Assembly: GCA_000004985.1 (NCBI GenBank) | Contig: GG738896.1 | Reading direction: 5' to 3' (one strand) | Length of the DNA stretch: 64,000 nt | Source: Naegleria gruberi | Taxonomy: Eukaryota | Shown here: piece after piece, positions 1 through 64,000 of the stretch | Position numbering within the stretch: the stretch's first letter is position 1 | Layout of the letters: each line of letters begins with the position of its first letter | The notes under the pieces: generated by a model | Told to the model about the DNA's origin: nothing | The model's database searches: none | Seen by the model: only the letters and a program-made list of their open reading frames with translations | Position numbers and translations under genes: made by a program

Positions 1-669
1 AAATGCTCGAACAAGATATGGTAAAGATGGTTCTCTCTGTAATGCAACCAAAGGAAGCTGCTGAGGAAGAATGGAATCAAAGATTGAATGAGGATAAATC
101 AACGCAATGGACAGCTTTATTAGATACCTATCCAAAGTAAGTATTGGAATATCTCTCTCTATTAATTAACACGAATCAGATTGAAAGAATACAGCATGTT
201 CAATTTAAAGTATGTTCATGTGAAGGAATGCCTTGAGAACGATTTTGAATTAAGGAACAAATTTGGATATGTATACACTATTGAAGATGAAGATGACAAT
301 ATTATTTTGTGGATTGAATGTGAAAATGGAGACAAGTATGTGGATAAAGTCAGTCTTAGATCACATTTAAAGAAAAAGCGTTTGAGATCTGACAAACCAC
401 ATTACAAAACAAACTGTTCTACATTTACCCAGCTACTTCTTAAGAGTTTACCATATCAAGCTGAAAAGATAATAGCAAATGGTTACAATGAGGTGGCATT
501 CATAAATGTTGAGGAGGCCACTAAAAGATATGGTGCATTCATTCTTCAAGACAAATACAAGTTGGATTTCAGTAAATTGGGATTAAAGGAATACCAGGTA
601 AAAAAGAATAGAAGTAAGAAAGCAAGTAAGGAAAAGGAAGAAAAGAAATCAGTTAGCAAAAAACCATAA
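1..669 (+). CDS. Hypothetical protein, 5'-partial at the window edge, with a Lys/Glu-rich C-terminal tail. Proposed 43-nt intron at 137..179.
   Basis: The reading frame opens at the window start and runs to 136. A GTAAGT donor sits at 137-142 and a CAG acceptor at 177-179. The splice joins in frame (phase 2) to the track ORF 181..669 (...LDTYPK|K|LKEYSMFNLKYV...), stop TAA at 667-669. No recognised domain. The C-terminus is KKNRSKKASKEKEEKK. Confidence 0.35.
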
Positions 670-1777
670 TTTCCATTGAATCGCCATCACTTGTTGTAAC
701 ATAGCAAAACCCTGTATAATTATCAATGAAAATATTTTGAATATTTGTAAATGAATCAATTTCAAATAGTTTTTTTCCTTGATCAGAAAAAACGTGCATT
801 ACATTAGTTGTACACAAATAAATGCTCTGAGAAATACAATCATAATCCATACAGAGTCCCTCATATTCATATGAAAATGTTTTTGGTTGTTTCCATTCTT
901 GTCTAGAATCAAAAGTGTGAAATCCAATTTCATTATTGTGGTTACCAAGCTCTGTGCAAACTAGACTAAGAGTGTAGGGATTGTATGAAATTCCAAAAAG
1001 AAAAAGGAATGTTCCAAATTTTGGAACACCATGATAAATTTCGTATAATAATTCACCATTAAGAGAATTTAGAAATTTGAAACCCTCCCTTGATCCAACT
1101 ATAATTGCACTCGATCCATTCAATGAATTCATTTCCTTAATTTTCCCCAACATGGGATGTCCTCTCTCCATCAAACTCAATGAAAAACCCTTTCCTATCT
1201 CAGAAATCCACACACATTCCTCAAGTCGAAGTGTAGTTTCCTTTCCAGAATAATCTCCAATAAATCGAGTTAAATCAAACAAAGCAACTCCCTTATTAGT
1301 TGATAATATTGCAACCAATGAATCATTTCTCTCCTCCAAAATTAAAGTAAATGCAAAACTATCAAACCGCACTGTATTCATCACTTTCAATTCCTCTCTC
1401 CTATATTCTCCCTTATTTTCCGTATTCAAATTATTATTATTATGTTCAATACTATTATTAATCATTGATGAAGATGAACAGAATGTAACTCGATTTCCAC
1501 ATTCAATAAAACAAATCACTTGTTCCTCCTTATACATTTTACCATGCAACACATGTAACGTAAAATCTTCCATGGTTTGTTGATTGCATACTATCGTCTT
1601 TACATGCTTAAATTGATTAGAGAAGGCTTTCCGAATAGGTGAAGGCTTTCGGAATTGTTGGATAAGTCTCGGACAAGGCTGAAAATTAAAATCTACTAAT
1701 TGTATAGTACATAATGATGTCGAAGAGGTTTCTTCATGTTTAAAATTGTTGAATTTTCTCTTCTTTGCTTGTTGCAT
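653..1777 (-). CDS. Hypothetical protein, 374 aa, possibly a beta-propeller-like fold.
   Basis: Uninterrupted ORF with ATG at 1777..1775. Globular composition with repeated hydrophobic and Gly/Asp turn patterns, and no low-complexity region. No family recognised. Its 3' end overlaps the convergent upstream gene by 17 nt. Confidence 0.4.
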   Translation of the reverse strand: MQQAKKRKFNNFKHEETSSTSLCTIQLVDFNFQPCPRLIQQFRKPSPIRKAFSNQFKHVKTIVCNQQTMEDFTLHVLHGKMYKEEQVICFIECGNRVTFCSSSSMINNSIEHNNNNLNTENKGEYRREELKVMNTVRFDSFAFTLILEERNDSLVAILSTNKGVALFDLTRFIGDYSGKETTLRLEECVWISEIGKGFSLSLMERGHPMLGKIKEMNSLNGSSAIIVGSREGFKFLNSLNGELLYEIYHGVPKFGTFLFLFGISYNPYTLSLVCTELGNHNNEIGFHTFDSRQEWKQPKTFSYEYEGLCMDYDCISQSIYLCTTNVMHVFSDQGKKLFEIDSFTNIQNIFIDNYTGFCYVTTSDGDSMEIMVFC

Positions 1778-1841
1778 TTTTTTTAATTATTAAATTAATA
1801 TTAAAATCTTTACAAAATTATTAAATATTATTAAATAGTTT

Positions 1842-3109
1842 TTATAATTGTTCTTCTTGTTGTTTTTGTTCTTCAGTAGTGTATTCATAAACATAATCAG
1901 TAATAATTTCCTTAGCTTCATCAGATAAATATTTAGAAATTGCTTTCTGGTCAACTTTAGCGAGAGAATCCCACTCATTCGAATGTTCCTTCTTGAAATC
2001 TGCCAAAATATCCTGAACAAACAAAGCCAAACACTTATTTCTCAATTTAAATGAAGTGATAATATTACCAATTTTGGAAATGGCAGATTCCAATCGATTA
2101 TCATTCAAATATTGAACTATTAAATCGAATACTGGAGTGGAAACAGATTCATTATCAAAGGTTGGCTTTTTGGTTTTTTTTCTAGGTCTTGGTGGCTTTT
2201 TTGGTTGCACAACTTCCTTAAATGCTTCATTCTTCTTCTTGATAATAAATCGTTCTCCCTTTTCCTTTGTGAACATATCTCTGATTGGCTTAATAACCAC
2301 TCCTTCACAGATATTTGGACATGATTCAACGAGTGGGAGGTTGTAGAATAATTGTGGAATTTTGGTTGGATAATTGCAATCGTATTCTAAACATTCTTCC
2401 AAAGTTCCTCTCATCACTTCTTTGGCATATCGAGAAATTCCACATTCAGTGAGTAATTGAATCATCTTGTCATAGGCCAAATAGAATCCTTCTTCCTTCT
2501 TTGTTTCTACATTTAATCCAAATACATAGACATCGAACATATAGAAATCATAATCAGGAGTATAATACACATGTTTTTGAATTGGATATCTTCCTTTTAC
2601 ATTTTCTATTTGATCATGAGGATATTGACCTCCAAAACTATTTCAAGAATTCCAAAATAAATAAATTTTACACTTAAGGACACTTACATTTCTCCATAGA
2701 AATTAGCTCTTCTCACCTTAAAATTATCATTCGAATAGATATCACAAATACTCTTAAAAACCTTCTTTATCTGTTCCTCATATCTATTCCTCACAATCTC
2801 CACAGCCTCAGGAAAGAAATCGTCATCTTCATGAGGTGATTTTTTCTTCTTTTGTTTTTCCTCTTCATCCAATCCAACATATTGTCTTCGGGATGCAACC
2901 TGGCATTGAATATCTTCCACAAGACACGAATTGGCAGTCTGATAATTATCCCTCCACATTACAAAACTAAAATTACATCCATGAATCTTTTCAGAGACAA
3001 CCCAAGGAATTGATGGATCATAATTCTCATCACGGATTAAATTCTTGGCAAATTCTTGATAGTGATTCTCGATGGAACTGTACGCTTTGAAATGATGTTG
3101 ATTCTTCAT
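1842..3109 (-). CDS. ATP-dependent RNA ligase of the Rnl2 / nucleotidyltransferase superfamily (PF09414-like). Two exons, join(3109..2688, 2637..1842), with a 50-nt intron.
   Basis: Exon 1 is ORF 2684..3109 and contains motif I 'EKIHGCNFSF' (KxHGxN, the lysine adenylylation site typical of T4 Rnl2 and trypanosome REL1). The track stop after 'GEM' is really a donor, AT|GTAAGTG. A TTTCAAG|AATAG-type acceptor at 2639/2638 continues in phase into ORF 1842..2570. Exon 2 carries motif IV 'CEGVVIKP' (EGxxxK) and motif V 'FIIKKKN'. Confidence 0.6.
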
Positions 3110-3291
3110 GAGTTTATTGTTGGATGTTTTTTTCTTGTTGATTTACTTGAATTTTGTTGGCGCCAAATGTTGTGAAGTTCAAAGTGCAAACTCAGATTAG
3201 CACTTGAAGTATCACTTGGGATTTGCATTTAATAACTAAGCTCATTGAAATCTCACAAATTACTCACTTTATTTGAAGTTAATAGGAACAA

Positions 3292-4239
3292 TTAAATGGC
3301 AGTTCCAGTTTCAGTCAATTGACCAAGACATTGTCTAGCTCCAACCTTTGAAATGGTTGGCCAAACTTGATTATCAATCTTATCAATCTTTGTCTTGTTC
3401 AAAACAATGACCTTCATATATTGTAAATAATAGTAAAGTTCCTTATCTGATTTTTCACATTCTCTCAATTTCTTATCCAAATCAGAGATGGAACGACCCA
3501 AACAATTCAACTTGACATTTCCTCCCCAAACATCTTTCAACCATCCACCAAATTTGTTCATGGTAATTCTGTCAGAATAAATTGGGACGAATTGATATTC
3601 GAATTTGGTGAATTCCTTTCTAGCAATAAGTTCTGAAACGAATTTTGCAACATCTTCATAATTGGAAATTTCAAATTCTTCATCACCAGTTCCATAGAAA
3701 TTCAAAGCATGTTTCTTAGTATCGACAATGAAGGAAACTTGGAGCAACTTTTCAATAAAGATACCACACAAGATGGAAATCCATTTCAATTGAGTATTCT
3801 GATTCAAGAGTGCGTGAACCTTCTTTCTTACATCAATTCTAGGCAACATTTCTGTATTATCAAGTTTAGTAAAATCAATACTAAAGTCAGATGGAATGTA
3901 ATACTTGACGTTGGCCTTGATACATGATTCAATGACACGAGTTTCAGCTTTCAATTCTTCTTCATGATCGAAAAAGTTCATACAATTCAACACCAAAGTG
4001 AAATCTTTGAGAATATTAACGAAATCTTCACATGAATCTTTCAAGACATCGAAACAGAAAATCTTTCCATTAAGCTTCTTCTCCCATACGTTCAATTTGT
4101 CACGACTTTCGGATGGAACTAACAAGGAGCATTTAACATCTTTTTGATGATTTTCGCACAAGTTTTTGACTATTTGGCAACCAAGATGACCGGAAGCACC
4201 AAGGATTAGGACATTCAAATCAGAGATTTTAGATTCCAT
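3292..4239 (-). CDS. NmrA-like / isoflavone-reductase-like NAD(P)-binding Rossmann protein, 315 aa.
   Basis: N-terminal 'VLILGASGHLGCQIV' matches the GxxGxxG dinucleotide-binding motif of the NmrA/PCBER family. ATG at 4239..4237. Single exon. Confidence 0.55.
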   Translation of the reverse strand: MESKISDLNVLILGASGHLGCQIVKNLCENHQKDVKCSLLVPSESRDKLNVWEKKLNGKIFCFDVLKDSCEDFVNILKDFTLVLNCMNFFDHEEELKAETRVIESCIKANVKYYIPSDFSIDFTKLDNTEMLPRIDVRKKVHALLNQNTQLKWISILCGIFIEKLLQVSFIVDTKKHALNFYGTGDEEFEISNYEDVAKFVSELIARKEFTKFEYQFVPIYSDRITMNKFGGWLKDVWGGNVKLNCLGRSISDLDKKLRECEKSDKELYYYLQYMKVIVLNKTKIDKIDNQVWPTISKVGARQCLGQLTETGTAI

Positions 4240-4427
4240 TGGAAATGATTATGATGTAATTTTTTCTCAATGCAAATATGAGTTTCTTATATAATTGTTG
4301 TCTTTAAAGGAAATCAACTTTTTCATTTTTGGAAAATTAACAATTTTGGCAAGAGTATTGAATTGATAATTTCCATTTTCTAAATAATTGTTAATTGTTC
4401 CAACCCTTTTTTGAAGAAATTCTGGAT

Positions 4428-5591
4428 TCAACAATTATTCATACGGTAAGCAAATGCATACTGAAGAGGAAATTGTAAATCTTGAATTGAATCTTCCTTT
4501 GAACTAATCTCAAAATAAACTAATTTTGCATTTGAGAATTTCATTGCATCATTATATGTGGGCACAAGTTCAGCAATATATTCAGAAATTACTTGTTGAG
4601 AGACTTGTCTTTTCAAATCCCTCTTCATTCCCAAAATAATAAACAGTATGCTATCTTTTCTGGTATCTTCTTTCATTTCTCTGAAAATGTAAAATTGCTG
4701 GTCCAAATCGACAACTTGTTTTTTCATATCCTCAAATGAGGCGGAATCACTCAAATCAAAGCAGAAGAAAACAACACGGGCTCCTCTATAGTAAGATAAT
4801 GAGTTATGTGAAAATTGTGGATCACCACTTGTGTCCCAAATTAGAAATTTCATCATACATTGACTATCGTTAAAGTATTTCGGATAGAATTCCACGCCAA
4901 TTGTTGGACGATATATACTGCTAAATTCTGATTGGTGTAACCTTTTCAAATATTCACTCTTTCCACATTTCATAGGTCCTAACAATGTCACATTATGGAG
5001 ATAGTCAATTTTCTTCTCTGGACGAGATTGACTCTTTCGAATTTCACTCATAAATCTTTCATACAATAAAACATAATCCCGTGGATGCACCATCTGCATC
5101 TGACTCTTCTCGTATGCAACTGGTTTGAAATGTATCCAAGTTTCATTGGCAAGCTTATTCAATTCTTGTCGCCAAAAAATATCCAATCCCGACCAAACGT
5201 TGAAACTCTTTGAAACTCTTTCCATCATTATAACATCAAAGATTGTAAGATAATCCATAATGTGCATTTTCATCTCATCAGGTAATTTGATAATTAAAAT
5301 TCCTAATTTTGTTGTTATTATTGAATTGTTAGTTTCATCATGTATACTATCAATTTGTTGTTGTTCATTGAAATTTTCATCATGATCACAATTAATTAAT
5401 TGATTATTATTCCGATCATCTTGAGAAATTAAATTATTCTCTTCTTGCTGTTCCGATGTGTTGGGAAGACTTTGAACCAATGCTGAATATCTCGCTGATG
5501 AAACCAATTTCCAATGCGAAAATTGTTGATATCTTGAAAAATCGATTACCTTTCTAGTACTACTTGCTGGCGGCACTTGTTTTTGTCCCAT
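4428..5591 (-). CDS. F-box domain protein with a C-terminal Rab-like small GTPase domain that has degenerate G3/G4 motifs. 387 aa.
   Basis: An F-box-like 'LPDEMKMHIMDYLTIFDVIMMERVSKSFNVW' lies at about aa 100-135. The Ras/Rab fold starts at about aa 210: G1 'GPMKCGKSE', switch-I 'TIGVEF', 'WDTSGDPQF' (DTAGQ degenerated to DTSGD), 'YYRGA', and G4 NKxD replaced by 'GMKRD'. Confidence 0.55.
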   Translation of the reverse strand: MGQKQVPPASSTRKVIDFSRYQQFSHWKLVSSARYSALVQSLPNTSEQQEENNLISQDDRNNNQLINCDHDENFNEQQQIDSIHDETNNSIITTKLGILIIKLPDEMKMHIMDYLTIFDVIMMERVSKSFNVWSGLDIFWRQELNKLANETWIHFKPVAYEKSQMQMVHPRDYVLLYERFMSEIRKSQSRPEKKIDYLHNVTLLGPMKCGKSEYLKRLHQSEFSSIYRPTIGVEFYPKYFNDSQCMMKFLIWDTSGDPQFSHNSLSYYRGARVVFFCFDLSDSASFEDMKKQVVDLDQQFYIFREMKEDTRKDSILFIILGMKRDLKRQVSQQVISEYIAELVPTYNDAMKFSNAKLVYFEISSKEDSIQDLQFPLQYAFAYRMNNC

Positions 5592-5811
5592 TTTTTGTAA
5601 TGCTTTCCTTTACTAGCATCACACATGGTAGAACAAACAAACTCGGCTTGTTACCTGCCTGGATGATCCTTCCACCCGTTAGTTACCTTAATATTTTTCA
5701 AATTGTCTTCTTGCAAGGCTTGTAAATTTTTTTGGCGAACAAGACTCTGCGGTAATTAAGCTTGAACTATTAAATGATTGGAAAGATATAAAAAATAATA
5801 AAACAATCATC

Positions 5812-6606
5812 ATGATGATGAAGATGGAATGTCCACTCATGTTTCTTCAAGAGGAGGTGGGAGAATTCAGTACCACTGTATATTTCAGAGTAGCAGCATC
5901 TCAATCCGAACACCAACTCCCAACTAACTATTTTGAACCTATAAGGAGTGAGGTAATTATTGATAGTTACTTTGAAATTCCACCCTTTTGCTTACTAGAG
6001 GTGGATGGTGATTGGCCAATGGCAAGACTAATCTTTTCAGATTTGAATACATGTAAAGAGGACTTTATTTTGAAGAGTAAGAAACGAGAAGGCAACCAAA
6101 TCACTGACGATTCACTAGTTCACTTTAATGTTAAACATTATGGCAGTAGCACAGATCTTGTGAATGCAATTTTGGAGAATAAGAAAGATAAGTTAGCATT
6201 TGTGAAATCTAGTGTTTGCCAACGATTCATTGCCACCACTCACATTCTGAGATATGTACTGCAACACAAAACAGACCCACAAGTTGAATTGCAACTGTGC
6301 AGTCTAAAGATTGGACTCGAGTATTATAATTTCGGTAAGATTAAGGTGGGAAGAAAGTGTGATGCAAATGAAATGGAAACCTTTTTCAGTCAATTGAATC
6401 CAATGGAATTGCAATACATTATTCCAGCAAATAGTCCTGTTATTAGAAAAATGCAAAGTGAAAAATCCCTCCTTCTCCAGACCATACCATCCTCTCAAAT
6501 CTACCACTTTATAGACACATCATTATCTGAAAGTCCTCTTCACTTTAAACATGAAAAATTTAATGACATTCTATTAGAAACTCTAGAAGAAGTTTCTGAA
6601 TACTGA
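5812..6606 (+). CDS. Hypothetical protein, 264 aa.
   Basis: Clean single ORF from ATG 5812, no low-complexity region. No family recognised. Confidence 0.35.
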   Translation: MMMKMECPLMFLQEEVGEFSTTVYFRVAASQSEHQLPTNYFEPIRSEVIIDSYFEIPPFCLLEVDGDWPMARLIFSDLNTCKEDFILKSKKREGNQITDDSLVHFNVKHYGSSTDLVNAILENKKDKLAFVKSSVCQRFIATTHILRYVLQHKTDPQVELQLCSLKIGLEYYNFGKIKVGRKCDANEMETFFSQLNPMELQYIIPANSPVIRKMQSEKSLLLQTIPSSQIYHFIDTSLSESPLHFKHEKFNDILLETLEEVSEY

Positions 6607-6687
6607 GAATAAAGTAATACAACATGTGAAAGTAATATATTTAAAGTTTATATTCACTTCAAATATAGTATTATTTCCATAAAAAAT

Positions 6688-7593
6688 TTAAGCATTGAAA
6701 CCAGCAGCTCTAACAACTTGTGCAGAGGTGTATGATGAAACACTGAATCCAGAATCATTAACTTCGAAAACACCATTAGAGTAACTCTTAGCCAAAACCC
6801 AATGTCCACCATTTCTGACGTTCAAAATGACAACCTTTCCTTGACAGACCCAATTGATAATAGCTTGCTTATCAGTAGTTTGTCCAAGATAATTGAATCC
6901 AAGTCTAGAAACAGCTCCCCAAACAAACAAATTTCCATAATAACCTCCATTCTTCAACAAGTATTGGTTCAATTGACCTGGGTTCATTGAACTCTTTCCT
7001 CTACCATTCAAAGCAGAACAAACTGAATTCATCAAACAACCAACTTGACAAATAGTGGAAGAACTTCCAAGTCTATCACCACCCCATCTAGAATCACATT
7101 GTTTAAAGAGTGGATAATTGTAATTTTGTCTACAACCAGATGTAGAACCACCACCACCACCTCCATTTTGAACAACAGTTAAGAAATTAGAGGCAGCATA
7201 ACCAGTTCCAAAACTACCAGAAACCTTATACCAAGTATAACCACATCCACTTTGGACTTCACCAGTGAATTTGACAACTTGACCATTTCCAAGAGTAGTA
7301 ATAATTGATTTACCAGTGCATGGTCCACTTCTGACATTCAAAGCAGTGGTTGCTTTCAAGGAAGCTCCACTAGCAATTGATGAATCAGATTCGGCATCTG
7401 ACATTTCGAAATCTTCTTCAGATTCGGATTGAACACTTTGAATGGCATTAATTGGAAGATCAATAGCGAAATTGGTGGCCAATGAAGGTTCTCCAACCAA
7501 TTTGACACTTCTATTGTTTGGATAAGCACGTTGACAAGAGACAACGACAGCAAATGTCAAGAGCAATAAAATTCCCACGAAGATTTTGTTCAT
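6688..7593 (-). CDS. Secreted protein: signal peptide, then a bacterial-type SH3 (SH3b) domain, a Gly-rich linker, and a papain-like cysteine peptidase of the C39-like family (Peptidase_C39_2/CHAP-like).
   Basis: The likely true start is ATG 7593..7591 ('MNKIFVGILLLLTFAVVVSCQ', a signal peptide). The track ORF begins 22 codons earlier at a non-ATG. SH3b-like region: 'ALNVRSGPCTGKSIITTLGNGQVVKFTGEVQSGCGYTWYKV'. Linker: 'GGGGGGSTSG'. Peptidase region: 'DSRWGGDRLGSSSTICQVGCLMNSVCSALNG' (catalytic Cys in a Q..CG.. context) and later 'NGGHWVLAKSY' (catalytic His). Confidence 0.5.
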   Translation of the reverse strand: MNKIFVGILLLLTFAVVVSCQRAYPNNRSVKLVGEPSLATNFAIDLPINAIQSVQSESEEDFEMSDAESDSSIASGASLKATTALNVRSGPCTGKSIITTLGNGQVVKFTGEVQSGCGYTWYKVSGSFGTGYAASNFLTVVQNGGGGGGSTSGCRQNYNYPLFKQCDSRWGGDRLGSSSTICQVGCLMNSVCSALNGRGKSSMNPGQLNQYLLKNGGYYGNLFVWGAVSRLGFNYLGQTTDKQAIINWVCQGKVVILNVRNGGHWVLAKSYSNGVFEVNDSGFSVSSYTSAQVVRAAGFNA

Positions 7594-8008
7594 TTTTTTT
7601 GTGATGATTTTTTGGCAGTTGAAAGGTTGAATATTAAAATCAAATTGCTGCTCAGCCAATACGGATAATAAACATGAACGAGATGGTAATGAAAGAATAA
7701 AAATAGAATGTTAAATAATTGGGGCATTATGATATTGAGGGGGCATTGAAACGAATCGAATAGAAAATGTGCATTTATTCCAAACAAAATACTAAGTGAT
7801 GCTTGAAAGGTAATCTTGCGCTGGAGTAACCGACAACATGATCTTGAAATGCATGCTTGTTGTTTGAAGAAGGTGGTTATTGTAATAGTTTGTGATTGTT
7901 CAAATGGATGTTAGATAGAGAAATTTCAATCTTTTTGCATCTACAGTTCTATCAAATAACTTCTTTCCAATATTCGAATAAGATTTTTACAAAATATACA
8001 ATAGGATT

Positions 8009-9085
8009 TTATGCCTCCTTGTTTGGAATTGGAGATTCAGATGGATATGTTATCTGTTCGTTTGGAGCCTCAATTGAAAACATATCTTTACCATTATAAA
8101 TAAATTTCTTACTCTTGTACATGTATTCATATTCATTCCTAAATGAATCTGCAATCTGACACCACAATGAGGCATTTTCCTCAATATCAAGTTCAGTTTT
8201 TCCATCCAACCATATCAGTGCAATTCGAATCTTGTCTCTTAATGATTCCATTGTGGCAATCTCTGAAAAGATAAACGTCCTGTTTGTAACTGTATCCTTC
8301 TGGCAATGTTCCTTTTCAAACTCTTGTTGATAAATCTTGGGTATCGACATTTTAGCCCACAAATGATACAGGTAATTCCTAGCTGATTTGTAATCATTCA
8401 ATTCTCCATATTCATCTGTGAGTGAATCAATATCAAAAGAAAACCAATCGATTGGCATTTCTACTTGTTGTCTACTTCTCATTGAAGAAGACAATGGTTT
8501 GAAATTAAAAACTGGAAAATCTCCCAAATCCAATTCATCTAACATGTCTGCACTTTTCCAATACTCTTCTTCCTTTTCAAAGAAATTAGATGAAAATCCT
8601 AGAGGGCTCTTCTTATCATTACAAGGTGATCGAACATATTCATTTGGATTACTAAATGGAAATCTATTATCCCATTCCTTCTTTACAGATCTGACACTAT
8701 TCGATCTCTCAATAGGTTCACAAGCCCACCTCGAAAGTAACGACGAATTCATCGTCATTGTTGATGAAGAAGGTACTGAAGATTTAGATCTTTGAGAGGA
8801 GTAGGATCTCGTCGATGGAGAGGTAGAATACATAGTCCTAGTGGTACTTGGGTTGGATCGGGATTGAGTCTTATTCATACTATTAGATTCATACCCGATG
8901 GGATTATCAAATTTACTCCTAAATTTAGCTAGTTTTAGTCTCTTCTTTTGTTGGTAGGTGAGTTGTTGTTGTTGTGCTTGTTGTTTATCCATGCTGTTCA
9001 TTCCCTTAAAGGTTTGTAGGGGTGGCGGTTGTAAATGTACAAGATGTTGATGATCCGACCTCTTTGATGACATTGTAGTGGTCAT
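8009..9085 (-). CDS. Hypothetical Ser/Gln-rich protein, 358 aa.
   Basis: ORF with ATG 9085..9083. The N-terminal half is low complexity (poly-Q, S/T-rich); the C-terminal half is globular. No family recognised. Confidence 0.3.
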   Translation of the reverse strand: MTTTMSSKRSDHQHLVHLQPPPLQTFKGMNSMDKQQAQQQQLTYQQKKRLKLAKFRSKFDNPIGYESNSMNKTQSRSNPSTTRTMYSTSPSTRSYSSQRSKSSVPSSSTMTMNSSLLSRWACEPIERSNSVRSVKKEWDNRFPFSNPNEYVRSPCNDKKSPLGFSSNFFEKEEEYWKSADMLDELDLGDFPVFNFKPLSSSMRSRQQVEMPIDWFSFDIDSLTDEYGELNDYKSARNYLYHLWAKMSIPKIYQQEFEKEHCQKDTVTNRTFIFSEIATMESLRDKIRIALIWLDGKTELDIEENASLWCQIADSFRNEYEYMYKSKKFIYNGKDMFSIEAPNEQITYPSESPIPNKEA

Positions 9086-9316
9086 GCTGATTCGTTATAT
9101 TATTATTATATGATAGTGGGTGTAACGGTCGTTTTAAAAATGATGATTGAGGGTGAGAGGTAAGGTGGTGTCCTTTTTTTTTCGTTGAAAAAATCGTTAC
9201 ACGATGTTGCTGTAGTTCAAGCATGAACTATGTGACATTACCGTAACGAATGGTTGCAAATCAAGAATGGTTTGAATTCGCGAATAAGAGTAAAAAGGAA
9301 TAATGGTAAGGAAAAT

Positions 9317-12300
9317 TTATTCAACCTTAGATGATTGCTCTGATTGTTCTAGAGAGAGGGATCTGAAAATAGGGAAGAAGGAAGTAACATCATCATTGTC
9401 TTCACATCGATCGTAAATGTATTGTTCTGTACCTGTGAATTCAGTCACTGATTTTTGGTAGAGGTAAATTAAAAAGTAGACATAATTCCACAAGTAGTGT
9501 TCCTCCTTGACATGCTTTTCAAAGGTGATACCTTCATTGGCTCTTGTATCGAATTTAGTTCGTTCCAATCCACAAATAAAACACTTATCTCGAATGTCCT
9601 TCTTTCTGTCTTCTCTTTCATTTCTCAGTACTTCAAACGAATCGAGAATGACACCAAACACAACGTTAACAAGTAACACAATAACTATCACTAAAAAGGA
9701 AAGGTCAAGTATGGCTCTCTGAACTGAAACATTTGGATCATAAATATCCTCCCAAAAAGATTCTCCTCTAAAGCCATAATCCAACATGGTCACATAGCAA
9801 GCTAACATATCTTCACATGTCTTGTCGCCTGTCTTGGAGATTTTAAAATCTGAAGAAAAGAAGGTAAAATAGAGTGTACCAAAGAAGAATAAGGCAATAC
9901 ACAACAACATTCCTGTAAAGAACAAACGTTTCACATTCGAAGTAACTGATTTCAACACATCGGTCAATGACTTGAAGATGTAAACCATTTCAAAAAGCTG
10001 TATCGAGTAAATAATTGGAGTTATCAACAATCCAATCACAGAGACTACAATGTAAATAATAAAATACCAAATTTGAGAATCTTGTATGGTATATAAAAAG
10101 CATTTGGTCATAAAATCAAAATCTCTTGGAATTGAGTCCCACGTTTCGTTTTTCTTTAGCTTGAATCGTTTCTTCACTTCCAACGTCAAGAAGAGTGATA
10201 CATAAATGACAAATAGAATTACCAGGAAAATCAATTGTGTCACACCAACAATAATAAGAATTATATCACTTGCAAGATTTCTAGGTGCTGTAGTTTTGGT
10301 GAGAGCATATACATCAAAGTCACTGCCAGGTAAAGGTATTTGAGAATACTCTGTTGTTGCATAAATTCTCTTAAATGTTCCCAAAACAATAATATTAATA
10401 ATAACAGAGAGGAAGAATGAAGACAATCTCAAGTAATCCCACCAATTGGCAATATATTCCCATGATGCTGTTTTAACCTCTTGTTTCTTCTTTTTCTTTC
10501 GTTTTGCTAGCAAATTGCTGGTTGTGGCAACGAGAGACATTGAAGGCAAAAGATTTTCCATTTCCTCCTCTGGTTCCTCTTCTTCTTTCTTGTTGAGATT
10601 CGGAATAGTAAAAGTCTTTTTCATATTTTCATAGTGACACATTTCCACATAGAATGTACTGAATGTGTCATTGTACAATTTCCTAACTTTTTCTTGTGGA
10701 GTCATTACGTGCAACGAATTGGCATAGTTGCTTCTTGCCTTATCGATAATATTGTTACATATTGTTGGTTTGGGAAAGTAGATCTTTTCAAGTACGTTAT
10801 TTCTCAATACTTCAATGCTACCAGTTCTTTGTTTGAAATAAGAGAGCTCCTTTGAATTGGTTTGGAAAAAGTTGGCTACTCTTGATTCCTCTTCCAAAGC
10901 TTGAGTACCCTTTCTGAATTCAGTCTCACTGTCCCTGATCATGGAGAGAAGGAAAAAGATGTGAGTTCCCAAGTCATCGTATTGCAATCTAATCTTCTCG
11001 AGATTGTCCTCCATATAGTCGTCGACACGGATTGGCTTCTTTGAACTCTTCTCAGATTGATACAAAACATGGAATCCAAAGTCTTTACGCATTCTCTTTT
11101 TGAGTCTTTCAAGATCATCACAATCATCATGGTTATTACCCGATAGAGTTTCGAACAATCTCAAAATGTACAATAATTTTTGTTCAAAATCATCCAAATT
11201 CAAAGAATTTTTCATGAATTCTAATGTGACTGTGTTTCTTCCTTCCAATAGAGATATTAAGAAGAGTGTAATTTCCTTCTTGAGGTCAAGCTCTTGTTCC
11301 TTCAACAACTTGCTGTCATCGTAGGTCTTACTCATGATTTCATTGATAAGTCTTGGATAAATCTTATTGGATGTACCAATTAAATTTTGGTTAAAGACAG
11401 CAGGTCCTTGGACAAATTCGGTCAGGGTCTTAAAACCTTGGATGGCTACTTGAACATTGTCTGCATCCAATTTCTTTTCCAAAGCAATCAAATATTCAAT
11501 AATTTCCGTAATTAAATCAAAGCTGAAAATATTTCTTGGTTGATGTTTCAATAGGGCTTGATTTTTGGTATTATGGCCTTCACACAATAATCTCAAAAAT
11601 TCCATAGTGTTAAAAATGAATCCCTTTTCTACAAATTCCACACCAACTTCATCTTCTTCGTTATCATGGTCAGCATTGAGGTTAGTTGTAGACTTTTTCT
11701 GGTTAGCTAGTGCCAACTCCTTGTCTCTCTTTTTCTTCAAGTGATTCTTCATTTGTTTGATTTCAATCTTTGAGAGACGGATTCTGTCTCTAAGAGACAT
11801 GAAAAATTCGGTAGAGTCTTGATCTGTAAGAAGCGAATAAATATGATTCTGAACGTCAAGATCTCCGTCATTCAATATTAAAATACCAAGCTCCAAAGCT
11901 GATTTTGCAATTTGATGGTGGTTAGAGTTGAGGAATTCAATAACTACCTCAGGAATTTTCTTTTCCACCAAATCTAATTTAAGAGTTGATTCTTCGGTTT
12001 GTTGGTTTTGCCTTTCAACAATACTCTTCAAAATATCCATACCAAAGAGTCCTACCTTCATGTTCTGAAGAAGTAAACCAGAACTATTCAAGTCACGTAA
12101 TACATTGACGAGTGTTTTGATAAATCCATCATATTTGATAAATATGGCAGCAAGCTCTGAAAAGTTGGAAAAGTTTCTATTAATCTTGGAAATTATTCTG
12201 TCTTTCAAGTACTTTTTGTATGTGTTGTGGATAAGTTCGTCCTTCTCGGTACTGGTTGATGTTTGTATTCTTGATCTATGTACCTTGGCTTTAGTGGCCT

Positions 12301-15300
12301 TATTTGAAATGAAATTAGAAATTGCTTTCTGACTAGTTGAAGACATACTTCTCTTCAACATGGCCTGAATACATTTGAGAACTTTATCCCTATTCTCTGG
12401 ATTTGGTGTATGTTTGTGAAGTTCTATGAGTTTTATCAACAAATCTTCTGCAATATCCAACTGTTCTTTTGTCAGATTTGGAGGTGGGAAGTGGAGATGG
12501 AAATAATCTCTCACACAAGGAATCATAATATCAAACAAATAGGTATTATCAACTTGATAGGTTTCTTGATCTTCCTCACTAGGTCCAACGACTTTTGGAA
12601 GTGCTACAGAGTATGTTTTCGAAGATCGTTTGGAAGCAGTTGTTGACAATCCACGGTTTTTGGTTGGAGTAGCAAACAGTGAAGTGTTTGAGAGGGTTTT
12701 GCTTGGTGTTGTTGGGGTTCGAGTATGGGCATGCATAATACTTTGTCTTTCACCTTTTTGTGTGGATAAAATCAAGTCGTTACCATCTGATTCATTTGAA
12801 TAGGTCATTTCTAACACTTCCAATTCAGTAACCATTTTAGAGAATAACTTGAAAAGCATTGGATGATGAACATTTACCATCTTGCTCTCAGATTCTGTAG
12901 AGTCATCTGATGCCTTTTCAACATTCAAGTAAATTTCATCAATAACTTTAACCAATGGATTTCTCAATACAGGTAGAGTACAACAAATAACTTGTTCTAA
13001 AAGTTCTTCATAGCTGTAGAGGGTTTGTAATTTAAGCTCACTCTCTCTGTTTTTACCATCAGCAAGAGAGGCCAACAAGTATAAAAGGGCAATGTGATAA
13101 TTTAAAATACCATCTGGTTCAGTTTTGTGTTCACCTTTGATAATTCTTTGATTACGTTCTCTGAGACCTTCTTCGTCTTTGAAAAGAATCATAATGTCCT
13201 TCTTTCTTTCGAGCAGATATTTGGTAATGAGTGATTGGTTTCGTTTGATTGGATTGCCATTATTTGTTCCCAGAATGACATGCAAGAACAACAACATGAA
13301 AGAGCAAGGTTGCTCAGCAATTTGGTCAATGTAGTGTTCGATTAATTTTTCTTCAATAGTACTGCACAGACCTCTATTGTCTCTTACCATTTCACAAAGG
13401 AGAATGACAATCTTCTTATCTAGACTTCTATTCTCACCAATAGTGTGAATAAAGAATTCCAATTGTTTGAACATAATCTTTTGATTGTCTTGATTTCCTC
13501 TAACAAAAGCAATTAAAATATCAATACCAATCTCTTCAATTTCCTTGCTCACAATATAATCCTTCTTGAGGAATGTGAGAATAATATCATAAATGAAGAG
13601 ATTTCTCACTATTCTTTGTGATCTTTGACCATTCTTCTTGATATCTGATAGGATTTCATTGAGAGCTTTTAGGACTTTTTTCTCTTCCTGTTCTGTGAGT
13701 CTTCTAGTACCAAAATAATTGCTTTGACCATAACCAAAAACAGATCGCAACTCAACTACCTGTGAAAGTAGCAAATCGTAGGATTTAGCCATTTCTCTCG
13801 AAACGATAAGTTCAATCTTTGGAAGAACTTCACATAATTCTTGAGCAGATCTGTACTTTCTAATTAGTAAATCAAGGCAGGTTGTAGCGAGTTCCTTATT
13901 TTCATATTTGGTCAGCGAAAGAATTTTAACATCGAATCGATCCATCTTGTTGAAAATAACATCCTTTTCGAGAATATCTTTGATTACAGCATATTCATTA
14001 GAGTCAATTTCGGCAAGTCTTTTCTGTTGTAAAGCTCTATTGTCCATTGGTATCACCTCTTGTTCTCTAAGTACAGTCTCAATCTCTTCCTCTCTGTATT
14101 TCTTCCAAAAGAATTGCAAGAATTTTGTCACTCTCTTGTCTAAAATAATGTCTAGAATCATGTGGAAGATGGAAGCAATTTCAATTTTGATCTTCATGAG
14201 GGTTAAATTTTCTTCTACGTTTTTGTGTCTTTCTTCCTCACTAAGAATTCTACCATCCTTCTTGTCATTATCTCCTCTGAGCATATCAAAGAGAGAATTC
14301 AACAAATCACCCTCCTCAAAGTCTATCAATGTAAGAACTCCAAATTCCAACATTCTCTTACACATAATTACAACGTATAATGTAAAGTTGTTGTGATCCT
14401 TCTTTTCTAAAGACACATCCAAGCTAACATTCTCTCTAAGGAATTTCCCTAAAAAATCTTTGATTTCTGCCAAATCCTTTGAGTTGCCGTCTTCTTTTGA
14501 TCTTTGATTGAGAGTACTGGTTTTTCTGGTGTAGTCAATCAGTGGTTTCTTTTCTCTCTTCTCCGTATCAATGAAAGTTTGGATCAAAAGCTTTACAAAT
14601 GATGTTCTGACGGCTGGTGTTAAATTCTTATCAGAGACACATTTGTGGACAACTTCGTAGGTGAACAGAGAAACAACAGATCTTCTCGCATCCTCAATTT
14701 CTTCATTTCTTCCTGTACAGAGGGCAGCAAAAAGACGAATTTCCTCTTGGAAGAAGATGAGTTGTTCATAATTTGGTCTTGTGTATCCATTGTATGTATC
14801 ATCTGTTGCAGACTGAGAGAAACTAATCAAGTCTATTTCATCATGATTGACTTCTACCACAACCTTGTCTTCATTGTTAAGCTTTGGAATGATAAAAACT
14901 CTTCTCAATTGGTCCTTATATTTTGAAAAAAGCAAATTACCAATATATACCTGATTTTTCACCACAGTTTTACCTTCACAAATGATCAAGCTAGTCAAAA
15001 AGGATAAATAGACAGCCTTCTTCAAGCTCTTGGAACTTTGTCGCATACCAATCTTTGATGTGTTTTCAAAGAGAAGCTTGACGAAAAAGTCAATTTGTGA
15101 CTCGGTAATCTTGTTCAAAAGTGGATAATTGTTGGATAAGATTTCCAACAGAGCTTCACTTGCAGCAATGCTATGTTCAATCAGAGTTTGGATAAAGTTG
15201 ATATATTGTGCCATGTAGAGACCGTTAGATTCGTTTGAAAGGACAAACTGTCTAATGAGTCTGAAGGAGTACTGAACCACATCAAAATAAAGTGCCTTCT

Positions 15301-17664
15301 CTGGCTTTTCATAAATTAAAGATAAATCCTCAATTGATAAATATTTCTTCAATAATAGAGTGATATTTTCCATTACAAGACCAATGACTCCCATATCTCT
15401 GATGATATTTTGTCTAAGTTTAACAGGAATACCACCTCTTGTTAGAGGGTCTGTCTCTTCACTAATAGTACAAAATCTAATGCAATTTGCCAATGCACCA
15501 ATGTAGAGTTTGATATCTGACTTGTCAATGAGCGAGTCGTCCAACTTGGATTTGAAATACCTAATAATTGGCATGTAACCAGCTACGGTGAGTGCATCAT
15601 TCAAATCCTCATGTGAAACAGCTGAAAAATTGAAAACATCCTGTTCAAACATTTTCAAAGATGAAGTTACTCTCTGATAGGTTGAGTCAGCAAGTGGTCT
15701 AGATATGTGTACCCAAGAATTAGTGGCTTCATGCCTCAATCTAAAGTAATCGGTGGTTTGAACTTTCTCACCCTTCTTTTGTCCTCCAGTCGAGTCGGTG
15801 AAATGGAAGACACTGGTTGGTATTGGTTGTGTAATCAAGTCATCAAAGTTTTCAACATGAAGAGTCCACAATGAATCATTTTGTGTTACGCTGCCTGATC
15901 TATTTCCTCGTGGAGTGGCTACAATTGAACTTTTTCTAGGTGCATTAACTCCAAGTTGGCTCAAGTTATCACCAGATGTTGGTGTGTTTTCTCGTTCATA
16001 TCTTTCTTCAATGGCATCATCCGCTTCAATGGTTATTCCTTTAATAGGACGAATCACCATGTATTTTCCACTTGCCAAGTGTCTTAGACGGAATTTCGAA
16101 GTCCACTTTACAGTACCAGAACAGCTAGAGTCTAAAAATTCCAATTGCCACAAAGTTTGAGGACTCACATAGTCAGAAGATTTAGATTCCATACCAGCCA
16201 AGCTTGTATCCTCAGAGTCGTTGATTTGTAGATTGCTTGATTTCTTGAAAAATTTAATTCTATCCGTTTTTTCATTCACTCCAATATATCCTTCCAATTC
16301 CTTGTGGTATATTCTCATAATGGTGGATCCTGCTTTGAGTTTTCTATTTGTTTCATCATTTTGTGGTGTGTATTTTTGGTAGAGTTTCATTCTCCACCTA
16401 GTGAATGCAGTACTATTCGCCATGTTAACTTCTCTTCTACTATCGTAGGAATATTTTCCTCTATTTCGTGATAATTTTACAGCTTGTTGAGCTAATTCTG
16501 TGTATGAAGAATTTTCATTCACTCTTTGATAGGTACCATCATTGTCTTCTCCAGTTGTGTATCTATAATAGGATAAGTGAATAAATTGGTTGGACTTTTT
16601 GTTGTAAAGTCTAATTTGATCAGTGAGTTTAACTTGATCTCCATCCTTTTGAAAACTGGAATATGGCATTATTTGAAAGTATGAATAGGTAGATCCTTCT
16701 TTATCGAGGGCCAATCTCATACAATCCTTTTGCATTTCTGCAGATTCTCTTGCTACTGTCAGATAGCACTGTGTTTGTACATGATACAATTGTACTGTTT
16801 GTCCATAGACAACTGGTTTTGAAAGGTTTCTTTGTGATTCCATCCTATTTTGTTCAAGTTCTCTTTCAGCTCGTTGTTCCAATTGTTGATATTCTGTTGA
16901 GAAGGAGGCTGTCGAAGGCATTACATTATTCTTGTTATCCTTTGTTTTTTTGTTGGCCTCTTTCAACTCTTGTTCTTCTTTGAAGGTTTTGAACTTTTTC
17001 AGTGCTGAATAACTCTTTGGATGACAAATCTTGAAAACACAATTAGAAAAGTTTGGTGTAAAGAAGGAAGAATCCTTTTCTGAAATGACAGATTCCACCA
17101 GACCACATCTAGCTTGTGGTTTGTTTCTAAAATATTGATGAAATAATAAAAGTAGTATTTAACAGAGAATAAAGAAGGTGAATAATTAGTTGAATATTTA
17201 AACAATATTTACCCTTTAACATTCTCGGAACAAGTCAAATTAATACCATCCACACTCAAGAACCCAATCATTGAATTACCAGTACTTTTTGATGACAAAT
17301 CCGTATAGAAGGAAATTTCCTCTCCAATTCTCAAATAATCTCCCTTCTTTTTCATCATCATATTATTCATCCACAATTGTTGCTCATCCTCCTTCACATC
17401 ACTCATCACATCTTCATCCTCATCATACAAATGATGATCAAAGCCTTGTTGTTGCTGTGCAGAAGAGGATGATGATGACGAATATTCGGAATGTTGTTCA
17501 TGATGATGATTTGATGTGGCGCCATTATTTTTAACGGCAGAAGTGGCGCTTACCGATACGATGAGTTGTTCTTGTTGTTGATGAAATAAGAGTGCATAGT
17601 CAAAGAGGTGTTGTGATGATGGTTCGGAAGAGTTGCTATTGTTATGATTATTGGATAGTGTCAT
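9317..17664 (-). CDS. Inositol-1,4,5-trisphosphate-receptor-like intracellular Ca2+ release channel (IP3R/RyR superfamily), about 2750 aa. Two exons, join(17664..17213, 17126..9317), with an 86-nt intron.
   Basis: Exon 1 is track ORF 17209..17664, starting at ATG 17664. It has an Asn/Ser/Gln/His-rich leader, then the start of the suppressor/beta-trefoil domain 'LRIGEEISFYTD...GFLSVDG' (compare IP3R1 'LHIGDIVSLYAEGS..GFIST'). A GG|GTAAAT donor at 17212 and a TTTTAG acceptor at 17127 join in phase 2 to the 2593-aa ORF ('...ARCGLVESV...CVFKICHPKSYSALKKF', compare 'DRCVV...CLFKLCPMNRYSAQKQF'). The C-terminus has six-TM channel helices, a pore region, and the diagnostic '[44 protein letters not shown]' (IP3R '[36 protein letters not shown]'). 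Confidence 0.8.
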
Positions 17665-18022
17665 GTTGTGAAAAGTCTTCCAAAACTATTTCACTTATTT
17701 TTTTTTGTTAAATGTTGACAGATGAAGGATTGTCAGCTTATCAATATTTCAAGACGTGTGTTATACAATTTAATTGATAAATATTTCCTCAATCAATACA
17801 ACTATTAGCCATTGTTAATCCTAATGTTGTATTATCTGAATTATTTAAATTTTGGCGCCAACTAGTTGAAAAAAAAGAACAAACATCTCATCAAGGTTTT
17901 GCTTTTGATTTACAGTTTTTTTGTATTCCTTCCGATCACTGACTCACCCTGGCTACAACTTCTGTAATATTGTTATTCTTGCTACAGTAATACTCCTCCT
18001 TTTTGTAAATATATTAAAAAGA

Positions 18023-18895
18023 ATGAAATTAACAATTCGATCCGATAAACCAATTGTAAATTTGTATAATAATTTCCCAAAAGATTTAAGGGAACATTTG
18101 GAAAAGTGGGATTTAGGTACTGAGAGTACTTTCTATGAATCGTTCTATGTGGATTTGGATATGAATCAACATGATGAAGCATTAGTAAATACCGAATCTA
18201 AGGAACTGCTCCTCAAAAGGGCCCTTGCAAATTCTGATCAAATCAAGGAACTGGCTAATGAGTACTTGAATAGATTGAAAGAGAGATTTATTTGCTGTGG
18301 AGCTCTGCATCAATTAGATACTGTTCAAGATGTGTCACCTATGAACATCAAGTTGGCAGACATGACGTTAATTCAGAGAGAATTTCTAACCAATGAGTCG
18401 TTGTTATACTTGAAATCTCTCAACACCAGAAAATGCTTAGACGAACAAATTGACTCTGAAATGTATGTCTCTGATGAGTACAGAAAGGCTATGGCATACA
18501 TGTTGTGGGCTGAAGGATGTACCTATTACAATGAAGATACTTTCATTGAGAATTGTAACTTCCAACAGTACGGACTAGTGGAGGACTCTTGGACTAATAT
18601 TTGTGCTCGAGAGCTACTGTTGCATATACATGCAAGATTGGTTATAGGAGGAAAATTTGGCCAGTATGAAGATAATTTGATGCCATATTTTAATAATACC
18701 AAGTTACTATATAAGAACATTGTCTCCGTGCAGAAAGTGAGCAGTGTTGATTCAAATCAAAGTAGTCAAGGTTTTTCCATTGCATCCAAAGCGTACAAAT
18801 GCCCAGTCACCAACGATCTGGTGGATAAGAGTTACTTCCTCCTAATTGTTCATCCAATAGATAAGAAGGTTACAATCATGTTGCATGCAGAGTGA
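18023..18895 (+). CDS. Hypothetical protein, about 290 aa.
   Basis: The track ORF is 17921..18895 and its first ATG is at 18023 ('MKLTIRSDKP'). Globular, no family recognised. Divergently oriented from the IP3R-like gene. Confidence 0.35.
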   Translation: MKLTIRSDKPIVNLYNNFPKDLREHLEKWDLGTESTFYESFYVDLDMNQHDEALVNTESKELLLKRALANSDQIKELANEYLNRLKERFICCGALHQLDTVQDVSPMNIKLADMTLIQREFLTNESLLYLKSLNTRKCLDEQIDSEMYVSDEYRKAMAYMLWAEGCTYYNEDTFIENCNFQQYGLVEDSWTNICARELLLHIHARLVIGGKFGQYEDNLMPYFNNTKLLYKNIVSVQKVSSVDSNQSSQGFSIASKAYKCPVTNDLVDKSYFLLIVHPIDKKVTIMLHAE

Positions 18896-19189
18896 ACACA
18901 ACATAAATTCTTTTGATTTTCCAACATGACATTTTTGCTAAAATATTGCCTTGCCTCTTTTGTAAGAAATCCAAGAATGGCACTATCGAAGGATTTTGCT
19001 GACATGAAGAAGGTCGAATAAAGATGCAGCTTGCCACACCAACAACGCGGCATTCACTGACACCAAAGTGATTAATCAATCGAATAATTCAATTGTCAAA
19101 CTGGCACAATTAAAACAAATACCAAAACACTGCTGACTCTCCTTTTTCACAACAAGAAGAGATAACGTATTGGCCTCTCGATTATTATA

Positions 19190-20143
19190 ATGAATGAAAC
19201 TAGACATGTATCTTCCTCCACACCAAGAAAATTAAATACCTACTCCTCTTCTTCTTCAACAAGTCCTTCACAGCAACAACAATCAGAATGTTCAACATCA
19301 TCCTCTACATCGGTTGAAGGAACAACCATACCAGCTGCCACATCAAACTTTGGAAGCACGAGAATAACAATTGTAAGTGACAATATTTGGTTCACACATG
19401 TGATAAAAATCCTGGTTCCTCACTATTTAATCATCTACATGTTACATTTCAATATTTCGTAATTATCGATAGACTAAAGAGGATATGGTAAGTAATTGTT
19501 TTATTGAATGATCTCATGAATTTTATGATGATGCATTTCAGAGTCGTTACTTTAATGCACCACAAGTCATGGCTGCTCGATTATTGAATGTCAGTGTGTC
19601 AACTCTCAAGAGAAGATTTTATGAAATGTATGAAGGGAGGTGGCCCTATCAAAAAGTAAGTTTTTCTGAATGCATGCATTTGCAACTTCAATACATCATT
19701 ACATCTACAATACATGTCAAAATGTCATCATCTGTCTTGACATTTTGAAATACATAACATTCGTGGATCTACATCATCTTTGTTCCATCTCTTTCTAGAT
19801 GCCAACACAAGAAAGAAAGAAAACCATCTGGTATTACATTAACGAGGAAGATGAACCTGAAAAGAACATTTCAGATCATAGTTTAAGAGTGTTAAATTTA
19901 GCATTTACAGACCCAACTCAGCCCAAAGTCATTTTCTTTCCTGAGGAAGCTAAAGTGGATAAACCTCGTAAAAAGGATATCACATTCCTGAGCTATGTTC
20001 CACAAAGTGGATCAGGTGAAGGAAATTTGGAAAATGTAACCAAAGACTTGGGTAAATTAAAAGGAGGTTCTCGTCAAAAGTACTCTCTTGTTGGTGTTAC
20101 TGGTGTTAAAAAAACTAGAAAGATGACTTCTAAAAAAAAGTGA
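19190..20143 (+). CDS. RWP-RK domain protein, a putative transcription factor. Three or four exons: join(19190..19372, [19473..19487], 19542..19655, 19799..20143).
   Basis: Exon 1 is ORF 19190..19462 up to the GTAAGT at 19373. Exon 3 encodes 'SRYFNAPQVMAARLLNVSVSTLKRRFYEMYEGRWPYQK' (RWP-RK consensus ...AA..L.vs.T.LKr..R..G..RWP.RK) and ends at the GTAAGT at 19656. The last exon is ORF 19799..20143. An optional 15-nt micro-exon (ACTAAAGAGGATATG, 'TKEDM') lies between a CGATAG acceptor and the GTAAGT at 19488. Both splice variants keep the frame. Confidence 0.55.
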
Positions 20144-20145
20144 AT

Positions 20146-22103
20146 TTACTGTTGACATGCTCTCCAGAAAAATAGGGCAGAAAATACCAAAAGATATAGG
20201 ATGCAAAAAGCTATCAGACTGTACTTTTTTGGAGATTTCATTCCTGTTATCATAAGTGTTATCAATTAATTGGAAAAGAAGAACTGAACTTACCTGCAAC
20301 TGTGAAAAGTATGGCAGTAAGGAATGCATACAAATAGTCATACCATTCTGGGGGAAGTAATGGTGCTTTGACAGTAGTAATTCCATCAAGTGATAATCTT
20401 GGACAAATGAAACAATACTGGAAAGTTAAACAAGGTGCAATCAAACTATTAAATGATTTCTCAATATTAAATTTTAAATATTGAATACATACCTGAAAAC
20501 ATGGTGGAATTTCGTATAAAATTGAACAGGTTTGATTACAAATAGAATTCCCAAAATTAATGATCCAACACTCAATACTACAAACAAATACCAATTGATA
20601 TTTTCCATATTTTGTCCACCCATAGTAATTAATGAAACACTCCTCTCTGTTGGAGCATAACAAGGCATTAAACTGTACAATAGGGAAGATCCACCTCCAT
20701 TACAAGGTGGACACAATAATCCCAAATGAATAATATAAATCAATGATCCAATCATGATGGCACTCATTCCTTGCAAGACTCCAAACAAGCAATCACTTGG
20801 ATAATGCACACCTAGGTAAATTCTGGCACAACTCGAAGCTAAGGCACTCAACATGCAACATGGTAGACACCAACTCCAAAATGCAACATCAGACATTGAT
20901 TCTCCATTTATAATACATCTCACAAAGTAACAAACCAAAAACGAATATACCACAGAGCAACTAGATTGAGTTATCTTCCACAATTCGGTTCATTTAATAC
21001 TTACGTAACTGCTCGACTTGGAAATGAACTTGTTTTGTCTTTGGCTATTTTCAATGCTCTTCCAGCAAGGTATGGTCTTTTTCTGAAAAGAAATCTCTTT
21101 GGTAATTGACTTAACATAGCGAGTGTGAATATTACCCACATGACATAGCATGCAAATTGATCAATTCCCAATAAATAGAGAATGAACGGAGCAAGGATAC
21201 CAATCTCAATTGTGGTAAAGGCAGTAACAATCAAACTCATTAGGAAGAAAACCTTATTAGGTTTCATTTGGATTATAGAAATAATCTTATCATCAAATGT
21301 TTCCCAATACTTTTCAAATTTCGGATTAATTTTGTAAACAACTAAAAAGAAATCATGTGAAAACATCAAAATATCAAAAACAATTAATCTTGAATAATGC
21401 TCAAATCCTTACATTTCTCGTAATCTCCCAATTTTTCATGAGCAATGGGTGATTGAACTTCGTTTGGAATATTTTCAACAGTGACTAACCTAGAATTTTC
21501 TGTATGTATCGAATGATCAGATTCATCCTCTGGTGTTTTTACATGTTGTTGATGATGCTGATGCTGATTATTGTGTTCCGATGATGATTCATCATTTGAT
21601 GAAGAATTTTCAACAATATTTTCCTCATCCACAACAAGCCTTGATGTTGTTCCTTCTTCTGCTGATGATAATGTGTTGTTATTATTATTCGAATAGGAGC
21701 TTACTTCCTTTGAGTAGAAATCAGTAATTACATTAAAAACACCATCCAATGATGACGAACTTCTATGATGTGATAAATCACCACTCGAACTATGACTCAA
21801 CATGATATCCCTACTATTTGCAAAATTATTATTAATATTACTACTACTATTATAATTATTATTATTAATTATTAAATTATTATCCAAGGTTAATCCCCTC
21901 GTAATTGTTTTTCTCTTCTTTTGAGGAGATTTATGATGATTAATATTTTCTTCTTGATGATGAATAAATAATTTTTCGCTTGCTTCTTCCTGTTGCTCAC
22001 GATGAATCGTTGGAGTATTGTTGCTATTAATGATACTGCTATTATTATTATTAGTTGCTACTTGTTTTTGAATATTCGTGGTTACACTTCTCCTCGTAGA
22101 CAT
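20146..22103 (-). CDS. PAP2 superfamily lipid phosphate phosphatase-like membrane protein with an Asn/Ser-rich N-terminal extension. Five exons: join(22103..21413, 21341..21005, 20960..20493, 20445..20294, 20243..20146).
   Basis: The track splits it into ORFs 21384..22103, 21001..21369, 20474..20983 and 20262..20663. Only 17 nt separate the stop of the first ORF from the ATG of the second, so they cannot be independent genes. A GTAAGG donor at 21412 and a TTTTTAG acceptor at 21342 join them in phase. PAP2 motif 1 is 'KRFLFRKRPYL' (KxxxxxxRP). Motif 2 is divergent: 'SFPSRAVT' in place of SFPSGH. Motif 3 is 'ARIYLGVHYPSDCLFG' (SRxxxxxHxxxD). Further GTAAGT and GTATGT donors lie at 21004, 20492 and 20293. 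The last exon encodes a hydrophobic helix 'IAFCILYLLVFSALFFW'. The 3' exon choice is uncertain. Confidence 0.45.
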
Positions 22104-22815
22104 GTTCCGAATATATGCTCAACTCCTTACAAACTCCTTCGTATAAATTTACAGCTTGTTGTTGAATCTAATCACTCTATTACTACTAACTCAATAGATG
22201 TCCAATAGAGAACAGCAGTTAAAAAGAAAAATCTTTTTGAAATTTGTAACGGTTATTGCAAAGCGCGCTTTTTTTTAATGTGGATGTCAAAACTATGGAT
22301 GATTGGTTCAAAACAAATCCAAAACCTTTCAATCCAAATTCATTTCACTGATTCTCTCATCTCACCAACAATCTTTTCAATTCCTTATTCCTTAATCAAA
22401 AACAAAGAACATGGAAATTACTGCCAAGGAACTTCTCGCAAAAATGCGAGTGAACATTTAACTCGTCTTTTTGGCTTTGGTAATCAGATTGTCATGTTGT
22501 TCGTCATCCTTTCATCACTTAAGAAAAAGAACAAGAAATAAGATATGGGCAATAAATCATCGTCATCAACTCAACCACAGCAACAAGCACCTTCGGGATC
22601 AGGAGGAAATGGCTCAACACCACCGCCACAACAACAATCCTCTCGACCACCTGCTAAGAAGTAACAAAAGTATTACAATGAAAAATTGATAGATATTAAT
22701 AATCAATTCTAGAGATGAATTCAATTTCATCATCTTGCTAATAATAAATTCAAGTTCAATCACAACATTATCTTCTCACGTTTTGAATCATCATCACTAA
22801 TTAATTATTAAAAAA

Positions 22816-24360
22816 ATGATCAATTCGGAACAGACAATGATTGATGATAATAATTTACTATCAACCACTCCACAATTTAAAATTATTTGGTTGGATGAGA
22901 ATTTCATGCACTTGCAAAGTTCCATTCACAAAATTAAATGTGTTCTTTTCAATGCCAGTGTTGACCAAAGAGATTTTAATGAATCTTTCGATCTAATTGA
23001 GTTGGAGAAACATGTTAGAAATTTAATATCGAATAATAATCATGTGATGGTAATTACGAGTTATAGTAAAGGAAAGGGATGCCAGGTTTTGGAATTGTTG
23101 CAAAGATTGAAGAGAAGTAATGAGGAGCAAGTAATTTATTCATGTGTCTATAGTGGAAGTGCTTTACGAAATGTAATGCTTCAGAATTTGTGCATTTTGC
23201 AATATGGAGCTGATTTTGTTTCGTCTTTGAATAATGCGAATGCCTTGTTGGAATTGGAAAGTTTCATTGCTCAAATCTATCAGAAATCATACTATCCAAA
23301 ATTAATGAAATATCTGAGCAGATTGGTATTCCAGAAAGATAATATGGAACATTTAATTTCGCCTACTAGCACTCTGGTACGATCTCACATGGTTCTTGAG
23401 GAAGAAATTGAAAGAGAAACACTCAGAGAACAAGGAAAGGAATATGATTGTAAATGGGAACACGTCCCTCTCAGAAAGATAGCTCACAATTTGCATTTGC
23501 AACAATCGGCCTGTCTTTCTCTCACTCACCGACCACTCGTTCAACAACCTCAATTCCTGGTCATGATTCAAACAGGAGCCATTAATCCACCTCACAAAAT
23601 GCATCAACAGGGATTTGAAGTTGCTAAGGAATTTGTGGAAAATTATCAAACTCTAATGAAGGCAGTGGAGAGTAAACCAAAGCTGAATAGAGAACTCTTG
23701 CAAAAGATTCTGAGACCTATCAAGGTGGTTGGATGCTACATGTCGCCAAGTCATGATGGATATATCAAGAGTAAGGCCTCCAAATACAAGTATTCCAGTA
23801 CTGTTCGATTGTATACTGCAACAGAGAGATTGACAATGTGTGCGTTACAAACACAAGATGATCCATTCACATGTGAATATCCTTGGGAGTCTTGCCAACC
23901 TAAATTTATATCCTTCTCTCAAGTGGGAAATACCTGTTCCACAATACTGAGAAGTGCCGAATGTCCAATTTCAATGCTCATGCCTAAAAATCCAAATACC
24001 AATCAATATCAAGATTCCTGCTCTTATTTGAGAGTTTGTTATACATGTGGAGCTGATTTGATTTTGAGAGCTGGCCTTAGAAGATTCGATTACTTTGAAG
24101 ATATGTTATCACTTGTGGTTGGAAGACATGGAGTTAATGTTGAGGAGGTTATGAAGTCAATTAATGAAGCTCATAACAACATGCCAGTTTTCTATGTAGA
24201 GATAGAGAATATGCAGGAAAATGCATTAAGCTCAACTGAAGTTAGAACTTGTTTGGAGAATATTGCCAAGAATGAAGATGTTAAAAATTCTAGAATGAGA
24301 TTGGAAAAAGTATTGGACCTTAGAGTTTTGGAATATATTATTAATGATTGCAAACTGTAA
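22816..24360 (+). CDS. NMNAT-family (nicotinamide/nicotinate mononucleotide adenylyltransferase-like) nucleotidyltransferase with a roughly 250-aa N-terminal extension of unknown function. 514 aa.
   Basis: 'FLVMIQTGAINPPHKMHQQGF' is the (H/T)xxH nucleotidyltransferase motif (GSFNPxTxxH). 'VGCYMSPSHDGYIKSK' matches the ISPVxDxYxKK motif. The C-terminal 'LSSTEVRTCLEN' matches ISSTxxR. Confidence 0.55.
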   Translation: MINSEQTMIDDNNLLSTTPQFKIIWLDENFMHLQSSIHKIKCVLFNASVDQRDFNESFDLIELEKHVRNLISNNNHVMVITSYSKGKGCQVLELLQRLKRSNEEQVIYSCVYSGSALRNVMLQNLCILQYGADFVSSLNNANALLELESFIAQIYQKSYYPKLMKYLSRLVFQKDNMEHLISPTSTLVRSHMVLEEEIERETLREQGKEYDCKWEHVPLRKIAHNLHLQQSACLSLTHRPLVQQPQFLVMIQTGAINPPHKMHQQGFEVAKEFVENYQTLMKAVESKPKLNRELLQKILRPIKVVGCYMSPSHDGYIKSKASKYKYSSTVRLYTATERLTMCALQTQDDPFTCEYPWESCQPKFISFSQVGNTCSTILRSAECPISMLMPKNPNTNQYQDSCSYLRVCYTCGADLILRAGLRRFDYFEDMLSLVVGRHGVNVEEVMKSINEAHNNMPVFYVEIENMQENALSSTEVRTCLENIAKNEDVKNSRMRLEKVLDLRVLEYIINDCKL

Positions 24361-24452
24361 TAATTTATGACTCAATAAAAAAACTGATTGATATTGAATT
24401 TCTCTCTGAGTTTTTGATAAATAATGAAAAATTAATTAAATATTGATAAAAA

Positions 24453-26174
24453 ATGCAGAAATTCAAAAGCAGCTGCCTATTCACAGCCAATCCATTTAAT
24501 AAATATTCCTCATCATTGGGAGGCTTATTTTTACAGCAGCATCATCATCAAAAGAATATCTTCCGAATCACCTCCTCTAACAATTTAAATAAGAATTATA
24601 GTCAGAATTTTAATCGGTTTGTTGGAGAGAACAAGCCTTTGGAAAAATCTCATCATGATGGTGCAGGAAAAGAATCATCAAATTTGGAGAAGAAATTAAA
24701 TAATGGAAAGAATGTGCATATGAGAAGGGAAAATCATGCAATGTTTATGGAAAGGACAAGAGAATTGAATGAGAGGAGGGATGAAATTATACCACTGCTG
24801 GCAAGTCCATTGAAAACTGAGGAGACCATTGAGAGATTTATGAGTAATTCAAAGAGGAATTTTACATTTGTCAATGATCAGGCCAAGGTGAATGTGTTAA
24901 AGGCCAAACTCTTGGAAAAGAAGGATGAATTGATTGTTTTTGAGGGAACGTATCATAACATGTTGGAATTATATAATGGATTGAAGAGGAAAATTTCAGA
25001 ATACTTGAATGAGAGAATTTCCAATGATTCGAGGCCTAAATCATTGAAGGAAAAGTATTTGGAGAATCACATTTCTAAACTCGAATTTACTGAAATAATG
25101 TCTAGATTTGGAGTATTGGGAAGAATGGTGAATGGCTCTTTGCAAGTTAATGTGAAGAAATTGCCAACTTTGGATTTGTTGGATAGACTTGGAAATTTCA
25201 CAATAGAACAATCTAGGAAAATGAAACCAGAAGTGGTGAGGAGCGAAATATTCATACCAATTCATACATTGATATCTTCAATCAAGTCGATGGATCAATG
25301 GGAAAAGAAGGGAATTGAATTGGAAACTGTTGAAGATGAGAAAGTTACAATTTATCCACATTTTGGAGTTTACATGCCAACAAGGAAGGAATTATTCACA
25401 TCATTAATCAAACAATCAGTCAATGAGCTTATTAATTCTAAATTGACAAATAGTAAGAAACCTAAATTGGAAATTTTGGATTTGGGCGCTGGATCTGGAG
25501 TGTTTTCAATCTATGTTTCCAAATTAATTTCAGAAAATGTTTCAGATTTGGAAATTAAATTTGTAGATATCAATCCATGGGCGTTGGAATGTTCAAAATT
25601 TAATTTTGAAAATAATTTTAAATCTTGCAATAACATTAGTGGAAAATATGTTCAAGTTGATTTGACAAGTGACAATAATCTGAATGAATCGAAAGATAGT
25701 AATTCTATTAATTTAATATTGTGCAATCCACCTTGGATATCCATAGAGAAGAAAGATTATGAACACATTCAGAATGAAAGGATGAAATTCGGTTCATTTA
25801 AAAATACAATTGATTTATCAATATTTGACACGGATTATGAATTTCTGGACCAATTTTTACATCTCCTCCAGAAATCACAAAACAAACAAACATTTGGAAT
25901 GCTGTTAGTGAGTAATGTTGGACATTTGGTAGGAGTGGAACAAATTTCAATATTGCAAGCTTTGGAAAAAAAGATAATAGGAACAAACATCAAGATTGAG
26001 AAGGTGGTTACTTTGAGGAGAGAACAGGGGTTGAATCAAGAATTGTCAGTGAAAAAGTATTTGGTCAATAATCCACTTTCCTCCAAGAGGAAGAAATCTC
26101 CTCATCAAAATTTAATTCAAGATACAAAGGCCAGTGAAGAAGTTTATTGTGTAAATCTCAGGAGAATTGATTAA
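24453..26174 (+). CDS. SAM-dependent methyltransferase with an NPPW motif (HemK/N6AMT/PrmC-like class I MTase). 573 aa.
   Basis: Motif I is 'ILDLGAGSGVFSIYV'. Motif IV is 'LILCNPPWIS' ((D/N)PP(Y/W), typical of amino-group, N6-adenine or glutamine MTases). Long N-terminal region of unknown function. Confidence 0.55.
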   Translation: MQKFKSSCLFTANPFNKYSSSLGGLFLQQHHHQKNIFRITSSNNLNKNYSQNFNRFVGENKPLEKSHHDGAGKESSNLEKKLNNGKNVHMRRENHAMFMERTRELNERRDEIIPLLASPLKTEETIERFMSNSKRNFTFVNDQAKVNVLKAKLLEKKDELIVFEGTYHNMLELYNGLKRKISEYLNERISNDSRPKSLKEKYLENHISKLEFTEIMSRFGVLGRMVNGSLQVNVKKLPTLDLLDRLGNFTIEQSRKMKPEVVRSEIFIPIHTLISSIKSMDQWEKKGIELETVEDEKVTIYPHFGVYMPTRKELFTSLIKQSVNELINSKLTNSKKPKLEILDLGAGSGVFSIYVSKLISENVSDLEIKFVDINPWALECSKFNFENNFKSCNNISGKYVQVDLTSDNNLNESKDSNSINLILCNPPWISIEKKDYEHIQNERMKFGSFKNTIDLSIFDTDYEFLDQFLHLLQKSQNKQTFGMLLVSNVGHLVGVEQISILQALEKKIIGTNIKIEKVVTLRREQGLNQELSVKKYLVNNPLSSKRKKSPHQNLIQDTKASEEVYCVNLRRID

Positions 26175-27279
26175 TTTTCAAAATTAATACCTTTTTCAAT
26201 AAATGATTGAACCGAGTCTCAAGTGTGAGGAATTCAATGTAAATACTCTTGTTCATCAAATTATTGCAAATTTTTGAACAAGCCTTTGAAAATCATTCTT
26301 CAATTCAAATTATCACCAAATCAGAAATATTAATTGGTTCTTTCACAAACTCTCCATTTTTGAGTGACTCATATTCATTTGGATAAGGATAGTTGATTTG
26401 TTTACATTTCACACAACAAACCTACTATTTGTGAACAGCATGAACGATTAAAATCGAATAAATAGTGGAAGCCTTCAACAGAGTTTACTCCACCCACATA
26501 CAAAAAAAACAAACAATAACATGATTCACCTAAATGAATCTAACAATCATCAATACATTCATTGTATTGAATTTCATTTGAATGAACTTTTTCAAGGCTT
26601 TGAAATTTTGAAGGCTGGTACGTGGATAACTTCACCACTCTCAACTTGGATTTTTTTGAATATTACAATACCACAAGATCATTGCTTCATCATTTTCACT
26701 CAAGCATTTCATAATAAGGGTCCCTATTTATATACTCTCGAAAGAACAGCTCGAATTTGGATCTTTCCTCCAATTTTAACAGGAATTCAGTGTGAACAGC
26801 ATTATAGATAATAAGCTCTTTTCTTCAGAAACTCTCTCTTCACTCCATTCTCCTTTAATCTTATCTCCCATCTCGTGTTGTGACAAAAGGCGTGTATCTT
26901 TTCAATGTCTAAAAGCTCTTTAGGAACAAGAGCTGCAAATTTTACCAACAGTGCATCCAAGGAAACATAACATCGACACTGATAAAATTTCTCCAATACT
27001 ATAAAATTGTTTTTCTATCTTCTAACATCTTTACTTAAAGCTTTAAATTTCACAGAATGGTAGTGTGTTAGTGTTCAAAATGGATAAAAATTCGATGAAA
27101 TTTTGAAATATTTAGATTTTCCAAATATAAATAAGATATAATTTCTTCCTTTTTTGCACTTCTAATTATTTGGACTTTCCATTTTATTGTTCCTTAATCT
27201 CCAAATAAATGTGTAAGGGTCACATTAAAAACGTGATCAGCATAATTAATAACAAAACATGTAATCAAAATTTTTAAAT

Positions 27280-28250
27280 TTATTTGGAAGAAACAAGATT
27301 ATACGAAATTCTAATAGTTTGACCTTGCTTTTTTGCCTTGCTCATTTGAAAATTTCCAATCTCTGAGAATTGATCTACATGGGTGCCAGAACAAGCACAC
27401 TCCACATTTCCATACTTTACAAAACGAACATCCTGACCTGGTGGTAAATAGGTAGGAATTTCATGTTCAAACTTTTCAGAGAGTTGATTATTTACAATAA
27501 GATTATTCTCCTCTATATTCGAATAGTATGGAATGAATGATTTTACAACTGTTGAATTTTCACTTTCATCTTGCAACAGTTCAGTAATTTTTTGATTGAC
27601 TTGTTCCACAAATTTTGGAATAGATTCAGGAATTTGATTACAATGGAAATATTCACAATATGGAGAATCAACAAAGTGATATCCTCTTCCAGGTTTCTAT
27701 TTTTCTAAATTAGACTAATTTGAAAATCTTTCATACTCACCCATTTATATCCACACATGGCAATAGCCAAATCCAAAACATGTCCAGCACTGTGAATTTT
27801 TGTATAGATATTTCTCTTTTCCATATCAATACGACATTCAACAGATGCATTTCCATCATTCATTTGAATAATTTCACTTTCACTCAATTCAATCCCTTCA
27901 AACCATCCAAAATGATCCACCTGAATCAAATCTCCAGCCAACTTGACAAACTTTACACAAAACTTTACCATTTCTCTTCCACCCAACGAGTTAATCAGTA
28001 AAACTCCTTCATCACTTGGTTGTCCACCTCCCTGCGGATGAAAAATAGTCTTATCCAAATTAATCTTGTAAAAATCAACTCTTTCCGATGCTAAAGATTT
28101 GTTCTGTTGAATAGAAAAATTATTTTGCAAGGATTTGATGATTTTTTCATGATCGGAGTTTTGCTCGGAAGTCAATTTGGTGATGGAAAGTAGGCGAGCA
28201 TTGGAGAGGCATGAAAGTTTGTGGTCTTTGAGGAAGAGCTTGTCACACAT
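27280..28250 (-). CDS. AARSD1/AlaX-like alanyl-tRNA editing protein (tRNA_SAD domain). Two exons, join(28250..27741, 27696..27280), with a 44-nt intron.
   Basis: Exon 1 is ORF 27705..28250 and contains 'FHPQGGGQPSDEG' (Aarsd1 'FYPQGGGQPSDTG') and the HxxxH motif 'HSAGHVLDLAI'. A W|GTGAGT donor at 27740 and an AAAAATAG acceptor at 27697 join in phase 0 to ORF 27280..27609, which carries the CxxxH motif 'CACSGTHV'. Confidence 0.6.
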
Positions 28251-28744
28251 TTTTTTTTTAATTATTTTTATTATTGTGTATATTTAATAATTTTAAATAA
28301 ATTTTGGCGGGAAGTTTACAATGAAAGTTCAATTTGGATAATTATATTAAGGATGAAATAGTTTAAAAAGAAAAACCAAAATATTGAATTGGAAGAATAG
28401 AAAGGAGCAATTGCAGTCGATTGAATGAGATACAACTTTAGCAATCTATTCAGCAAATCACTAATCACTTTATTCTTGAAGAAGGGTGACAGTTGTCAGG
28501 GAGATGGATTGTTGTGGTCAAATCAACCTGAGCCAACTGTCACTTTTTTCTTATTCTTTTGTCCTTTTTAGCTTTAGTCAATACGCCTATCTTAATATTT
28601 CACATAAGATATGTTTATGATATTGTTCATTAAATTCCCGTTGTGTATCATCCACAATGGTCTGCTTTAAGAAAAGTCAATTCAAATGTTGACTGAGAGT
28701 AGAGTAAATATTCGAAATTTGAAACTAAATATTGATATACTAAT

Positions 28745-31700
28745 TTAATATCTAATTTCTATGGTACTCGCATCTGGTATACTTCTCGCTGTTGATTTAG
28801 TTTCTGAAAATCTAGGACTTTGCATGGATGATTTGGTATCTGATCCCTTTGGACTCTGAAGAACCTTCTCAATGTTGGTTTCTGCTGTACTCTCATCAAT
28901 ACTTTCCAATTGCTTTTCTAGCTCAAATTCAAATTTCATCTCACCAACATCCTTAAAGCTTGTTCTTCTCAAGACCATCTTATTTCGAACATTATTCATA
29001 AATTCTTCAATGTTGATGTGTTGCTCAAAGTCGAGCTCCTCATTAGGCTCAGCATGAACTCCAAATCTCAAGAGCTTATCTAGATTGTCCTTACACACTT
29101 GTTTGTACTCGAATATTTCCTTAACTCTTTTCAATGGGAGAGCTCCTTCTCTATCCTCCTTCTCACGAAGCCATTCCTCTACTTCAATATTATATTCCTC
29201 TACTTCCCTGATGAACTGTCTCTTGATAGTAGTGAGGAATCGTCCATCAAATCCTTCATTATCTTGTTGGAACAATCTCTCGTACTTGACCACAGCATCC
29301 CTTTGATCCTTGTGCATGTCAATCTTTATCTTTAAAATATCATCTGGAGCCTTTCCCTCAAAGAAGTATTCTAATTGCTTGTTGGCATTCTTCTTCTGTA
29401 CAGTACCATCAGCAATACCAGACTCTGTTTCATCCAATTTGACAAACATCTTTCTCAATTGTTCAATCATGGAGAACAATTCGAAAAAGACCAACTCGGA
29501 GACATCTCCCTTGATGATCTTTGTGAATAAATAACAGTCTGTGTCCCATGTGAAATGTTCAGCTCCAAAAACAATATTATAAATCAATTCGGCCTTAATG
29601 CTTCCAATGTTACCCACTTTCATTGTTACAAAGCTTTCAAAAAAGTCGGATATAGTGTCCTTATATCTTTCTGGACCTTCTCTTTGTTTCATTCTGGCCT
29701 TCCACATATCATTAACAATACCCATGATATCCTTCTTTTTAAATCTCTTGTTTCTTATTCTTCCTCTGTGTCTTAGGTACTTTGGAACAGAAGGTCCAGT
29801 ACCGAGCCCCATAAAATAATTGTTGTAAACCTTTTCTCGGACAACATCGTCTGATTTGAGGAATTCGAGTGCCTTGGCATTCTCCTGAAGTTCTTTTTGT
29901 TGCTTCTTGACAAGTATTTGTAATTTTGAAACTCTGTTAGCAAGTTGATTTACATTCTCAATGGTGTTAGAATCTAGTGGGAGTGATTCAATCCTCAAAT
30001 CGTCACGGACCAAATCCCATTTTGGTCTAGGGGTTAAACTTCTCGATTGGTCCAGAATTCTCTCCTCCAAAACGGTGATATTCAGTTTGAGCTCGTTGAG
30101 TTTTTCATTCAACAGTTTGCTGATTCTCTGTTCTTGGGTAAGTTTAACTTTCGTATTTTTCAATTCTTCCTCTAGAAGGTCATTCCTCGAGAGGACTTCT
30201 TGATAATCCGCCTTTGGTACCATGTTATTTAACTTGTCCAATTCCTGCAGTGACTCGACATACAATTGCTCAATCTTGTTCTTTTCTTGAGCTACTCCTT
30301 GAAGCCCAGAGAGTTGCCTTTTAATTTCAGTCTCCTTAAGATCTCTGTATTGGATGGCATCGTTCAAAATCATACTTCTCTTAATGTCGTCATTTCTCCT
30401 CTTTTCGTACTTTCTAATGTCAACACCTAGTTTTTCAATGGTCTCCAATAAACCAGCTTCCTTTTCTCGCATTGCTAAAACCTCCTTTTCTAAATTTGAA
30501 TTTTGTTGTTTTACCATTTCAATTTCTTTTGAGGTATCTCTGTAAACTTTGTGCATTTTGAGAGATTCCTCCTCCCTTTTGGTGTGATGTTGATTGAATT
30601 TATCATTTGGCATTGTTAACTTTAGTTTCAACTCTTCCACTGCAGTGGAAAATTCTTCCAAAATATGGGTCAAAATAGGTCCATAAGTTCTCGAATGGTC
30701 AATGAATATTCTAAAGCATTCCTTATAGACATTACTCTTTGCTGCAATATATTCGACCTCATTCATTATCACATTCTCCTTCTTCATTTCTCGGGTGACT
30801 AAATGCAATTCCTTTGCAATAAAATTTTCCATGGCCTCTAACAGAGGTGGTTTGAATTTCTTATTCTCGTAAGAGACCATTGAACCTAGATTGTATTTGA
30901 GACTTTTTAGCCCGTTGTCCTCCTTTGTGGTAGACATGAGCGAATGGACGTACGAGTCCTTTGCTGAAAACCCATTCCATGTCTTGAGCATGGGAGAGAG
31001 TTTTTTAGAGGATGTTCCAAAACTGCTAGCATTCAATTCTTGCCTTTCAATCCCAAATTCTTCAAATTCAGCTTCTGGTATTTCACCAAATAGTATTTTC
31101 GACAATTCCGAATCTTCTTTAACACTTTGATAATTTTCCTTAATAAGCCTCTCCTGGAATGCACTTCTCTGAGTCTTTGTCATGAAATTAGGAGAAGCTC
31201 TCTGAGAATTGTCAGCAGAATTTTGGTGTAGCGATTCATTTGGGCTAGAGCACATTTCCTCTCTTCCATAGATGTCCATTGTTTTAGCTTGGTGAGGAAT
31301 TGAATTAACTCCAGGTTTTGGCAACTTTTCACAAGAGTGCCAACTTGGTTTCATCTTCCCTGAAATCGCTCCTGTTCTTTTTATACCTAGACCTTTCTTA
31401 TTTAGGACTGAGGTAACTGAATTTTCAAGTACCATCTGAGGCGATTTGACTCTTCTCTCATTAACAATCTGTATCGGTTTTGAATTATCAACTTCATGAT
31501 GATCCAACTTGAACCCATTCTTCTTTTTAATGTTAGGTAACTTGGAGGCAGCACCTGTATCGTGATTGAGACTAAAATCGGAATGTGAATGATGCTTACT
31601 ACCCTGATGAGTTGCACTCAGTGTAGTAAGGCCACTAGTAGCGACGGTTTTCTTTTTCATCCCAGTTGGTGTTGAACTTCTTCCTGTTGATGGTTGACTT

Positions 31701-32383
31701 GTATTCTTGGGTGTATTCTGTGTTGATGGTGTTACAGACATCCTATCCATTGAAGCATATGGATTGGGAGGTGCAACAATTGATAGATTGCCTCTCTTTG
31801 GCCCGAGTGAAATGTTCGAGCATGATGAAGTGGGACGAGAACCACTCTCTTCCTCATTGGTATTATTGTTACCCTTATTTGTGCCTTCTTTGGGTGAAGT
31901 CACCATTGTGGAAGAGTTGTTACTGCTGGTGTGGAGGTTGTTCGGTTGTTGTGGGTTGCTTTCTTTTTGTTTGTTGTTATCGTTGTTTTCTTCTGAAGTA
32001 GATGAGATGGTCGAGAGGTTAACTTCCTCAATTGTACTATTCATATCAAAATTGCTCTTGCTATTTCTTGTTGATGAATAATTAGAGTCTTTGATTTCCT
32101 CAATAATTTCCTGAGGTTCTTCTTCAATTTCCTCCTCATCATCGTCATCATAGTCTGCATCATGTTGATCCTCTGATTCTTCGATAGTTTGTTGTAAATG
32201 TTGGTGTTCTAATTCATCCTCAGTATCTATATCCTGTTGAGATGAATATTCATCAATAGACATTGTATGATGATGTTGGTTTGGTTCCTCTCTAATTTCA
32301 TTAAATCGAGGTGTTTCCTCAATCAATAAACTTCCATCCTCCGCATCCTCATCAATACTTCCAAAATCCTCCTTCAACCTCAT
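28745..32383 (-). CDS. Large coiled-coil protein, 1212 aa, with an acidic N-terminus and a Ser/Thr/Asn-rich region. Function unknown.
   Basis: Uninterrupted ORF with ATG 32383..32381. It has a DE-rich N-terminus, a low-complexity middle, about 400 aa of heptad-like coiled coil (LEKEVLAMREKEAGLLETIEKL...), and a globular C-terminal region. Confidence 0.4.
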   Translation of the reverse strand: MRLKEDFGSIDEDAEDGSLLIEETPRFNEIREEPNQHHHTMSIDEYSSQQDIDTEDELEHQHLQQTIEESEDQHDADYDDDDEEEIEEEPQEIIEEIKDSNYSSTRNSKSNFDMNSTIEEVNLSTISSTSEENNDNNKQKESNPQQPNNLHTSSNNSSTMVTSPKEGTNKGNNNTNEEESGSRPTSSCSNISLGPKRGNLSIVAPPNPYASMDRMSVTPSTQNTPKNTSQPSTGRSSTPTGMKKKTVATSGLTTLSATHQGSKHHSHSDFSLNHDTGAASKLPNIKKKNGFKLDHHEVDNSKPIQIVNERRVKSPQMVLENSVTSVLNKKGLGIKRTGAISGKMKPSWHSCEKLPKPGVNSIPHQAKTMDIYGREEMCSSPNESLHQNSADNSQRASPNFMTKTQRSAFQERLIKENYQSVKEDSELSKILFGEIPEAEFEEFGIERQELNASSFGTSSKKLSPMLKTWNGFSAKDSYVHSLMSTTKEDNGLKSLKYNLGSMVSYENKKFKPPLLEAMENFIAKELHLVTREMKKENVIMNEVEYIAAKSNVYKECFRIFIDHSRTYGPILTHILEEFSTAVEELKLKLTMPNDKFNQHHTKREEESLKMHKVYRDTSKEIEMVKQQNSNLEKEVLAMREKEAGLLETIEKLGVDIRKYEKRRNDDIKRSMILNDAIQYRDLKETEIKRQLSGLQGVAQEKNKIEQLYVESLQELDKLNNMVPKADYQEVLSRNDLLEEELKNTKVKLTQEQRISKLLNEKLNELKLNITVLEERILDQSRSLTPRPKWDLVRDDLRIESLPLDSNTIENVNQLANRVSKLQILVKKQQKELQENAKALEFLKSDDVVREKVYNNYFMGLGTGPSVPKYLRHRGRIRNKRFKKKDIMGIVNDMWKARMKQREGPERYKDTISDFFESFVTMKVGNIGSIKAELIYNIVFGAEHFTWDTDCYLFTKIIKGDVSELVFFELFSMIEQLRKMFVKLDETESGIADGTVQKKNANKQLEYFFEGKAPDDILKIKIDMHKDQRDAVVKYERLFQQDNEGFDGRFLTTIKRQFIREVEEYNIEVEEWLREKEDREGALPLKRVKEIFEYKQVCKDNLDKLLRFGVHAEPNEELDFEQHINIEEFMNNVRNKMVLRRTSFKDVGEMKFEFELEKQLESIDESTAETNIEKVLQSPKGSDTKSSMQSPRFSETKSTARSIPDASTIEIRY

Positions 32384-33472
32384 CTTTTGATGTTCTATTG
32401 ATTTCTTAAATATTAATAATGTATACTATGCAATATTGTTTGAAAAAACAGCCCAGTTACTAAGGTATTTTTCTATTTACTCTCGGATTCTTATTGTTGT
32501 GCCCGATTGATCAAAGCTCTTTGAAAGCAACAACAACAATGTGTTTGATCCTCAGCTGTGTTTTTTTTAATGCTTGAAATCGTAAATTATTTCAAACGTA
32601 ACGGTTTTTTGTTTGAGTATTTTTTGAGTAAGGAGGCAAAATGTTGTTCATGTTCGGAGAACAAGTTTCCAAACAAATGGAAGAATTAGTAGAAATAGTT
32701 CTATTGAGATAATTTTCATTGTGTGGTTAATAATTGGTATGCTGTAAACAATTAATTTTGAGGAAGGTGACATTTTTCAATTCGTACCAATCTGAAAAAG
32801 TTCATTTTGTAATTGTTGCTGAAAAGACGTCAATGAATTGCAACAAGAAAATAAATTGTAGGTAATCTATTGGTATTCAATAATTATTGGATAACATTCA
32901 TTATCTAGAGCTGCTTTAGACTTTCGTTGATTATTAACTCAACAAATGGCTTCAACACCAATAAAAATCTTGTAATTGAATCTCATCTATTTTTAGTCAT
33001 GGTTAAAACCTTCCATTGGGAAATATTCTTCAATATTAAATATTAAATCCAATGAATATATTTAATTATCAACAAACGTAAAGTAGGGTACATACCTTCA
33101 ATAGAGATAATATTTCTATTGAGGTGGTGGCTTATTTGGTTAGCAAAAAGGCTTGTTTATTGATGATGGCTTTTCGTTTTCGCGCGTCAAAAAATCCTCG
33201 CTCCCTGTACCTCAAACTTTATTTTGTAACGACTCACAACAATAAGAATCTAAAAAAAATTAGCTAACCGACAAAAAGCGTGACCATTTGATCAACTAGA
33301 TCTATTCTACAAATCCGCAAAGACTTTGTCTCTTCCCCAAAACAAATAACCACATTCTTCCAATCTATTTAATTTAACTACCTATACTTCTAGTATCATT
33401 TGTAATATATTATAATATTCCAATACCTTCCCTAGTTCATTCTACAACAACAAAATCCTAACCGACAACAAA

Positions 33473-34488
33473 ATGAAGTATATCGAATTCCAAGAATTGT
33501 GGCCTTATAACTGTCTTCTTGATGGTTATGATCTCGGCATCACCTATCTCTATGGCAAGATTGAAGTATTTTCTTGTAAGTAATTATTATTCATACAAAA
33601 AGTTTCTAATTATTTTGTGTTTCATAACAATTGTTATTCCAACTGCACACAATCAAATAATAATAACAATACATCTCTCATCACAATACAGGTAAACAAA
33701 CATCTCAAGATAGAAAATTAACAAAGGAAATTGAAAGTAGAAGAAGAACTAGTAGTAATGCTTCCCTGAGTAGTTCCCTTCCAACATCAACGAACGGGAC
33801 GAGATTGTCGACGTTGTCTCAATCCGTTCAAACACAACAAATGCAAATTCCAACCAAAGCCACTACAGTGGCACATCATCAAGTTGATGTTGTTTCTCCT
33901 CCAGCGTTGAGTCCTCCATGCTTTTATGACTTGACTTCACAATTCAATGATGATCCTTTTGGCAATGAAAAGAGACAAACCTACATTGACCTCATCTCTA
34001 CTCTCAACAACTCGTATCCAGACTATGACTTCCGTCACGTAAAGCCTGAATTCTTTACTCAAGTCACCCTCCAAGATTCCATTCAAAATATTAACAATTC
34101 TCTCCATGAAGTATATGAGAATGAACAATTTAGCTCTCTCTGGACAAATGTTAACGAAATTATTGACCTCAACCATTGCGAAGTTTACAGTTACCTTCCT
34201 GACCAAAATTTAGATGATCCAATGGCTGATCCGTTGAGTCTTGGTGGTTCTAAACTTTGGAGTTGGAATTACTTTTTCGTGAATCGTCCATTGAAACGCT
34301 TGGTCTTCTTTACAGCCTATGGTAAGAGTAAAGCCTGTGCTTTAGAAGATGATGAAAGAGAAGGTATGATGGTTGGTGACCAATATGATGATGAAGACTA
34401 TTTCTACTCCAACACTAAGAATGCCAATGTCCACTTTGACTATAACGAAAGTGACAGTGAGATGATGGATGAATTCGATGACTTGTAG
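33473..34488 (+). CDS. MAF1: Maf1, repressor of RNA polymerase III transcription. Two exons: approximately join(33473..33575, 33690..34488).
   Basis: Exon 1 'MKYIEFQELWPYNCLLDGYDLGITYLYGKIEVFS' plus a C contributed by the splice matches the Maf1 N-terminal box (..GRIE.YSCK). A GTAAGT donor at about 33576 and an ATACAG acceptor at about 33689 join to ORF 33805..34488. The C-terminal 'LWSWNYFFVNRPLKRLVFF' is the Maf1 signature (LWSFNYFFYNK.LKRV.FF). Confidence 0.65.
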
Positions 34489-36503
34489 ACCTCTCAAGAC
34501 TCGATATTTCTTGTGTGGCTGTTGGTTCAATTAACAACCTTTGGACTTGCAAGATAATGTGTGCTGTTGGTGGTGTATTTACGTTTTTGCGTGTCAGTGC
34601 TAGCGACAATTAGCATCAAATACGCCCGTTAGACAAAACCTACAAACACAGAGTCTAAAGCCATTGGATTTCCTTGTACCATATCCCCACAATGAACACA
34701 CCAGTTGTACAACAATTTGGAGTGTGATGGATCCTTTTTGCAAGGGTTTTTTGCCACGTACCAAGTCCACTATCATGTAACAACAGTTAGAAGCAAAATC
34801 TCAGAGTTGTGGGTTTCGTTAAAATTGTATGTGCTGTAAGTGGGATAGGTACTATGGGAGTCTCTTGCGTCTGTCAATTATCCTCATTGATACTGGTATA
34901 TATTTTACACAAATCTATTTCTACAACAATACAAATTCTGTTATCTTATATATACTCCTTGCACACTATCTTGTTTTGTTTCTGCTTGTTCTTGTAGGGT
35001 TCAATTAAAATTCTTTCCACAGTTTGCGAAAGCAAGTGGAAAGTTCGGATGTTGTGCCCTTGCAAAAAGTCCTTTTGTGATGCTCCTGTTGTTGATAAGT
35101 CAATAATTATCTTTGATGTTTGTTGTTGATAATTCAATAATTATTAATTCCAAATGATGATGAAGTAAAGTGACATCCCTTCAATAAAAAGATCGACAAA
35201 CAACTGGTTGCCATGCCTCTATTGTCTCTCAGAGAAATCCTTCTCAGGACACCTATCTTTTGGTTTCTTTTCAAGTCTGTAGCTCCCAATCCTTGGGTTT
35301 GCCCTTCCTGAAAAACAATGAGGGACTTAGTTGACTACATCTTAAAAAGAAGGAACATTTGACAGGCAGTCTCCAACTGAAAAGGACGTACACATTGGTC
35401 GATACCGTGTACTCAAAAGAAGCATAGCAATTCATTGTTCAAGGGATGTAAAAAAGCAGTGATGGTGTTTGAAGAGAGTGGAAATTCTCTACAGGTACAC
35501 CCCAACAGCTTAAAAACAGAATCGATGATAAAATCTTACTTGTTGTTGATACTATTATTGATGTTAATTATCAAAGTTATTATTTGAAAGATACTTACTC
35601 TTAAACTTTCTTGTGGTGGGTATTTATTAACTCTCGTACAACCCAGAGTGCTGCTGCTTTCTGATGTGCGCAGTGGTAGTAGTTTCATCTTGCCCCTAAA
35701 CATCAAGATCCAGGTGTGAAACAACCCATCTTGAACAGATGGCAATAACAAGCTAGGCTCTTTAACACACAACCCTAAATATTATACTGGACATCAAGTA
35801 TTCAAGTGGCTAGGAAGAAAGAGTTGCTGCTGTACAAGACCTTCTACTTGTTATTTTAAAGTCATTTCAACACTATGGAAGTGAGTTTATACGGAACAAG
35901 AACAAAACTCTCTCTCTACTATTGATAAGGAACAAAGTACCCATCTTCCTTCAAGGAGACAAAGTAGTACTATTGCTTCTTCATGATGAAAAAACCAAAA
36001 TGTGCGTACATTGTCGGTTGGTTTCTAGCGAGTGCGGAGGTTGCACATTTTTTTTTTGCTTGATGTTTTTCTTCAGCATTGCCGTTGTAATGGTTGCTAA
36101 GAGTTTGTGCTTGCTGGTGCAACTTGGTTTTGGCACTTGGGGAAAAAGCACGTTTGCAATTCGATAGTGCACTTTGTTGAAACCCAATGAAAGAACAATT
36201 GGTACTAATAATAAGATTGGATGTCTGTTGAGAGTGAACTTGGTGTGTCAAACTGCAGTCATTGGTTGGGGAAATATTATTGAGATTCGAGGCAGAATTC
36301 AAAAGTGCTACCAACTACTCTGATTCCAAGCTTGTTGCATTGAACGTCAAAGTGATCGTAGCTGACCTTTGGGAAATACATTTTAGAGATTGAAAGAAAT
36401 TCAATTCCATCCAATTTATCACAATCCAATCTGAATAAATTTCCATATTAAAATCAATTAAATACAAATAAATTCAATTTGAATAATTTCCTAGGAATTA
36501 AAC

Positions 36504-36890
36504 TCACCTAAAAGAATGAGCCTTCTTTTCCTCCTTAATGGTCAAGACCCCTTCCTCCTTCTTTGACTCTAACTTGTAATGACAATATTCCAAATACAAT
36601 TCATCCTTACTCCATTTTATCATTGTAAATATAAAGTAAGAGGTCAATCCAAAGTGTTGAACAGCATTCTCTGTCTCATCACTAGAAGCAGGCGACAAGG
36701 AAGCCCACTTATCTTGATCCATTCTCCTCGGAAAACGATACGTTCCATACTTATTCAACACCAAATGTTTCCTCTCATAGACACAATTCACCACTCCCTG
36801 ATGACTCTCGAACGGAATCACCTCCTTGATGATCAACTTTAGAGGTGGTGATGAATGTCCCGAAACAAGTTGTCTTTGAAAAGTTTCCAT
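36504..36890 (-). CDS. Small hypothetical protein, 128 aa.
   Basis: ORF with ATG 36890..36888. Globular composition. No family recognised. Confidence 0.3.
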   Translation of the reverse strand: METFQRQLVSGHSSPPLKLIIKEVIPFESHQGVVNCVYERKHLVLNKYGTYRFPRRMDQDKWASLSPASSDETENAVQHFGLTSYFIFTMIKWSKDELYLEYCHYKLESKKEEGVLTIKEEKKAHSFR

Positions 36891-37094
36891 TTTTTAATTT
36901 TAATTTTTCAAATTTTTGTAGTTTTTTTTGGCGCCAAAACGATAATCTTAATTGCTTTTATTTTGAGTTTCGAATGAGAAAAGTATCTTCAAATAATTGT
37001 TATCTTTTGACATATATTCCCTTACCGAATGAATTCCTTCCAATTATTAACATTATCAACCAAATCCTGATAACAACTCTTTTACTGACATATT

Positions 37095-37646
37095 TTATTC
37101 CTTATTCGAAAGTACCAGTAGGATCAACACTCCAATTACAATATATTTAACAATTGGATAGTTAGTAATAATAATTGTTGCATATCCTAAATAGGGCAGC
37201 ATAAAGTTAACTCTTCCAATAATATGAGATCGATCTAACCATTGCAAATCAGTACCATATATTCCGTATCGATCATCGAATTGGTTGTGGTCTCCTTTTG
37301 TTAGAATTTTTACATCCTTATCCTGTATTCCACTAAAAAGATTTGTTTGAGCTTTAGTATTGTGAAGTCGAATCACTCTGTGAACGATTGGAATTTCTTT
37401 TGATTCCAATTTATAGACAATGATATCACCAATATGAATAGGTTCCGATGAAAGGGAAAGGAATAGAATATCACCCTTGTAAAATGCTGGTTCCATGCTG
37501 CCAGTCAACACAACAACAATTGGTGATTGACAATTGGAATAGATTGAAACAGATTTCCAAATTATCAAAGCACTGCAAAGAACTCCCAATAGAGAAAAGA
37601 TTTGAGTGATATATTCTCTTGTGTGTTGTGATATTGTTAAGGCCAT
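37095..37646 (-). CDS. SEC11: Signal peptidase complex catalytic subunit SEC11 (signal peptidase I, S26 family).
   Basis: Track ORF 37095..37751. The true ATG is at 37646 ('MALTISQHTREYITQIFSLLGVL...'). Catalytic Ser box 'VVVLTGSMEPAFYKGDILFL', His box 'IVHRVIR', and 'LTKGDHNQFDDRYGIY' are all present. Matches the eukaryotic SEC11/SPC18 architecture. Confidence 0.7.
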   Translation of the reverse strand: MALTISQHTREYITQIFSLLGVLCSALIIWKSVSIYSNCQSPIVVVLTGSMEPAFYKGDILFLSLSSEPIHIGDIIVYKLESKEIPIVHRVIRLHNTKAQTNLFSGIQDKDVKILTKGDHNQFDDRYGIYGTDLQWLDRSHIIGRVNFMLPYLGYATIIITNYPIVKYIVIGVLILLVLSNKE

Positions 37647-37812
37647 TTTTTTCAAATGAAAATCATAAAGTTTCACCACAGCTTCTATTTCTAAAAATGG
37701 AAGACACGTGTTGTCCCAAACTACCACGTCATTAGTAAAAAGGCATTTCAATTTTGAATGTAAGTAAGGTATTCATTGATAACAAGGAAAACATCAACTA
37801 TGATATTGAAAA

Positions 37813-40800
37813 TTATTTACTCTTCTTATTAATTCTTCGAAGGGATTCATCTGAATCAGATGAAGAAGGATAGGTTCTTTTAGTGTTACTTGTTGTACTG
37901 CTGATACTTGAGCTGGAAGAACTGGTAGCCATTGATGGGTTATTCAAATTCATAACAGTTGTGGAGAGTCGAGTCAAGTATTCGAAAGTTTCTTTCAAAG
38001 CTTGCGCCTTCTTCTTTTCTGCATCATTTGGTGTGGAGACCTTCTGAATGACAAGACAATAAGGACTTCTATCCTTGACAGTGTCAAATTTCAAGTATTT
38101 TTCTGCAGCTGCTTTAGCACTTAACATGACGTGATTTCTTTGTGCTTCTGCTTTTCTGTATTCGAATTTTGTTTTTACCTTGTCTCTTAAAAAGAATGCA
38201 AGAGAGTTGCAGACGTCACAATTACAGGCAAGAGATACATTCAGTGACCAATCCTGTTCTGATGATTGAGTATTTCCTATAGACATTCTCAACATGTTAA
38301 TGCAATACTGAAGAATGGAATTGAACCCTGGATTTAAAAAGGCATGCTTGCCAAGCTCCTTATCTGTCCACTTGATGAGAGGAATTAGCAATTCATGAAT
38401 AGAATTTTCAATCATGCCTGATTTGCCAATGATAATTGAAGTAATTGTGGAAATATCATCTTTGAAATTTGCCCTGTATAAAACTCCCAAAACTTTTTGG
38501 CATAAATTGAGAGTAATTTGAGAGATTTGCAAGCAATTAATCACACCCTTTCTGAAATATTTAGAAAGATAGAGTAGCTTGTCATCATTTTTCTGGACAG
38601 ATACTTCTATAATTTGGAGGGCATGCATGATAGTGCTGGTGTTAATCATCTTGTTGCAAAATTCGACAATCTTCGACTTGATATTATCCACTCCGAGTAA
38701 TGAGATGGAGGAAATAACTACAGGCATTATTACAGTAAATATTTGAGGCTGTGCGCGTCTTATTATCAGCTCAAATATTTGGTTACAGAGACCTATTTGA
38801 TTTTGTGAGTGTAGGGCTTGTAAAACCTGGATTATCTGCTCAGTGCATGTTTCGATAGCGTTTGTCTGAATAATTTTCAATGAAATTCGACCAATCACTT
38901 CAGATTCAATTTTCAATTTGCTACAGGTTTCAATGAGGGAAACCAAAAAGTTAATTGACAGAATACCTGTATTAATATTATTGGTGATATTATCCAACTT
39001 TTCCAAAAACCTGCTCATAAAATCCAATGATAGTTGATCATCAGCAAGTCCTATCAAATAATTAAAAGTTTGATTGGCTCTCTTTTCTAAATCTTGCGTC
39101 TTATAGCAAACATACCCAACAAGACCAGACAAGAACTCGGTCTTTAAATTATCCAATCCAAAGTGATTGAGAATGGTATTCCATGTTGGTAAATCAAGAA
39201 TTGGGATTGGAATGAGGAATTTTTTGAAAAGGTCAATATCACTCAAATTAAGAAGTATTGGAATCAATTCCAAAAGTTTTCCTTTGAAAAATTGAGATTG
39301 TGTTTGTGAAGATGCCAACTCGATACATAAATTTCTTTTTGTTGGATCTATCATGAATTCTTTGTATAGAGTTATAAATCCCTCATAGCACGTCTTGGCA
39401 TCCATGTATTTGAGACTAAGGTAGTGATATTTCTTTGGAATAACAACCAGGCAATTTCTATTGGAGGAGATACTGGCAATATCGTATGGAATTGTATCAG
39501 ATAATTCAATTTTGAACATTTGTGAAACTACCACACCAGTTTTAGGATTAGTCAATCTCTTCACCAGGTAGCTACTTTCATCATCGCTGTCATAAATTTC
39601 GTCATCATTTACTACCTTTCTAGTGGAGGAGGTTTTTGTTGTTCTCAATGTTGTTCTTTCAAACACTCCCAAATAAATATCAAAGAGAGAATACTGATCA
39701 TTGAAAAGAGTGAAAAAATTATATAATACAAGGTCTTGTCCTTTCAATAAATCAACTCTGCAGTCTGCCTCCTTGACTGAATCAAGCAAATAGACTGCAA
39801 ATGGAGACTCTTGTGGAGACCACAGAGCTTCAATCTTTTTCAAATTATCAGCCACTTTAAAAACTGTTTCCAATGATGGCTTGAATGAAGGCTTTCCATT
39901 GTAAATCAAGTTATAAACAAGGTAGAGTTTGTATCCTTCCTCAATTTTATCCTCATTTACTTGACACTCAGTAAAGTATGTAATATAGGATGGAAGATAA
40001 AATGATTGTTCCACTAAATCGTACTCTAATTGTTCATCTCTGTGAGAGAATTTGACTTTTCCTCCTGCGTAGCTGCAAGGTAATTGAACAATGAATTGAG
40101 CAAAAACATTGGAAGGAAGCTTGTTTTTCTTTGGTATATTTTCCCCTTCTTTGAAAAGTACTAGCTGATGGAGTTGGAATGAAACCTCCTTTTCAGGGCT
40201 GACTCCCAAATTACCTCTAGTGCAACTATTAACTAGTTCAGATACCATTTCATTCCATTTTGGATTGGTAATGACAAATTGATCAGCATTCAAATAATAT
40301 TCATTAGAATGTTTGGCAGCTCTTTTGGCAAGTTTGATAATTTCTCTAGCCTGTTCTGGATTAGCGAGAGGGAATGTCACATGTTTTAGTGTTGGTTCCT
40401 GCTCGGGATCTTGATTAGGAATAATTAATTTGAGACCAGGCAGACCTGCTCTGGTAAGCAGTGGTCCTCCACAACAAAATGATCCAGTACAAATATCCTT
40501 TGTTATCATTCTGAATGCTGTTGCAATTCTCTTGACACTAAGGGAGGGTTTAAAGCGACCAGATGATGTGGAAACAGCATCTTGCTCCTCTAGTTCTTCA
40601 TCATTTTCCTCTTCCGAAGATGTGGAAGAGTATTCGTCTTCCTCTTCGTCGTCATCTTCATCCTCATCATCTAGTTGTTCATCGTCATCTTCTGGAATTT
40701 CCTCCTCGTTTTCACTCTCCTCAATTACTAATTGTGATGGTAAAGATGAAGGTACAACCCTCACCTTTTCAACCATAACTTCATCTTCCGAATCCGAATC

Positions 40801-42315
40801 TATAGTGATTGCTTCTTCTAAGGTATTTGATAATCCTCGTTCCTGTTTGACCTTATATTGTGAGAGAGCAGAATCACCCAAAGTATTATTAATTTCCTGA
40901 GTGATGATACTCGCATTCTTACTTGTGACACTACTGCTGACACTGCTCGTAGGAATAGTCGATGATGGTTGTTCAAGTGTTGCTGGAATCGATCTTTCCT
41001 CTTCGGAAGTGAGGAGCACCTTCTCAGGAGAAGATTGTGTTGGTGAAGGTGGCAATGTCAATGATGGATCAATTGTAAGAGATGGTTGAAGTGACTCCAT
41101 GGTTGGTTGAGTTACAAGTGATACTGGTTGAATTGACTCTATACTGTTGTGACTACCCGCTAACTTAATATTGGATAGATTTGAAGATGATAATTCACTT
41201 GTTCCCATAGAAAAGTCAAAATCTTCCATATTTAAATCATCACTTTCCTCCTGAATAATGTCTTTAGCTTGTGTTGTTGATTCAGTACTTGCTATTACTT
41301 GTGGTTGTTGAAGGAGAGTATTGTTATTACTACTTGTATTTACATTGGTCGTCTCGTTAATAACTTCCTGTTGTTGTTCGTCCAAATCAATATCTTCATC
41401 ATCGTCTTGCATCTTATTGTCCATCTCGTCCATATTTACACTAATACTACTATTGTTACTTGTTAATCCTGGTTCAACTTTCACTCGTATCAGGGATGCA
41501 TGTTGTGGTGCTTCTAAATCATCATCGAAACAAACACTTTCATCATCTGAATTAACAACAATTGCTTCGTCAAAGTTAACTTCTTCTTCTTCATCAGATG
41601 TTATTGCTGGTATTGTTGGTGGTGCTTGTTGATTATTGAATGGTTGTTGTACTTCCTGGACTTCATCAAAATTGATTTCTTCATCCGAAGCCTCTTCATC
41701 AAGCACTTGTGATGCTTCATAGTAATTTTCCTCCTTCTTTACTCGAATTATTTGTTGTTGTTGAACATTATTATTAGTATTGCTGCTAGTATTATTAAAG
41801 TCTATTTCCTCATCAAAGGTTTGACTATTTCCTCCCAAATCAGCGTCATCATCTAGGTTCATATCATCCGAAATTTCCTCCTCTTCATGATGAAGACTTG
41901 CTGAGGAAGAGTGAAGAGTAACGTTGCTATTCATGATGGAAGAACCGATTGTGAAAGGCTGTGGTCGAATGTAAGATGTTGATGATGAAGATGAAGAGGA
42001 CGGATTATTGTTATTATTATTGATAGTATTATTAGTATTGAAGGGTTTTATTGTGTTATTATTGTTGTTGTTGTTGGAGTGTTGCTGTTGGTGAGTATTG
42101 TTGGAGTTGTTGGGCAACATTTTTTTTCTTAGTTTTTCAATCTTGGTCACGAAATTGTAAATTGAACTATTTAGTCTTGTTACAAAAATATTGAAATATT
42201 TTGTTGTCATAAAAATATCAAAATATGTGAATGATTTCAATTCATAAGAATTCACAGTAGGAAAATTTGAAATGAAAGAAAGATTACAACAATAGTTTCC
42301 AACCAATCGGAACAT
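37813..42315 (-). CDS. Very large hypothetical protein, 1500 aa. It has a roughly 800-aa poly-Asn/acidic/Ser-rich disordered N-terminus and a roughly 700-aa globular alpha-rich C-terminal region.
   Basis: Single uninterrupted ORF. The N-terminus has poly-N and poly-D/E blocks. The C-terminal half is helical with regularly spaced hydrophobic repeats that look like ARM/HEAT repeats. No family recognised. Confidence 0.4.
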   Translation of the reverse strand: MFRLVGNYCCNLSFISNFPTVNSYELKSFTYFDIFMTTKYFNIFVTRLNSSIYNFVTKIEKLRKKMLPNNSNNTHQQQHSNNNNNNNTIKPFNTNNTINNNNNNPSSSSSSSTSYIRPQPFTIGSSIMNSNVTLHSSSASLHHEEEEISDDMNLDDDADLGGNSQTFDEEIDFNNTSSNTNNNVQQQQIIRVKKEENYYEASQVLDEEASDEEINFDEVQEVQQPFNNQQAPPTIPAITSDEEEEVNFDEAIVVNSDDESVCFDDDLEAPQHASLIRVKVEPGLTSNNSSISVNMDEMDNKMQDDDEDIDLDEQQQEVINETTNVNTSSNNNTLLQQPQVIASTESTTQAKDIIQEESDDLNMEDFDFSMGTSELSSSNLSNIKLAGSHNSIESIQPVSLVTQPTMESLQPSLTIDPSLTLPPSPTQSSPEKVLLTSEEERSIPATLEQPSSTIPTSSVSSSVTSKNASIITQEINNTLGDSALSQYKVKQERGLSNTLEEAITIDSDSEDEVMVEKVRVVPSSLPSQLVIEESENEEEIPEDDDEQLDDEDEDDDEEEDEYSSTSSEEENDEELEEQDAVSTSSGRFKPSLSVKRIATAFRMITKDICTGSFCCGGPLLTRAGLPGLKLIIPNQDPEQEPTLKHVTFPLANPEQAREIIKLAKRAAKHSNEYYLNADQFVITNPKWNEMVSELVNSCTRGNLGVSPEKEVSFQLHQLVLFKEGENIPKKNKLPSNVFAQFIVQLPCSYAGGKVKFSHRDEQLEYDLVEQSFYLPSYITYFTECQVNEDKIEEGYKLYLVYNLIYNGKPSFKPSLETVFKVADNLKKIEALWSPQESPFAVYLLDSVKEADCRVDLLKGQDLVLYNFFTLFNDQYSLFDIYLGVFERTTLRTTKTSSTRKVVNDDEIYDSDDESSYLVKRLTNPKTGVVVSQMFKIELSDTIPYDIASISSNRNCLVVIPKKYHYLSLKYMDAKTCYEGFITLYKEFMIDPTKRNLCIELASSQTQSQFFKGKLLELIPILLNLSDIDLFKKFLIPIPILDLPTWNTILNHFGLDNLKTEFLSGLVGYVCYKTQDLEKRANQTFNYLIGLADDQLSLDFMSRFLEKLDNITNNINTGILSINFLVSLIETCSKLKIESEVIGRISLKIIQTNAIETCTEQIIQVLQALHSQNQIGLCNQIFELIIRRAQPQIFTVIMPVVISSISLLGVDNIKSKIVEFCNKMINTSTIMHALQIIEVSVQKNDDKLLYLSKYFRKGVINCLQISQITLNLCQKVLGVLYRANFKDDISTITSIIIGKSGMIENSIHELLIPLIKWTDKELGKHAFLNPGFNSILQYCINMLRMSIGNTQSSEQDWSLNVSLACNCDVCNSLAFFLRDKVKTKFEYRKAEAQRNHVMLSAKAAAEKYLKFDTVKDRSPYCLVIQKVSTPNDAEKKKAQALKETFEYLTRLSTTVMNLNNPSMATSSSSSSISSTTSNTKRTYPSSSDSDESLRRINKKSK

Positions 42316-42531
42316 AAAATTAAAGATGATATTTATTTGATATTTTTCATCATCTAAAGATCATCTTCACATTATAACCCAATGACAGTAATGAAAGATA
42401 AAATATCCTACCACCAATGATTTTTTGAACCATCATCAACAACAAGACCTAAACGTTAGCGACTCCTCAGTGTCAGGTTTCAAAAAAGTACTCACCCAAC
42501 AATACTGGCTTACTCCATCTTTAAAAAAATC

Positions 42532-44956
42532 ATGTCAATTCAAATATCAAGAGTCGGTTTGATGAACTCACTCTTGTTGATTTGTATTCTTCTTGCAACA
42601 TTGATGGTGAGTGGTATTGATACTACTGCTGCTGTTACTACTAGAACCAAATCAGCAGTGCCAACAATTCCCGCCAAATACTTTAAAAAATTACAAGGAC
42701 CACCATCAGAGTTTTCTCTTCACGCTTATCCAAAGCCTTCCGAAGGAGCTATTCAATCAGACTTTTATTTATATGTAGAGAAGTTTAAAAAGAGTGAGAG
42801 CTTGAAGGCCTCGACAACACATCAATATGAATGGAGTGCTCGTGTTGCTGTTGATAGTTCTGAACAAGTGGATTTATCCTTACTCTCACAATATGTCAAG
42901 AGTATGCGTGTTCAAGTTTTGGATCAACATGGTACTGACATTACTTCAATGGCTAGTTTTGTTGTTGATGAGGAAAGTTTTGGAGCCTTCTCAGATGGTG
43001 AAAATAACTTGTTACCTTCAAAAACTTTGAGATTTGATGCCAACTCAATTCGTCGTTTGAAAATCAATCAAAAGAGCAAGCAAACTAGTATTGGAAGTAA
43101 TTATATTGATGAATGGATTGTAAATGTTTTTGTTGATGCACCTGCTTCAGCTCCAACCTATTATGACGATGAAGCATTGCACTTGTTGGTCTATAATCAA
43201 TCTCCACTTCGTGCCTATACTCAATTACAATCATATGACAATCAATTGGTTGGTGAAAATGTCATTATTGAAACTTTCATGTATGATGAAGATGTAACTC
43301 CAGTTAAGGCAATCAATGATATTCCAAGACCAATTCGTGTCTTTGCCACTGCCACTGATGAAACAATTTTGAGTGCTCAAATGGAAATCTTGTCACCAAG
43401 TGGTCAAGAAACCTCTATCAACATGCTTGATAATGGTCTTTTGGGTGATCGTATGGAAAATGATGGAATTTACTCTGCTGCTCTCAATGCTCAAGAAGCT
43501 GGTGACTATGTTATCACTGTCTCAGTCAAGGGTGTTATCAAGGGTAATGCCGTAAAGAATATCTCACGTCTCATTAATCAAGATCTCGTTGAATTTGAAA
43601 GAAGTACACACCATGTTGTTTCAATTGTTAAAAAGTCACTCGAGTTGACTCAAAATGCTGTTTTCTCATTCAATGCTCCTTCTGTTAAAACTGCTCAAAT
43701 TGCTGATGTCACCTCACAAATGGTCGACGTCAAGTTGGTTGCCAAGCCATTAGATGCTGACGCTTTAGGTAAAAAGTTCAAGGCCTATGCTGAAGTTTAC
43801 TCTGCCGGTGATGCTAAATCAAGTGTTCCAATTGCTTTTGTTTCAGGTATGGCCATTGCTGAAAAGTGTGACGGTACTGAATGCCCAGAAGGACTTATCT
43901 ACTTGCCACTCCAAATGAGTTTGGCTTGGGTTGCTTTGGCTAGACAACAATCTAATGGAGTTATTTCTGCTCCATTCATTTTGAAGAATGTCAATATTCA
44001 AGATGTTGCCACCTCTAATATTATTACCAAAGCTGATCAAACTCTTCCTGAATTGACTAGTTGTCATATCAAGTTACCAGAACATACCTTGTACAATGCT
44101 AGACCAGTTGATATTAACTACTTTTTAAACACTCATGAAGGTATGGAAAAGTTTGATGGTGTCATTACTGAATCAATGTTGTTTGGTCCAAGACCAACTG
44201 AAATTGCCACTAAGAGCCTTACCTCTTCAACACAACACAAGGTCTTGCTTATCCATGGTTATTGTTCTGGTTATGCTCCATTCCCAAGCTCTGATTTCAC
44301 CAATGCTGTCTATTTCAGTGATCATAATGCCAACAGAAACAATGATGAATTTGCCAGTATGATTTTCGAACTTGGTCAAACCTTTGATTCATTCTCAATG
44401 GTTGGTCACTCACAAGGTGGTCTTGCTTCATTGCACTTATTTGCTTATTATTGGACTCATGCTGACGTTGCTGCTGCCTCAAAGAAGACTTTGGCTGGTG
44501 AAACTAGAAGAATTATCCAATCTGTTGGTTCTCCATACAGAGGATCTGGTTTGGCTGGTGTTTTGGCTAGTATTGGTAAAGTTGTTGGAATTGGATGTGG
44601 TAAACAAACTGATTTGACCTATGATGGCGCCAGTAAGTGGCTCAGTTCTATTCCAGTTGCTGCTCGTCAAGCTCTCTATTACTCTTACACTCAATATAAG
44701 GATTGGTCTTGGTGTTCATTGCCAGCTAATGTAAGTATTTTATTTTTTAAAACTCAATTTACCAACTATGTCAATTCTAAAGGCTGTTTTGAAATTACCA
44801 AACGATGGAACCTGTGAAAAGAGTAGAGCTTCTGTTGATGGTGCAAATCACTATGACAGCAAGAAGGGATGGTGTCACACCAACAAGATGAAATACAAAG
44901 GTCAATGTGAAGACTCTGAAAGAAATGCCGTTCTTAACAAGTATGCCCAGTTGTAA
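42532..44956 (+). CDS. Secreted alpha/beta-hydrolase (lipase/esterase-like, GHSQGG nucleophile elbow). Two exons, join(42532..44730, 44783..44956), with a 52-nt intron.
   Basis: Signal peptide 'MSIQISRVGLMNSLLLICILLATLMVSG'. The C-terminal domain has 'KVLLIHGYCSGYAPF' and 'FSMVGHSQGGLASL' (the GxSxG lipase motif). The track ORF 42532..44817 ends in intron read-through. A GTAAGT donor at 44731 and a TCTAAAG acceptor at 44782 join in phase 0 to ORF 44768..44956. That exon encodes a Cys-containing tail 'AVLKLPNDGTCEKSRASVDGANHYDSKKGWCHTNKMKYKGQCEDSERN...'. Confidence 0.55.
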
Positions 44957-45149
44957 ATAAACAACCCATACAGATTTCTCTCCCATGACCAAATATTATC
45001 TCTTGGATTACGACTGCCATAAATAACAATATGAAATAAGGAATATAATCTTATCAAATTTGTGGAAAAGATCACTTCTCAGCCAAGTTCAAATATGGCA
45101 TATGACAAATCTCTCAAGATGCACACTAACCTAGGGATTGTTTTCAAGA

Positions 45150-45660
45150 CCTGACTCGAGTTTGAATTATTTCGCTTAATGTACCGAACTCGCAAGATCA
45201 CCTCCAAAATGGTGTGTGAAAAGGTCTTTAGTGCAAATAGAAACCAAACTGGACCATTGCCCAAGGTGAATGTCGTTAATGTTACATTGGCTTGCATGTG
45301 TTTCGGTGAAGGTGAATTCAATCAATTTCCATACTATATAGTATTACACTATAACCATTGAAGAATCCAAGAATTTGATGGTTTGGGCTCTGAAGAATTC
45401 CGGCCAAAACTTTACAACCAAAGTACTTGATGCACCTTATATTTTGGTTTCTGAACATTTTCAAACAGAGCTGTTATAAAGAATCTATGGAACTCTTCAA
45501 GACTTATCCAGATGGGGCCTTTGGTATCCGGTTCTTGGTAGTTTTATTCAAACTTTCTACTCCGTTCCACTTTGGTCTTTCAAAAGTCAATATTTCACTC
45601 AAACAAATTGCCAGCTTCTTGTCAGGTGTGAGTTACACGAGTGTTAATTAAGGTTATTAG
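45150..45660 (+). pseudogene. Decayed partial duplicate (pseudogene) of the N-terminal sensor region of the downstream cyclase-like receptor gene.
   Basis: ORF fragments 45179..45361 ('VNVVNVTLACMCFGEGEFN') and 45427..45651 ('ESMELFKTYPDGAFGIRF...FGLSKVNISLKQIASFLSGV') are in different frames. They align with 'MRVYNITLANLCYGEGGLN' and 'ESLSLFQNYPQGAFGNVY...LGISKVNISLTLIGKFLASV' of the 803-aa protein. A segment of about 60 aa between them is deleted and there are stops, so the copy is non-functional. Confidence 0.45.
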
Positions 45661-46185
45661 AAGTTTCTTGGATACCGAAAATGAAACACCACTTCACATT
45701 GAATAAAAATTCAATTCAAGTTACTCCATTGGTTTTATATTGTGAATGTTGATGTTGTGAATTAATTGTTGAAGGGAGTCTCTAGACCAGTAAAAGCACG
45801 AAATCGTAAAGTTTGACATTTGGCTTCTTTGGCTTCTAATAATTATACAGGGTCGGCCAACAACAAGCAAGAATAGTTAAGGTAATGTCCTTAATTGCTC
45901 ACTTCCTTAATAGTATAAACACGCACCCTATGACCATTTCCAAGTTTTGATCTCTGCTTGTTAAATACCTCTCTGGATTGAGCGAAGAGTACCATTTTTC
46001 AATCTTTACCAAACTCTACAATCCATCTCTCTGTCAACTACCATCACCTCAAAAATAAAACAATGATCCACAACAAGTAATTTCTTTTATCCTGATGCCA
46101 AATGATGTTTGTAATGGTAATAGTAGAGAGCATCTATCAAAATGACCTCTTTCCATTGTTTGATGCCTCAATTCTTTAAAACAAA

Positions 46186-48597
46186 ATGACTAGACGAATC
46201 GTTCCAGAAAATGCAGAATCCAGTTGGAAAGCAAGTCAAAAAGAAGAAGTTGAAGAGGAGGAACAATTGTTGGTCGCTGAGAAGAAGGAAAAGAGGCCTC
46301 TGATTCTTGGGATTTTACTTTCGGTTAGATTATTCTTGATTATTGTCATTATGAGTGTTGTATTATTGACGGCCTTGTCAATTTGGATAACTTCATACAA
46401 AGTCAATCAGGATCAAGCAATGGAAGCAGTTAATGTATTGATTTCGAATATTAGAGAAAAGGTTTCGAATTTCTTGAATAGTCAATTGGTACCTGCCAAG
46501 CAAGTAGCTCAGCAAATGGCCTATGATTACCATAATAAGTATGTCAAAATAGATGACAGTGCCTTGCCATATGTCTTTTCAAAAATGAGAGTTTATAACA
46601 TTACACTTGCTAACTTATGTTATGGTGAAGGTGGTTTAAATGCAATGCAAGCAGTTACAGTGGACGAAACTAAGGGATCTTTCGTTTGGGCAAAGAAGAA
46701 TCCTGGAGAAAATTTCCTTACATGGATTTTAGATTCAGATACTGGAGCAGTTGTAAAATCGTATGGATTGATTCTTCCTGCCTATCCAGTTGGTAAAATG
46801 GACTATTATGTTGAATCGTTGAGTTTATTCCAAAATTATCCTCAAGGTGCTTTTGGAAATGTCTATCAAGTGATTAACAGTTCAATGCAGACATTCTTCT
46901 CTGTTCCAATTTATAACACAACGAATACTACATCAAAGCAAAGACTTGGTATTTCAAAAGTCAACATTTCACTAACCTTAATAGGAAAATTCCTGGCAAG
47001 TGTTGAAGTTTTGACACGTGGGTTTGTCATTGTTTCAGAATTCAACACAGATTATGTAATTGGTTCCTCCCTTGACATTCCAGAACTTTTACTCCAAAGA
47101 ATTCACTCGGTCAACATTTCCCAGCACAATGCAGGAGAAATTATGAGAAAGTTTCATGAACTTTCGGGTAAAGTTGAAACCTTCCAAACTACTCTAACCA
47201 TTGGACAAACCACTTATCTTATCAGTTCTAGTGCGTATGTGTTTGAGAATATTAAATGGAGAATGACACTTGTCTTTGAGGAGAGTGAAATTATGGAAGG
47301 TATCATTGTAAGCAGTTACATCATTTTGGGAGTTACAGTTGGTGTTTGTTTATTAGGTATTTTGATAAGTGTTTTGATTGGAAATGTGGTGACGAATCCT
47401 TTCGTCCAACTCGAAAAGGATTTTAAAAAGATTGAAATGCTTGATTTGGCAAATATTAAGCCAAGATCGTCACTCTTCTCAGAAGCTGCAAATATTTATG
47501 CATGTTTAACTGCAACTGTTCAGTGGTTGAAAGATTTTAAATCTTTTCTTCCTGATTCAGTTTTGAATCAATTATCAGATTCGAATAATGATACTTGTGA
47601 TAAGGATAAGGATCCTCCTGGTGATTCATCATTAAGAGAAAGTGCAAGTGCCATTAATTTATCCAATCGCAAATCTGAAACTCAATCAAGAATCAGTTCC
47701 CATCATGACAAGAAGAGAGACATGTTTAAATTGGGATTATCAGTCAAGGAATGTTGTGTTGTTAATGTCAGAATTAATAACATGAATGAGAAATATTTCT
47801 CAGATCCTGATGTACTTTCACAAACAATTTCTAAGGTTTTAACTGGAATTTCAACAATTTGTAAAACAGTTCGAGCTGATTTACAAATTAAGAGTTATGA
47901 TGAATTTTTGGTGATTTTTGCTGATCGACCACAAGTTTCAAATATTGGATTGGAAACTGCATTGAAGATTGTTGCTGGAATTGGTCATTTGAATGATAAT
48001 TTGACAAGAAATGGTCATGGAAAGTTGATCAATTCCATTGGCATTGCCTCTGGAAATTCACTGCAAGGAAATGTTGGAAACAAACAAACAAGATACTTTG
48101 CTCTTGTTGGCACAGTGATTGAAAGGGCAAAAGATTTGTGTTTCATGAGCTCACAATTCGAAACTCCAGTCTTGACTGATCAAATCACTTTCAAACATGG
48201 TAAACAATTTGTTTTCAGACCAGTGGATAGAGTTAAAGATAAGGATGGAAATCTCTTCACTGTTCATGAATTGGTAAAGAAGAATTTGGTTGAGAATGAT
48301 GAGTGGCTCTACGAATTGGAACAAAAGAGGCAAAACTCCAAGCACAACGATTATACTCTAAGTGTGGAGAAGCTCTTTCAAGCAAGAGAGAATGATTCAA
48401 TTATTCCTACAGAAGAACTCAATTCAATTCGTGAATGTTTACTCTCCTATCAAGATGAATGTCCTACTGATAAGGTGGTAAAGAGAATGGCCAACCTCTC
48501 CACCCAAACAAATGATTTCTCCAATTATCATTCAAATGTTGCAAAGATTATAAGAAGCTATTTAAATGTTGATAGACCTGTACATATTAATGAATAA
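46186..48597 (+). CDS. Receptor-like membrane protein: TM helix, about 300 aa of extracellular sensor domain, a second TM helix, then a cytoplasmic class-III nucleotidyl cyclase homology domain with divergent catalytic residues. 803 aa.
   Basis: TM1 is 'LILGILLSVRLFLIIVIMSVVLLTALSIWI' (aa about 38-68). TM2 is 'IIVSSYIILGVTVGVCLLGILISVLIGNVV' (aa about 375-405). Cyclase-like region: 'YDEFLVIFADRPQ', then 'NSIGIASGNSLQGNVGNKQTRYFALVGTVIERAKDL' (compare cyclase 'hiGihtGpvvaGvvG...rYdvwGdtVNlAsRmEs'). The first metal-binding Asp and the transition-state Asn/Arg are substituted. Confidence 0.5.
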   Translation: MTRRIVPENAESSWKASQKEEVEEEEQLLVAEKKEKRPLILGILLSVRLFLIIVIMSVVLLTALSIWITSYKVNQDQAMEAVNVLISNIREKVSNFLNSQLVPAKQVAQQMAYDYHNKYVKIDDSALPYVFSKMRVYNITLANLCYGEGGLNAMQAVTVDETKGSFVWAKKNPGENFLTWILDSDTGAVVKSYGLILPAYPVGKMDYYVESLSLFQNYPQGAFGNVYQVINSSMQTFFSVPIYNTTNTTSKQRLGISKVNISLTLIGKFLASVEVLTRGFVIVSEFNTDYVIGSSLDIPELLLQRIHSVNISQHNAGEIMRKFHELSGKVETFQTTLTIGQTTYLISSSAYVFENIKWRMTLVFEESEIMEGIIVSSYIILGVTVGVCLLGILISVLIGNVVTNPFVQLEKDFKKIEMLDLANIKPRSSLFSEAANIYACLTATVQWLKDFKSFLPDSVLNQLSDSNNDTCDKDKDPPGDSSLRESASAINLSNRKSETQSRISSHHDKKRDMFKLGLSVKECCVVNVRINNMNEKYFSDPDVLSQTISKVLTGISTICKTVRADLQIKSYDEFLVIFADRPQVSNIGLETALKIVAGIGHLNDNLTRNGHGKLINSIGIASGNSLQGNVGNKQTRYFALVGTVIERAKDLCFMSSQFETPVLTDQITFKHGKQFVFRPVDRVKDKDGNLFTVHELVKKNLVENDEWLYELEQKRQNSKHNDYTLSVEKLFQARENDSIIPTEELNSIRECLLSYQDECPTDKVVKRMANLSTQTNDFSNYHSNVAKIIRSYLNVDRPVHINE

Positions 48598-48613
48598 AAA
48601 ATTTTACTTCTCC

Positions 48614-50812
48614 CTAAATTGTAAAGAAGAATCGCCTACACATTATATTAAATTCTTCTCCCCACTCATTATGATCATATAAATCCAATTCTATATTGAT
48701 TTCTCTCGAAATTAACAAATCGTTCATTCCACTAAATATTAATCCAATTTCACTCTTACATCTGGCCATATAAAAGAATGAGCTTGCGAGTTGTTCTTTA
48801 ATGTTTTCTCCCATATCATCCGAGTCGTATCTTGTATAGATAAAATCAATATAATACTTGAAATCCAAAATGGCAAGCTCATATTTTTTCAAGTCCAGTA
48901 AAGACATGGCTCTATTTCTATACGTGTCACTGATGTCATCAGAAAATTGAATATTATTACCAAAACGATCTATACAATTAGTATACCATAGTACAGCATT
49001 TAGATGATCCTCAGCAGCAGAGTAGGCAAATCCGAGATTGTGTGAATAGTTTTGCTGAGTTTCATCCAACAAGTCTGCATTGTAAAAATCATTAATGGCC
49101 TCTTGATACTTTTCCAGAGAAATAAATGTAAATCCTCTATTATTGATAATAAAGGCATGTTGTTGTTTGAGCACCTTATAGTCACGTATTCTTGCTAGCT
49201 CTTCTGTATTTTTAGCTCTTCGAGTTAGCTTCTTCAAGTCCTCAAATTTCTTGTATTCAGGAAGAATGTACTTGTCCAGTAATTTCTGATAGGTTTCTGC
49301 CGAATCGTTCAACCTTCCCATTAGCTTTAACTGTAGAGCCTTATTGTTGTAAAGAGTAATCAAGCTACCATCCTCGTGGCAGTCATTGTTACAAATACTG
49401 GAAAATCTATTGTAAAGGCATTCTCTGTAAAATCTCTCTGACAACCACTCAGGACCTTCAAACTCTGGTTTTGTAATTCTTTCGTGAAATTCTATTGCGT
49501 AATCAATCAGTTTTACTCTGGCACTATACTTTAACTGATCACGTAGGTAAATGGAGTATAAAATTGAATTCTTATAATTTGGAAAGATCTTGACACTAAT
49601 TTTGAGGCAAGTCTTTGCTAATTTGAAATAATAGGCCCGCTCAGATTCCATCATAGCAAAGCATCCATACGACCAAAATATACTCCCACTCAAAGACAGC
49701 ATTGTCTCAATCAACATGTGAGATGGAAGCATTAAATAATCCACACAATTACAATCCGTCTGTTTTACCTTTTCGAATCCTTTCGTAACAATACTGTAAT
49801 TTTCCTCTCCTCCAAACCTGAGTAGATGTGACTTGTACAAGTTAAAGCACTCCTTGATATCTTTACGAGCCAATTCATAAATTAATTTCCCGGAAATTCT
49901 AGCACTAATACTCTTTGTATTGTCCAATTCATCATCATCACCAAATACCAGACTCTCAAACCTCTGAACAGAGTAGGTAGTCGAGTTGTTACCAAGAGTA
50001 AAGACCAAATCGCACAAGTATAAAGCTCTCTTTTCCAAGGCCTGTATCTTTTTCACTGCCACAAAAGTCTTGTCCTCGTATTGCTCATCTAAATGTTGAA
50101 GCACGTAGGTAATGTCGCTCACTGCCGATAGACACAACCTCATGTCAGAATTCATAGTATCTTTACAGGCTGTCTTGTAGAAGGCATTTGCTCTATTCCA
50201 ATAACACATGACATCTCCACAACAACATTTATGAACATCAAAATCCTCTTCGTTAAATGAAATTCCAAATCTTTGATCCAAATAATCAATATATCTCATC
50301 ATTTCCACACAATCACATTCCTTTGTATCGTCTGCCACATTCTCATATCCATACAATTCATCTTTCAAATAATTGTACTCCTTTTCCAAATCCACAAATT
50401 GTTGCAAAAATCTCTCCTTCACTCTATCGCACACTTCAATAAATGCTTGTTCGAATTTTCTCTTGGTATTCTCCGAAGAGACAGGAAGTTTCTCCTTTGA
50501 ATTTATCAACTTTTCAATCTTACTCAAGTAGGCAGAAGGTTCATAGCTAGTTTCTTGTTGATCATTCTTCTCTTCACCACCAAAAACATCAAAATCATCT
50601 TCCGACTCCTTTACAAGTTGAGTGAGAAGAGTTGGATTCCATGGAGGAAAAGTCTCCTTCTTCTTTTTCAAGGCATTATAATCTTCTGTTGTTATTGTTG
50701 TCGTGGTAGTTGAAGAAACTGTTGTTTCAGCTGTTGTACTATTAAAATCCTCTTCATTAGAATTGATACTAGTTGCCGATAAATCTTCTTCACTATTATT
50801 ATTATTAATCAT
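48614..50812 (-). CDS. TPR-repeat-containing protein, 732 aa.
   Basis: Single ORF from ATG 50812. Acidic Asn-rich N-terminus, then multiple 34-residue helical repeats with a TPR-like W/L-G-Y-A-F-P pattern (for example 'AYYFKLAKTCLKISVKIFPNYKNSILY', 'YRNRAMSLLDLKKYELAILDFKYYIDF'). Confidence 0.4.
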   Translation of the reverse strand: MINNNNSEEDLSATSINSNEEDFNSTTAETTVSSTTTTTITTEDYNALKKKKETFPPWNPTLLTQLVKESEDDFDVFGGEEKNDQQETSYEPSAYLSKIEKLINSKEKLPVSSENTKRKFEQAFIEVCDRVKERFLQQFVDLEKEYNYLKDELYGYENVADDTKECDCVEMMRYIDYLDQRFGISFNEEDFDVHKCCCGDVMCYWNRANAFYKTACKDTMNSDMRLCLSAVSDITYVLQHLDEQYEDKTFVAVKKIQALEKRALYLCDLVFTLGNNSTTYSVQRFESLVFGDDDELDNTKSISARISGKLIYELARKDIKECFNLYKSHLLRFGGEENYSIVTKGFEKVKQTDCNCVDYLMLPSHMLIETMLSLSGSIFWSYGCFAMMESERAYYFKLAKTCLKISVKIFPNYKNSILYSIYLRDQLKYSARVKLIDYAIEFHERITKPEFEGPEWLSERFYRECLYNRFSSICNNDCHEDGSLITLYNNKALQLKLMGRLNDSAETYQKLLDKYILPEYKKFEDLKKLTRRAKNTEELARIRDYKVLKQQHAFIINNRGFTFISLEKYQEAINDFYNADLLDETQQNYSHNLGFAYSAAEDHLNAVLWYTNCIDRFGNNIQFSDDISDTYRNRAMSLLDLKKYELAILDFKYYIDFIYTRYDSDDMGENIKEQLASSFFYMARCKSEIGLIFSGMNDLLISREINIELDLYDHNEWGEEFNIMCRRFFFTI

Positions 50813-51703
50813 GATGATGCTATTTTTTTGCTATTCTCACGGAATGAACAAAATGATGATGAAAAATTATTATTAGGTGTGATGATGAACCTATTATTCT
50901 ATTATTTTGTGAGGATGTATTATTTACAAACTAATGGAATAAATATTAATGAAGAAGATATGAGGAGGTTCTTTTTTTAAAAATTAAAACAATGAAATAA
51001 ATCGTGCGCACTCATCACATAATTTTTTTGAATTTAAATTTTAAAATTGAATTATAAAACCGAATATTCCTATTAATCTTTCTCCTTTTCCACTGCCAGT
51101 TGATGAGATTGATGTTGAACATTCTGTTGTGGCTATTATGATTGCTTCAATAAATGACATTCTTGGTTCATCAAAAGGAAACCAAAAAGGTCCAACACGG
51201 CCATCCTTAAATAAGTGTTTAAATGGAGCATCTCACCTAAAGAGTCAAGGCCAATTGTGTGTTTATTGCCTTAACATGAGTTTGAAATTGCCAAAGACAG
51301 AATTCAAAACAACGGATTTCATTTTTCCCGCCAACATGGAACTCTTATTAAGGAACCATAGCTATTGCCATCGGTACCAAATCGGACAAGATCCCTCCTT
51401 AATATTTTAATGTTGTCTGACTGAAAGGAAGCATAGGATGATGATCTCTGTGGCAAGCCACTAACCTCAATCAATCAAATTCCTCAGTCCTCACAATGAG
51501 GTGAGGAGGAGTATCGACTGGTTAGTGTTCTTCCTTGCTTGTTAACAAAGAGTGCGGAAAGGATAAATTAAAGGAAATTAGCTTCTTGTTTGGAATGAGG
51601 CAAATGTCCTTCTTGATGCTCTTTGCGTTTCTTGTTTGGAATTTTTACACTCACTAACCATTTTATTAAAAAAACAAACAAGATCTGCTGCAGTGGAATT
51701 TAT

Positions 51704-52411
51704 ATGACTCAAAGTAGTGCAATACAGCAACAAGAAGTGGTGGCTAAAAGGCAAACAACAACATCATCATCTCTGAACTCCAACAACATGACTGTTGGAT
51801 CCATTGAAAGTGTCAACCTTAAGCTTGACATGGACATTTCGCCAAAGAAGGTTGTAAATAGAAAAAAGTCTCCAACTAATAAGACACATGTATCATCTTC
51901 ATCAATAACCATGTGGCCACATGAATCAAACTCTGTATTATCCTCTTCTGATATTTGTTCATCGAGTTCATCTCCCAGTAATACAACAACATCTAACAAC
52001 AACATGGATCATCACAAGATTAAAAAGTCTCGGAAAACCATCAAGTACGAAACACATGTTTTTACATGCAATGACGAACCACTAGTAGCATCAAAAAGAA
52101 AACTTATTGCCAAGTATGATTTGTTACGAGTGCTGCATTTACCTCAAACTTTGGCAAGTCAGGTACTGGGGTGTAGTTTCTCAACATTGAAGAGAAGATT
52201 CTACGAATCGAAAGAGGACTTGGGAATTGAGAAATGGCCTCAGTTTTATCAGGAAGTGAGGCATTTACCAATATTCGAGTACATTTATCCAATGTCTCTA
52301 ACATTTATTTTGAATCCTGTAAATAGACACAAAAAAACATCTTATTCAGACTTGACACCTCCGTACATTTCTGACTCTGAGGTGAGGAATCATATGGAAT
52401 ATCCAAACTAG
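51704..52411 (+). CDS. Divergent RWP-RK-like domain protein, a paralogue of the 19190 gene, with a Ser/Asn-rich N-terminus.
   Basis: Track ORF 51623..52411, first ATG at 51704. 'KYDLLRVLHLPQTLASQVLGCSFSTLKRRFYESKEDLGIEKWPQ' parallels '...YFNAPQVMAARLLNVSVSTLKRRFYEMYEGRWPYQK' of the 19190 gene. RWP is replaced by KWP. Confidence 0.4.
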   Translation: MTQSSAIQQQEVVAKRQTTTSSSLNSNNMTVGSIESVNLKLDMDISPKKVVNRKKSPTNKTHVSSSSITMWPHESNSVLSSSDICSSSSSPSNTTTSNNNMDHHKIKKSRKTIKYETHVFTCNDEPLVASKRKLIAKYDLLRVLHLPQTLASQVLGCSFSTLKRRFYESKEDLGIEKWPQFYQEVRHLPIFEYIYPMSLTFILNPVNRHKKTSYSDLTPPYISDSEVRNHMEYPN

Positions 52412-52687
52412 CAAAGTCATGCAGATATGTGGAGAGAACAATTTTGATCTGGAGCTAAATTATTAACGTCGCTTATATCGAAAAGACCTGAGAGACGAGG
52501 TCTACAACCACTAAGTGGTAGCCTGCCTGTGGTAGGCAGAGAGGTATTAACCCAGATAATGAACCTGGATGTGACAACAGGTCCAAAACCTTTTCTTAAT
52601 AATTCCAATTTTTCCAATAGTGAAAGTGGAATAGTATCTACTGTTGAGAGGTATCTAGGTACAGAAAGATCTGGAGCTAAATATCAT

Positions 52688-54777
52688 TTATTCAACAAAA
52701 TCTTTCAAACACTTGATGTTATCAGCAATAACATTTACATTTGTATCAGATTTAGGATAAAAACAGAAGAAACGAGTAGTAATATGTTCTGCTTGTGGAA
52801 CGACATAGTAAGGAGAAGCAGTAGTTGGAACACCAGGTGCCTTGTTAACTTCACAAATCATAACACAACGCAAATTACTGACATTACCAAATTGAGATTT
52901 GGCCCAAGAAGTACCCATTCTTGAATAACCAAAGCTAGTAGCTGATTCTCTGGCCATGTATACCCCAGGCCCGTATGCTGCGCCAGTGGTCATGAGCTTG
53001 GTATTGGAAGCATTGACCAAACCATTTCTAAGAATGGAGTGGAAGTTTTCGATGGCTGAACCATGGAATGCCCAGTCTATAATTTTTTTAAAAATTAATT
53101 GCATAATAATACTTACAAGAACCATACTTCTTTCTGTTTTGAGAGAAGGTGGCAGCCTTTTCTGGGTTATCCATCATCATTATGTATTGATATTGAGTTT
53201 GCATTTCTTGAATTCTCTTCTTTTCGGGCATTTTTACAATAGCACTGTTCAATAGTTTTAAATATAAAAATAAACATTCCAACTTACCATCTCTTACAAC
53301 TCAATAGCCATCTCAAAATTTCATAAGCCTCAGGATGTAAAAACTTTCTGAGTTCAGATTCATTTTCACAGTGATTTTTCATTTCAGCAATAGAAGGAAG
53401 TCTGTCGAGAGCTTGTACAACTGAATTAAAGTTCTTTGTGGATCCCTTTATCAAATATTCTGGGAATGGATCGAAAATGAGTTCCTTTCTACCACTGGTA
53501 GCTGCTGAATAGGCCATACTCACCATGATATCGACGACGTCTCCATTTTCTAAAATATCAGTGTGAATAGATGAGGGACAAATGACAATTGGAATGGAAT
53601 TGCATACACCAAGTTCGATATACTCAAATTGGCATTTGAATTTTGTACAAATAACAGGTCTATTTTCTTGTGAAACAGGGAGCAAATCGTGGCACTCAAT
53701 AGAATCATCACAACCACAACAAAAGTGATTACATGATTGTACTCTGAGTACAAGATAGGTCAACATTTCCAATATAAAGTTTGTCTTTGGTTCATGTCCT
53801 GAAACGAGAGCCTTATCGTAAGTGTACAAATTTTGTTGAATATATCCACATTCTCTCAACAATTCTTCGGCAGCCTCTGGAATAACATTGGTATAATACA
53901 AAGCAAGAGCTTTAGCTGTATGAATCTTCTTTTCCTTGAGGAATTTGCTAATAATTTCCTTTTTTTCCTTTTGAGTAGTCTTTGAACTCCATTGAGCTAA
54001 TTTCAAATCTGCAGCACCAAATCTAGTTGTCTTGTCAAACTTTAATTGCTCCCATCTAAAATCAATATATTTAGTGAGAACGTGTTCCATTTGTTCAGCA
54101 AAACCACTTCTCAAGTGAGCCAACTCTGGTTTGTATTGAACTCTTGGTGATGTGTCGTGAGTTAAATAATCTGGAGCAAAGTTAATTGACATGGTAAACC
54201 AATTGTTTTGAGAATTTATACCATACTCCTTTTTCATTTCAGTAGTCATGTCATCAACAATAACATTGAGTCTGACATTGTAAATTTGACTGATAAGAGA
54301 AACAAATTTGGTATCAAAATAAGTTTTTGCATCATTAACATGGCAAGTGAGTTGATCTTGCATTTCTCCATCTTCTTCAAAATCATCAACCATGTCATCA
54401 TCATCAAGGTCGAAAATCTTTTGACTATTTCCCTTTCCAGTACCAGGTGTTGGTGTTCCGACTTCATTCATCAAGTAGTCATCTCTCTTCTGGACGAGAC
54501 TATCCATGAAGGTTTTGATTGTATTTTCCAAACCATTTTGTATTTCAATATATTCCTCATTTCCATCATATGTTGCACAGATCAAATCTTCGGAAACTTT
54601 AACAATATGACAAAGAAACTCTTTCAACCCGAAAAAATCAACATTAATGTCCAACTCTAACTCTCCAGGACCAAAATTGACAATACGAAACGTTCTAACA
54701 ACAGGATCTTCACCCTTCTTGAACTCTCCAAGTAATTCAGAGAGACGTTCCTTTGTCAATACACTACTACTGGACAT
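52688..54777 (-). CDS. PARP6/PARP8-like mono-ADP-ribosyltransferase. Three exons: join(54777..53288, 53244..53117, 53076..52688).
   Basis: Track ORF 53284..54957 has its real ATG at 54777 ('MSSSSVLTKE...'). It encodes a Cys-rich central region 'CNHFCCGCDDSIECHDLLPVSQENRPVICTKFKCQFEY'. Its apparent stop is a donor, TG|GTAAGT at 53287. A 43-nt intron ends at the GAACAG acceptor at 53245. The next exon (within ORF 53088..53282) ends at T|GTAAGT at 53116. A 40-nt intron then leads into ORF 52688..53125. That ORF encodes the PARP catalytic signature 'WAFHGSAIENFHSILRNGL...TTGAAYGPGVYMARES...PYYVV' (the H-G-S ... Y ... Y/E ART triad region). All junctions are in phase. Confidence 0.5.
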
Positions 54778-55357
54778 TTTTATATGTAACAAAATATAAT
54801 ATACTAATTTGATGATGAAGATGTTGATAATCAAGTTGTTTTGTTGTTGATCGATGACAAAACGGAAAACACCAAGAACAAGATGAGAATTTTTTTTCTT
54901 GTTGAATTTGAAGCTATTTTTATGGTGATCATTACAAGATTGAACTTGTTCCAACACGCAGAGATGTTAAATAATTTCATGATTTTGTGCTTTGTTTGAA
55001 AATATTGTGTAGCTATTAAGTGGAAGGTAAAACAAAATTCTTCTTCATAATATTTATGTCTTGTTACAGGAACATGTTGTTAAAGAGAGATCCAAAGTAG
55101 TTCCAAGCAGGACTTGTTTTTACCACTTGTTCATTTTGGATCCTCCTCAAATCGTGTTGTAAAATCAAAAAAATTACCATCACATGACGAAAAACCATAA
55201 AAGACGTGATGCCAGATAAACTATTCTACTCCCATTGGTAGATCGTTGAAATCATCATCTCCTACAACCTATTTTAAAAGTAATATTACTCATCATCATT
55301 ATGATAATAATTTAAAAAACATATCACACAGTTTATTATTATTACAATTATAATAAT

Positions 55358-55657
55358 ATGAAGAGAGGCAATCACTTGTTATTCCTAGTAGCATCAATAG
55401 TAGTAGTACTTGTTCTATTATTTTGCTCATCATCCGTAGAGTCACTGAATATCGGCAGCAAGTGCAACAAGCATCACAACAACAAACATTGCAGTAAAAA
55501 GCCGTGCAACATTAAATGTTCTACCAATTTGATGAGTAAGAACGGATGCCAACTATGTAAATGTTGTCCACCCTATCTTCACACTTGTAAATTGTACTGT
55601 AAGAAGGGTTATCAAACCAACAAGTATGGTTGTCAAATCTGCCAATGCATTCCATAG
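55358..55657 (+). CDS. Small secreted cysteine-rich peptide, 99 aa, with 16 Cys in the mature region.
   Basis: Signal peptide 'MKRGNHLLFLVASIVVVLVLLFCSSSVES'. The mature part is 'KCNKHHNNKHCSKKPCNIKCSTNLMSKNGCQLCKCCPPYLHTCKLYCKKGYQTNKYGCQICQCIP'. The motif (N/Y)GCQ(L/I)C(K/Q)C appears twice. Confidence 0.45.
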   Translation: MKRGNHLLFLVASIVVVLVLLFCSSSVESLNIGSKCNKHHNNKHCSKKPCNIKCSTNLMSKNGCQLCKCCPPYLHTCKLYCKKGYQTNKYGCQICQCIP

Positions 55658-55915
55658 GAGAATTAACACAATTTTCTATTAAGTATCCGCGCTGATTCTC
55701 AAGAAATAATTCCATAGCTTGGGAACTAACTATTACAATAAACATGCACCAATTTTGTAACAAGAGATGTCGCTACTATTCTCTGTGCTGGTAGTAACTA
55801 TGTAATTTATTTATTATTAGAAGGAGAATAGGATAGAAAATAATTTGAAAAAAACAACATCAACACCTTATTACATTTTCTTCAAACTCTTTTATACAAC
55901 TGCTTCTTCTTCATC

Positions 55916-58142
55916 ATGTCCAACCCATCAATTGGCAGCAATCACACTGCCCAGAGACGTTTACTTGTACATTTAAATCATTTACTCCCTTCAAGTCAAT
56001 CAGCCGATCTGATTGAATCTAACGTTGTAAGAGGATTGACATCATACAATGATGAAGGTGATCGTTACAGTAGTATTTCCTATAATTATAAACATACGTT
56101 TGATGTTAGGAAAATGACTTCATTCCTCAGTCCTAGCTTTGATAAAAAGGAAATGTATAAATTCCTTGATACACCACTCATGCTTCATAAGAGTATCAAC
56201 ATTACTAAGGAAGAGGCAAGAGAAGTTGCCTTGAAACAAGTTATATTCCTATGTCAATCTGGATATTTCAATGTAACAGATATGAAAAAGAATCCTGAAC
56301 TGTTTCTTCAAAGAATGGAAGCTGGAATTATTGATGCCTCAATGAATGTCAAGTTGGGTGTTCAATTACTTCTCTTTGCTGGTAGTATTATGAACTTGGG
56401 TACCAAGAAACATCATGATTTATACTTGAAAAGAGCAGAAAGATGTGAATTACCTGGTGCATTTGCAATGACAGAAATTGAACATGGAAGTGAGTATTTA
56501 AATTGATATTATTTTGAATATTCTAATGTATTCTAAAGGCAATGTTAGAGAATTGAAAACCACTGCCATATTTGATGAACAAACAAATGAATTCGTCCTC
56601 AATACACCAAACAAGGGAGCTATTAAATGGTGGCTCGGAAATGCTGCTTGTCATGCTACAATGGCAACTGTTTTTGCTCGACTCATTTTGAAAGGAAAGG
56701 ATTATGGTGTTCATGCTTTTCTTTGTCCAATTAGAGATCCAAAAAGTATGGAATTATTGCCAGGTGTCATTGCAGGAGATTGTGGTGATAAGATTGGATT
56801 GCATGGAGTTGATAATGGATTCCTAGAGTTTGAAAATGTCAGAATTCCATACGATAATTTATTGGATAGATTTGGTGGAATTGATTTAGAAAGCAAGTCA
56901 TACAAATCTGAATTTGATAGTGCAGGAAGAAGATTTGCAGCAGTTCTTGGAGAATTAATTACTGGAAGAGTTACCATTGTAAGTGGATCATTGAATTGCA
57001 GAAGAGTTGGATGCATGATTGCCACACGTTATGCAAGTCAGAGAACTCAATTTTCTGCAGGTAAAGAATTCCCAGAACAACCAATTCTCGATTACAAATC
57101 TCACAAAACAAGATTAATGCCAATAATTGCCTCTTCTTACGTTTTTGAGTTTATTAAGAGAAATGTTGTGAAAAAGTATTGTAGATTACATTTGGAAAAG
57201 GTTTCAGATGATGAATTGCAAGAAATTCATGCCCTTTCTGCTGGTGTAAAAGCTGCAATGTCTTGGGATACTCAAACTCATTTGCAAACATTGAGAGAAA
57301 TGTGTGGTGGACATGGTTATTCTGCATATAATCGTTTGGGAACTCTTCGTAATGATCACGATGTTTTGAAAACATTTGAGGGTGACAATACTGTATTAAT
57401 TCAACAATTAGGTGGATATTTATTGAAAGAATTCAGCAAGCAGTTTAGTGGTGAGCTGATATCAGATTCAGTTCAGTATATTAGAAAGCAAGTTGGTGGT
57501 ATGGCTCAAAGAAATCCACTCATTACCAGATTGTCAAGTAAGAAACATTTGAGAAACTCTGATTATCATTTGCAAGCTTTCGAGTATAGAACTGCAAAAT
57601 TATTACAAGAGTGTGCATTGGAAATTAATGTAAACAAGAAGAAACAAGGTATTTTCCGTGCATTCGGTGAATCTCTCCCTAAATTAATTAGATTAGGTAG
57701 AGCCTATGTTGAGCAAGTTGCCTTACACGATTATTTACATGGCATTGAACAAGTTCAAGATCCAGAACTTAAACCTATTTTGAAAATGATGGGAGACTTG
57801 TATGCTTTGGATATTATTTCTAAGAATGTTGGAGACTTTATTGACCTCATCAAGAAGAACAAACTCTCAGCCATTCACGATATGGTTGAATGGTTGTGTG
57901 AAGAATTGAGAGTTCATGCTGTTTCTCTTGTTGACTCATTTGGATTTCCTGATTTTCTATTGGATGCACCAATTGCTAAGAGAGATCATGGTAATTATGT
58001 CCATCACATTCTCAATTATTCTCTTACAAGAAATAAGGGTAATTCAGATTTGATTGGTAAAATGCAAACTGATGTAGTTATGAAGAGAAAGAACGTTGCA
58101 TCTGATGAAGATGTTAATCAAGTGATGGAAATAAATTTGTAA
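55916..58142 (+). CDS. ACOX: Acyl-CoA oxidase (peroxisomal ACOX family). Two exons, join(55916..56489, 56539..58142), with a 49-nt intron.
   Basis: Exon 1 is ORF 55916..56506 and ends '...PGAFAMTEIEHG' at the donor A|GTGAGT at 56490. The TTCTAAAG acceptor at 56538 joins in phase 1 to ORF 56514..58142, giving '[37 protein letters not shown]' (ACOX '[29 protein letters not shown]...IKWW'). The downstream FAD/acyl-CoA dehydrogenase signature is 'GGHGYSAYNRLGTLRNDHDVLKTFEGDNTVLIQQ'. Confidence 0.75.
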
Positions 58143-58233
58143 ATCTTGGCACTGTATTTAAATGGGAGTTTCAAACTTTCGAATGTTTTGTAAAACTCCC
58201 TGATTCTTCTGAACTCTGACAACCTTCAGATCC

Positions 58234-58400
58234 AGTGTGGGCCAACCAACTCTAAAAAATATGATAAAATACAGACCAACAGTATTATTCAATGTCTGTA
58301 TACCTTCAAAACATTAATATACTACCATCGTTTTTTCAATGTCCAAAATAAACTCGTTTTTTTAATGTTTACAAACTTTAGCATTGGTTGGCCCACAGTA
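58234..58400. repeat. About 16-bp GC-rich inverted repeat pair (CAGTGTGGGCCAACCAA ... TTGGTTGGCCCACAGTA) flanking about 135 bp. A MITE-like element or hairpin in the 3' flank of the acyl-CoA oxidase gene.
   Basis: The arms at about 58234-58251 and 58384-58400 are perfect reverse complements over 'TGTGGGCCAACCAA'. The interior is AT-rich and non-coding. Confidence 0.25.
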
Positions 58401-59362
58401 TCTAGAGCACATGTCGCTTCATCTAATAGCAAAATCTTTGTGTTGTGAAACAAACTTTTTTTACTTTTATCTGGTCAACTGCAATTTGCTTTCCTCGCTG
58501 ATAGGAGTTTCACTAACGAATGAAATAAATTAAACACAAAATCAAAATCATAAGAACAAATAGAAATAAGAATAAATTTGAGTAGGGCGAAGGTAGTTTT
58601 GATCTACCGCCTCAAGGCAATGGTCAAGTGTAAATGCATGACAACCTTGCGTTTCTCCCGATTGAAACTATTCACCCTAATATATTAGAGGGAAAATTAA
58701 ACGAACACTGTCAAGAAAAAATAACCACTATTTTTTATTTTGGTTCAACAATAAATATTTCAAATATATTTCTCCAAAAGACAATCGTTGATAAACCAAT
58801 GGATATTACTCTGCGCTCTAAAAAATACGCAACCATTTGGCAAACGGTGAAAAATCGCATAGGTTCAACTTAATTCTCTACAAAATGACGTTGTAATATT
58901 TGCATTTAATTCAGTAATTGTAAAGTATATCGTATTTGAATTGGTGTTAAACTTGTTAATTTTCTATTGCTTAATAGTAGTGAGTTGAATAGTTGTGAAA
59001 CTACCTTTAATTGCGGTGCGCACTTATTCCGACATCATTAAGAGCATTAAGGAATAAGTAAATGGTATTTATTAAAAGGTGGCCGTGCCAATACTCACTC
59101 TTTGTTAGAGGTTGTTAGATTTCAACCATTCAATGGTGTTTTCATCTTCAAGATCAATGTCTTCTTTTTCAAATTCAATAACAACAATATTTTCAAATAG
59201 TTCGGGATGATTTTTAACTTGTTCTCTTGTTGGAGTGTTGATGAACAATGCATCAAACAATTTATGATATGAACACATAATATGATCCAATGAATAAATT
59301 GTTAAATTATTACTCTTCTTTGATATTTGTAACTTTTCTTTGAGTGTGTGGGTTTGGTTCTA

Positions 59363-60981
59363 CTTGGGTTTGGGTTGGTGGGGTTTGGGTGAGTTTTATA
59401 CACTTTCATACAATAGAGTGATATTGAAATGTACCCTTTGATATTTCTGGATGGGTAGCATGATTTAGTGATGATTCCGACAATAAAAATCATATATTGT
59501 TCATATAATTATCAAGATATTGTATAATTTATTAAATATAAAGTGGGTAATATTGAATATTCTTTGTAGGAGCGGAAGCACTTATTCTTGTCAGTTGGAG
59601 TCAGTATTGTATTAAGGTTCATTTTAGGAATCTTAAAAAAATACAATAACAACTCACCTGCATCAACATCATCAAGTATATCATCTATATTGAATATAAA
59701 GCAACAGCAAGAATGTATGGAGTTGATTCAACATGATTATTGGATTGGAGAGATGGCAAAAATATTACTATTATTGTATTTGTCAAGTTGGAAGTACCCT
59801 CAGGATCATCAGCGAGGTTTCCTCTTCATCTCTTCTTGTTAGAGAGGTTTTTCATCCACAAGATGGTCATCTTCTTCATTGAAGAGGTTGCTTTATTATT
59901 AAGCACTGAGAGAAGCGTTTTTAAATTTTATTTTGATGAAATAAATCAAAATTTATTACGCACAACACATCAAGAACAACAACAGCAACATGCTGATACA
60001 CCATCATCATCACTGGGTGAATTGGCCATCATTGTTGTATAATTTCTTGGAATTTATTGGATTAACAGTAAATTTTGGAATTACTCTCCTATTGAAGATG
60101 GAACATCAGCAACATCACCAAGATGATCTTCAATTGGATAGTATTGTTTTCAGAAGTGGTTTCACGCTTTTTGTGGGCTCTTTCAACATACCATCATCAG
60201 AATGGTCATCATCTTGTTGAGGGAAGATGTTCAACCTTGTTTTGGAAAGTAGAATATCTTACCACCACTCTATTCTCCTATTTTGATTGGATTGGTGGAG
60301 GTGCCACCACCTCTTCATACATTGGGTTTGGGTTGGTGGGGTTTGGGTGAGTTTTATACACTTTCATACAATAGAGTGATATTGAAATGTACCCTTTGAT
60401 ATTTCTGGATGGGTAGCATGATTTAGTGATGATTCCGACAATAAAAATCATATATTGTTCATATAATTATCAAGATATTGTATAATTTATTAAATATAAA
60501 GTGGGTAATATTGAATATTCTTTGTAGGAGCGGAAGCACTTATTCTTGTCAGTTGGAGTCAGTATTGTATTAAGGTTCATTTAAGGAATCTTAAAAAAAT
60601 ACAATAACAACTCACCTGCATCAACATCATCAAGTATATCATCTATATTGAATATAAAGCAACAGCAAGAATGTATGGAGTTGATTCAACATGATTATTG
60701 GATTGGAGAGATGGCAAAAATATTACTATTATTGTATTTGTCAAGTTGGAAGTACCCTCAGGATCATCAGCGAGGTTTCCTCTTCATCTCTTCTTGTTAG
60801 AGAGGTTTTTCATCCACAAGATGGTCATCTTCTTCAATTGAAGAGGTTGCTTTATTATTAAGCACTGAGAGAAGCGTTTTTAAATTTTATTTTGATGAAA
60901 TAAATCAAAATTTATTACGCACAACACATCAAGAACAACAACAGCAACATGCTGATACACCATCATCATCACTGGGTGAAT
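59363..60981. repeat. Subtelomeric direct tandem repeat with a 959-bp unit. There are at least 1.7 copies, the second cut off by the assembly gap. Each unit begins with a degenerate telomere-like tract (GGGTTTGGGTTGGTGGGGTTTGGGTGAG).
   Basis: 59365-60323 and 60324-60981 are near-identical, offset exactly 959 bp. An example is '...gagttttatacactttcatacaatagagtgatattgaaatgtaccctttgatatttctggatgggtagcatgatttagtgatgattccgac...' in both copies. Only single-base differences were seen, for example tttaggaatc versus ttaaggaatc. Confidence 0.7.
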
Positions 60982-62796
60982 NNNNNNNNNNNNNNNNNNN
61001 NNNNNNNNNNNNNNNNNNNNNNNNNNNNNNNNNNNNNNNNNNNNNNNNNNNNNNNNNNNNNNNNNNNNNNNNNNNNNNNNNNNNNNNNNNNNNNNNNNNN
61101 NNNNNNNNNNNNNNNNNNNNNNNNNNNNNNNNNNNNNNNNNNNNNNNNNNNNNNNNNNNNNNNNNNNNNNNNNNNNNNNNNNNNNNNNNNNNNNNNNNNN
61201 NNNNNNNNNNNNNNNNNNNNNNNNNNNNNNNNNNNNNNNNNNNNNNNNNNNNNNNNNNNNNNNNNNNNNNNNNNNNNNNNNNNNNNNNNNNNNNNNNNNN
61301 NNNNNNNNNNNNNNNNNNNNNNNNNNNNNNNNNNNNNNNNNNNNNNNNNNNNNNNNNNNNNNNNNNNNNNNNNNNNNNNNNNNNNNNNNNNNNNNNNNNN
61401 NNNNNNNNNNNNNNNNNNNNNNNNNNNNNNNNNNNNNNNNNNNNNNNNNNNNNNNNNNNNNNNNNNNNNNNNNNNNNNNNNNNNNNNNNNNNNNNNNNNN
61501 NNNNNNNNNNNNNNNNNNNNNNNNNNNNNNNNNNNNNNNNNNNNNNNNNNNNNNNNNNNNNNNNNNNNNNNNNNNNNNNNNNNNNNNNNNNNNNNNNNNN
61601 NNNNNNNNNNNNNNNNNNNNNNNNNNNNNNNNNNNNNNNNNNNNNNNNNNNNNNNNNNNNNNNNNNNNNNNNNNNNNNNNNNNNNNNNNNNNNNNNNNNN
61701 NNNNNNNNNNNNNNNNNNNNNNNNNNNNNNNNNNNNNNNNNNNNNNNNNNNNNNNNNNNNNNNNNNNNNNNNNNNNNNNNNNNNNNNNNNNNNNNNNNNN
61801 NNNNNNNNNNNNNNNNNNNNNNNNNNNNNNNNNNNNNNNNNNNNNNNNNNNNNNNNNNNNNNNNNNNNNNNNNNNNNNNNNNNNNNNNNNNNNNNNNNNN
61901 NNNNNNNNNNNNNNNNNNNNNNNNNNNNNNNNNNNNNNNNNNNNNNNNNNNNNNNNNNNNNNNNNNNNNNNNNNNNNNNNNNNNNNNNNNNNNNNNNNNN
62001 NNNNNNNNNNNNNNNNNNNNNNNNNNNNNNNNNNNNNNNNNNNNNNNNNNNNNNNNNNNNNNNNNNNNNNNNNNNNNNNNNNNNNNNNNNNNNNNNNNNN
62101 NNNNNNNNNNNNNNNNNNNNNNNNNNNNNNNNNNNNNNNNNNNNNNNNNNNNNNNNNNNNNNNNNNNNNNNNNNNNNNNNNNNNNNNNNNNNNNNNNNNN
62201 NNNNNNNNNNNNNNNNNNNNNNNNNNNNNNNNNNNNNNNNNNNNNNNNNNNNNNNNNNNNNNNNNNNNNNNNNNNNNNNNNNNNNNNNNNNNNNNNNNNN
62301 NNNNNNNNNNNNNNNNNNNNNNNNNNNNNNNNNNNNNNNNNNNNNNNNNNNNNNNNNNNNNNNNNNNNNNNNNNNNNNNNNNNNNNNNNNNNNNNNNNNN
62401 NNNNNNNNNNNNNNNNNNNNNNNNNNNNNNNNNNNNNNNNNNNNNNNNNNNNNNNNNNNNNNNNNNNNNNNNNNNNNNNNNNNNNNNNNNNNNNNNNNNN
62501 NNNNNNNNNNNNNNNNNNNNNNNNNNNNNNNNNNNNNNNNNNNNNNNNNNNNNNNNNNNNNNNNNNNNNNNNNNNNNNNNNNNNNNNNNNNNNNNNNNNN
62601 NNNNNNNNNNNNNNNNNNNNNNNNNNNNNNNNNNNNNNNNNNNNNNNNNNNNNNNNNNNNNNNNNNNNNNNNNNNNNNNNNNNNNNNNNNNNNNNNNNNN
62701 NNNNNNNNNNNNNNNNNNNNNNNNNNNNNNNNNNNNNNNNNNNNNNNNNNNNNNNNNNNNNNNNNNNNNNNNNNNNNNNNNNNNNNNNNNNNNNNN
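60982..62796. other. Assembly gap of 1815 N.
   Basis: Run of n characters. The flanks suggest it hides further copies of the 959-bp subtelomeric repeat. Confidence 0.95.
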
Positions 62797-63024
62797 TAAA
62801 AGAGGTCAAGGAGAGATTTCAAAACATAAAATAAATTATATTTTCGAGATGTACTATTGATTTCCAATCGATTGATATGTATTTTGTAGATTGAGGATGT
62901 GGTTCTTTATTTGAAGAGTTCCTCCTTAACTTACCAAGTAAACCCTGATATTTCACCCTTTACCTTACTGAATGATGGAATATTCACCAAAATATCTGTA
63001 AACTGAACCATATATATTATTAGA

Positions 63025-63500
63025 GATGTAGAACATGATGGTGATGTTTCATTGAGTGGTCATTTTCCAGAAATTCATCCATGTCCATAGTTGACTAGAT
63101 GGTATGAAAGGGATGAAATCATGAATATGTATGTTAAAATAAACTTTATATTCTATCTCTACTCATCAAATGGAGCATTTTCATGTATATATTGTTGATT
63201 GAAGTGATGTATTTGATAGACTTGATCTGACCTGTCAATCCTTAAAGTCAACCTTATAAAGTCAACCATTATCTTCCTATAGTTCCATTTCTTGTTCTTA
63301 TGATATGAAATTGAATTCTACATCATTATAGATCATGTACATCATGTTGGTAAAGTTTCAATAGTGGTCCTTTTTCAAGATTTCATCCTTTTCATCATAG
63401 TTGACCATATGATGGTTGAGGGAAGAAATCTTTAAATATGAAAGTGAAAATAAATTTGATATTCGATGTTTACTAATCAAATGGAACATTTTCATATCAG
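63025..63500. repeat. Telomere-associated degenerate tandem repeat, about 310-bp period, 2 copies, immediately proximal to the telomere.
   Basis: 63025-63200 and 63335-63500 align with about 70% identity. An example is 'tcattttccagaaattcatccatgtccatagttgactagatggtatgaaagggatgaaatcatgaatatgtatgttaaaataaactttatattctatctctactcatcaaatggagcattttcatg' versus 'tcctttttcaagatttcatccttttcatcatagttgaccatatgatggttgagggaagaaatctttaaatatgaaagtgaaaataaatttgatattcgatgtttactaatcaaatggaacattttcat'. Confidence 0.4.
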
Positions 63501-63548
63501 GATTTAATATGTTTTGATGAGAAACTCAAAAGTTATAGTTGACCTATT

Positions 63549-64000
63549 GGGTTTGGGTTGGGTTTGGGTTTGGGTTGGGTTTGGGTTTGGGTTTGGGTTT
63601 GGGTTTGGGTTTGGGTTTGGGTTTGGGTTTGGGTTTGGGTTTGGGTTTGGGTTTGGGTTTGGGTTTGGGTTTGGGTTTGGGTTTGGGTTTGGGTTTGGGT
63701 TTGGGTTTGGGTTTGGGTTTGGGTTTGGGTTTGGGTTTGGGTTTGGGTTTGGGTTTGGGTTTGGGTTTGGGTTTGGGTTTGGGTTTGGGTTTGGGTTTGG
63801 GTTTGGGTTTGGGTTTGGGTTTGGGTTTGGGTTTGGGTTTGGGTTTGGGTTTGGGTTTGGGTTTGGGTTTGGGTTTGGGTTTGGGTTTGGGTTTGGGTTT
63901 GGGTTTGGGTTTGGGTTTGGGTTTGGGTTTGGGTTTGGGTTTGGGTTTGGGTTTGGGTTTGGGTTTGGGTTTGGGTTTGGGTTTGGGTTTGGGTTTGGGT
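63549..64000 (+). repeat. Telomere: about 75 tandem GGGTTT (TTTGGG) hexamers with occasional GGGTT variants. The G-rich strand is oriented toward the window end.
   Basis: Perfect hexamer periodicity to the last base of the window. The TG-rich strand runs 5'->3' toward the terminus, as expected for a right chromosome end. Confidence 0.85.

Follow-up and report, generated by a model that had tools for sequence, protein, structure and literature searches.

The DNA analysed here, referred to as the window, is a 64,000-nucleotide stretch of contig GG738896.1 of the Naegleria gruberi assembly GCA_000004985.1. An open reading frame (ORF) on its plus strand, 55358..55657, comprises 99 codons and a TAG stop in a single exon and specifies an unannotated antistasin-like protein, predicted to be secreted (Pfam PF02822, E 3e-11). 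The precursor, MKRGNHLLFLVASIVVVLVLLFCSSSVESLNIGSKCNKHHNNKHCSKKPCNIKCSTNLMSKNGCQLCKCCPPYLHTCKLYCKKGYQTNKYGCQICQCIP, was read from the ORF listing and its translation together with the region 54800-56300, and the ATG-to-TAG frame agrees with the length of 99 aa proposed in an earlier sequence-only reading of this DNA. The closest in-frame stop 5' of the ORF is located at 55313, with no in-frame ATG farther upstream. An AT-rich (28% GC) intergenic region of 580 nt (54778..55357), presumed to serve as a promoter, separates the ORF from a divergently oriented ARTD15/PARP16-like gene on the minus strand (53284-54777, ATG at 54777; PF18084, ARTD15_N, E 2.3e-9). The ARTD15_N domain sits at the C-terminal end of this neighbouring exon, and the catalytic part is presumably encoded in further exons downstream on the minus strand. 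Farther away, the ORF 51623-52411 (+) gives a sub-threshold match to RWP-RK (23.3 bits against a cut-off of 29.3, E 6e-5) and may represent a transcription-factor gene.

On the 3' side, an AATAAA hexamer 80 nt past the stop (55737..55742, +), a possible polyadenylation signal judging by the sequence match, precedes a gene for a peroxisomal acyl-CoA oxidase (ACOX). Mapping of the Naegleria fowleri and Willaertia magna proteins on the window places this gene at 55916-58142 (+), split by a 49-nt intron into exon 1 (55916-56491) and exon 2 (56541-58142). The large ACOX exon, read at 56514-58139, is 100% identical to the NCBI entry "peroxisomal acyl-CoA oxidase [Naegleria gruberi]", which identifies the window as N. 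gruberi DNA, and shows 75-77% identity to the N. fowleri homologue and 70% to that of W. magna. The RefSeq N. gruberi ACOX model of 601 aa does not begin until 56153, and the sequence matching it stops at 57989. The alignments of the proteins from N. fowleri (756 aa) and W. magna (750 aa) begin at 55946 and 55916, respectively, and run through 58139, beyond both ends of the model, which therefore looks truncated on either side. The stop codon of the small ORF at 55657 lies 258 nt before the ACOX ATG at 55916, just upstream of the oxidase gene as had been noted, and the same homologue mapping puts the ORF outside the ACOX coding sequence and intron, so that it is not part of the neighbour's intron, an objection that had been anticipated. 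With ACOX starting only downstream, the upstream gene divergent, and a hexamer of its own, the ORF is separate from its neighbours; this anatomy fits a stand-alone single-exon gene that would be transcribed independently.

The window terminates in a telomere-like array of 76 perfect tandem copies of TTGGGT (equivalent to TTTGGG) at 63547-64000. TTTGGG is the candidate telomeric repeat of N. gruberi (PMC3622300), and the window therefore probably ends at a chromosome end, which would make the antistasin-like gene subtelomeric, at a distance of about 8 kb. An assembly gap, a run of 1815 N, occupies positions 60982-62796 and is the source of artefactual "ORFs" of 616-632 aa on both strands. Right before the gap there are direct repeats of 100% identity (59364-59663 = 60322-60621 and 59878-60022 = 60837-60981, with a spacing of 958-959), which may stem from a genuine subtelomeric duplication or from misassembly. 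No RNA families were detected by Rfam anywhere in the 64-kb window.

The length of the ORF is by itself unremarkable, as by our estimate chance alone would give about one ATG-initiated frame of 99 codons in a 64-kb sequence of 34% GC. The Pfam match, the 78 HMMER hits and the homologues of 56-58% identity described below are far beyond chance. Codon-usage log-odds rank the frame as the best of the six, yet the score is negative overall owing to the odd composition of the sequence, and constitutes weak evidence. Both the initiator Met with the signal segment and the C-terminal end line up with those of the orthologues.

The N-terminus begins with a basic n-region, MKRGNH, continues with a hydrophobic core of 16 residues, L7-F22, and is followed by CSSSVES; the means of Kyte-Doolittle hydropathy over 11 residues reach 3.45, and small residues occupy positions -3/-1 (V27/S29 or S24/S26). 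By its n, h and c regions, the -3/-1 rule and hydropathy, this heuristic call agrees with the signal peptide claimed earlier, predicted at aa 1-29 (55358..55444, +) with an alternative cleavage site after S26. Both annotated orthologues of the protein are SignalP 6 positive (PMC12482156, Table S3). The mature peptide, of about 70 aa as had been estimated and approximately 7.9 kDa, contains 12 Lys and 4 His and not a single Asp or Glu, with a pI of about 9.3. The sequence-only reading had miscounted its cysteines as 16; a script finds 14 in the precursor (at 23, 36, 45, 50, 54, 64, 67, 69, 70, 77, 81, 92, 95, and 97), 13 of which remain after removal of the signal peptide, namely those of two six-Cys modules and an extra one, Cys36. 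The latter is carried by a short basic linker rich in His, Lys and Asn (aa 30-44; 55445..55489, +), and because the total of 13 is odd, one Cys of the mature peptide should be left unpaired.

The rest of the protein consists of two antistasin-like modules delimited by motif scan, Pfam stretches and alignments. Module 1 (aa 45-69; 55490..55564, +) has the cysteines C45-x4-C50-x3-C54-x9-C64-x2-C67-x-C69, with Asn51 as the putative P1 residue, and module 2 (aa 70-97; 55565..55648, +), which aligns with antistasin residues 29-53, has C70-x6-C77-x3-C81-x10-C92-x2-C95-x-C97. They are joined without a linker, module 2 beginning right after the last Cys of module 1 ("CKCCPP"), and both conform to the six-Cys pattern of the family, C-x(3-6)-C-x3-C-x(9-10)-C-x2-C-x-C. 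The two copies of (N/Y)GCQ(L/I)C(K/Q)C recognised earlier correspond to NGCQLCKC (aa 62-69) and YGCQICQC (aa 90-97). In an alignment of the two-module segments of 24 sequences, which left out the rows of the PMC12482156 supplement, all 12 core cysteines fall in invariant columns; of the conserved glycines G84 and G91 of module 2 are invariant and G63 of module 1 is nearly so. The first conserved Gly of module 1 is replaced by Asn57, while the N. fowleri and Naegleria lovaniensis orthologues keep Gly at this position.

Pfam assigns the protein to the Antistasin family (PF02822, InterPro IPR004094) with 44.1 bits against a gathering cut-off of 21.2, in two stretches, the best of which, aa 70-97, covers profile positions 1-26 out of 26. 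An exhaustive HMMER search of 1.84 billion representative proteins returned 78 matches at E<=1e-3; all those bearing names are animal proteins, either labelled "antistasin-like" or composed of multiple modules, and come from Hydra, Hydractinia, Mytilus, crinoids, and the nematomorph Gordionus. This sequence-profile evidence argues strongly for membership in the antistasin family. Among the folds earlier named for comparison of the Cys pattern, crustin/WAP and EGF-like folds are rejected: Antistasin is the only family given by Pfam at E<=10, and an EGF-like protein, fibrillin, appears among the Foldseek matches only at rank 9 with a probability of 0.01. An AlphaFold2 model built on the 24-sequence alignment has a mean pLDDT of 72, with values of 62-78 over module 1 and about 88 in module 2; the first 9 residues of the linker stay below 50. 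Foldseek fills its best seven PDB ranks with guamerin, antistasin, bdellastasin, and hirustasin, but none of the E-values (0.66-6) is significant; the predicted structure is thus weak evidence that agrees in direction with the antistasin family. A word-indexed homology search gave no matches with the peptide as the query and only the homologue P0133, described below, with a four-sequence alignment, negatives that mean little because the tool is insensitive for a short Cys-rich query. A metagenome scan yielded only distant relatives, at nine loci, of which the closest reaches 47% identity over aa 44-99; an orthologue suitable for dN/dS was not among them.

An antistasin-like family in Naegleria and Willaertia was reported in mSphere in 2025 (PMC12482156). 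It comprises 59 proteins in 10 orthogroups, with 5-9 proteins per Naegleria species and a signal peptide predicted by SignalP 6 in 86% of the 59; the Naegleria proteins have fewer cysteines than the leech antistasins, and outside this family the distribution is approximately 99% metazoan. The type of peptide had been described as often lineage-specific, a view not upheld by a fold family that occurs widely in Metazoa and had been described before from Naegleria and Willaertia. Five N. gruberi proteins are listed in Table S3 of that study: XP_002672169, XP_002672706, XP_002680847, XP_002682412, and XP_002682687. They are the paralogues elsewhere in the genome, a search for which had been suggested as a check, and are 29-36% identical to the ORF product, which is not among them. 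The suspicion that the gene had been missed by annotation is thereby strengthened, as the protein is absent from these RefSeq entries and no exact match of the peptide was found in a 15-billion-protein collection. As that collection likewise lacks the annotated orthologues of N. fowleri and N. lovaniensis, the claim that the gene is unannotated rests on Table S3; nor was an exact match found in a gene-position index, an uninformative negative given that the N. gruberi ACOX protein is missing there as well.

The best BLASTP matches of the mature peptide in Table S3 are the sole two members of orthogroup OG0018770: XP_044543381.1 of N. lovaniensis, with 87.8 bits and 58% identity over 64 aa, and XP_044566046.1 of N. 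fowleri, with 79.3 bits and 57% over 61 aa. The other family members score at most 59 bits, and the N. gruberi paralogues at most 44 bits at 29-36% identity. The closest database homologue, P0133, is encoded on a 670-nt contig of the NCBI assembly GCA_041447055.1; it has 119 aa, is 56-60% identical, and shares with the ORF product the "CKCCPP" junction as well as the additional Cys located eight residues ahead of module 1. It may come from a Naegleria-like contaminant in another genome project. In an alignment of the four sequences (the ORF product, the two OG0018770 proteins, and P0133) all share a predicted signal peptide, the junction "GCQ[LI]CKCCPP", a Lys at P1 of module 2, and a C-terminus 1-2 residues past the last Cys, while the C-x8-C arrangement starting at Cys36 is found in P0133 but in neither of the two OG0018770 proteins. 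Because its best matches are the two members of OG0018770 and because junction, signal peptide, P1 Lys, and termini are shared, we conclude from sequence comparison that the ORF product is likely the OG0018770 orthologue of N. gruberi, one that the reference protein set lacks. It is an additional unannotated member of a family already described in the genus and not a new kind of protein. Another protein encountered in the searches, P0124, is encoded on a JGI metagenome contig of 3389 nt; its 249 aa comprise an N-terminus resembling that of a lipoprotein (..AASLAACGQQ..) and, after it, five antistasin-like modules of acidic character, and it is possibly a bacterial representative of a family held to be almost exclusively metazoan.

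No second module-bearing ORF or paralogue was found in the 64-kb window by motif scan. In neither N. fowleri nor W. magna was an antistasin-like ORF found at a distance of up to 10 kb from ACOX, and none of the other genes of the window was found at the ACOX loci of these species. As synteny is broken there, the absence beside ACOX says nothing on gene loss, and the orthologues must sit elsewhere. Taken together, 55358-55657 (+) appears to be a genuine, intact single-exon gene of N. gruberi without reference annotation, and that its product is a real, secreted protein of the antistasin family we regard as very probable; the earlier description of a small secreted Cys-rich peptide resembling a protease inhibitor is supported by the family match together with the signal-like N-terminus.

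As to its action, the putative P1-P1' bond of module 2, Lys78-Leu79, is encoded by codons 55589..55594 (+), its function being deduced from the alignment to antistasin. In the phmmer alignment C77-K78-L79-Y80-C81 of the ORF product pairs with C33-R34-V35-H36-C37 of antistasin. The antistasin reactive site was reportedly assigned by Dunwiddie et al. in 1989 to Arg34-Val35. The same layout of a P2 Cys, P1 and a P3' Cys is found in hirustasin, where the sequence C29-R30-I31-R32-C33 comprises P2 Cys29 (in a disulfide with Cys48), P1 Arg30, P1' Ile31, and P3' Cys33 (PMC3014083). Lys78 is invariant in the alignment of the four-sequence subfamily, whereas its counterpart in module 1 varies (N/V/A/N). 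Because K78-L79 aligns with R34-V35 of antistasin and Lys78 is invariant, module 2 is proposed to act as a standard-mechanism inhibitor against trypsin-like proteases.

The signal peptide would direct the precursor into the secretory pathway, releasing a very basic mature peptide of about 70 aa composed of two back-to-back minimal antistasin-like modules. The six cysteines of each module presumably pair 1-4, 2-5, and 3-6 in three disulfides. Once secreted, the peptide would inhibit serine proteases in the canonical, substrate-like manner ("standard mechanism"), in which the loop past the second Cys of a module docks in the protease active site; module 2 would offer Lys78-Leu79 as P1-P1', with a predicted trypsin-like specificity, and module 1, whose P1 is Asn51 and varies in the orthologues, would have a different specificity or none. 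Possible targets are the proteases of prey or of competing microbes, or the secreted proteases of the amoeba itself. Characterised antistasin-type inhibitors have ten cysteines and five disulfides per domain, paired 1-3, 2-4, 5-8, 6-9, and 7-10 (PMC6265900, PMC7851590). The ten Cys of the leech type are not found in the ORF product, which has six per module and the extra Cys36; the shortfall holds for the whole Naegleria family, and no protease target has been established for any of its members (PMC12482156). The presence of only the six-Cys core, module 1 with Asn57 and with Asn51 at P1, and the odd number of cysteines count against the mechanism, and we give inhibition by the ORF product about even odds. 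The explanation that best accounts for the observations as a whole is that the ORF is an unannotated N. gruberi gene of OG0018770 encoding a secreted two-module antistasin-like serine protease inhibitor, with a probability of roughly 0.6.

The most serious competitor, an antimicrobial function having been named as an alternative in the sequence-only reading too, is a cationic antimicrobial or membrane-active effector, secreted or phagosomal, in which the antistasin knot would serve as a stable scaffold and which would kill bacterial prey or competitors by means other than protease inhibition. Naegleria is a bacterivore. The composition of the mature peptide (12 Lys, 4 His, zero Asp/Glu, pI >9.2) and the long polycationic Gly/Lys-rich linkers of the orthologues speak for such a role, and the variability of P1 in module 1 (N/V/A/N) is what would be expected if inhibition were not the function selected in that module. 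On the other hand, P1 Lys of module 2 is invariant, a basic character is common to many protease inhibitors, the characterised activity of the family is serine-protease inhibition (PMC7851590, PMC6265900), and a non-exhaustive literature search turned up no antimicrobial protein of the antistasin family. We therefore consider this role unlikely, though worth keeping in view.

Less likely still, the modules could be non-inhibitory binding or structural units, engaged in adhesion, the matrix, the cyst wall or ligand binding, of which the ORF product would be a soluble version. The Naegleria family does include large proteins with 2-11 modules set within Pro/Thr-rich sequence resembling extracellular matrix proteins (Table S3), the top HMMER matches include many-module animal proteins of 2,500-5,000 aa, and the ORF product lacks the four-Cys subdomain with which true inhibitors begin at the N-terminus. 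The subfamily proteins are, however, small (99-152 aa) and contain little beyond signal, linker, and two modules, as the leech inhibitors do, and the conserved basic P1 with the P2 and P3' cysteines in place fits an inhibitor better; a binding role is accordingly held to be improbable. A similarly low likelihood is attached to a more far-reaching scenario in which the heterolobosean six-Cys module would be an autonomous ancestral inhibitor fold or the result of an ancient inter-kingdom transfer, the polycationic subtelomeric two-module subfamily having then been recruited as a dual inhibitor and antimicrobial effector in Naegleria against bacterial prey or intracellular cobionts such as Legionella.

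The weakest reading, an ORF without a protein product, being either a subtelomeric copy that is silent or in decay, or else a piece of the ACOX 5' UTR, could draw on the missing annotation (although genes this short are commonly missed by gene-finders), the mere 8 kb or so to the (TTTGGG)n array, the lost Gly and odd Cys count, and the ACOX ATG only 258 nt away, but is very improbable in view of a frame intact from Met to a stop positioned as in the orthologues, the retention of 12 core Cys, signal peptide and P1 Lys at 57-58% identity across Naegleria species, and an extra Cys in common with the independent homologue P0133. Conservation of the frame, the signal peptide and the core residues makes both the binding role and silent or pseudogene status less likely than the preferred reading of a secreted inhibitor.

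The ORF is the sixth antistasin-like gene of N. gruberi, overlooked both by the reference annotation and by the comparative study of 2025. OG0018770, seemingly confined to the pathogen N. fowleri and its sister species N. lovaniensis, is on this evidence present also in the non-pathogenic N. gruberi, and the inferences of gene gain and loss, as well as any reading that links the orthogroup to pathogenicity, need correcting. The ORF is also a concrete case of the under-calling of short secreted Cys-rich genes in protist genomes. At about 8 kDa its product is among the smallest members of the Naegleria family, which makes it a convenient candidate for a first inhibition assay of a six-Cys-only protein; its practical value is modest.

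The proteins most similar to the ORF product are those of OG0018770, XP_044566046.1 (129 aa) and XP_044543381.1 (152 aa), which have the same order of signal peptide, basic linker, and two fused six-Cys modules, the same "GCQ[LI]CKCCPP" junction and P1 Lys in module 2, and 57-58% identity over the two modules. They differ in the linker, a short His/Asn/Lys segment with Cys36 in the ORF product and a 40-70-aa Gly/Lys-rich sequence in the orthologues; moreover, in module 2 of the ORF product 2-3 residues (YLHT) are inserted ahead of the second Cys, in its module 1 Asn takes the place of the Gly that comes after the third Cys, and its gene is unannotated and not syntenic relative to ACOX. The five annotated N. 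gruberi proteins have the same Pfam domain in the same organism, mostly with a signal peptide (Table S3), but belong to other orthogroups, comprise 1-6 modules with other linkers, and are encoded at other loci. Tandem six-Cys modules of the same spacing also occur in the secreted "antistasin-like" proteins of Hydra vulgaris (XP_065667397.1), Hydractinia (XP_057307790.1), and Mytilus (XP_063436222.1), which are significant HMMER matches with 35-43% identity to the ORF product; these metazoan proteins have more modules, usually joined by Pro-rich linkers of 3-5 residues, and are acidic, whereas the ORF product is polycationic. The leech inhibitors (MEROPS I15: antistasin 1SKZ, hirustasin 1HIA/1BX7, bdellastasin 1C9P, guamerin 3BG4) share with it the C-terminal six-Cys core, the C-x3-C arrangement around the reactive bond, a basic P1 right after the P2 Cys, and secretion, predicted in the case of the ORF product, and antistasin likewise consists of two tandem domains. 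Their domains have ten cysteines and five disulfides, including an N-terminal four-Cys subdomain that the ORF product lacks, and the identity is only about 20-34%; inhibition has been proven experimentally for the leech proteins, while the ORF product is known from its sequence. The hosts differ as well, N. gruberi being a free-living amoeboflagellate and, unlike the leech, not a blood feeder.

Follow-up and report, generated by a model that had tools for sequence, protein, structure and literature searches.

The end of a Naegleria gruberi scaffold carries a tandem repeat of 958 bp, each unit of which opens with a stretch of telomere-like DNA. This array is, in our view, probably a subtelomeric tandem repeat of non-coding DNA that carries telomere 'seed' tracts; it would have started on a former chromosome end and grown through unequal recombination. 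The window (that is, the whole stretch of DNA that was analyzed, 64 kb in length) closes with a telomere, with no letters beyond it. The last intact gene before this telomere is ACOX, which ends at 58142 and whose ORF is 100% identical to an NCBI N. gruberi protein; what lies beyond is a gene-free stretch. The subtelomere is short here (about 5.4 kb) and consists of two unrelated repeat families and gene fragments. Its features are the following (positions are those of the window):

58325 to 58474, minus strand: decayed piece of the nucleotide-binding domain of an ABCB-type ABC transporter, in the gene-free stretch past ACOX, with a Walker B motif (KILLLDEATCALDT) and an in-frame stop upstream
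59108 to 59344, minus strand: remnant of a coding sequence, truncated at the 5' end and homologous to residues 60-138 of P0121 (an orphan protein of 139 aa), with its stop codon at 59105-59107
59345 to 59363, plus strand: degenerate telomere-like tract, part A (TGTGTGGGTTTGGTTCTAC), as read from the sequence; it directly adjoins codon 60, where the remnant is truncated, lies outside the tandem repeat and is the proposed healing junction
59364 to 59393, plus strand: interstitial telomere-like tract, part B, copy 1 (TTGGGTTTGGGTTGGTGGGGTTTGGGTGAG), which fits the canonical G-quadruplex motif
59364 to 60321, plus strand: tandem unit 1, 958 bp (30-nt tract and 928 nt of non-telomeric DNA), apparently non-coding, 33% GC
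60322 to 60351, plus strand: second copy of the interstitial telomere-like tract, with the same sequence as copy 1, following immediately on unit 1
60322 to 60981, plus strand: tandem unit 2, first 660 nt only, ending against the assembly gap
60982 to 62796, no strand: assembly gap (1815 N), which covers the remaining 958-bp array and its junction with the ~310-bp repeat
62797 to 63546, plus strand: second, older repeat (period ~310 bp), in ~2.4 diverged copies (register 62828, 63136, 63447), adjoining the telomere
63547 to 64000, plus strand: terminal telomere, ~76 TTTGGG repeats up to the last base of the window (TRF: period 6, 76 copies, 99% matches)

The motif TTTGGG is the candidate telomere repeat of N. 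gruberi (PMC3622300), and the terminal telomere includes two GGGTT variants, close to its base. TTTGGG-type repeats are also known from Paramecium, but a ciliate source was rejected in view of ORFs of up to 2613 aa under the standard genetic code, a GC content of 34.6%, and the 100% identity of ACOX to the N. gruberi protein. A dictyostelid source was rejected as well, the telomere repeats of that group being TTAGGG or TAAGGG. The 958-bp units are located between ACOX and this genuine (TTTGGG)76 telomere, 2.6-4.2 kb from the latter, and were thus rightly called subtelomeric in the initial annotation. The same annotation described a 959-bp tandem repeat starting at 59363. The two adjacent, near-identical units are real, but homology between them starts at 59364 (TTGGG...), and a 1-nt indel shifts the period from 958 to 959 nt. 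The comparable part of the units, 660 nt long, is 99.7% identical; the differences are a single substitution (T/A at unit position 262) and an additional A at ~60838. The visible array amounts to 1.7 copies, head to tail, at one chromosome end, the second unit reaching the assembly gap as previously noted (it stops at 60981, where the N run begins). No further unit copy was found elsewhere in the 64-kb window, pattern scans of metagenome collections and prokaryote genomes returned 0 matches, and a blastn comparison with plasmids gave no match. In addition, the unit shows no similarity to the left flank and gene remnant, or to the distal tail.

Both units start with the same 30-nt tract, GGGTTTGGGTTGGTGGGGTTTGGGTGAG, and the repeat boundary falls on the very nucleotide at which the perfect telomere-like stretch begins. 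The presence of such a tract at each unit start, which had been proposed earlier, is well supported: when up to two mismatches are allowed, the 15-mer TTGGGTTTGGGTTGG has sites only at 59364, at 60322, and in the terminal telomere, all of them on the plus strand, while 0.12 matches are expected by chance. As these sites are restricted to unit starts and the telomere, the sequence indicates that the junction tracts are telomere-derived. Moreover, part B and the terminal telomere open with the same 15 nt, and the G-strand of the junction tracts runs 5' to 3' toward the chromosome end, in the same direction as that telomere. Apart from tract copies 1 and 2, the 63.5 kb that precede the telomere contain no G-quadruplex motif. 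A second element of the earlier proposal, namely 'recurrent' telomere healing at each unit boundary, is not supported. Both junction tracts are identical, including their degenerate part (GGTTGGTGGGGTTTGGGTGAG), and are thus copies of one tract that was multiplied through duplication, not separate telomerase products.

Evidence for a healing-type event that is independent of the unit junctions comes from the proximal boundary of the array, as a gene is truncated there exactly at telomere-like DNA. P0121 is the single match of the coding remnant among 1.84 billion proteins (phmmer, E = 1.5e-11), and tblastn aligns the two over 79 aa with 51% identity and 77% positives (E = 2e-26). This homology ends at 59344, and the telomere-like TGTGTGGGTTTGG... 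begins at 59345. The remnant is strongly coding-like, with a codon score of 0.27 (vs 0.14+/-0.13 in held-out coding windows), and its first ATG is located 22 codons into the homologous part. The N-terminal 59 aa of P0121 were undetectable in the unit, the tail and the left flank when compared with shuffled controls. Minus-strand unit ORFs resembling the P0121 N-terminus (NLTN...LP...SNN...ALYS) were also considered and rejected (39 vs 38.3+/-5.2 in shuffled sequences). The only known gene for P0121, which lies on a metagenome contig (L002), is intronless, so that an intron bearing the tract is unlikely in the window. Judging from its position and its cut-off, the remnant looks like the fossil of a chromosome breakage followed by telomere addition.

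The metagenome homologue also provides an argument for another origin of the tract. Its gene carries a telomere-like sequence, AACCAAACCCAAACCCCAACCCAACCCAAACCC, 36 nt upstream of the ATG and in the same orientation as the window tract, and the order of the repeat variants is very similar in both (CCCAAACCCCAACCCAACCCAAACCC in L002 and CCCAAACCCCACCAACCCAAACCC in the window). As the sole homologue also has a telomere-like tract, the tract could predate the truncation as an upstream feature of the P0121-like gene, in which case the truncation would have occurred by deletion, not by breakage and healing. In one reading of this kind, the tract would be a conserved cis element of this gene (promoter, insulator, or protein-binding site), and the duplication would have used it, as a recombination-prone sequence, for its breakpoint. 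We regard such a cis element as improbable: the window tract is not located before a start codon but stands in place of the first 59 codons, no such tract was found near the ~40 other genes of the window, a genuine telomere is only 4 kb away, and a family of two members is too small for conservation statistics. The L002 flanks show no similarity to the unit or to the tail. The P0121 family has no Pfam match and no relatives in viral or prokaryote collections, and the AlphaFold model of P0121 (pLDDT 39.7) is too poor for a fold search. Synteny gives no verdict on a chromosome break, as ACOX is the sole gene that an N. fowleri locus (L001) and a metagenome contig (L003) have in common with the window, on both sides.

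If the array was indeed established on a former chromosome end, this end would have been located at or near 59345, where a break in a small gene would have removed its first ~59 codons. The broken end would then have been capped by telomerase, so that TGTGTGGGTTTGG... now adjoins codon 60. The 928-nt block may have been joined distal to this old telomere, for example through break-induced replication or telomere-repeat-primed recombination, so that the telomere became internal. The block itself was presumably capped in turn: after its distal end (...CATACA) come the 15 nt that open today's telomere, TTGGGTTTGGGTTGG. An unequal exchange between sister chromatids or homologues, involving the two tracts flanking the block, would account for the tract-block-tract-block arrangement that is observed. 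Continuing exchange or gene conversion would keep the copies as similar as they are. By analogy with Sultan of Chlamydomonas, the G-quadruplex motifs of the tracts could stall replication forks and promote recombination, and the array could act as a disposable buffer separating genes from the telomere. Distal to the array, the assembly places the ~310-bp repeat and then the present telomere; this order depends on the scaffold join made by the assembler across the 1815-N gap. The copies of the ~310-bp repeat exhibit 77.6% identity over 165 nt (blastn) and 52-65% overall (MAFFT), and they show no similarity to the 958-bp unit, to which they are unrelated.

The unit is apparently non-coding. The several ORFs of 75-100 aa mentioned in the initial annotation do exist, on the plus strand (84, 100, 76, and 75 aa). 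Their codon scores range from -0.14 to +0.06 and so fall between those of non-coding 'shadow' ORFs (-0.22) and coding windows (+0.14), the value of the longest one (100 aa, 0.056) being ambiguous. When translated in six frames, the unit has no Pfam match and no PDB match. The concatenated ORFs of the region 58150-63546 gave nothing at E<=1 in a word-indexed search against 5.8 billion proteins. This negative result is weak, because the search was insensitive and missed the 51%-identical P0121, which was later found by an exhaustive HMMER search. A cmscan search of positions 57000-64000 against Rfam at E<=1 provided no credible match (just chance-level sR52, U4atac, and snoR100).

These searches bear on the possibility that the unit is a non-autonomous, telomere-attaching retroelement. 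Reverse transcription would be primed on the G-rich overhang via a reverse-complement telomere tail, and serial additions would leave the tracts. The endonuclease-deficient, or EN(-), Penelope-like elements Athena and Coprina have reverse-complement telomere repeats at their 3' end, facing the centromere (PMC8557442). The C-rich strand of each N. gruberi unit likewise ends 3' in CTCACCCAAACCCCACCAACCCAAACCCAA, with this 3' end toward the centromere, which is an exact fit in orientation. Furthermore, the proximal junction includes extra telomere-like DNA which is absent between units, as expected if the chromosomal part varies. Unlike Athena and Coprina, however, the unit, when translated in six frames, shows neither a reverse transcriptase nor another domain, and it lacks a hammerhead ribozyme (as well as any further Rfam match beside the tract, at E<=1). 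It is also devoid of poly(A), both visible copies begin at the same nucleotide and thus show no 5' truncation, and no relatives were found in viral, metagenome, and prokaryote collections. A retroelement of this type is therefore quite unlikely.

An assembly artefact is also a poor candidate. A single-copy block, or two alleles, would have been set in tandem by the Sanger assembler, the gap being the point where it failed. It is true that the contig breaks within copy 2, and the two differences between the copies could equally be allelic or be sequencing errors. However, at the unit-to-unit junction the end of unit 1 (...CTTCATACA) is joined directly to tract copy 2 (TTGGG), as CTTCATACA followed by TTGGGTTTGGG, while the proximal junction of the array reads GGTTCTAC followed by TTGGGTTTGGG. 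The unit junction (...GGTGCCACCACCTCTTCATACA, then TTGGGTTTGGG) thus differs from the left boundary (...GGGTTTGGTTCTAC, then TTGGGTTTGGG), and one linear copy cannot yield a head-to-tail junction. In addition, the usual error in such regions, repeat collapse, lowers the copy count rather than raising it. Finally, it is highly improbable that the unit encodes a structured RNA such as telomerase RNA whose template would be AACCCAAACCCAA (minus strand): this 13-nt sequence is a perfect complement of two telomere repeats and the unit folds somewhat better than 20 shuffled versions (z-scores of -2.3 for the minus and -3.2 for the plus strand), but the folding signal is weak and alike on both strands, there is no match to any Rfam family (telomerase RNA included), the tract runs on into degenerate repeats of telomere-like sequence, which fits a decayed telomere and not a bounded template, and the unit belongs to an array of tandem copies at the end of a chromosome.

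Several known systems resemble the N. gruberi array in part. In Saccharomyces cerevisiae, Y' elements are arranged as head-to-tail subtelomeric copies with internal telomere tracts between them and are expanded by recombination; they are 5-7 kb long and encode a helicase. The tandem copies of N. gruberi are likewise separated by short internal telomere-repeat tracts, but the unit is smaller than 1 kb. As regards coding capacity, the analogy with Y' that had been put forward does not hold, as Pfam, PDB, and protein searches revealed neither a helicase, which belongs to Y', nor any other credible ORF. In Plasmodium, TARE1-6 are non-coding blocks of different periods which extend over tens of kb from the telomere to the first genes, in an order that is conserved on all ends, and for which internal telomere tracts at unit borders are not known to be a defining feature. 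The 958-bp and ~310-bp repeats similarly form stacked blocks of different periods. Interstitial telomeric sequences that result from healing or from exchange of subtelomere blocks are found, for example, at the boundaries of human subtelomeric duplication blocks. The N. gruberi tract resembles them as a short, degenerate, end-directed tract between unique DNA and distal duplicated blocks, here abutting a truncated gene, and differs from them in being also part of a tandem unit.

Among known systems, the best reading is that the unit is most like Sultan of the green alga Chlamydomonas reinhardtii. Sultan elements are ~850 bp long, carry telomere-like sequence at one border, which is proposed to provide seeds for healing by telomerase, and are found at 27-31 of the 34 chromosome ends, directly against the telomere (PMC8287924). 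Both repeats consist of tandem units of similar size (~850 vs 958 bp), non-coding in Sultan and apparently so in N. gruberi, with telomere-like sequence at the border, and in both the copies of an array are near-identical, which suggests local tandem duplication. The border tract of N. gruberi has its G-strand toward the end, on the same strand as the telomere, and by analogy with Sultan this orientation would allow the tracts to serve as telomerase seeds after loss of an end. In contrast to Sultan, the N. gruberi unit is seen at one end, with the unrelated ~310-bp repeat separating the array from the telomere. The unit and Sultan are not similar in sequence, and the N. gruberi tract is longer (30 nt, with four G-runs).

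The chromosome-end architecture described here is thus of an ordinary kind and reveals no new mechanism. It adds a distant lineage to a recurring pattern, known from green algae and yeast, of subtelomeric tandem units with telomere seeds. In the literature that we searched, we found no description of Naegleria subtelomeres or chromosome-end structure, nor of those of Heterolobosea generally, beyond the TTTGGG candidate (PMC3622300). The window offers one worked example of a Naegleria subtelomere, in which an internal telomere tract marks the exact point of a gene's truncation. What is new here is the truncated P0121-like remnant at telomere-like DNA, the tract upstream of the P0121 homologue, and the decayed ~310-bp repeat. 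Complete assemblies can be probed with the 928-nt block, with both junctions, and with the ~310-bp repeat.

On a wider scale, Naegleria ends might grow by stacking, with blocks being added on telomere repeats and re-capped by telomerase, either via recombination or via a telomere-priming non-autonomous retroelement. We hold this to be rather unlikely. It is nevertheless worth testing, because the same small gene has a telomere-like tract on the side toward the telomere in two lineages, at -36 nt in L002 and at codon 60 in the window, with DNA beyond both. If stacking were true, internal tracts would mark successive former ends, and the 958-bp unit would be an element specific to chromosome ends throughout the genome.

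Lastly, the decayed ABC-transporter fragment just past ACOX matches ABCB1/ABCB4 in a phmmer search against PDB (E = 1.7e-8 to 1e-5) and has no Pfam match in six-frame translation.

The subtelomeric tandem repeat is real and carries telomere-derived tracts at its unit borders, and it looks as if it is placed on a former, healed chromosome end. The window (GC content 34.6%) terminates at 63547-64000 in 76 TTTGGG repeats (99% matches), and TTTGGG is the published candidate telomere repeat of N. gruberi (Fulnecková et al. 2013; PMC3622300). The window thus reaches the end of a chromosome, whose G-rich strand reads 5' to 3' on the + strand. It contains a single N run (60982-62796, 1815 N), and its ORFs reach 2613 aa when read with the standard genetic code. 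ORF 56514-58139 is 100% identical to NCBI "peroxisomal acyl-CoA oxidase [Naegleria gruberi]" (ACOX), the runners-up being other Naegleria and Willaertia sequences at 70-77% identity. ACOX ends at 58142, and no intact gene lies in the final 5.4 kb, which contain, in order:

58325-58474, - strand: degraded ATP-binding-domain fragment of an ABCB-type transporter (KILLLDEATCALDT; E 1.7e-8 to 1e-5 against PDB ABCB1/ABCB4)
59105-59290, - strand: small protein-like ORF of 61 aa, between the ABCB fragment and the units
distal to the small ORF, + strand: the 958-bp units, then the N gap
62797-63546: ~310-bp repeat, ~2.4 diverged copies over 750 bp, between gap and telomere, unrelated to the 958-bp unit

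The initial annotation described two near-identical 959-bp units from 59363 onwards. The repeat itself stands, with corrected limits: by homology the copies start at 59364 and 60322, and their spacing is 958 nt, then 959 nt past a 1-nt indel. Over the 660 assembled nt of copy 2, they differ by one substitution and one extra A (99.7% identity), and copy 2 is cut off by the N gap, as had been noted. The telomere-like tract proposed at unit starts is also borne out, as TTGGGTTTGGGTTGGTGGGGTTTGGGTGAG opens both copies and its first 15 nt, allowing up to two mismatches, have no match in the window other than at the start of each unit and within the telomere. All of these matches are on the + strand, for a chance expectation of 0.12 matches. 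The telomere opens at 63547 with the same 15 nt, and in the 63.5 kb outside it no sequence other than the two unit tracts is a canonical G-quadruplex motif. The window contains no further copy of the unit.

The healed end is suggested by a truncated gene. When the 61-aa ORF was searched exhaustively with HMMER against 1.84 billion representative proteins, a single match came back, the 139-aa orphan protein P0121 (E 1.5e-11). With tblastn, the window minus strand from 59344 to 59108 aligns to P0121 residues 60-138 (51% identity and 77% positives over 79 aa, gap-free, E 2e-26). Homology reaches 22 codons beyond the small ORF's first ATG on the upstream side and stops at 59344. The remnant is clearly coding-like (codon score 0.27; held-out coding windows 0.14+/-0.13, non-coding 'shadow' ORFs -0.22+/-0.11). 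Right past 59344 comes telomere-like DNA, made of 19 nt (59345-59363, TGTGTGGGTTTGGTTCTAC) and the next 30 nt, and a comparison of the first 59 residues of P0121 with the unit, the tail (62797-63546) and the left flank gave nothing above shuffled controls. We read this as a gene whose 5' part was probably lost at the point of telomere-repeat addition. Chromosome breaks that telomerase has healed typically leave this mark.

P0121 has no relatives besides itself in a collection of 5.8 billion proteins. It derives from L002, a 653-bp ENA metagenome contig (ERZ12289978, NODE_67637), where its gene is complete and lacks introns (170-589). At L002 100-133, 36 nt upstream of the P0121 ATG, lies AACCAAACCCAAACCCCAACCCAACCCAAACCC, a C-strand telomere-like tract of the Naegleria type. 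It is oriented to the gene as the window tract is, and the 99 nt that lie beyond it are unrelated DNA. The order of repeat variants is much alike in L002 and the window (CCCAAACCCCAACCCAACCCAAACCC vs CCCAAACCCCACCAACCCAAACCC). This implies that an internal telomere tract adjoins this gene in a second organism; in two lineages, then, the gene lies shortly inward of such a tract, at differing distances. Such a position is consistent with a gene on the border of chromosome core and subtelomere, in a region that would have repeatedly lost and regained its ends. The tracts in the two lineages are equally compatible with an older, conserved tract and a later deletion in N. gruberi, a reading that we retain as a rival. 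A 9-mer, TGTATGAAG, following a C-rich tract, is found both at the unit-to-unit junction (window 60309-60321, - strand) and around the P0121 start codon (L002 165-178); there is no similarity beyond it, and it may be due to chance.

The repeat boundary is the first nucleotide of a perfect telomere-like stretch, and the end of unit 1 (...CTTCATACA) joins TTGGGTTTGGGTTGG as the tail (...TTGACCTA) joins the present telomere. This resemblance suggests that the 928-nt block would once have been telomere-capped distally, with a telomere-like tract proximally. Unequal exchange between these two flanking direct repeats could then have yielded tract-block-tract-block. Recurrent healing at each boundary, as initially proposed, is not needed: the tracts at the two junctions do not differ even in their degenerate half, and are thus copies of one tract rather than separate healing products. 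That the units are almost identical indicates that they were duplicated recently or are still being homogenised. Taking the assembler's estimate of gap size as correct, the array would total ~2 to 3.6 units.

We treat the unit as non-coding DNA. It does contain the 75-100-aa ORFs reported initially (four on the + strand), with intermediate codon scores (-0.14 to +0.06). A word-indexed protein search at E<=1, a weak search that also missed P0121, gave no match, and we detected no Pfam domains in six frames, no PDB sequence matches and no credible Rfam families at E<=1. Its predicted folding is only modestly better than that of shuffled sequences, alike on both strands. Scans of prokaryote, virus, plasmid and JGI metagenome DNA collections found nothing, and neither the tail nor the L002 flanks are related to the unit. 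An origin as an older copy of the gene remnant and its flank is ruled out, as their comparison revealed no similarity. A weak match to the C/D-box snoRNA family sR52 (59807-59862 and 60765-60820, - strand) scores 22.6 bits (E 0.21), well short of the gathering score; it stems from UGAUGA and CUGA boxes that lie side by side in each unit and is probably due to chance.

The closest described system is Chlamydomonas Sultan, whose non-coding ~850-bp tandem units lie by the telomere, have a short stretch of telomere-like sequence at one of their borders and grow by local duplication; that sequence is a proposed healing seed after fork collapse (PMC8287924). The N. gruberi tracts have a suitable orientation and may play such a role. 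Yeast Y' elements likewise have internal telomere tracts between tandem copies, but encode a helicase, which is absent from the 958-bp unit. Endonuclease-deficient Penelope-like elements have a tail of reverse-complement telomere repeats that faces the centromere (PMC8557442), an orientation shared by the unit, in which we found neither reverse transcriptase (Pfam, six frames) nor hammerhead motif (Rfam, E<=1). The architecture is of a known kind, and the literature searched yielded no description of Naegleria subtelomeres. The repeat would gain importance if the unit were shared by many ends or were a telomere-priming mobile element.

The N. fowleri ACOX orthologue is internal on a 697-kb contig (L001: VFQX01000044, 142150-164555). 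Neither this locus nor L003, a metagenome contig with ACOX, has neighbouring genes in common with the N. gruberi window on either side. Local gene order around ACOX is not conserved between N. fowleri and N. gruberi, and synteny is therefore silent on the chromosome break. GC skew, mostly slightly negative in 2-kb windows, peaks locally at +0.25 (24001-26000) and +0.19 (56001-58000), both peaks overlapping + strand ORFs.

The ~310-bp copies are in register at 62828, 63136 and 63447, with blocks 73-84% identical (52-65% overall), and may extend into the gap. CATAGTTGAC ends the copies, and the telomere starts directly past TATAGTTGACCTA. Within this region lies a 14-15 bp tandem repeat (TAAAGTCAACCATTA, 2.1 copies, 63243-63272). 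Finally, a 21-nt inverted repeat (58236-58256 / 58377-58397, 90% complementary, 120 nt apart) carries the '(T/S)VGQP(M/T)LK' part of the ABCB fragment, with a partial copy at 58233-58256 (+ strand); this pseudogene fragment is therefore partly duplicated in inverted orientation.

Follow-up and report, generated by a model that had tools for sequence, protein, structure and literature searches.

The 64,000-nt stretch of Naegleria gruberi DNA analysed here (the window) ends in a long array of T/G-rich hexamers, which raises the question of whether this array is the telomere of a nuclear chromosome and of how the DNA next to it is organised. An earlier note on the same DNA had described the array as about 450 bp of GGGTTT hexamers with a few GGGTT variants and with the G-rich strand running 5'->3' outward, and had taken it to define the telomere repeat of the organism. 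The features that bear on the question are listed in Table 1.

Table 1. Coordinates of features in the window
Feature	Position	Strand	Remarks
IP3-receptor/ryanodine-receptor-like channel	9317-17098	-	uninterrupted single ORF, 2,593 aa
Gene-to-repeat stretch	58143-59363		short ORFs only; 3 scanned, no significant Pfam match, best E 0.21
Further telomere-like sequence, GTGTGTGGGTTTGG	59346-59359		just upstream of copy 1
958/959-bp repeat, copy 1	59364-60321	+	no Pfam-recognisable ORF
Interstitial degenerate telomere tract, TTGGGTTTGGGTTGGTGGGGTTTGGGTG	59364-59391	+	28 nt, G/T-only; head of copy 1
958/959-bp repeat, copy 2	60322-60981	+	truncated by gap
Identical 28-nt tract, TTGGGTTTGGGTTGGTGGGGTTTGGGTG	60322-60349	+	head of copy 2
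Scaffold gap	60982-62796		1,815 N; sets the 1,204-bp telomeric contig apart
Degenerate tandem array	62797-63546		period ~308-311 bp, ~2.4 units; by self-alignment and autocorrelation
Unit A of the ~310-bp array	62797-63085		start lost in gap
Unit B of the ~310-bp array	63086-63395		
Unit C of the ~310-bp array	63396-63546		ends at the telomere after ~150 bp
Telomeric tract	63547-64000	+	454 bp; 73 x TTTGGG + 3 x TTGGG

The terminal TTTGGG tract and its host

TRF analysis of positions 63547-64000 revealed a repeat with a period of 6, present in 76 copies (99% matches, score 894), and tokenising the tract into T runs and G runs resolved its 454 bp into 73 TTTGGG units and three TTGGG units. The TTGGG variants were located at 63547, 63558 and 63575 only, all in the first 34 bases of the tract at its proximal edge; from 63580 to 64000, the last base of the window, the sequence was a perfect (TTTGGG)70. 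When the whole window was searched for (TTTGGG)3 with up to 2 mismatches, 71 matches were obtained, compared with 0.01 expected from dinucleotide-preserving shuffles. All 71 were on the + strand and inside the terminal tract, and the complementary sequence CCCAAACCCAAA had no copy in the whole window; therefore, the G-rich strand points 5'->3' into the window end. The terminal tract contained no TTGGGG unit, and the window contained no TTGGGG dimer. The length, the outward orientation of the G-rich strand and the few variants (TTGGG is GGGTT in the phase used by the earlier note) were thus all borne out.

These properties are those of a telomere: a long T/G-rich array of short units that reaches the last base of the window, with the G-rich strand outward, homogeneous distal repeats and variants at the proximal edge only. 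An interstitial tract would have non-telomeric flanks to either side; in the window, this array has no distal flank. The assembled 454 bp is a minimum for the telomere length, since its extent is set by read length.

The hexamer itself has been reported before. In a search of 143 genome assemblies for minisatellites of the TnAmGo type, Fulneckova et al. (2013, Genome Biol Evol 5:468; PMC3622300) judged the candidates on their position and orientation in the assembly and listed TTTGGG for N. gruberi as a telomere candidate obtained in silico. Organism, assembly, hexamer and reasoning in the survey's account (PMC3622300) are identical to those here, and the present tract is one instance of the published pattern. 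The claim that the array defines the telomere repeat of this organism was therefore right in its central inference, TTTGGG being supported, and is no discovery, as the candidate was published in 2013 (PMC3622300). TTTGGG as the telomere motif of N. gruberi is correct and already known as an in-silico candidate. As far as its account of this organism goes, the survey (PMC3622300) gives the motif only; the proximal variants, the ~310-bp array and the relic-headed 959-bp units are described here. What is added is the exact anatomy, a caveat about a scaffold gap, Y'-like relics at unit boundaries and a hint concerning Heterolobosea.

The literature searched contained no experimental verification (Bal31, TRAP or FISH) of a telomere from Naegleria or Acrasis and no description of a Naegleria TERT or telomerase RNA, and the paper on the N. 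fowleri nanopore genome mentioned telomeres nowhere. One well-resolved scaffold end now backs a motif that has so far rested on an in-silico survey only, and its anatomy gives a first picture of how a heterolobosean subtelomere is built. With the motif, Naegleria assemblies can be checked for completeness (those of N. gruberi and perhaps of the pathogen N. fowleri), telomere probes can be designed and the template of the telomerase RNA can be sought. The current understanding of telomeres is unchanged by these results.

Because the window stops at 64000 inside the array, the tract could in principle be a large internal (TTTGGG)n block, with the scaffold or chromosome going on past the window. 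Blocks of telomeric repeats are also present internally in many genomes (Fulneckova et al., PMC3622300), and in 87 of the 120 (TTTGGG)6 matches listed from the metagenome scan described below, the array was internal to the contig, mostly in GC-rich and probably unrelated DNA. An old internal block would be expected to be degenerate throughout, like the 28-nt tracts of Table 1, but the array has 70 perfect units and variants at the proximal side only. Its orientation and its flanking repeats suit a true end, and the terminal pattern in N. gruberi was judged convincing in the 2013 survey (PMC3622300). We consider an internal block very unlikely.

The host of the tract was examined from the composition and genes of the window. 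The G+C content was 34.6%; the N. gruberi assembly ACER00000000 has 35% G+C and 784 scaffolds (PMC6831594). Standard-code ORFs reached 2,593 aa, and the gene content included an IP3-receptor/ryanodine-receptor-like channel, a peroxisomal acyl-CoA oxidase, TPR proteins and methyltransferases. The product of ORF 56514-58142 was 100% identical to the peroxisomal acyl-CoA oxidase of N. gruberi NEG-M (XP_002672633.1 / EFC39889.1, on a 331,721-bp scaffold). The next best matches were from N. fowleri (75%), Willaertia magna (70%) and Acrasis kona (57%), all heteroloboseans. Scans of the window for Rfam families and for tRNAs gave nothing.

Two further observations were made on these genes. The channel ORF had the domains Ins145_P3_rec, MIR, RIH, RIH_assoc and Ion_trans. 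The acyl-CoA oxidase gene was split, covering about 55844-58142 on the + strand, with an upstream ORF in another frame that matched the N-terminal 215 aa of the N. fowleri orthologue. At 601 aa, the annotated N. gruberi protein falls about 150 aa short of its relatives (746-756 aa), and it lacks an Acyl-CoA_ox_N match; the deposited gene model may be truncated.

Paramecium telomeres are a mixture of TTGGGG and TTTGGG. The occurrence of TTTGGG as one of these two hexamers would fit a foreign or artefactual array, with ciliate-type telomeric DNA brought in by a contaminant or with a cloning vector, but the terminal tract has no TTGGGG unit and a decayed form of the motif sits in a contig that is continuous with Naegleria genes. 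The long standard-code ORFs, one of which encodes an N. gruberi protein at 100% identity, also stand against a foreign source, as does the finding of the motif by others across the N. gruberi assembly (PMC3622300). The probability of such an origin is close to nil. A ciliate macronuclear telomere was rejected on the same grounds, namely the missing TTGGGG, the standard-code ORFs of up to 2,593 aa and the N. gruberi protein match.

Subtelomeric repeats and the scaffold gap

The last Pfam-recognisable gene of the window was the acyl-CoA oxidase, which ends at 58142. Nine short ORFs in 58143-63546 gave nothing significant in Pfam (best E 0.098, far under the gathering score). The gene is followed by the gene-to-repeat stretch and then by the 958/959-bp repeat, of which about 1.7 copies were visible. 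Copy 2 was identical to copy 1 at 658 of 659 positions, the difference being a single 1-nt indel. The longest ORF of the unit had 100 aa; it gave no Pfam match at E up to 1, and no helicase-like ORF was present. This identity (99.8%) is compatible with recent copying or homogenisation; partial collapse in the assembly is also possible.

Each copy begins with the same 28-nt tract, TTGGGTTTGGGTTGGTGGGGTTTGGGTG, in the orientation of the terminal array, and a further telomere-like sequence, GTGTGTGGGTTTGG, lies just upstream of copy 1. Apart from the terminal array, the two 28-nt tracts were the sole G/T-only runs of at least 18 nt with at least two GGG in the window (63.5 kb). Both lie at unit boundaries with non-telomeric sequence on either side, as interstitial telomere repeats that have decayed. 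They would best be explained as relics of former chromosome ends that were trapped by recombination.

The repeat copies are parted from the end of the window by 1,815 N. The final 1,204 bp (750 bp of the ~310-bp array and 454 bp of telomere) form a separate small contig, which was presumably placed by read-pair links. Because of this gap, contiguity of the tiers is a deduction from scaffolding and not contiguous sequence. The earlier note had proposed a three-tier subtelomere composed of a 959-bp array, ~310-bp repeats and the telomere. All three elements are present, but the 1,815 N split the 959-bp repeat from the ~310-bp array. Likewise, the 959-bp repeat is real and its copies are near-identical, but only ~1.7 copies are visible, the second being cut by the gap.

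The ~310-bp element is real but weak. A repeat search gave two pairs of pieces at a spacing of 310/311 bp, with 73% and 84% identity, and blastn of the sequence against itself matched 62827-63184 with 63135-63495 (66% identity over 372 bp, E 4e-35). Across 62797-63546, base-match autocorrelation was highest at lags 308-311 (0.396), over a background of 0.291 +/- 0.021 and above the maximum of 300 shuffles (0.378). In a three-way alignment, units A, B and C were in register, with identities in ungapped columns of 85% for B/C, 75% for A/B and 73% for A/C. The array was undetected by TRF because its copies are too diverged. The two diverged copies that the earlier note had placed beside the telomere from 63025 are thus real, but the element amounts to ~2.4 units that fill 62797-63546. 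Two 45-aa ORFs of the array had no Pfam match at E up to 1. A coding or RNA function of the subtelomeric repeats was unsupported, given the nine ORFs without a Pfam match and the nil results for Rfam and tRNA.

A short sequence, ATAGTTGAC, was found at 63087, 63397 and 63535 on the + strand; these were the three copies in the window, all less than 460 bp from the telomere, and the last of them ends 3 nt ahead of the first telomeric unit. GTCAAC, the reverse-complement core of ATAGTTGAC, was duplicated at 63243-63272. Two of the three copies occupy homologous positions of the 310-bp unit, and three copies were reached in 4 of 100 shuffles, which is marginally above chance; ATAGTTGAC is not claimed as a site.

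The gap also allows for a real telomere with a wrong join, in which the 1.2-kb contig would come from another N. gruberi end and would have been scaffolded here through shared subtelomeric repeats, so that the three-tier architecture would partly be a product of assembly. Near-identical copies with the second cut by a gap are the setting in which assemblers break and mis-link, and several contig ends of the metagenome assembly JAESGV01 (see below) have subtelomeric sequence in common, 77-92% identical over 1-1.8 kb. The gene-bearing contig itself carries the telomere-like tracts at 59364 and 60322, which are oriented like the terminal array, so it is telomere-proximal in its own right, and distal of 58142 it has no Pfam-recognisable gene, as expected near an end. 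Scaffolders, moreover, require consistent read-pair links. A wrong join is unlikely, and it is the least improbable of the three alternatives considered.

The purity, strand and position of the array, its proximal variants, the gene-free and repeat-rich DNA next to it and the relics further inside together support a telomerase-type telomere. It is highly probable that the window end is a nuclear chromosome end, represented by a scaffold, of N. gruberi NEG-M, with a (TTTGGG)n telomere that is presumably maintained by telomerase and followed by ordinary telomere-associated repeats. The anatomy of the sequence, the source organism and the earlier publication of the motif are established; synthesis by telomerase, physical terminality of the tract and a recombinational origin of the 959-bp array are what we infer.

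According to general telomere biology, telomerase would copy a short CCCAAA-permuted RNA template onto the 3' end, and repeated shortening and resynthesis would keep the distal repeats uniform. The innermost and oldest units would escape renewal and drift, here presumably by three T deletions giving TTGGG. A 959-bp unit would once have been capped by a telomere and then extended off another copy by recombination or break-induced replication, which would leave the tract trapped between units.

Comparison with known telomere systems

Within Discoba, the best-studied telomeres are those of trypanosomatids, which consist of (TTAGGG)n. The N. gruberi end resembles them in having a hexameric G-rich repeat of the telomerase type with the G-rich strand outward, followed by subtelomeric repeat arrays. 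The units differ by one base (TTAGGG in trypanosomatids, TTTGGG here), which would call for a different telomerase RNA template and for duplex-binding Myb proteins of a different specificity.

The Paramecium mixture shares the TTTGGG unit with the present tract, and in both the G-rich strand has no A. The Naegleria tract, in contrast, is pure TTTGGG apart from rare TTGGG units, and TTGGGG is absent from it. The host also differs, being a heterolobosean with the standard code and conventional chromosomes and having no ciliate macronucleus.

In budding yeast, tandem Y' elements are separated by short telomeric tracts. The 959-bp units show the same arrangement, with near-identical tandem subtelomeric copies parted by short tracts in the telomere orientation, and this likeness suggests amplification by recombination at chromosome ends. 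Compared with Y' (5-7 kb), the 959-bp unit is far shorter and has neither a helicase nor another recognisable ORF; about 1.7 copies of it are visible here, and its recombinational origin is deduced from the arrangement.

TTTGGG ends in metagenome contigs and, possibly, across Heterolobosea

Public metagenome contigs were scanned for (TTTGGG)6, and at least 120 loci were found. Among the 120 matches listed, an array that lay no more than 30 nt from a contig end had the telomere orientation 25 times and the wrong one 8 times. All 13 contigs of JAESGV01 among the matches listed ended in (TTTGGG)n in the telomere orientation, and the junction sequence differed in each of the 13. The common subtelomere mentioned above was found in L079, L103 and L121, and at some JAESGV01 ends short degenerate tandem repeats adjoined the telomere. 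The general architecture of these ends is like that of the N. gruberi window, and sequence similarity between the two is nil. Blocks in common were also observed in the subtelomeres of L008/L116, L055/L116 and L083/L116; all blocks of this kind were 75-95% identical and at most 1.8 kb long.

Blastn of the N. gruberi subtelomere (58143-60981 and 62797-63546) against the 120 listed loci revealed no match to the ~310-bp or 959-bp units. Four weak matches of 35-56 bp (77-89%) were obtained, mostly over the telomere-like tract. Tblastn of the window ORFs against the 120 listed metagenome loci gave nothing.

The JAESGV01 organism had introns, the standard code and two PPR-DYW deaminase genes. The best named relative of a P4-ATPase (flippase) fragment was the phospholipid-transporting ATPase Atp8 of Acrasis kona (45% identity, E 1e-79), and the next named matches were from plants, near E 1e-21. 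A search with the PPR-DYW protein gave distant plant matches only. Judged from these sequences, it is reasonable, if not conclusive, that JAESGV01 represents a second, Acrasis-like heterolobosean that would also be capped with TTTGGG.

In N. fowleri, W. magna and A. kona, the orthologue of the acyl-CoA oxidase is encoded deep within a contig, as is the flippase in A. kona. The N. gruberi chromosome end is therefore not syntenic in these relatives, and none of these loci led to the telomere of a named relative.

The JAESGV01 ends hint that TTTGGG is common across Heterolobosea. A broader proposal can be made only tentatively, and we regard it as nearly as likely to hold as to fail, with the balance slightly against it: TTTGGG would be the telomere of all Heterolobosea (Naegleria and the Acrasis-like JAESGV01 lineage), and the N. 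gruberi ends would in addition be remodelled by Y'-like copying that traps tracts between 959-bp units. TTAGGG is treated as the likely ancestral type by Fulneckova et al. (PMC3622300). If the proposal is true, a single A-to-T change from the euglenozoan TTAGGG would have been fixed over a very deep divergence.

Arrays in the telomere orientation were also seen at the ends of other contigs. L010, L017, L065, L077, L096 and L107 are AT-rich contigs from unrelated samples that end in (TTTGGG)n in this orientation. One of them, L010, ends in a TTGGGG unit and may come from a ciliate.

Two observations were made on a single JAESGV01 contig, L085 (JAESGV010000876.1). At positions 1-3762, a Ty3/gypsy-type pol ORF (RT, RNase H and integrase) abuts the (TTTGGG)n array. 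A few kb inside the telomere, at 5671-11509, two PPR-DYW deaminase genes of 987 and 935 aa lie next to each other.
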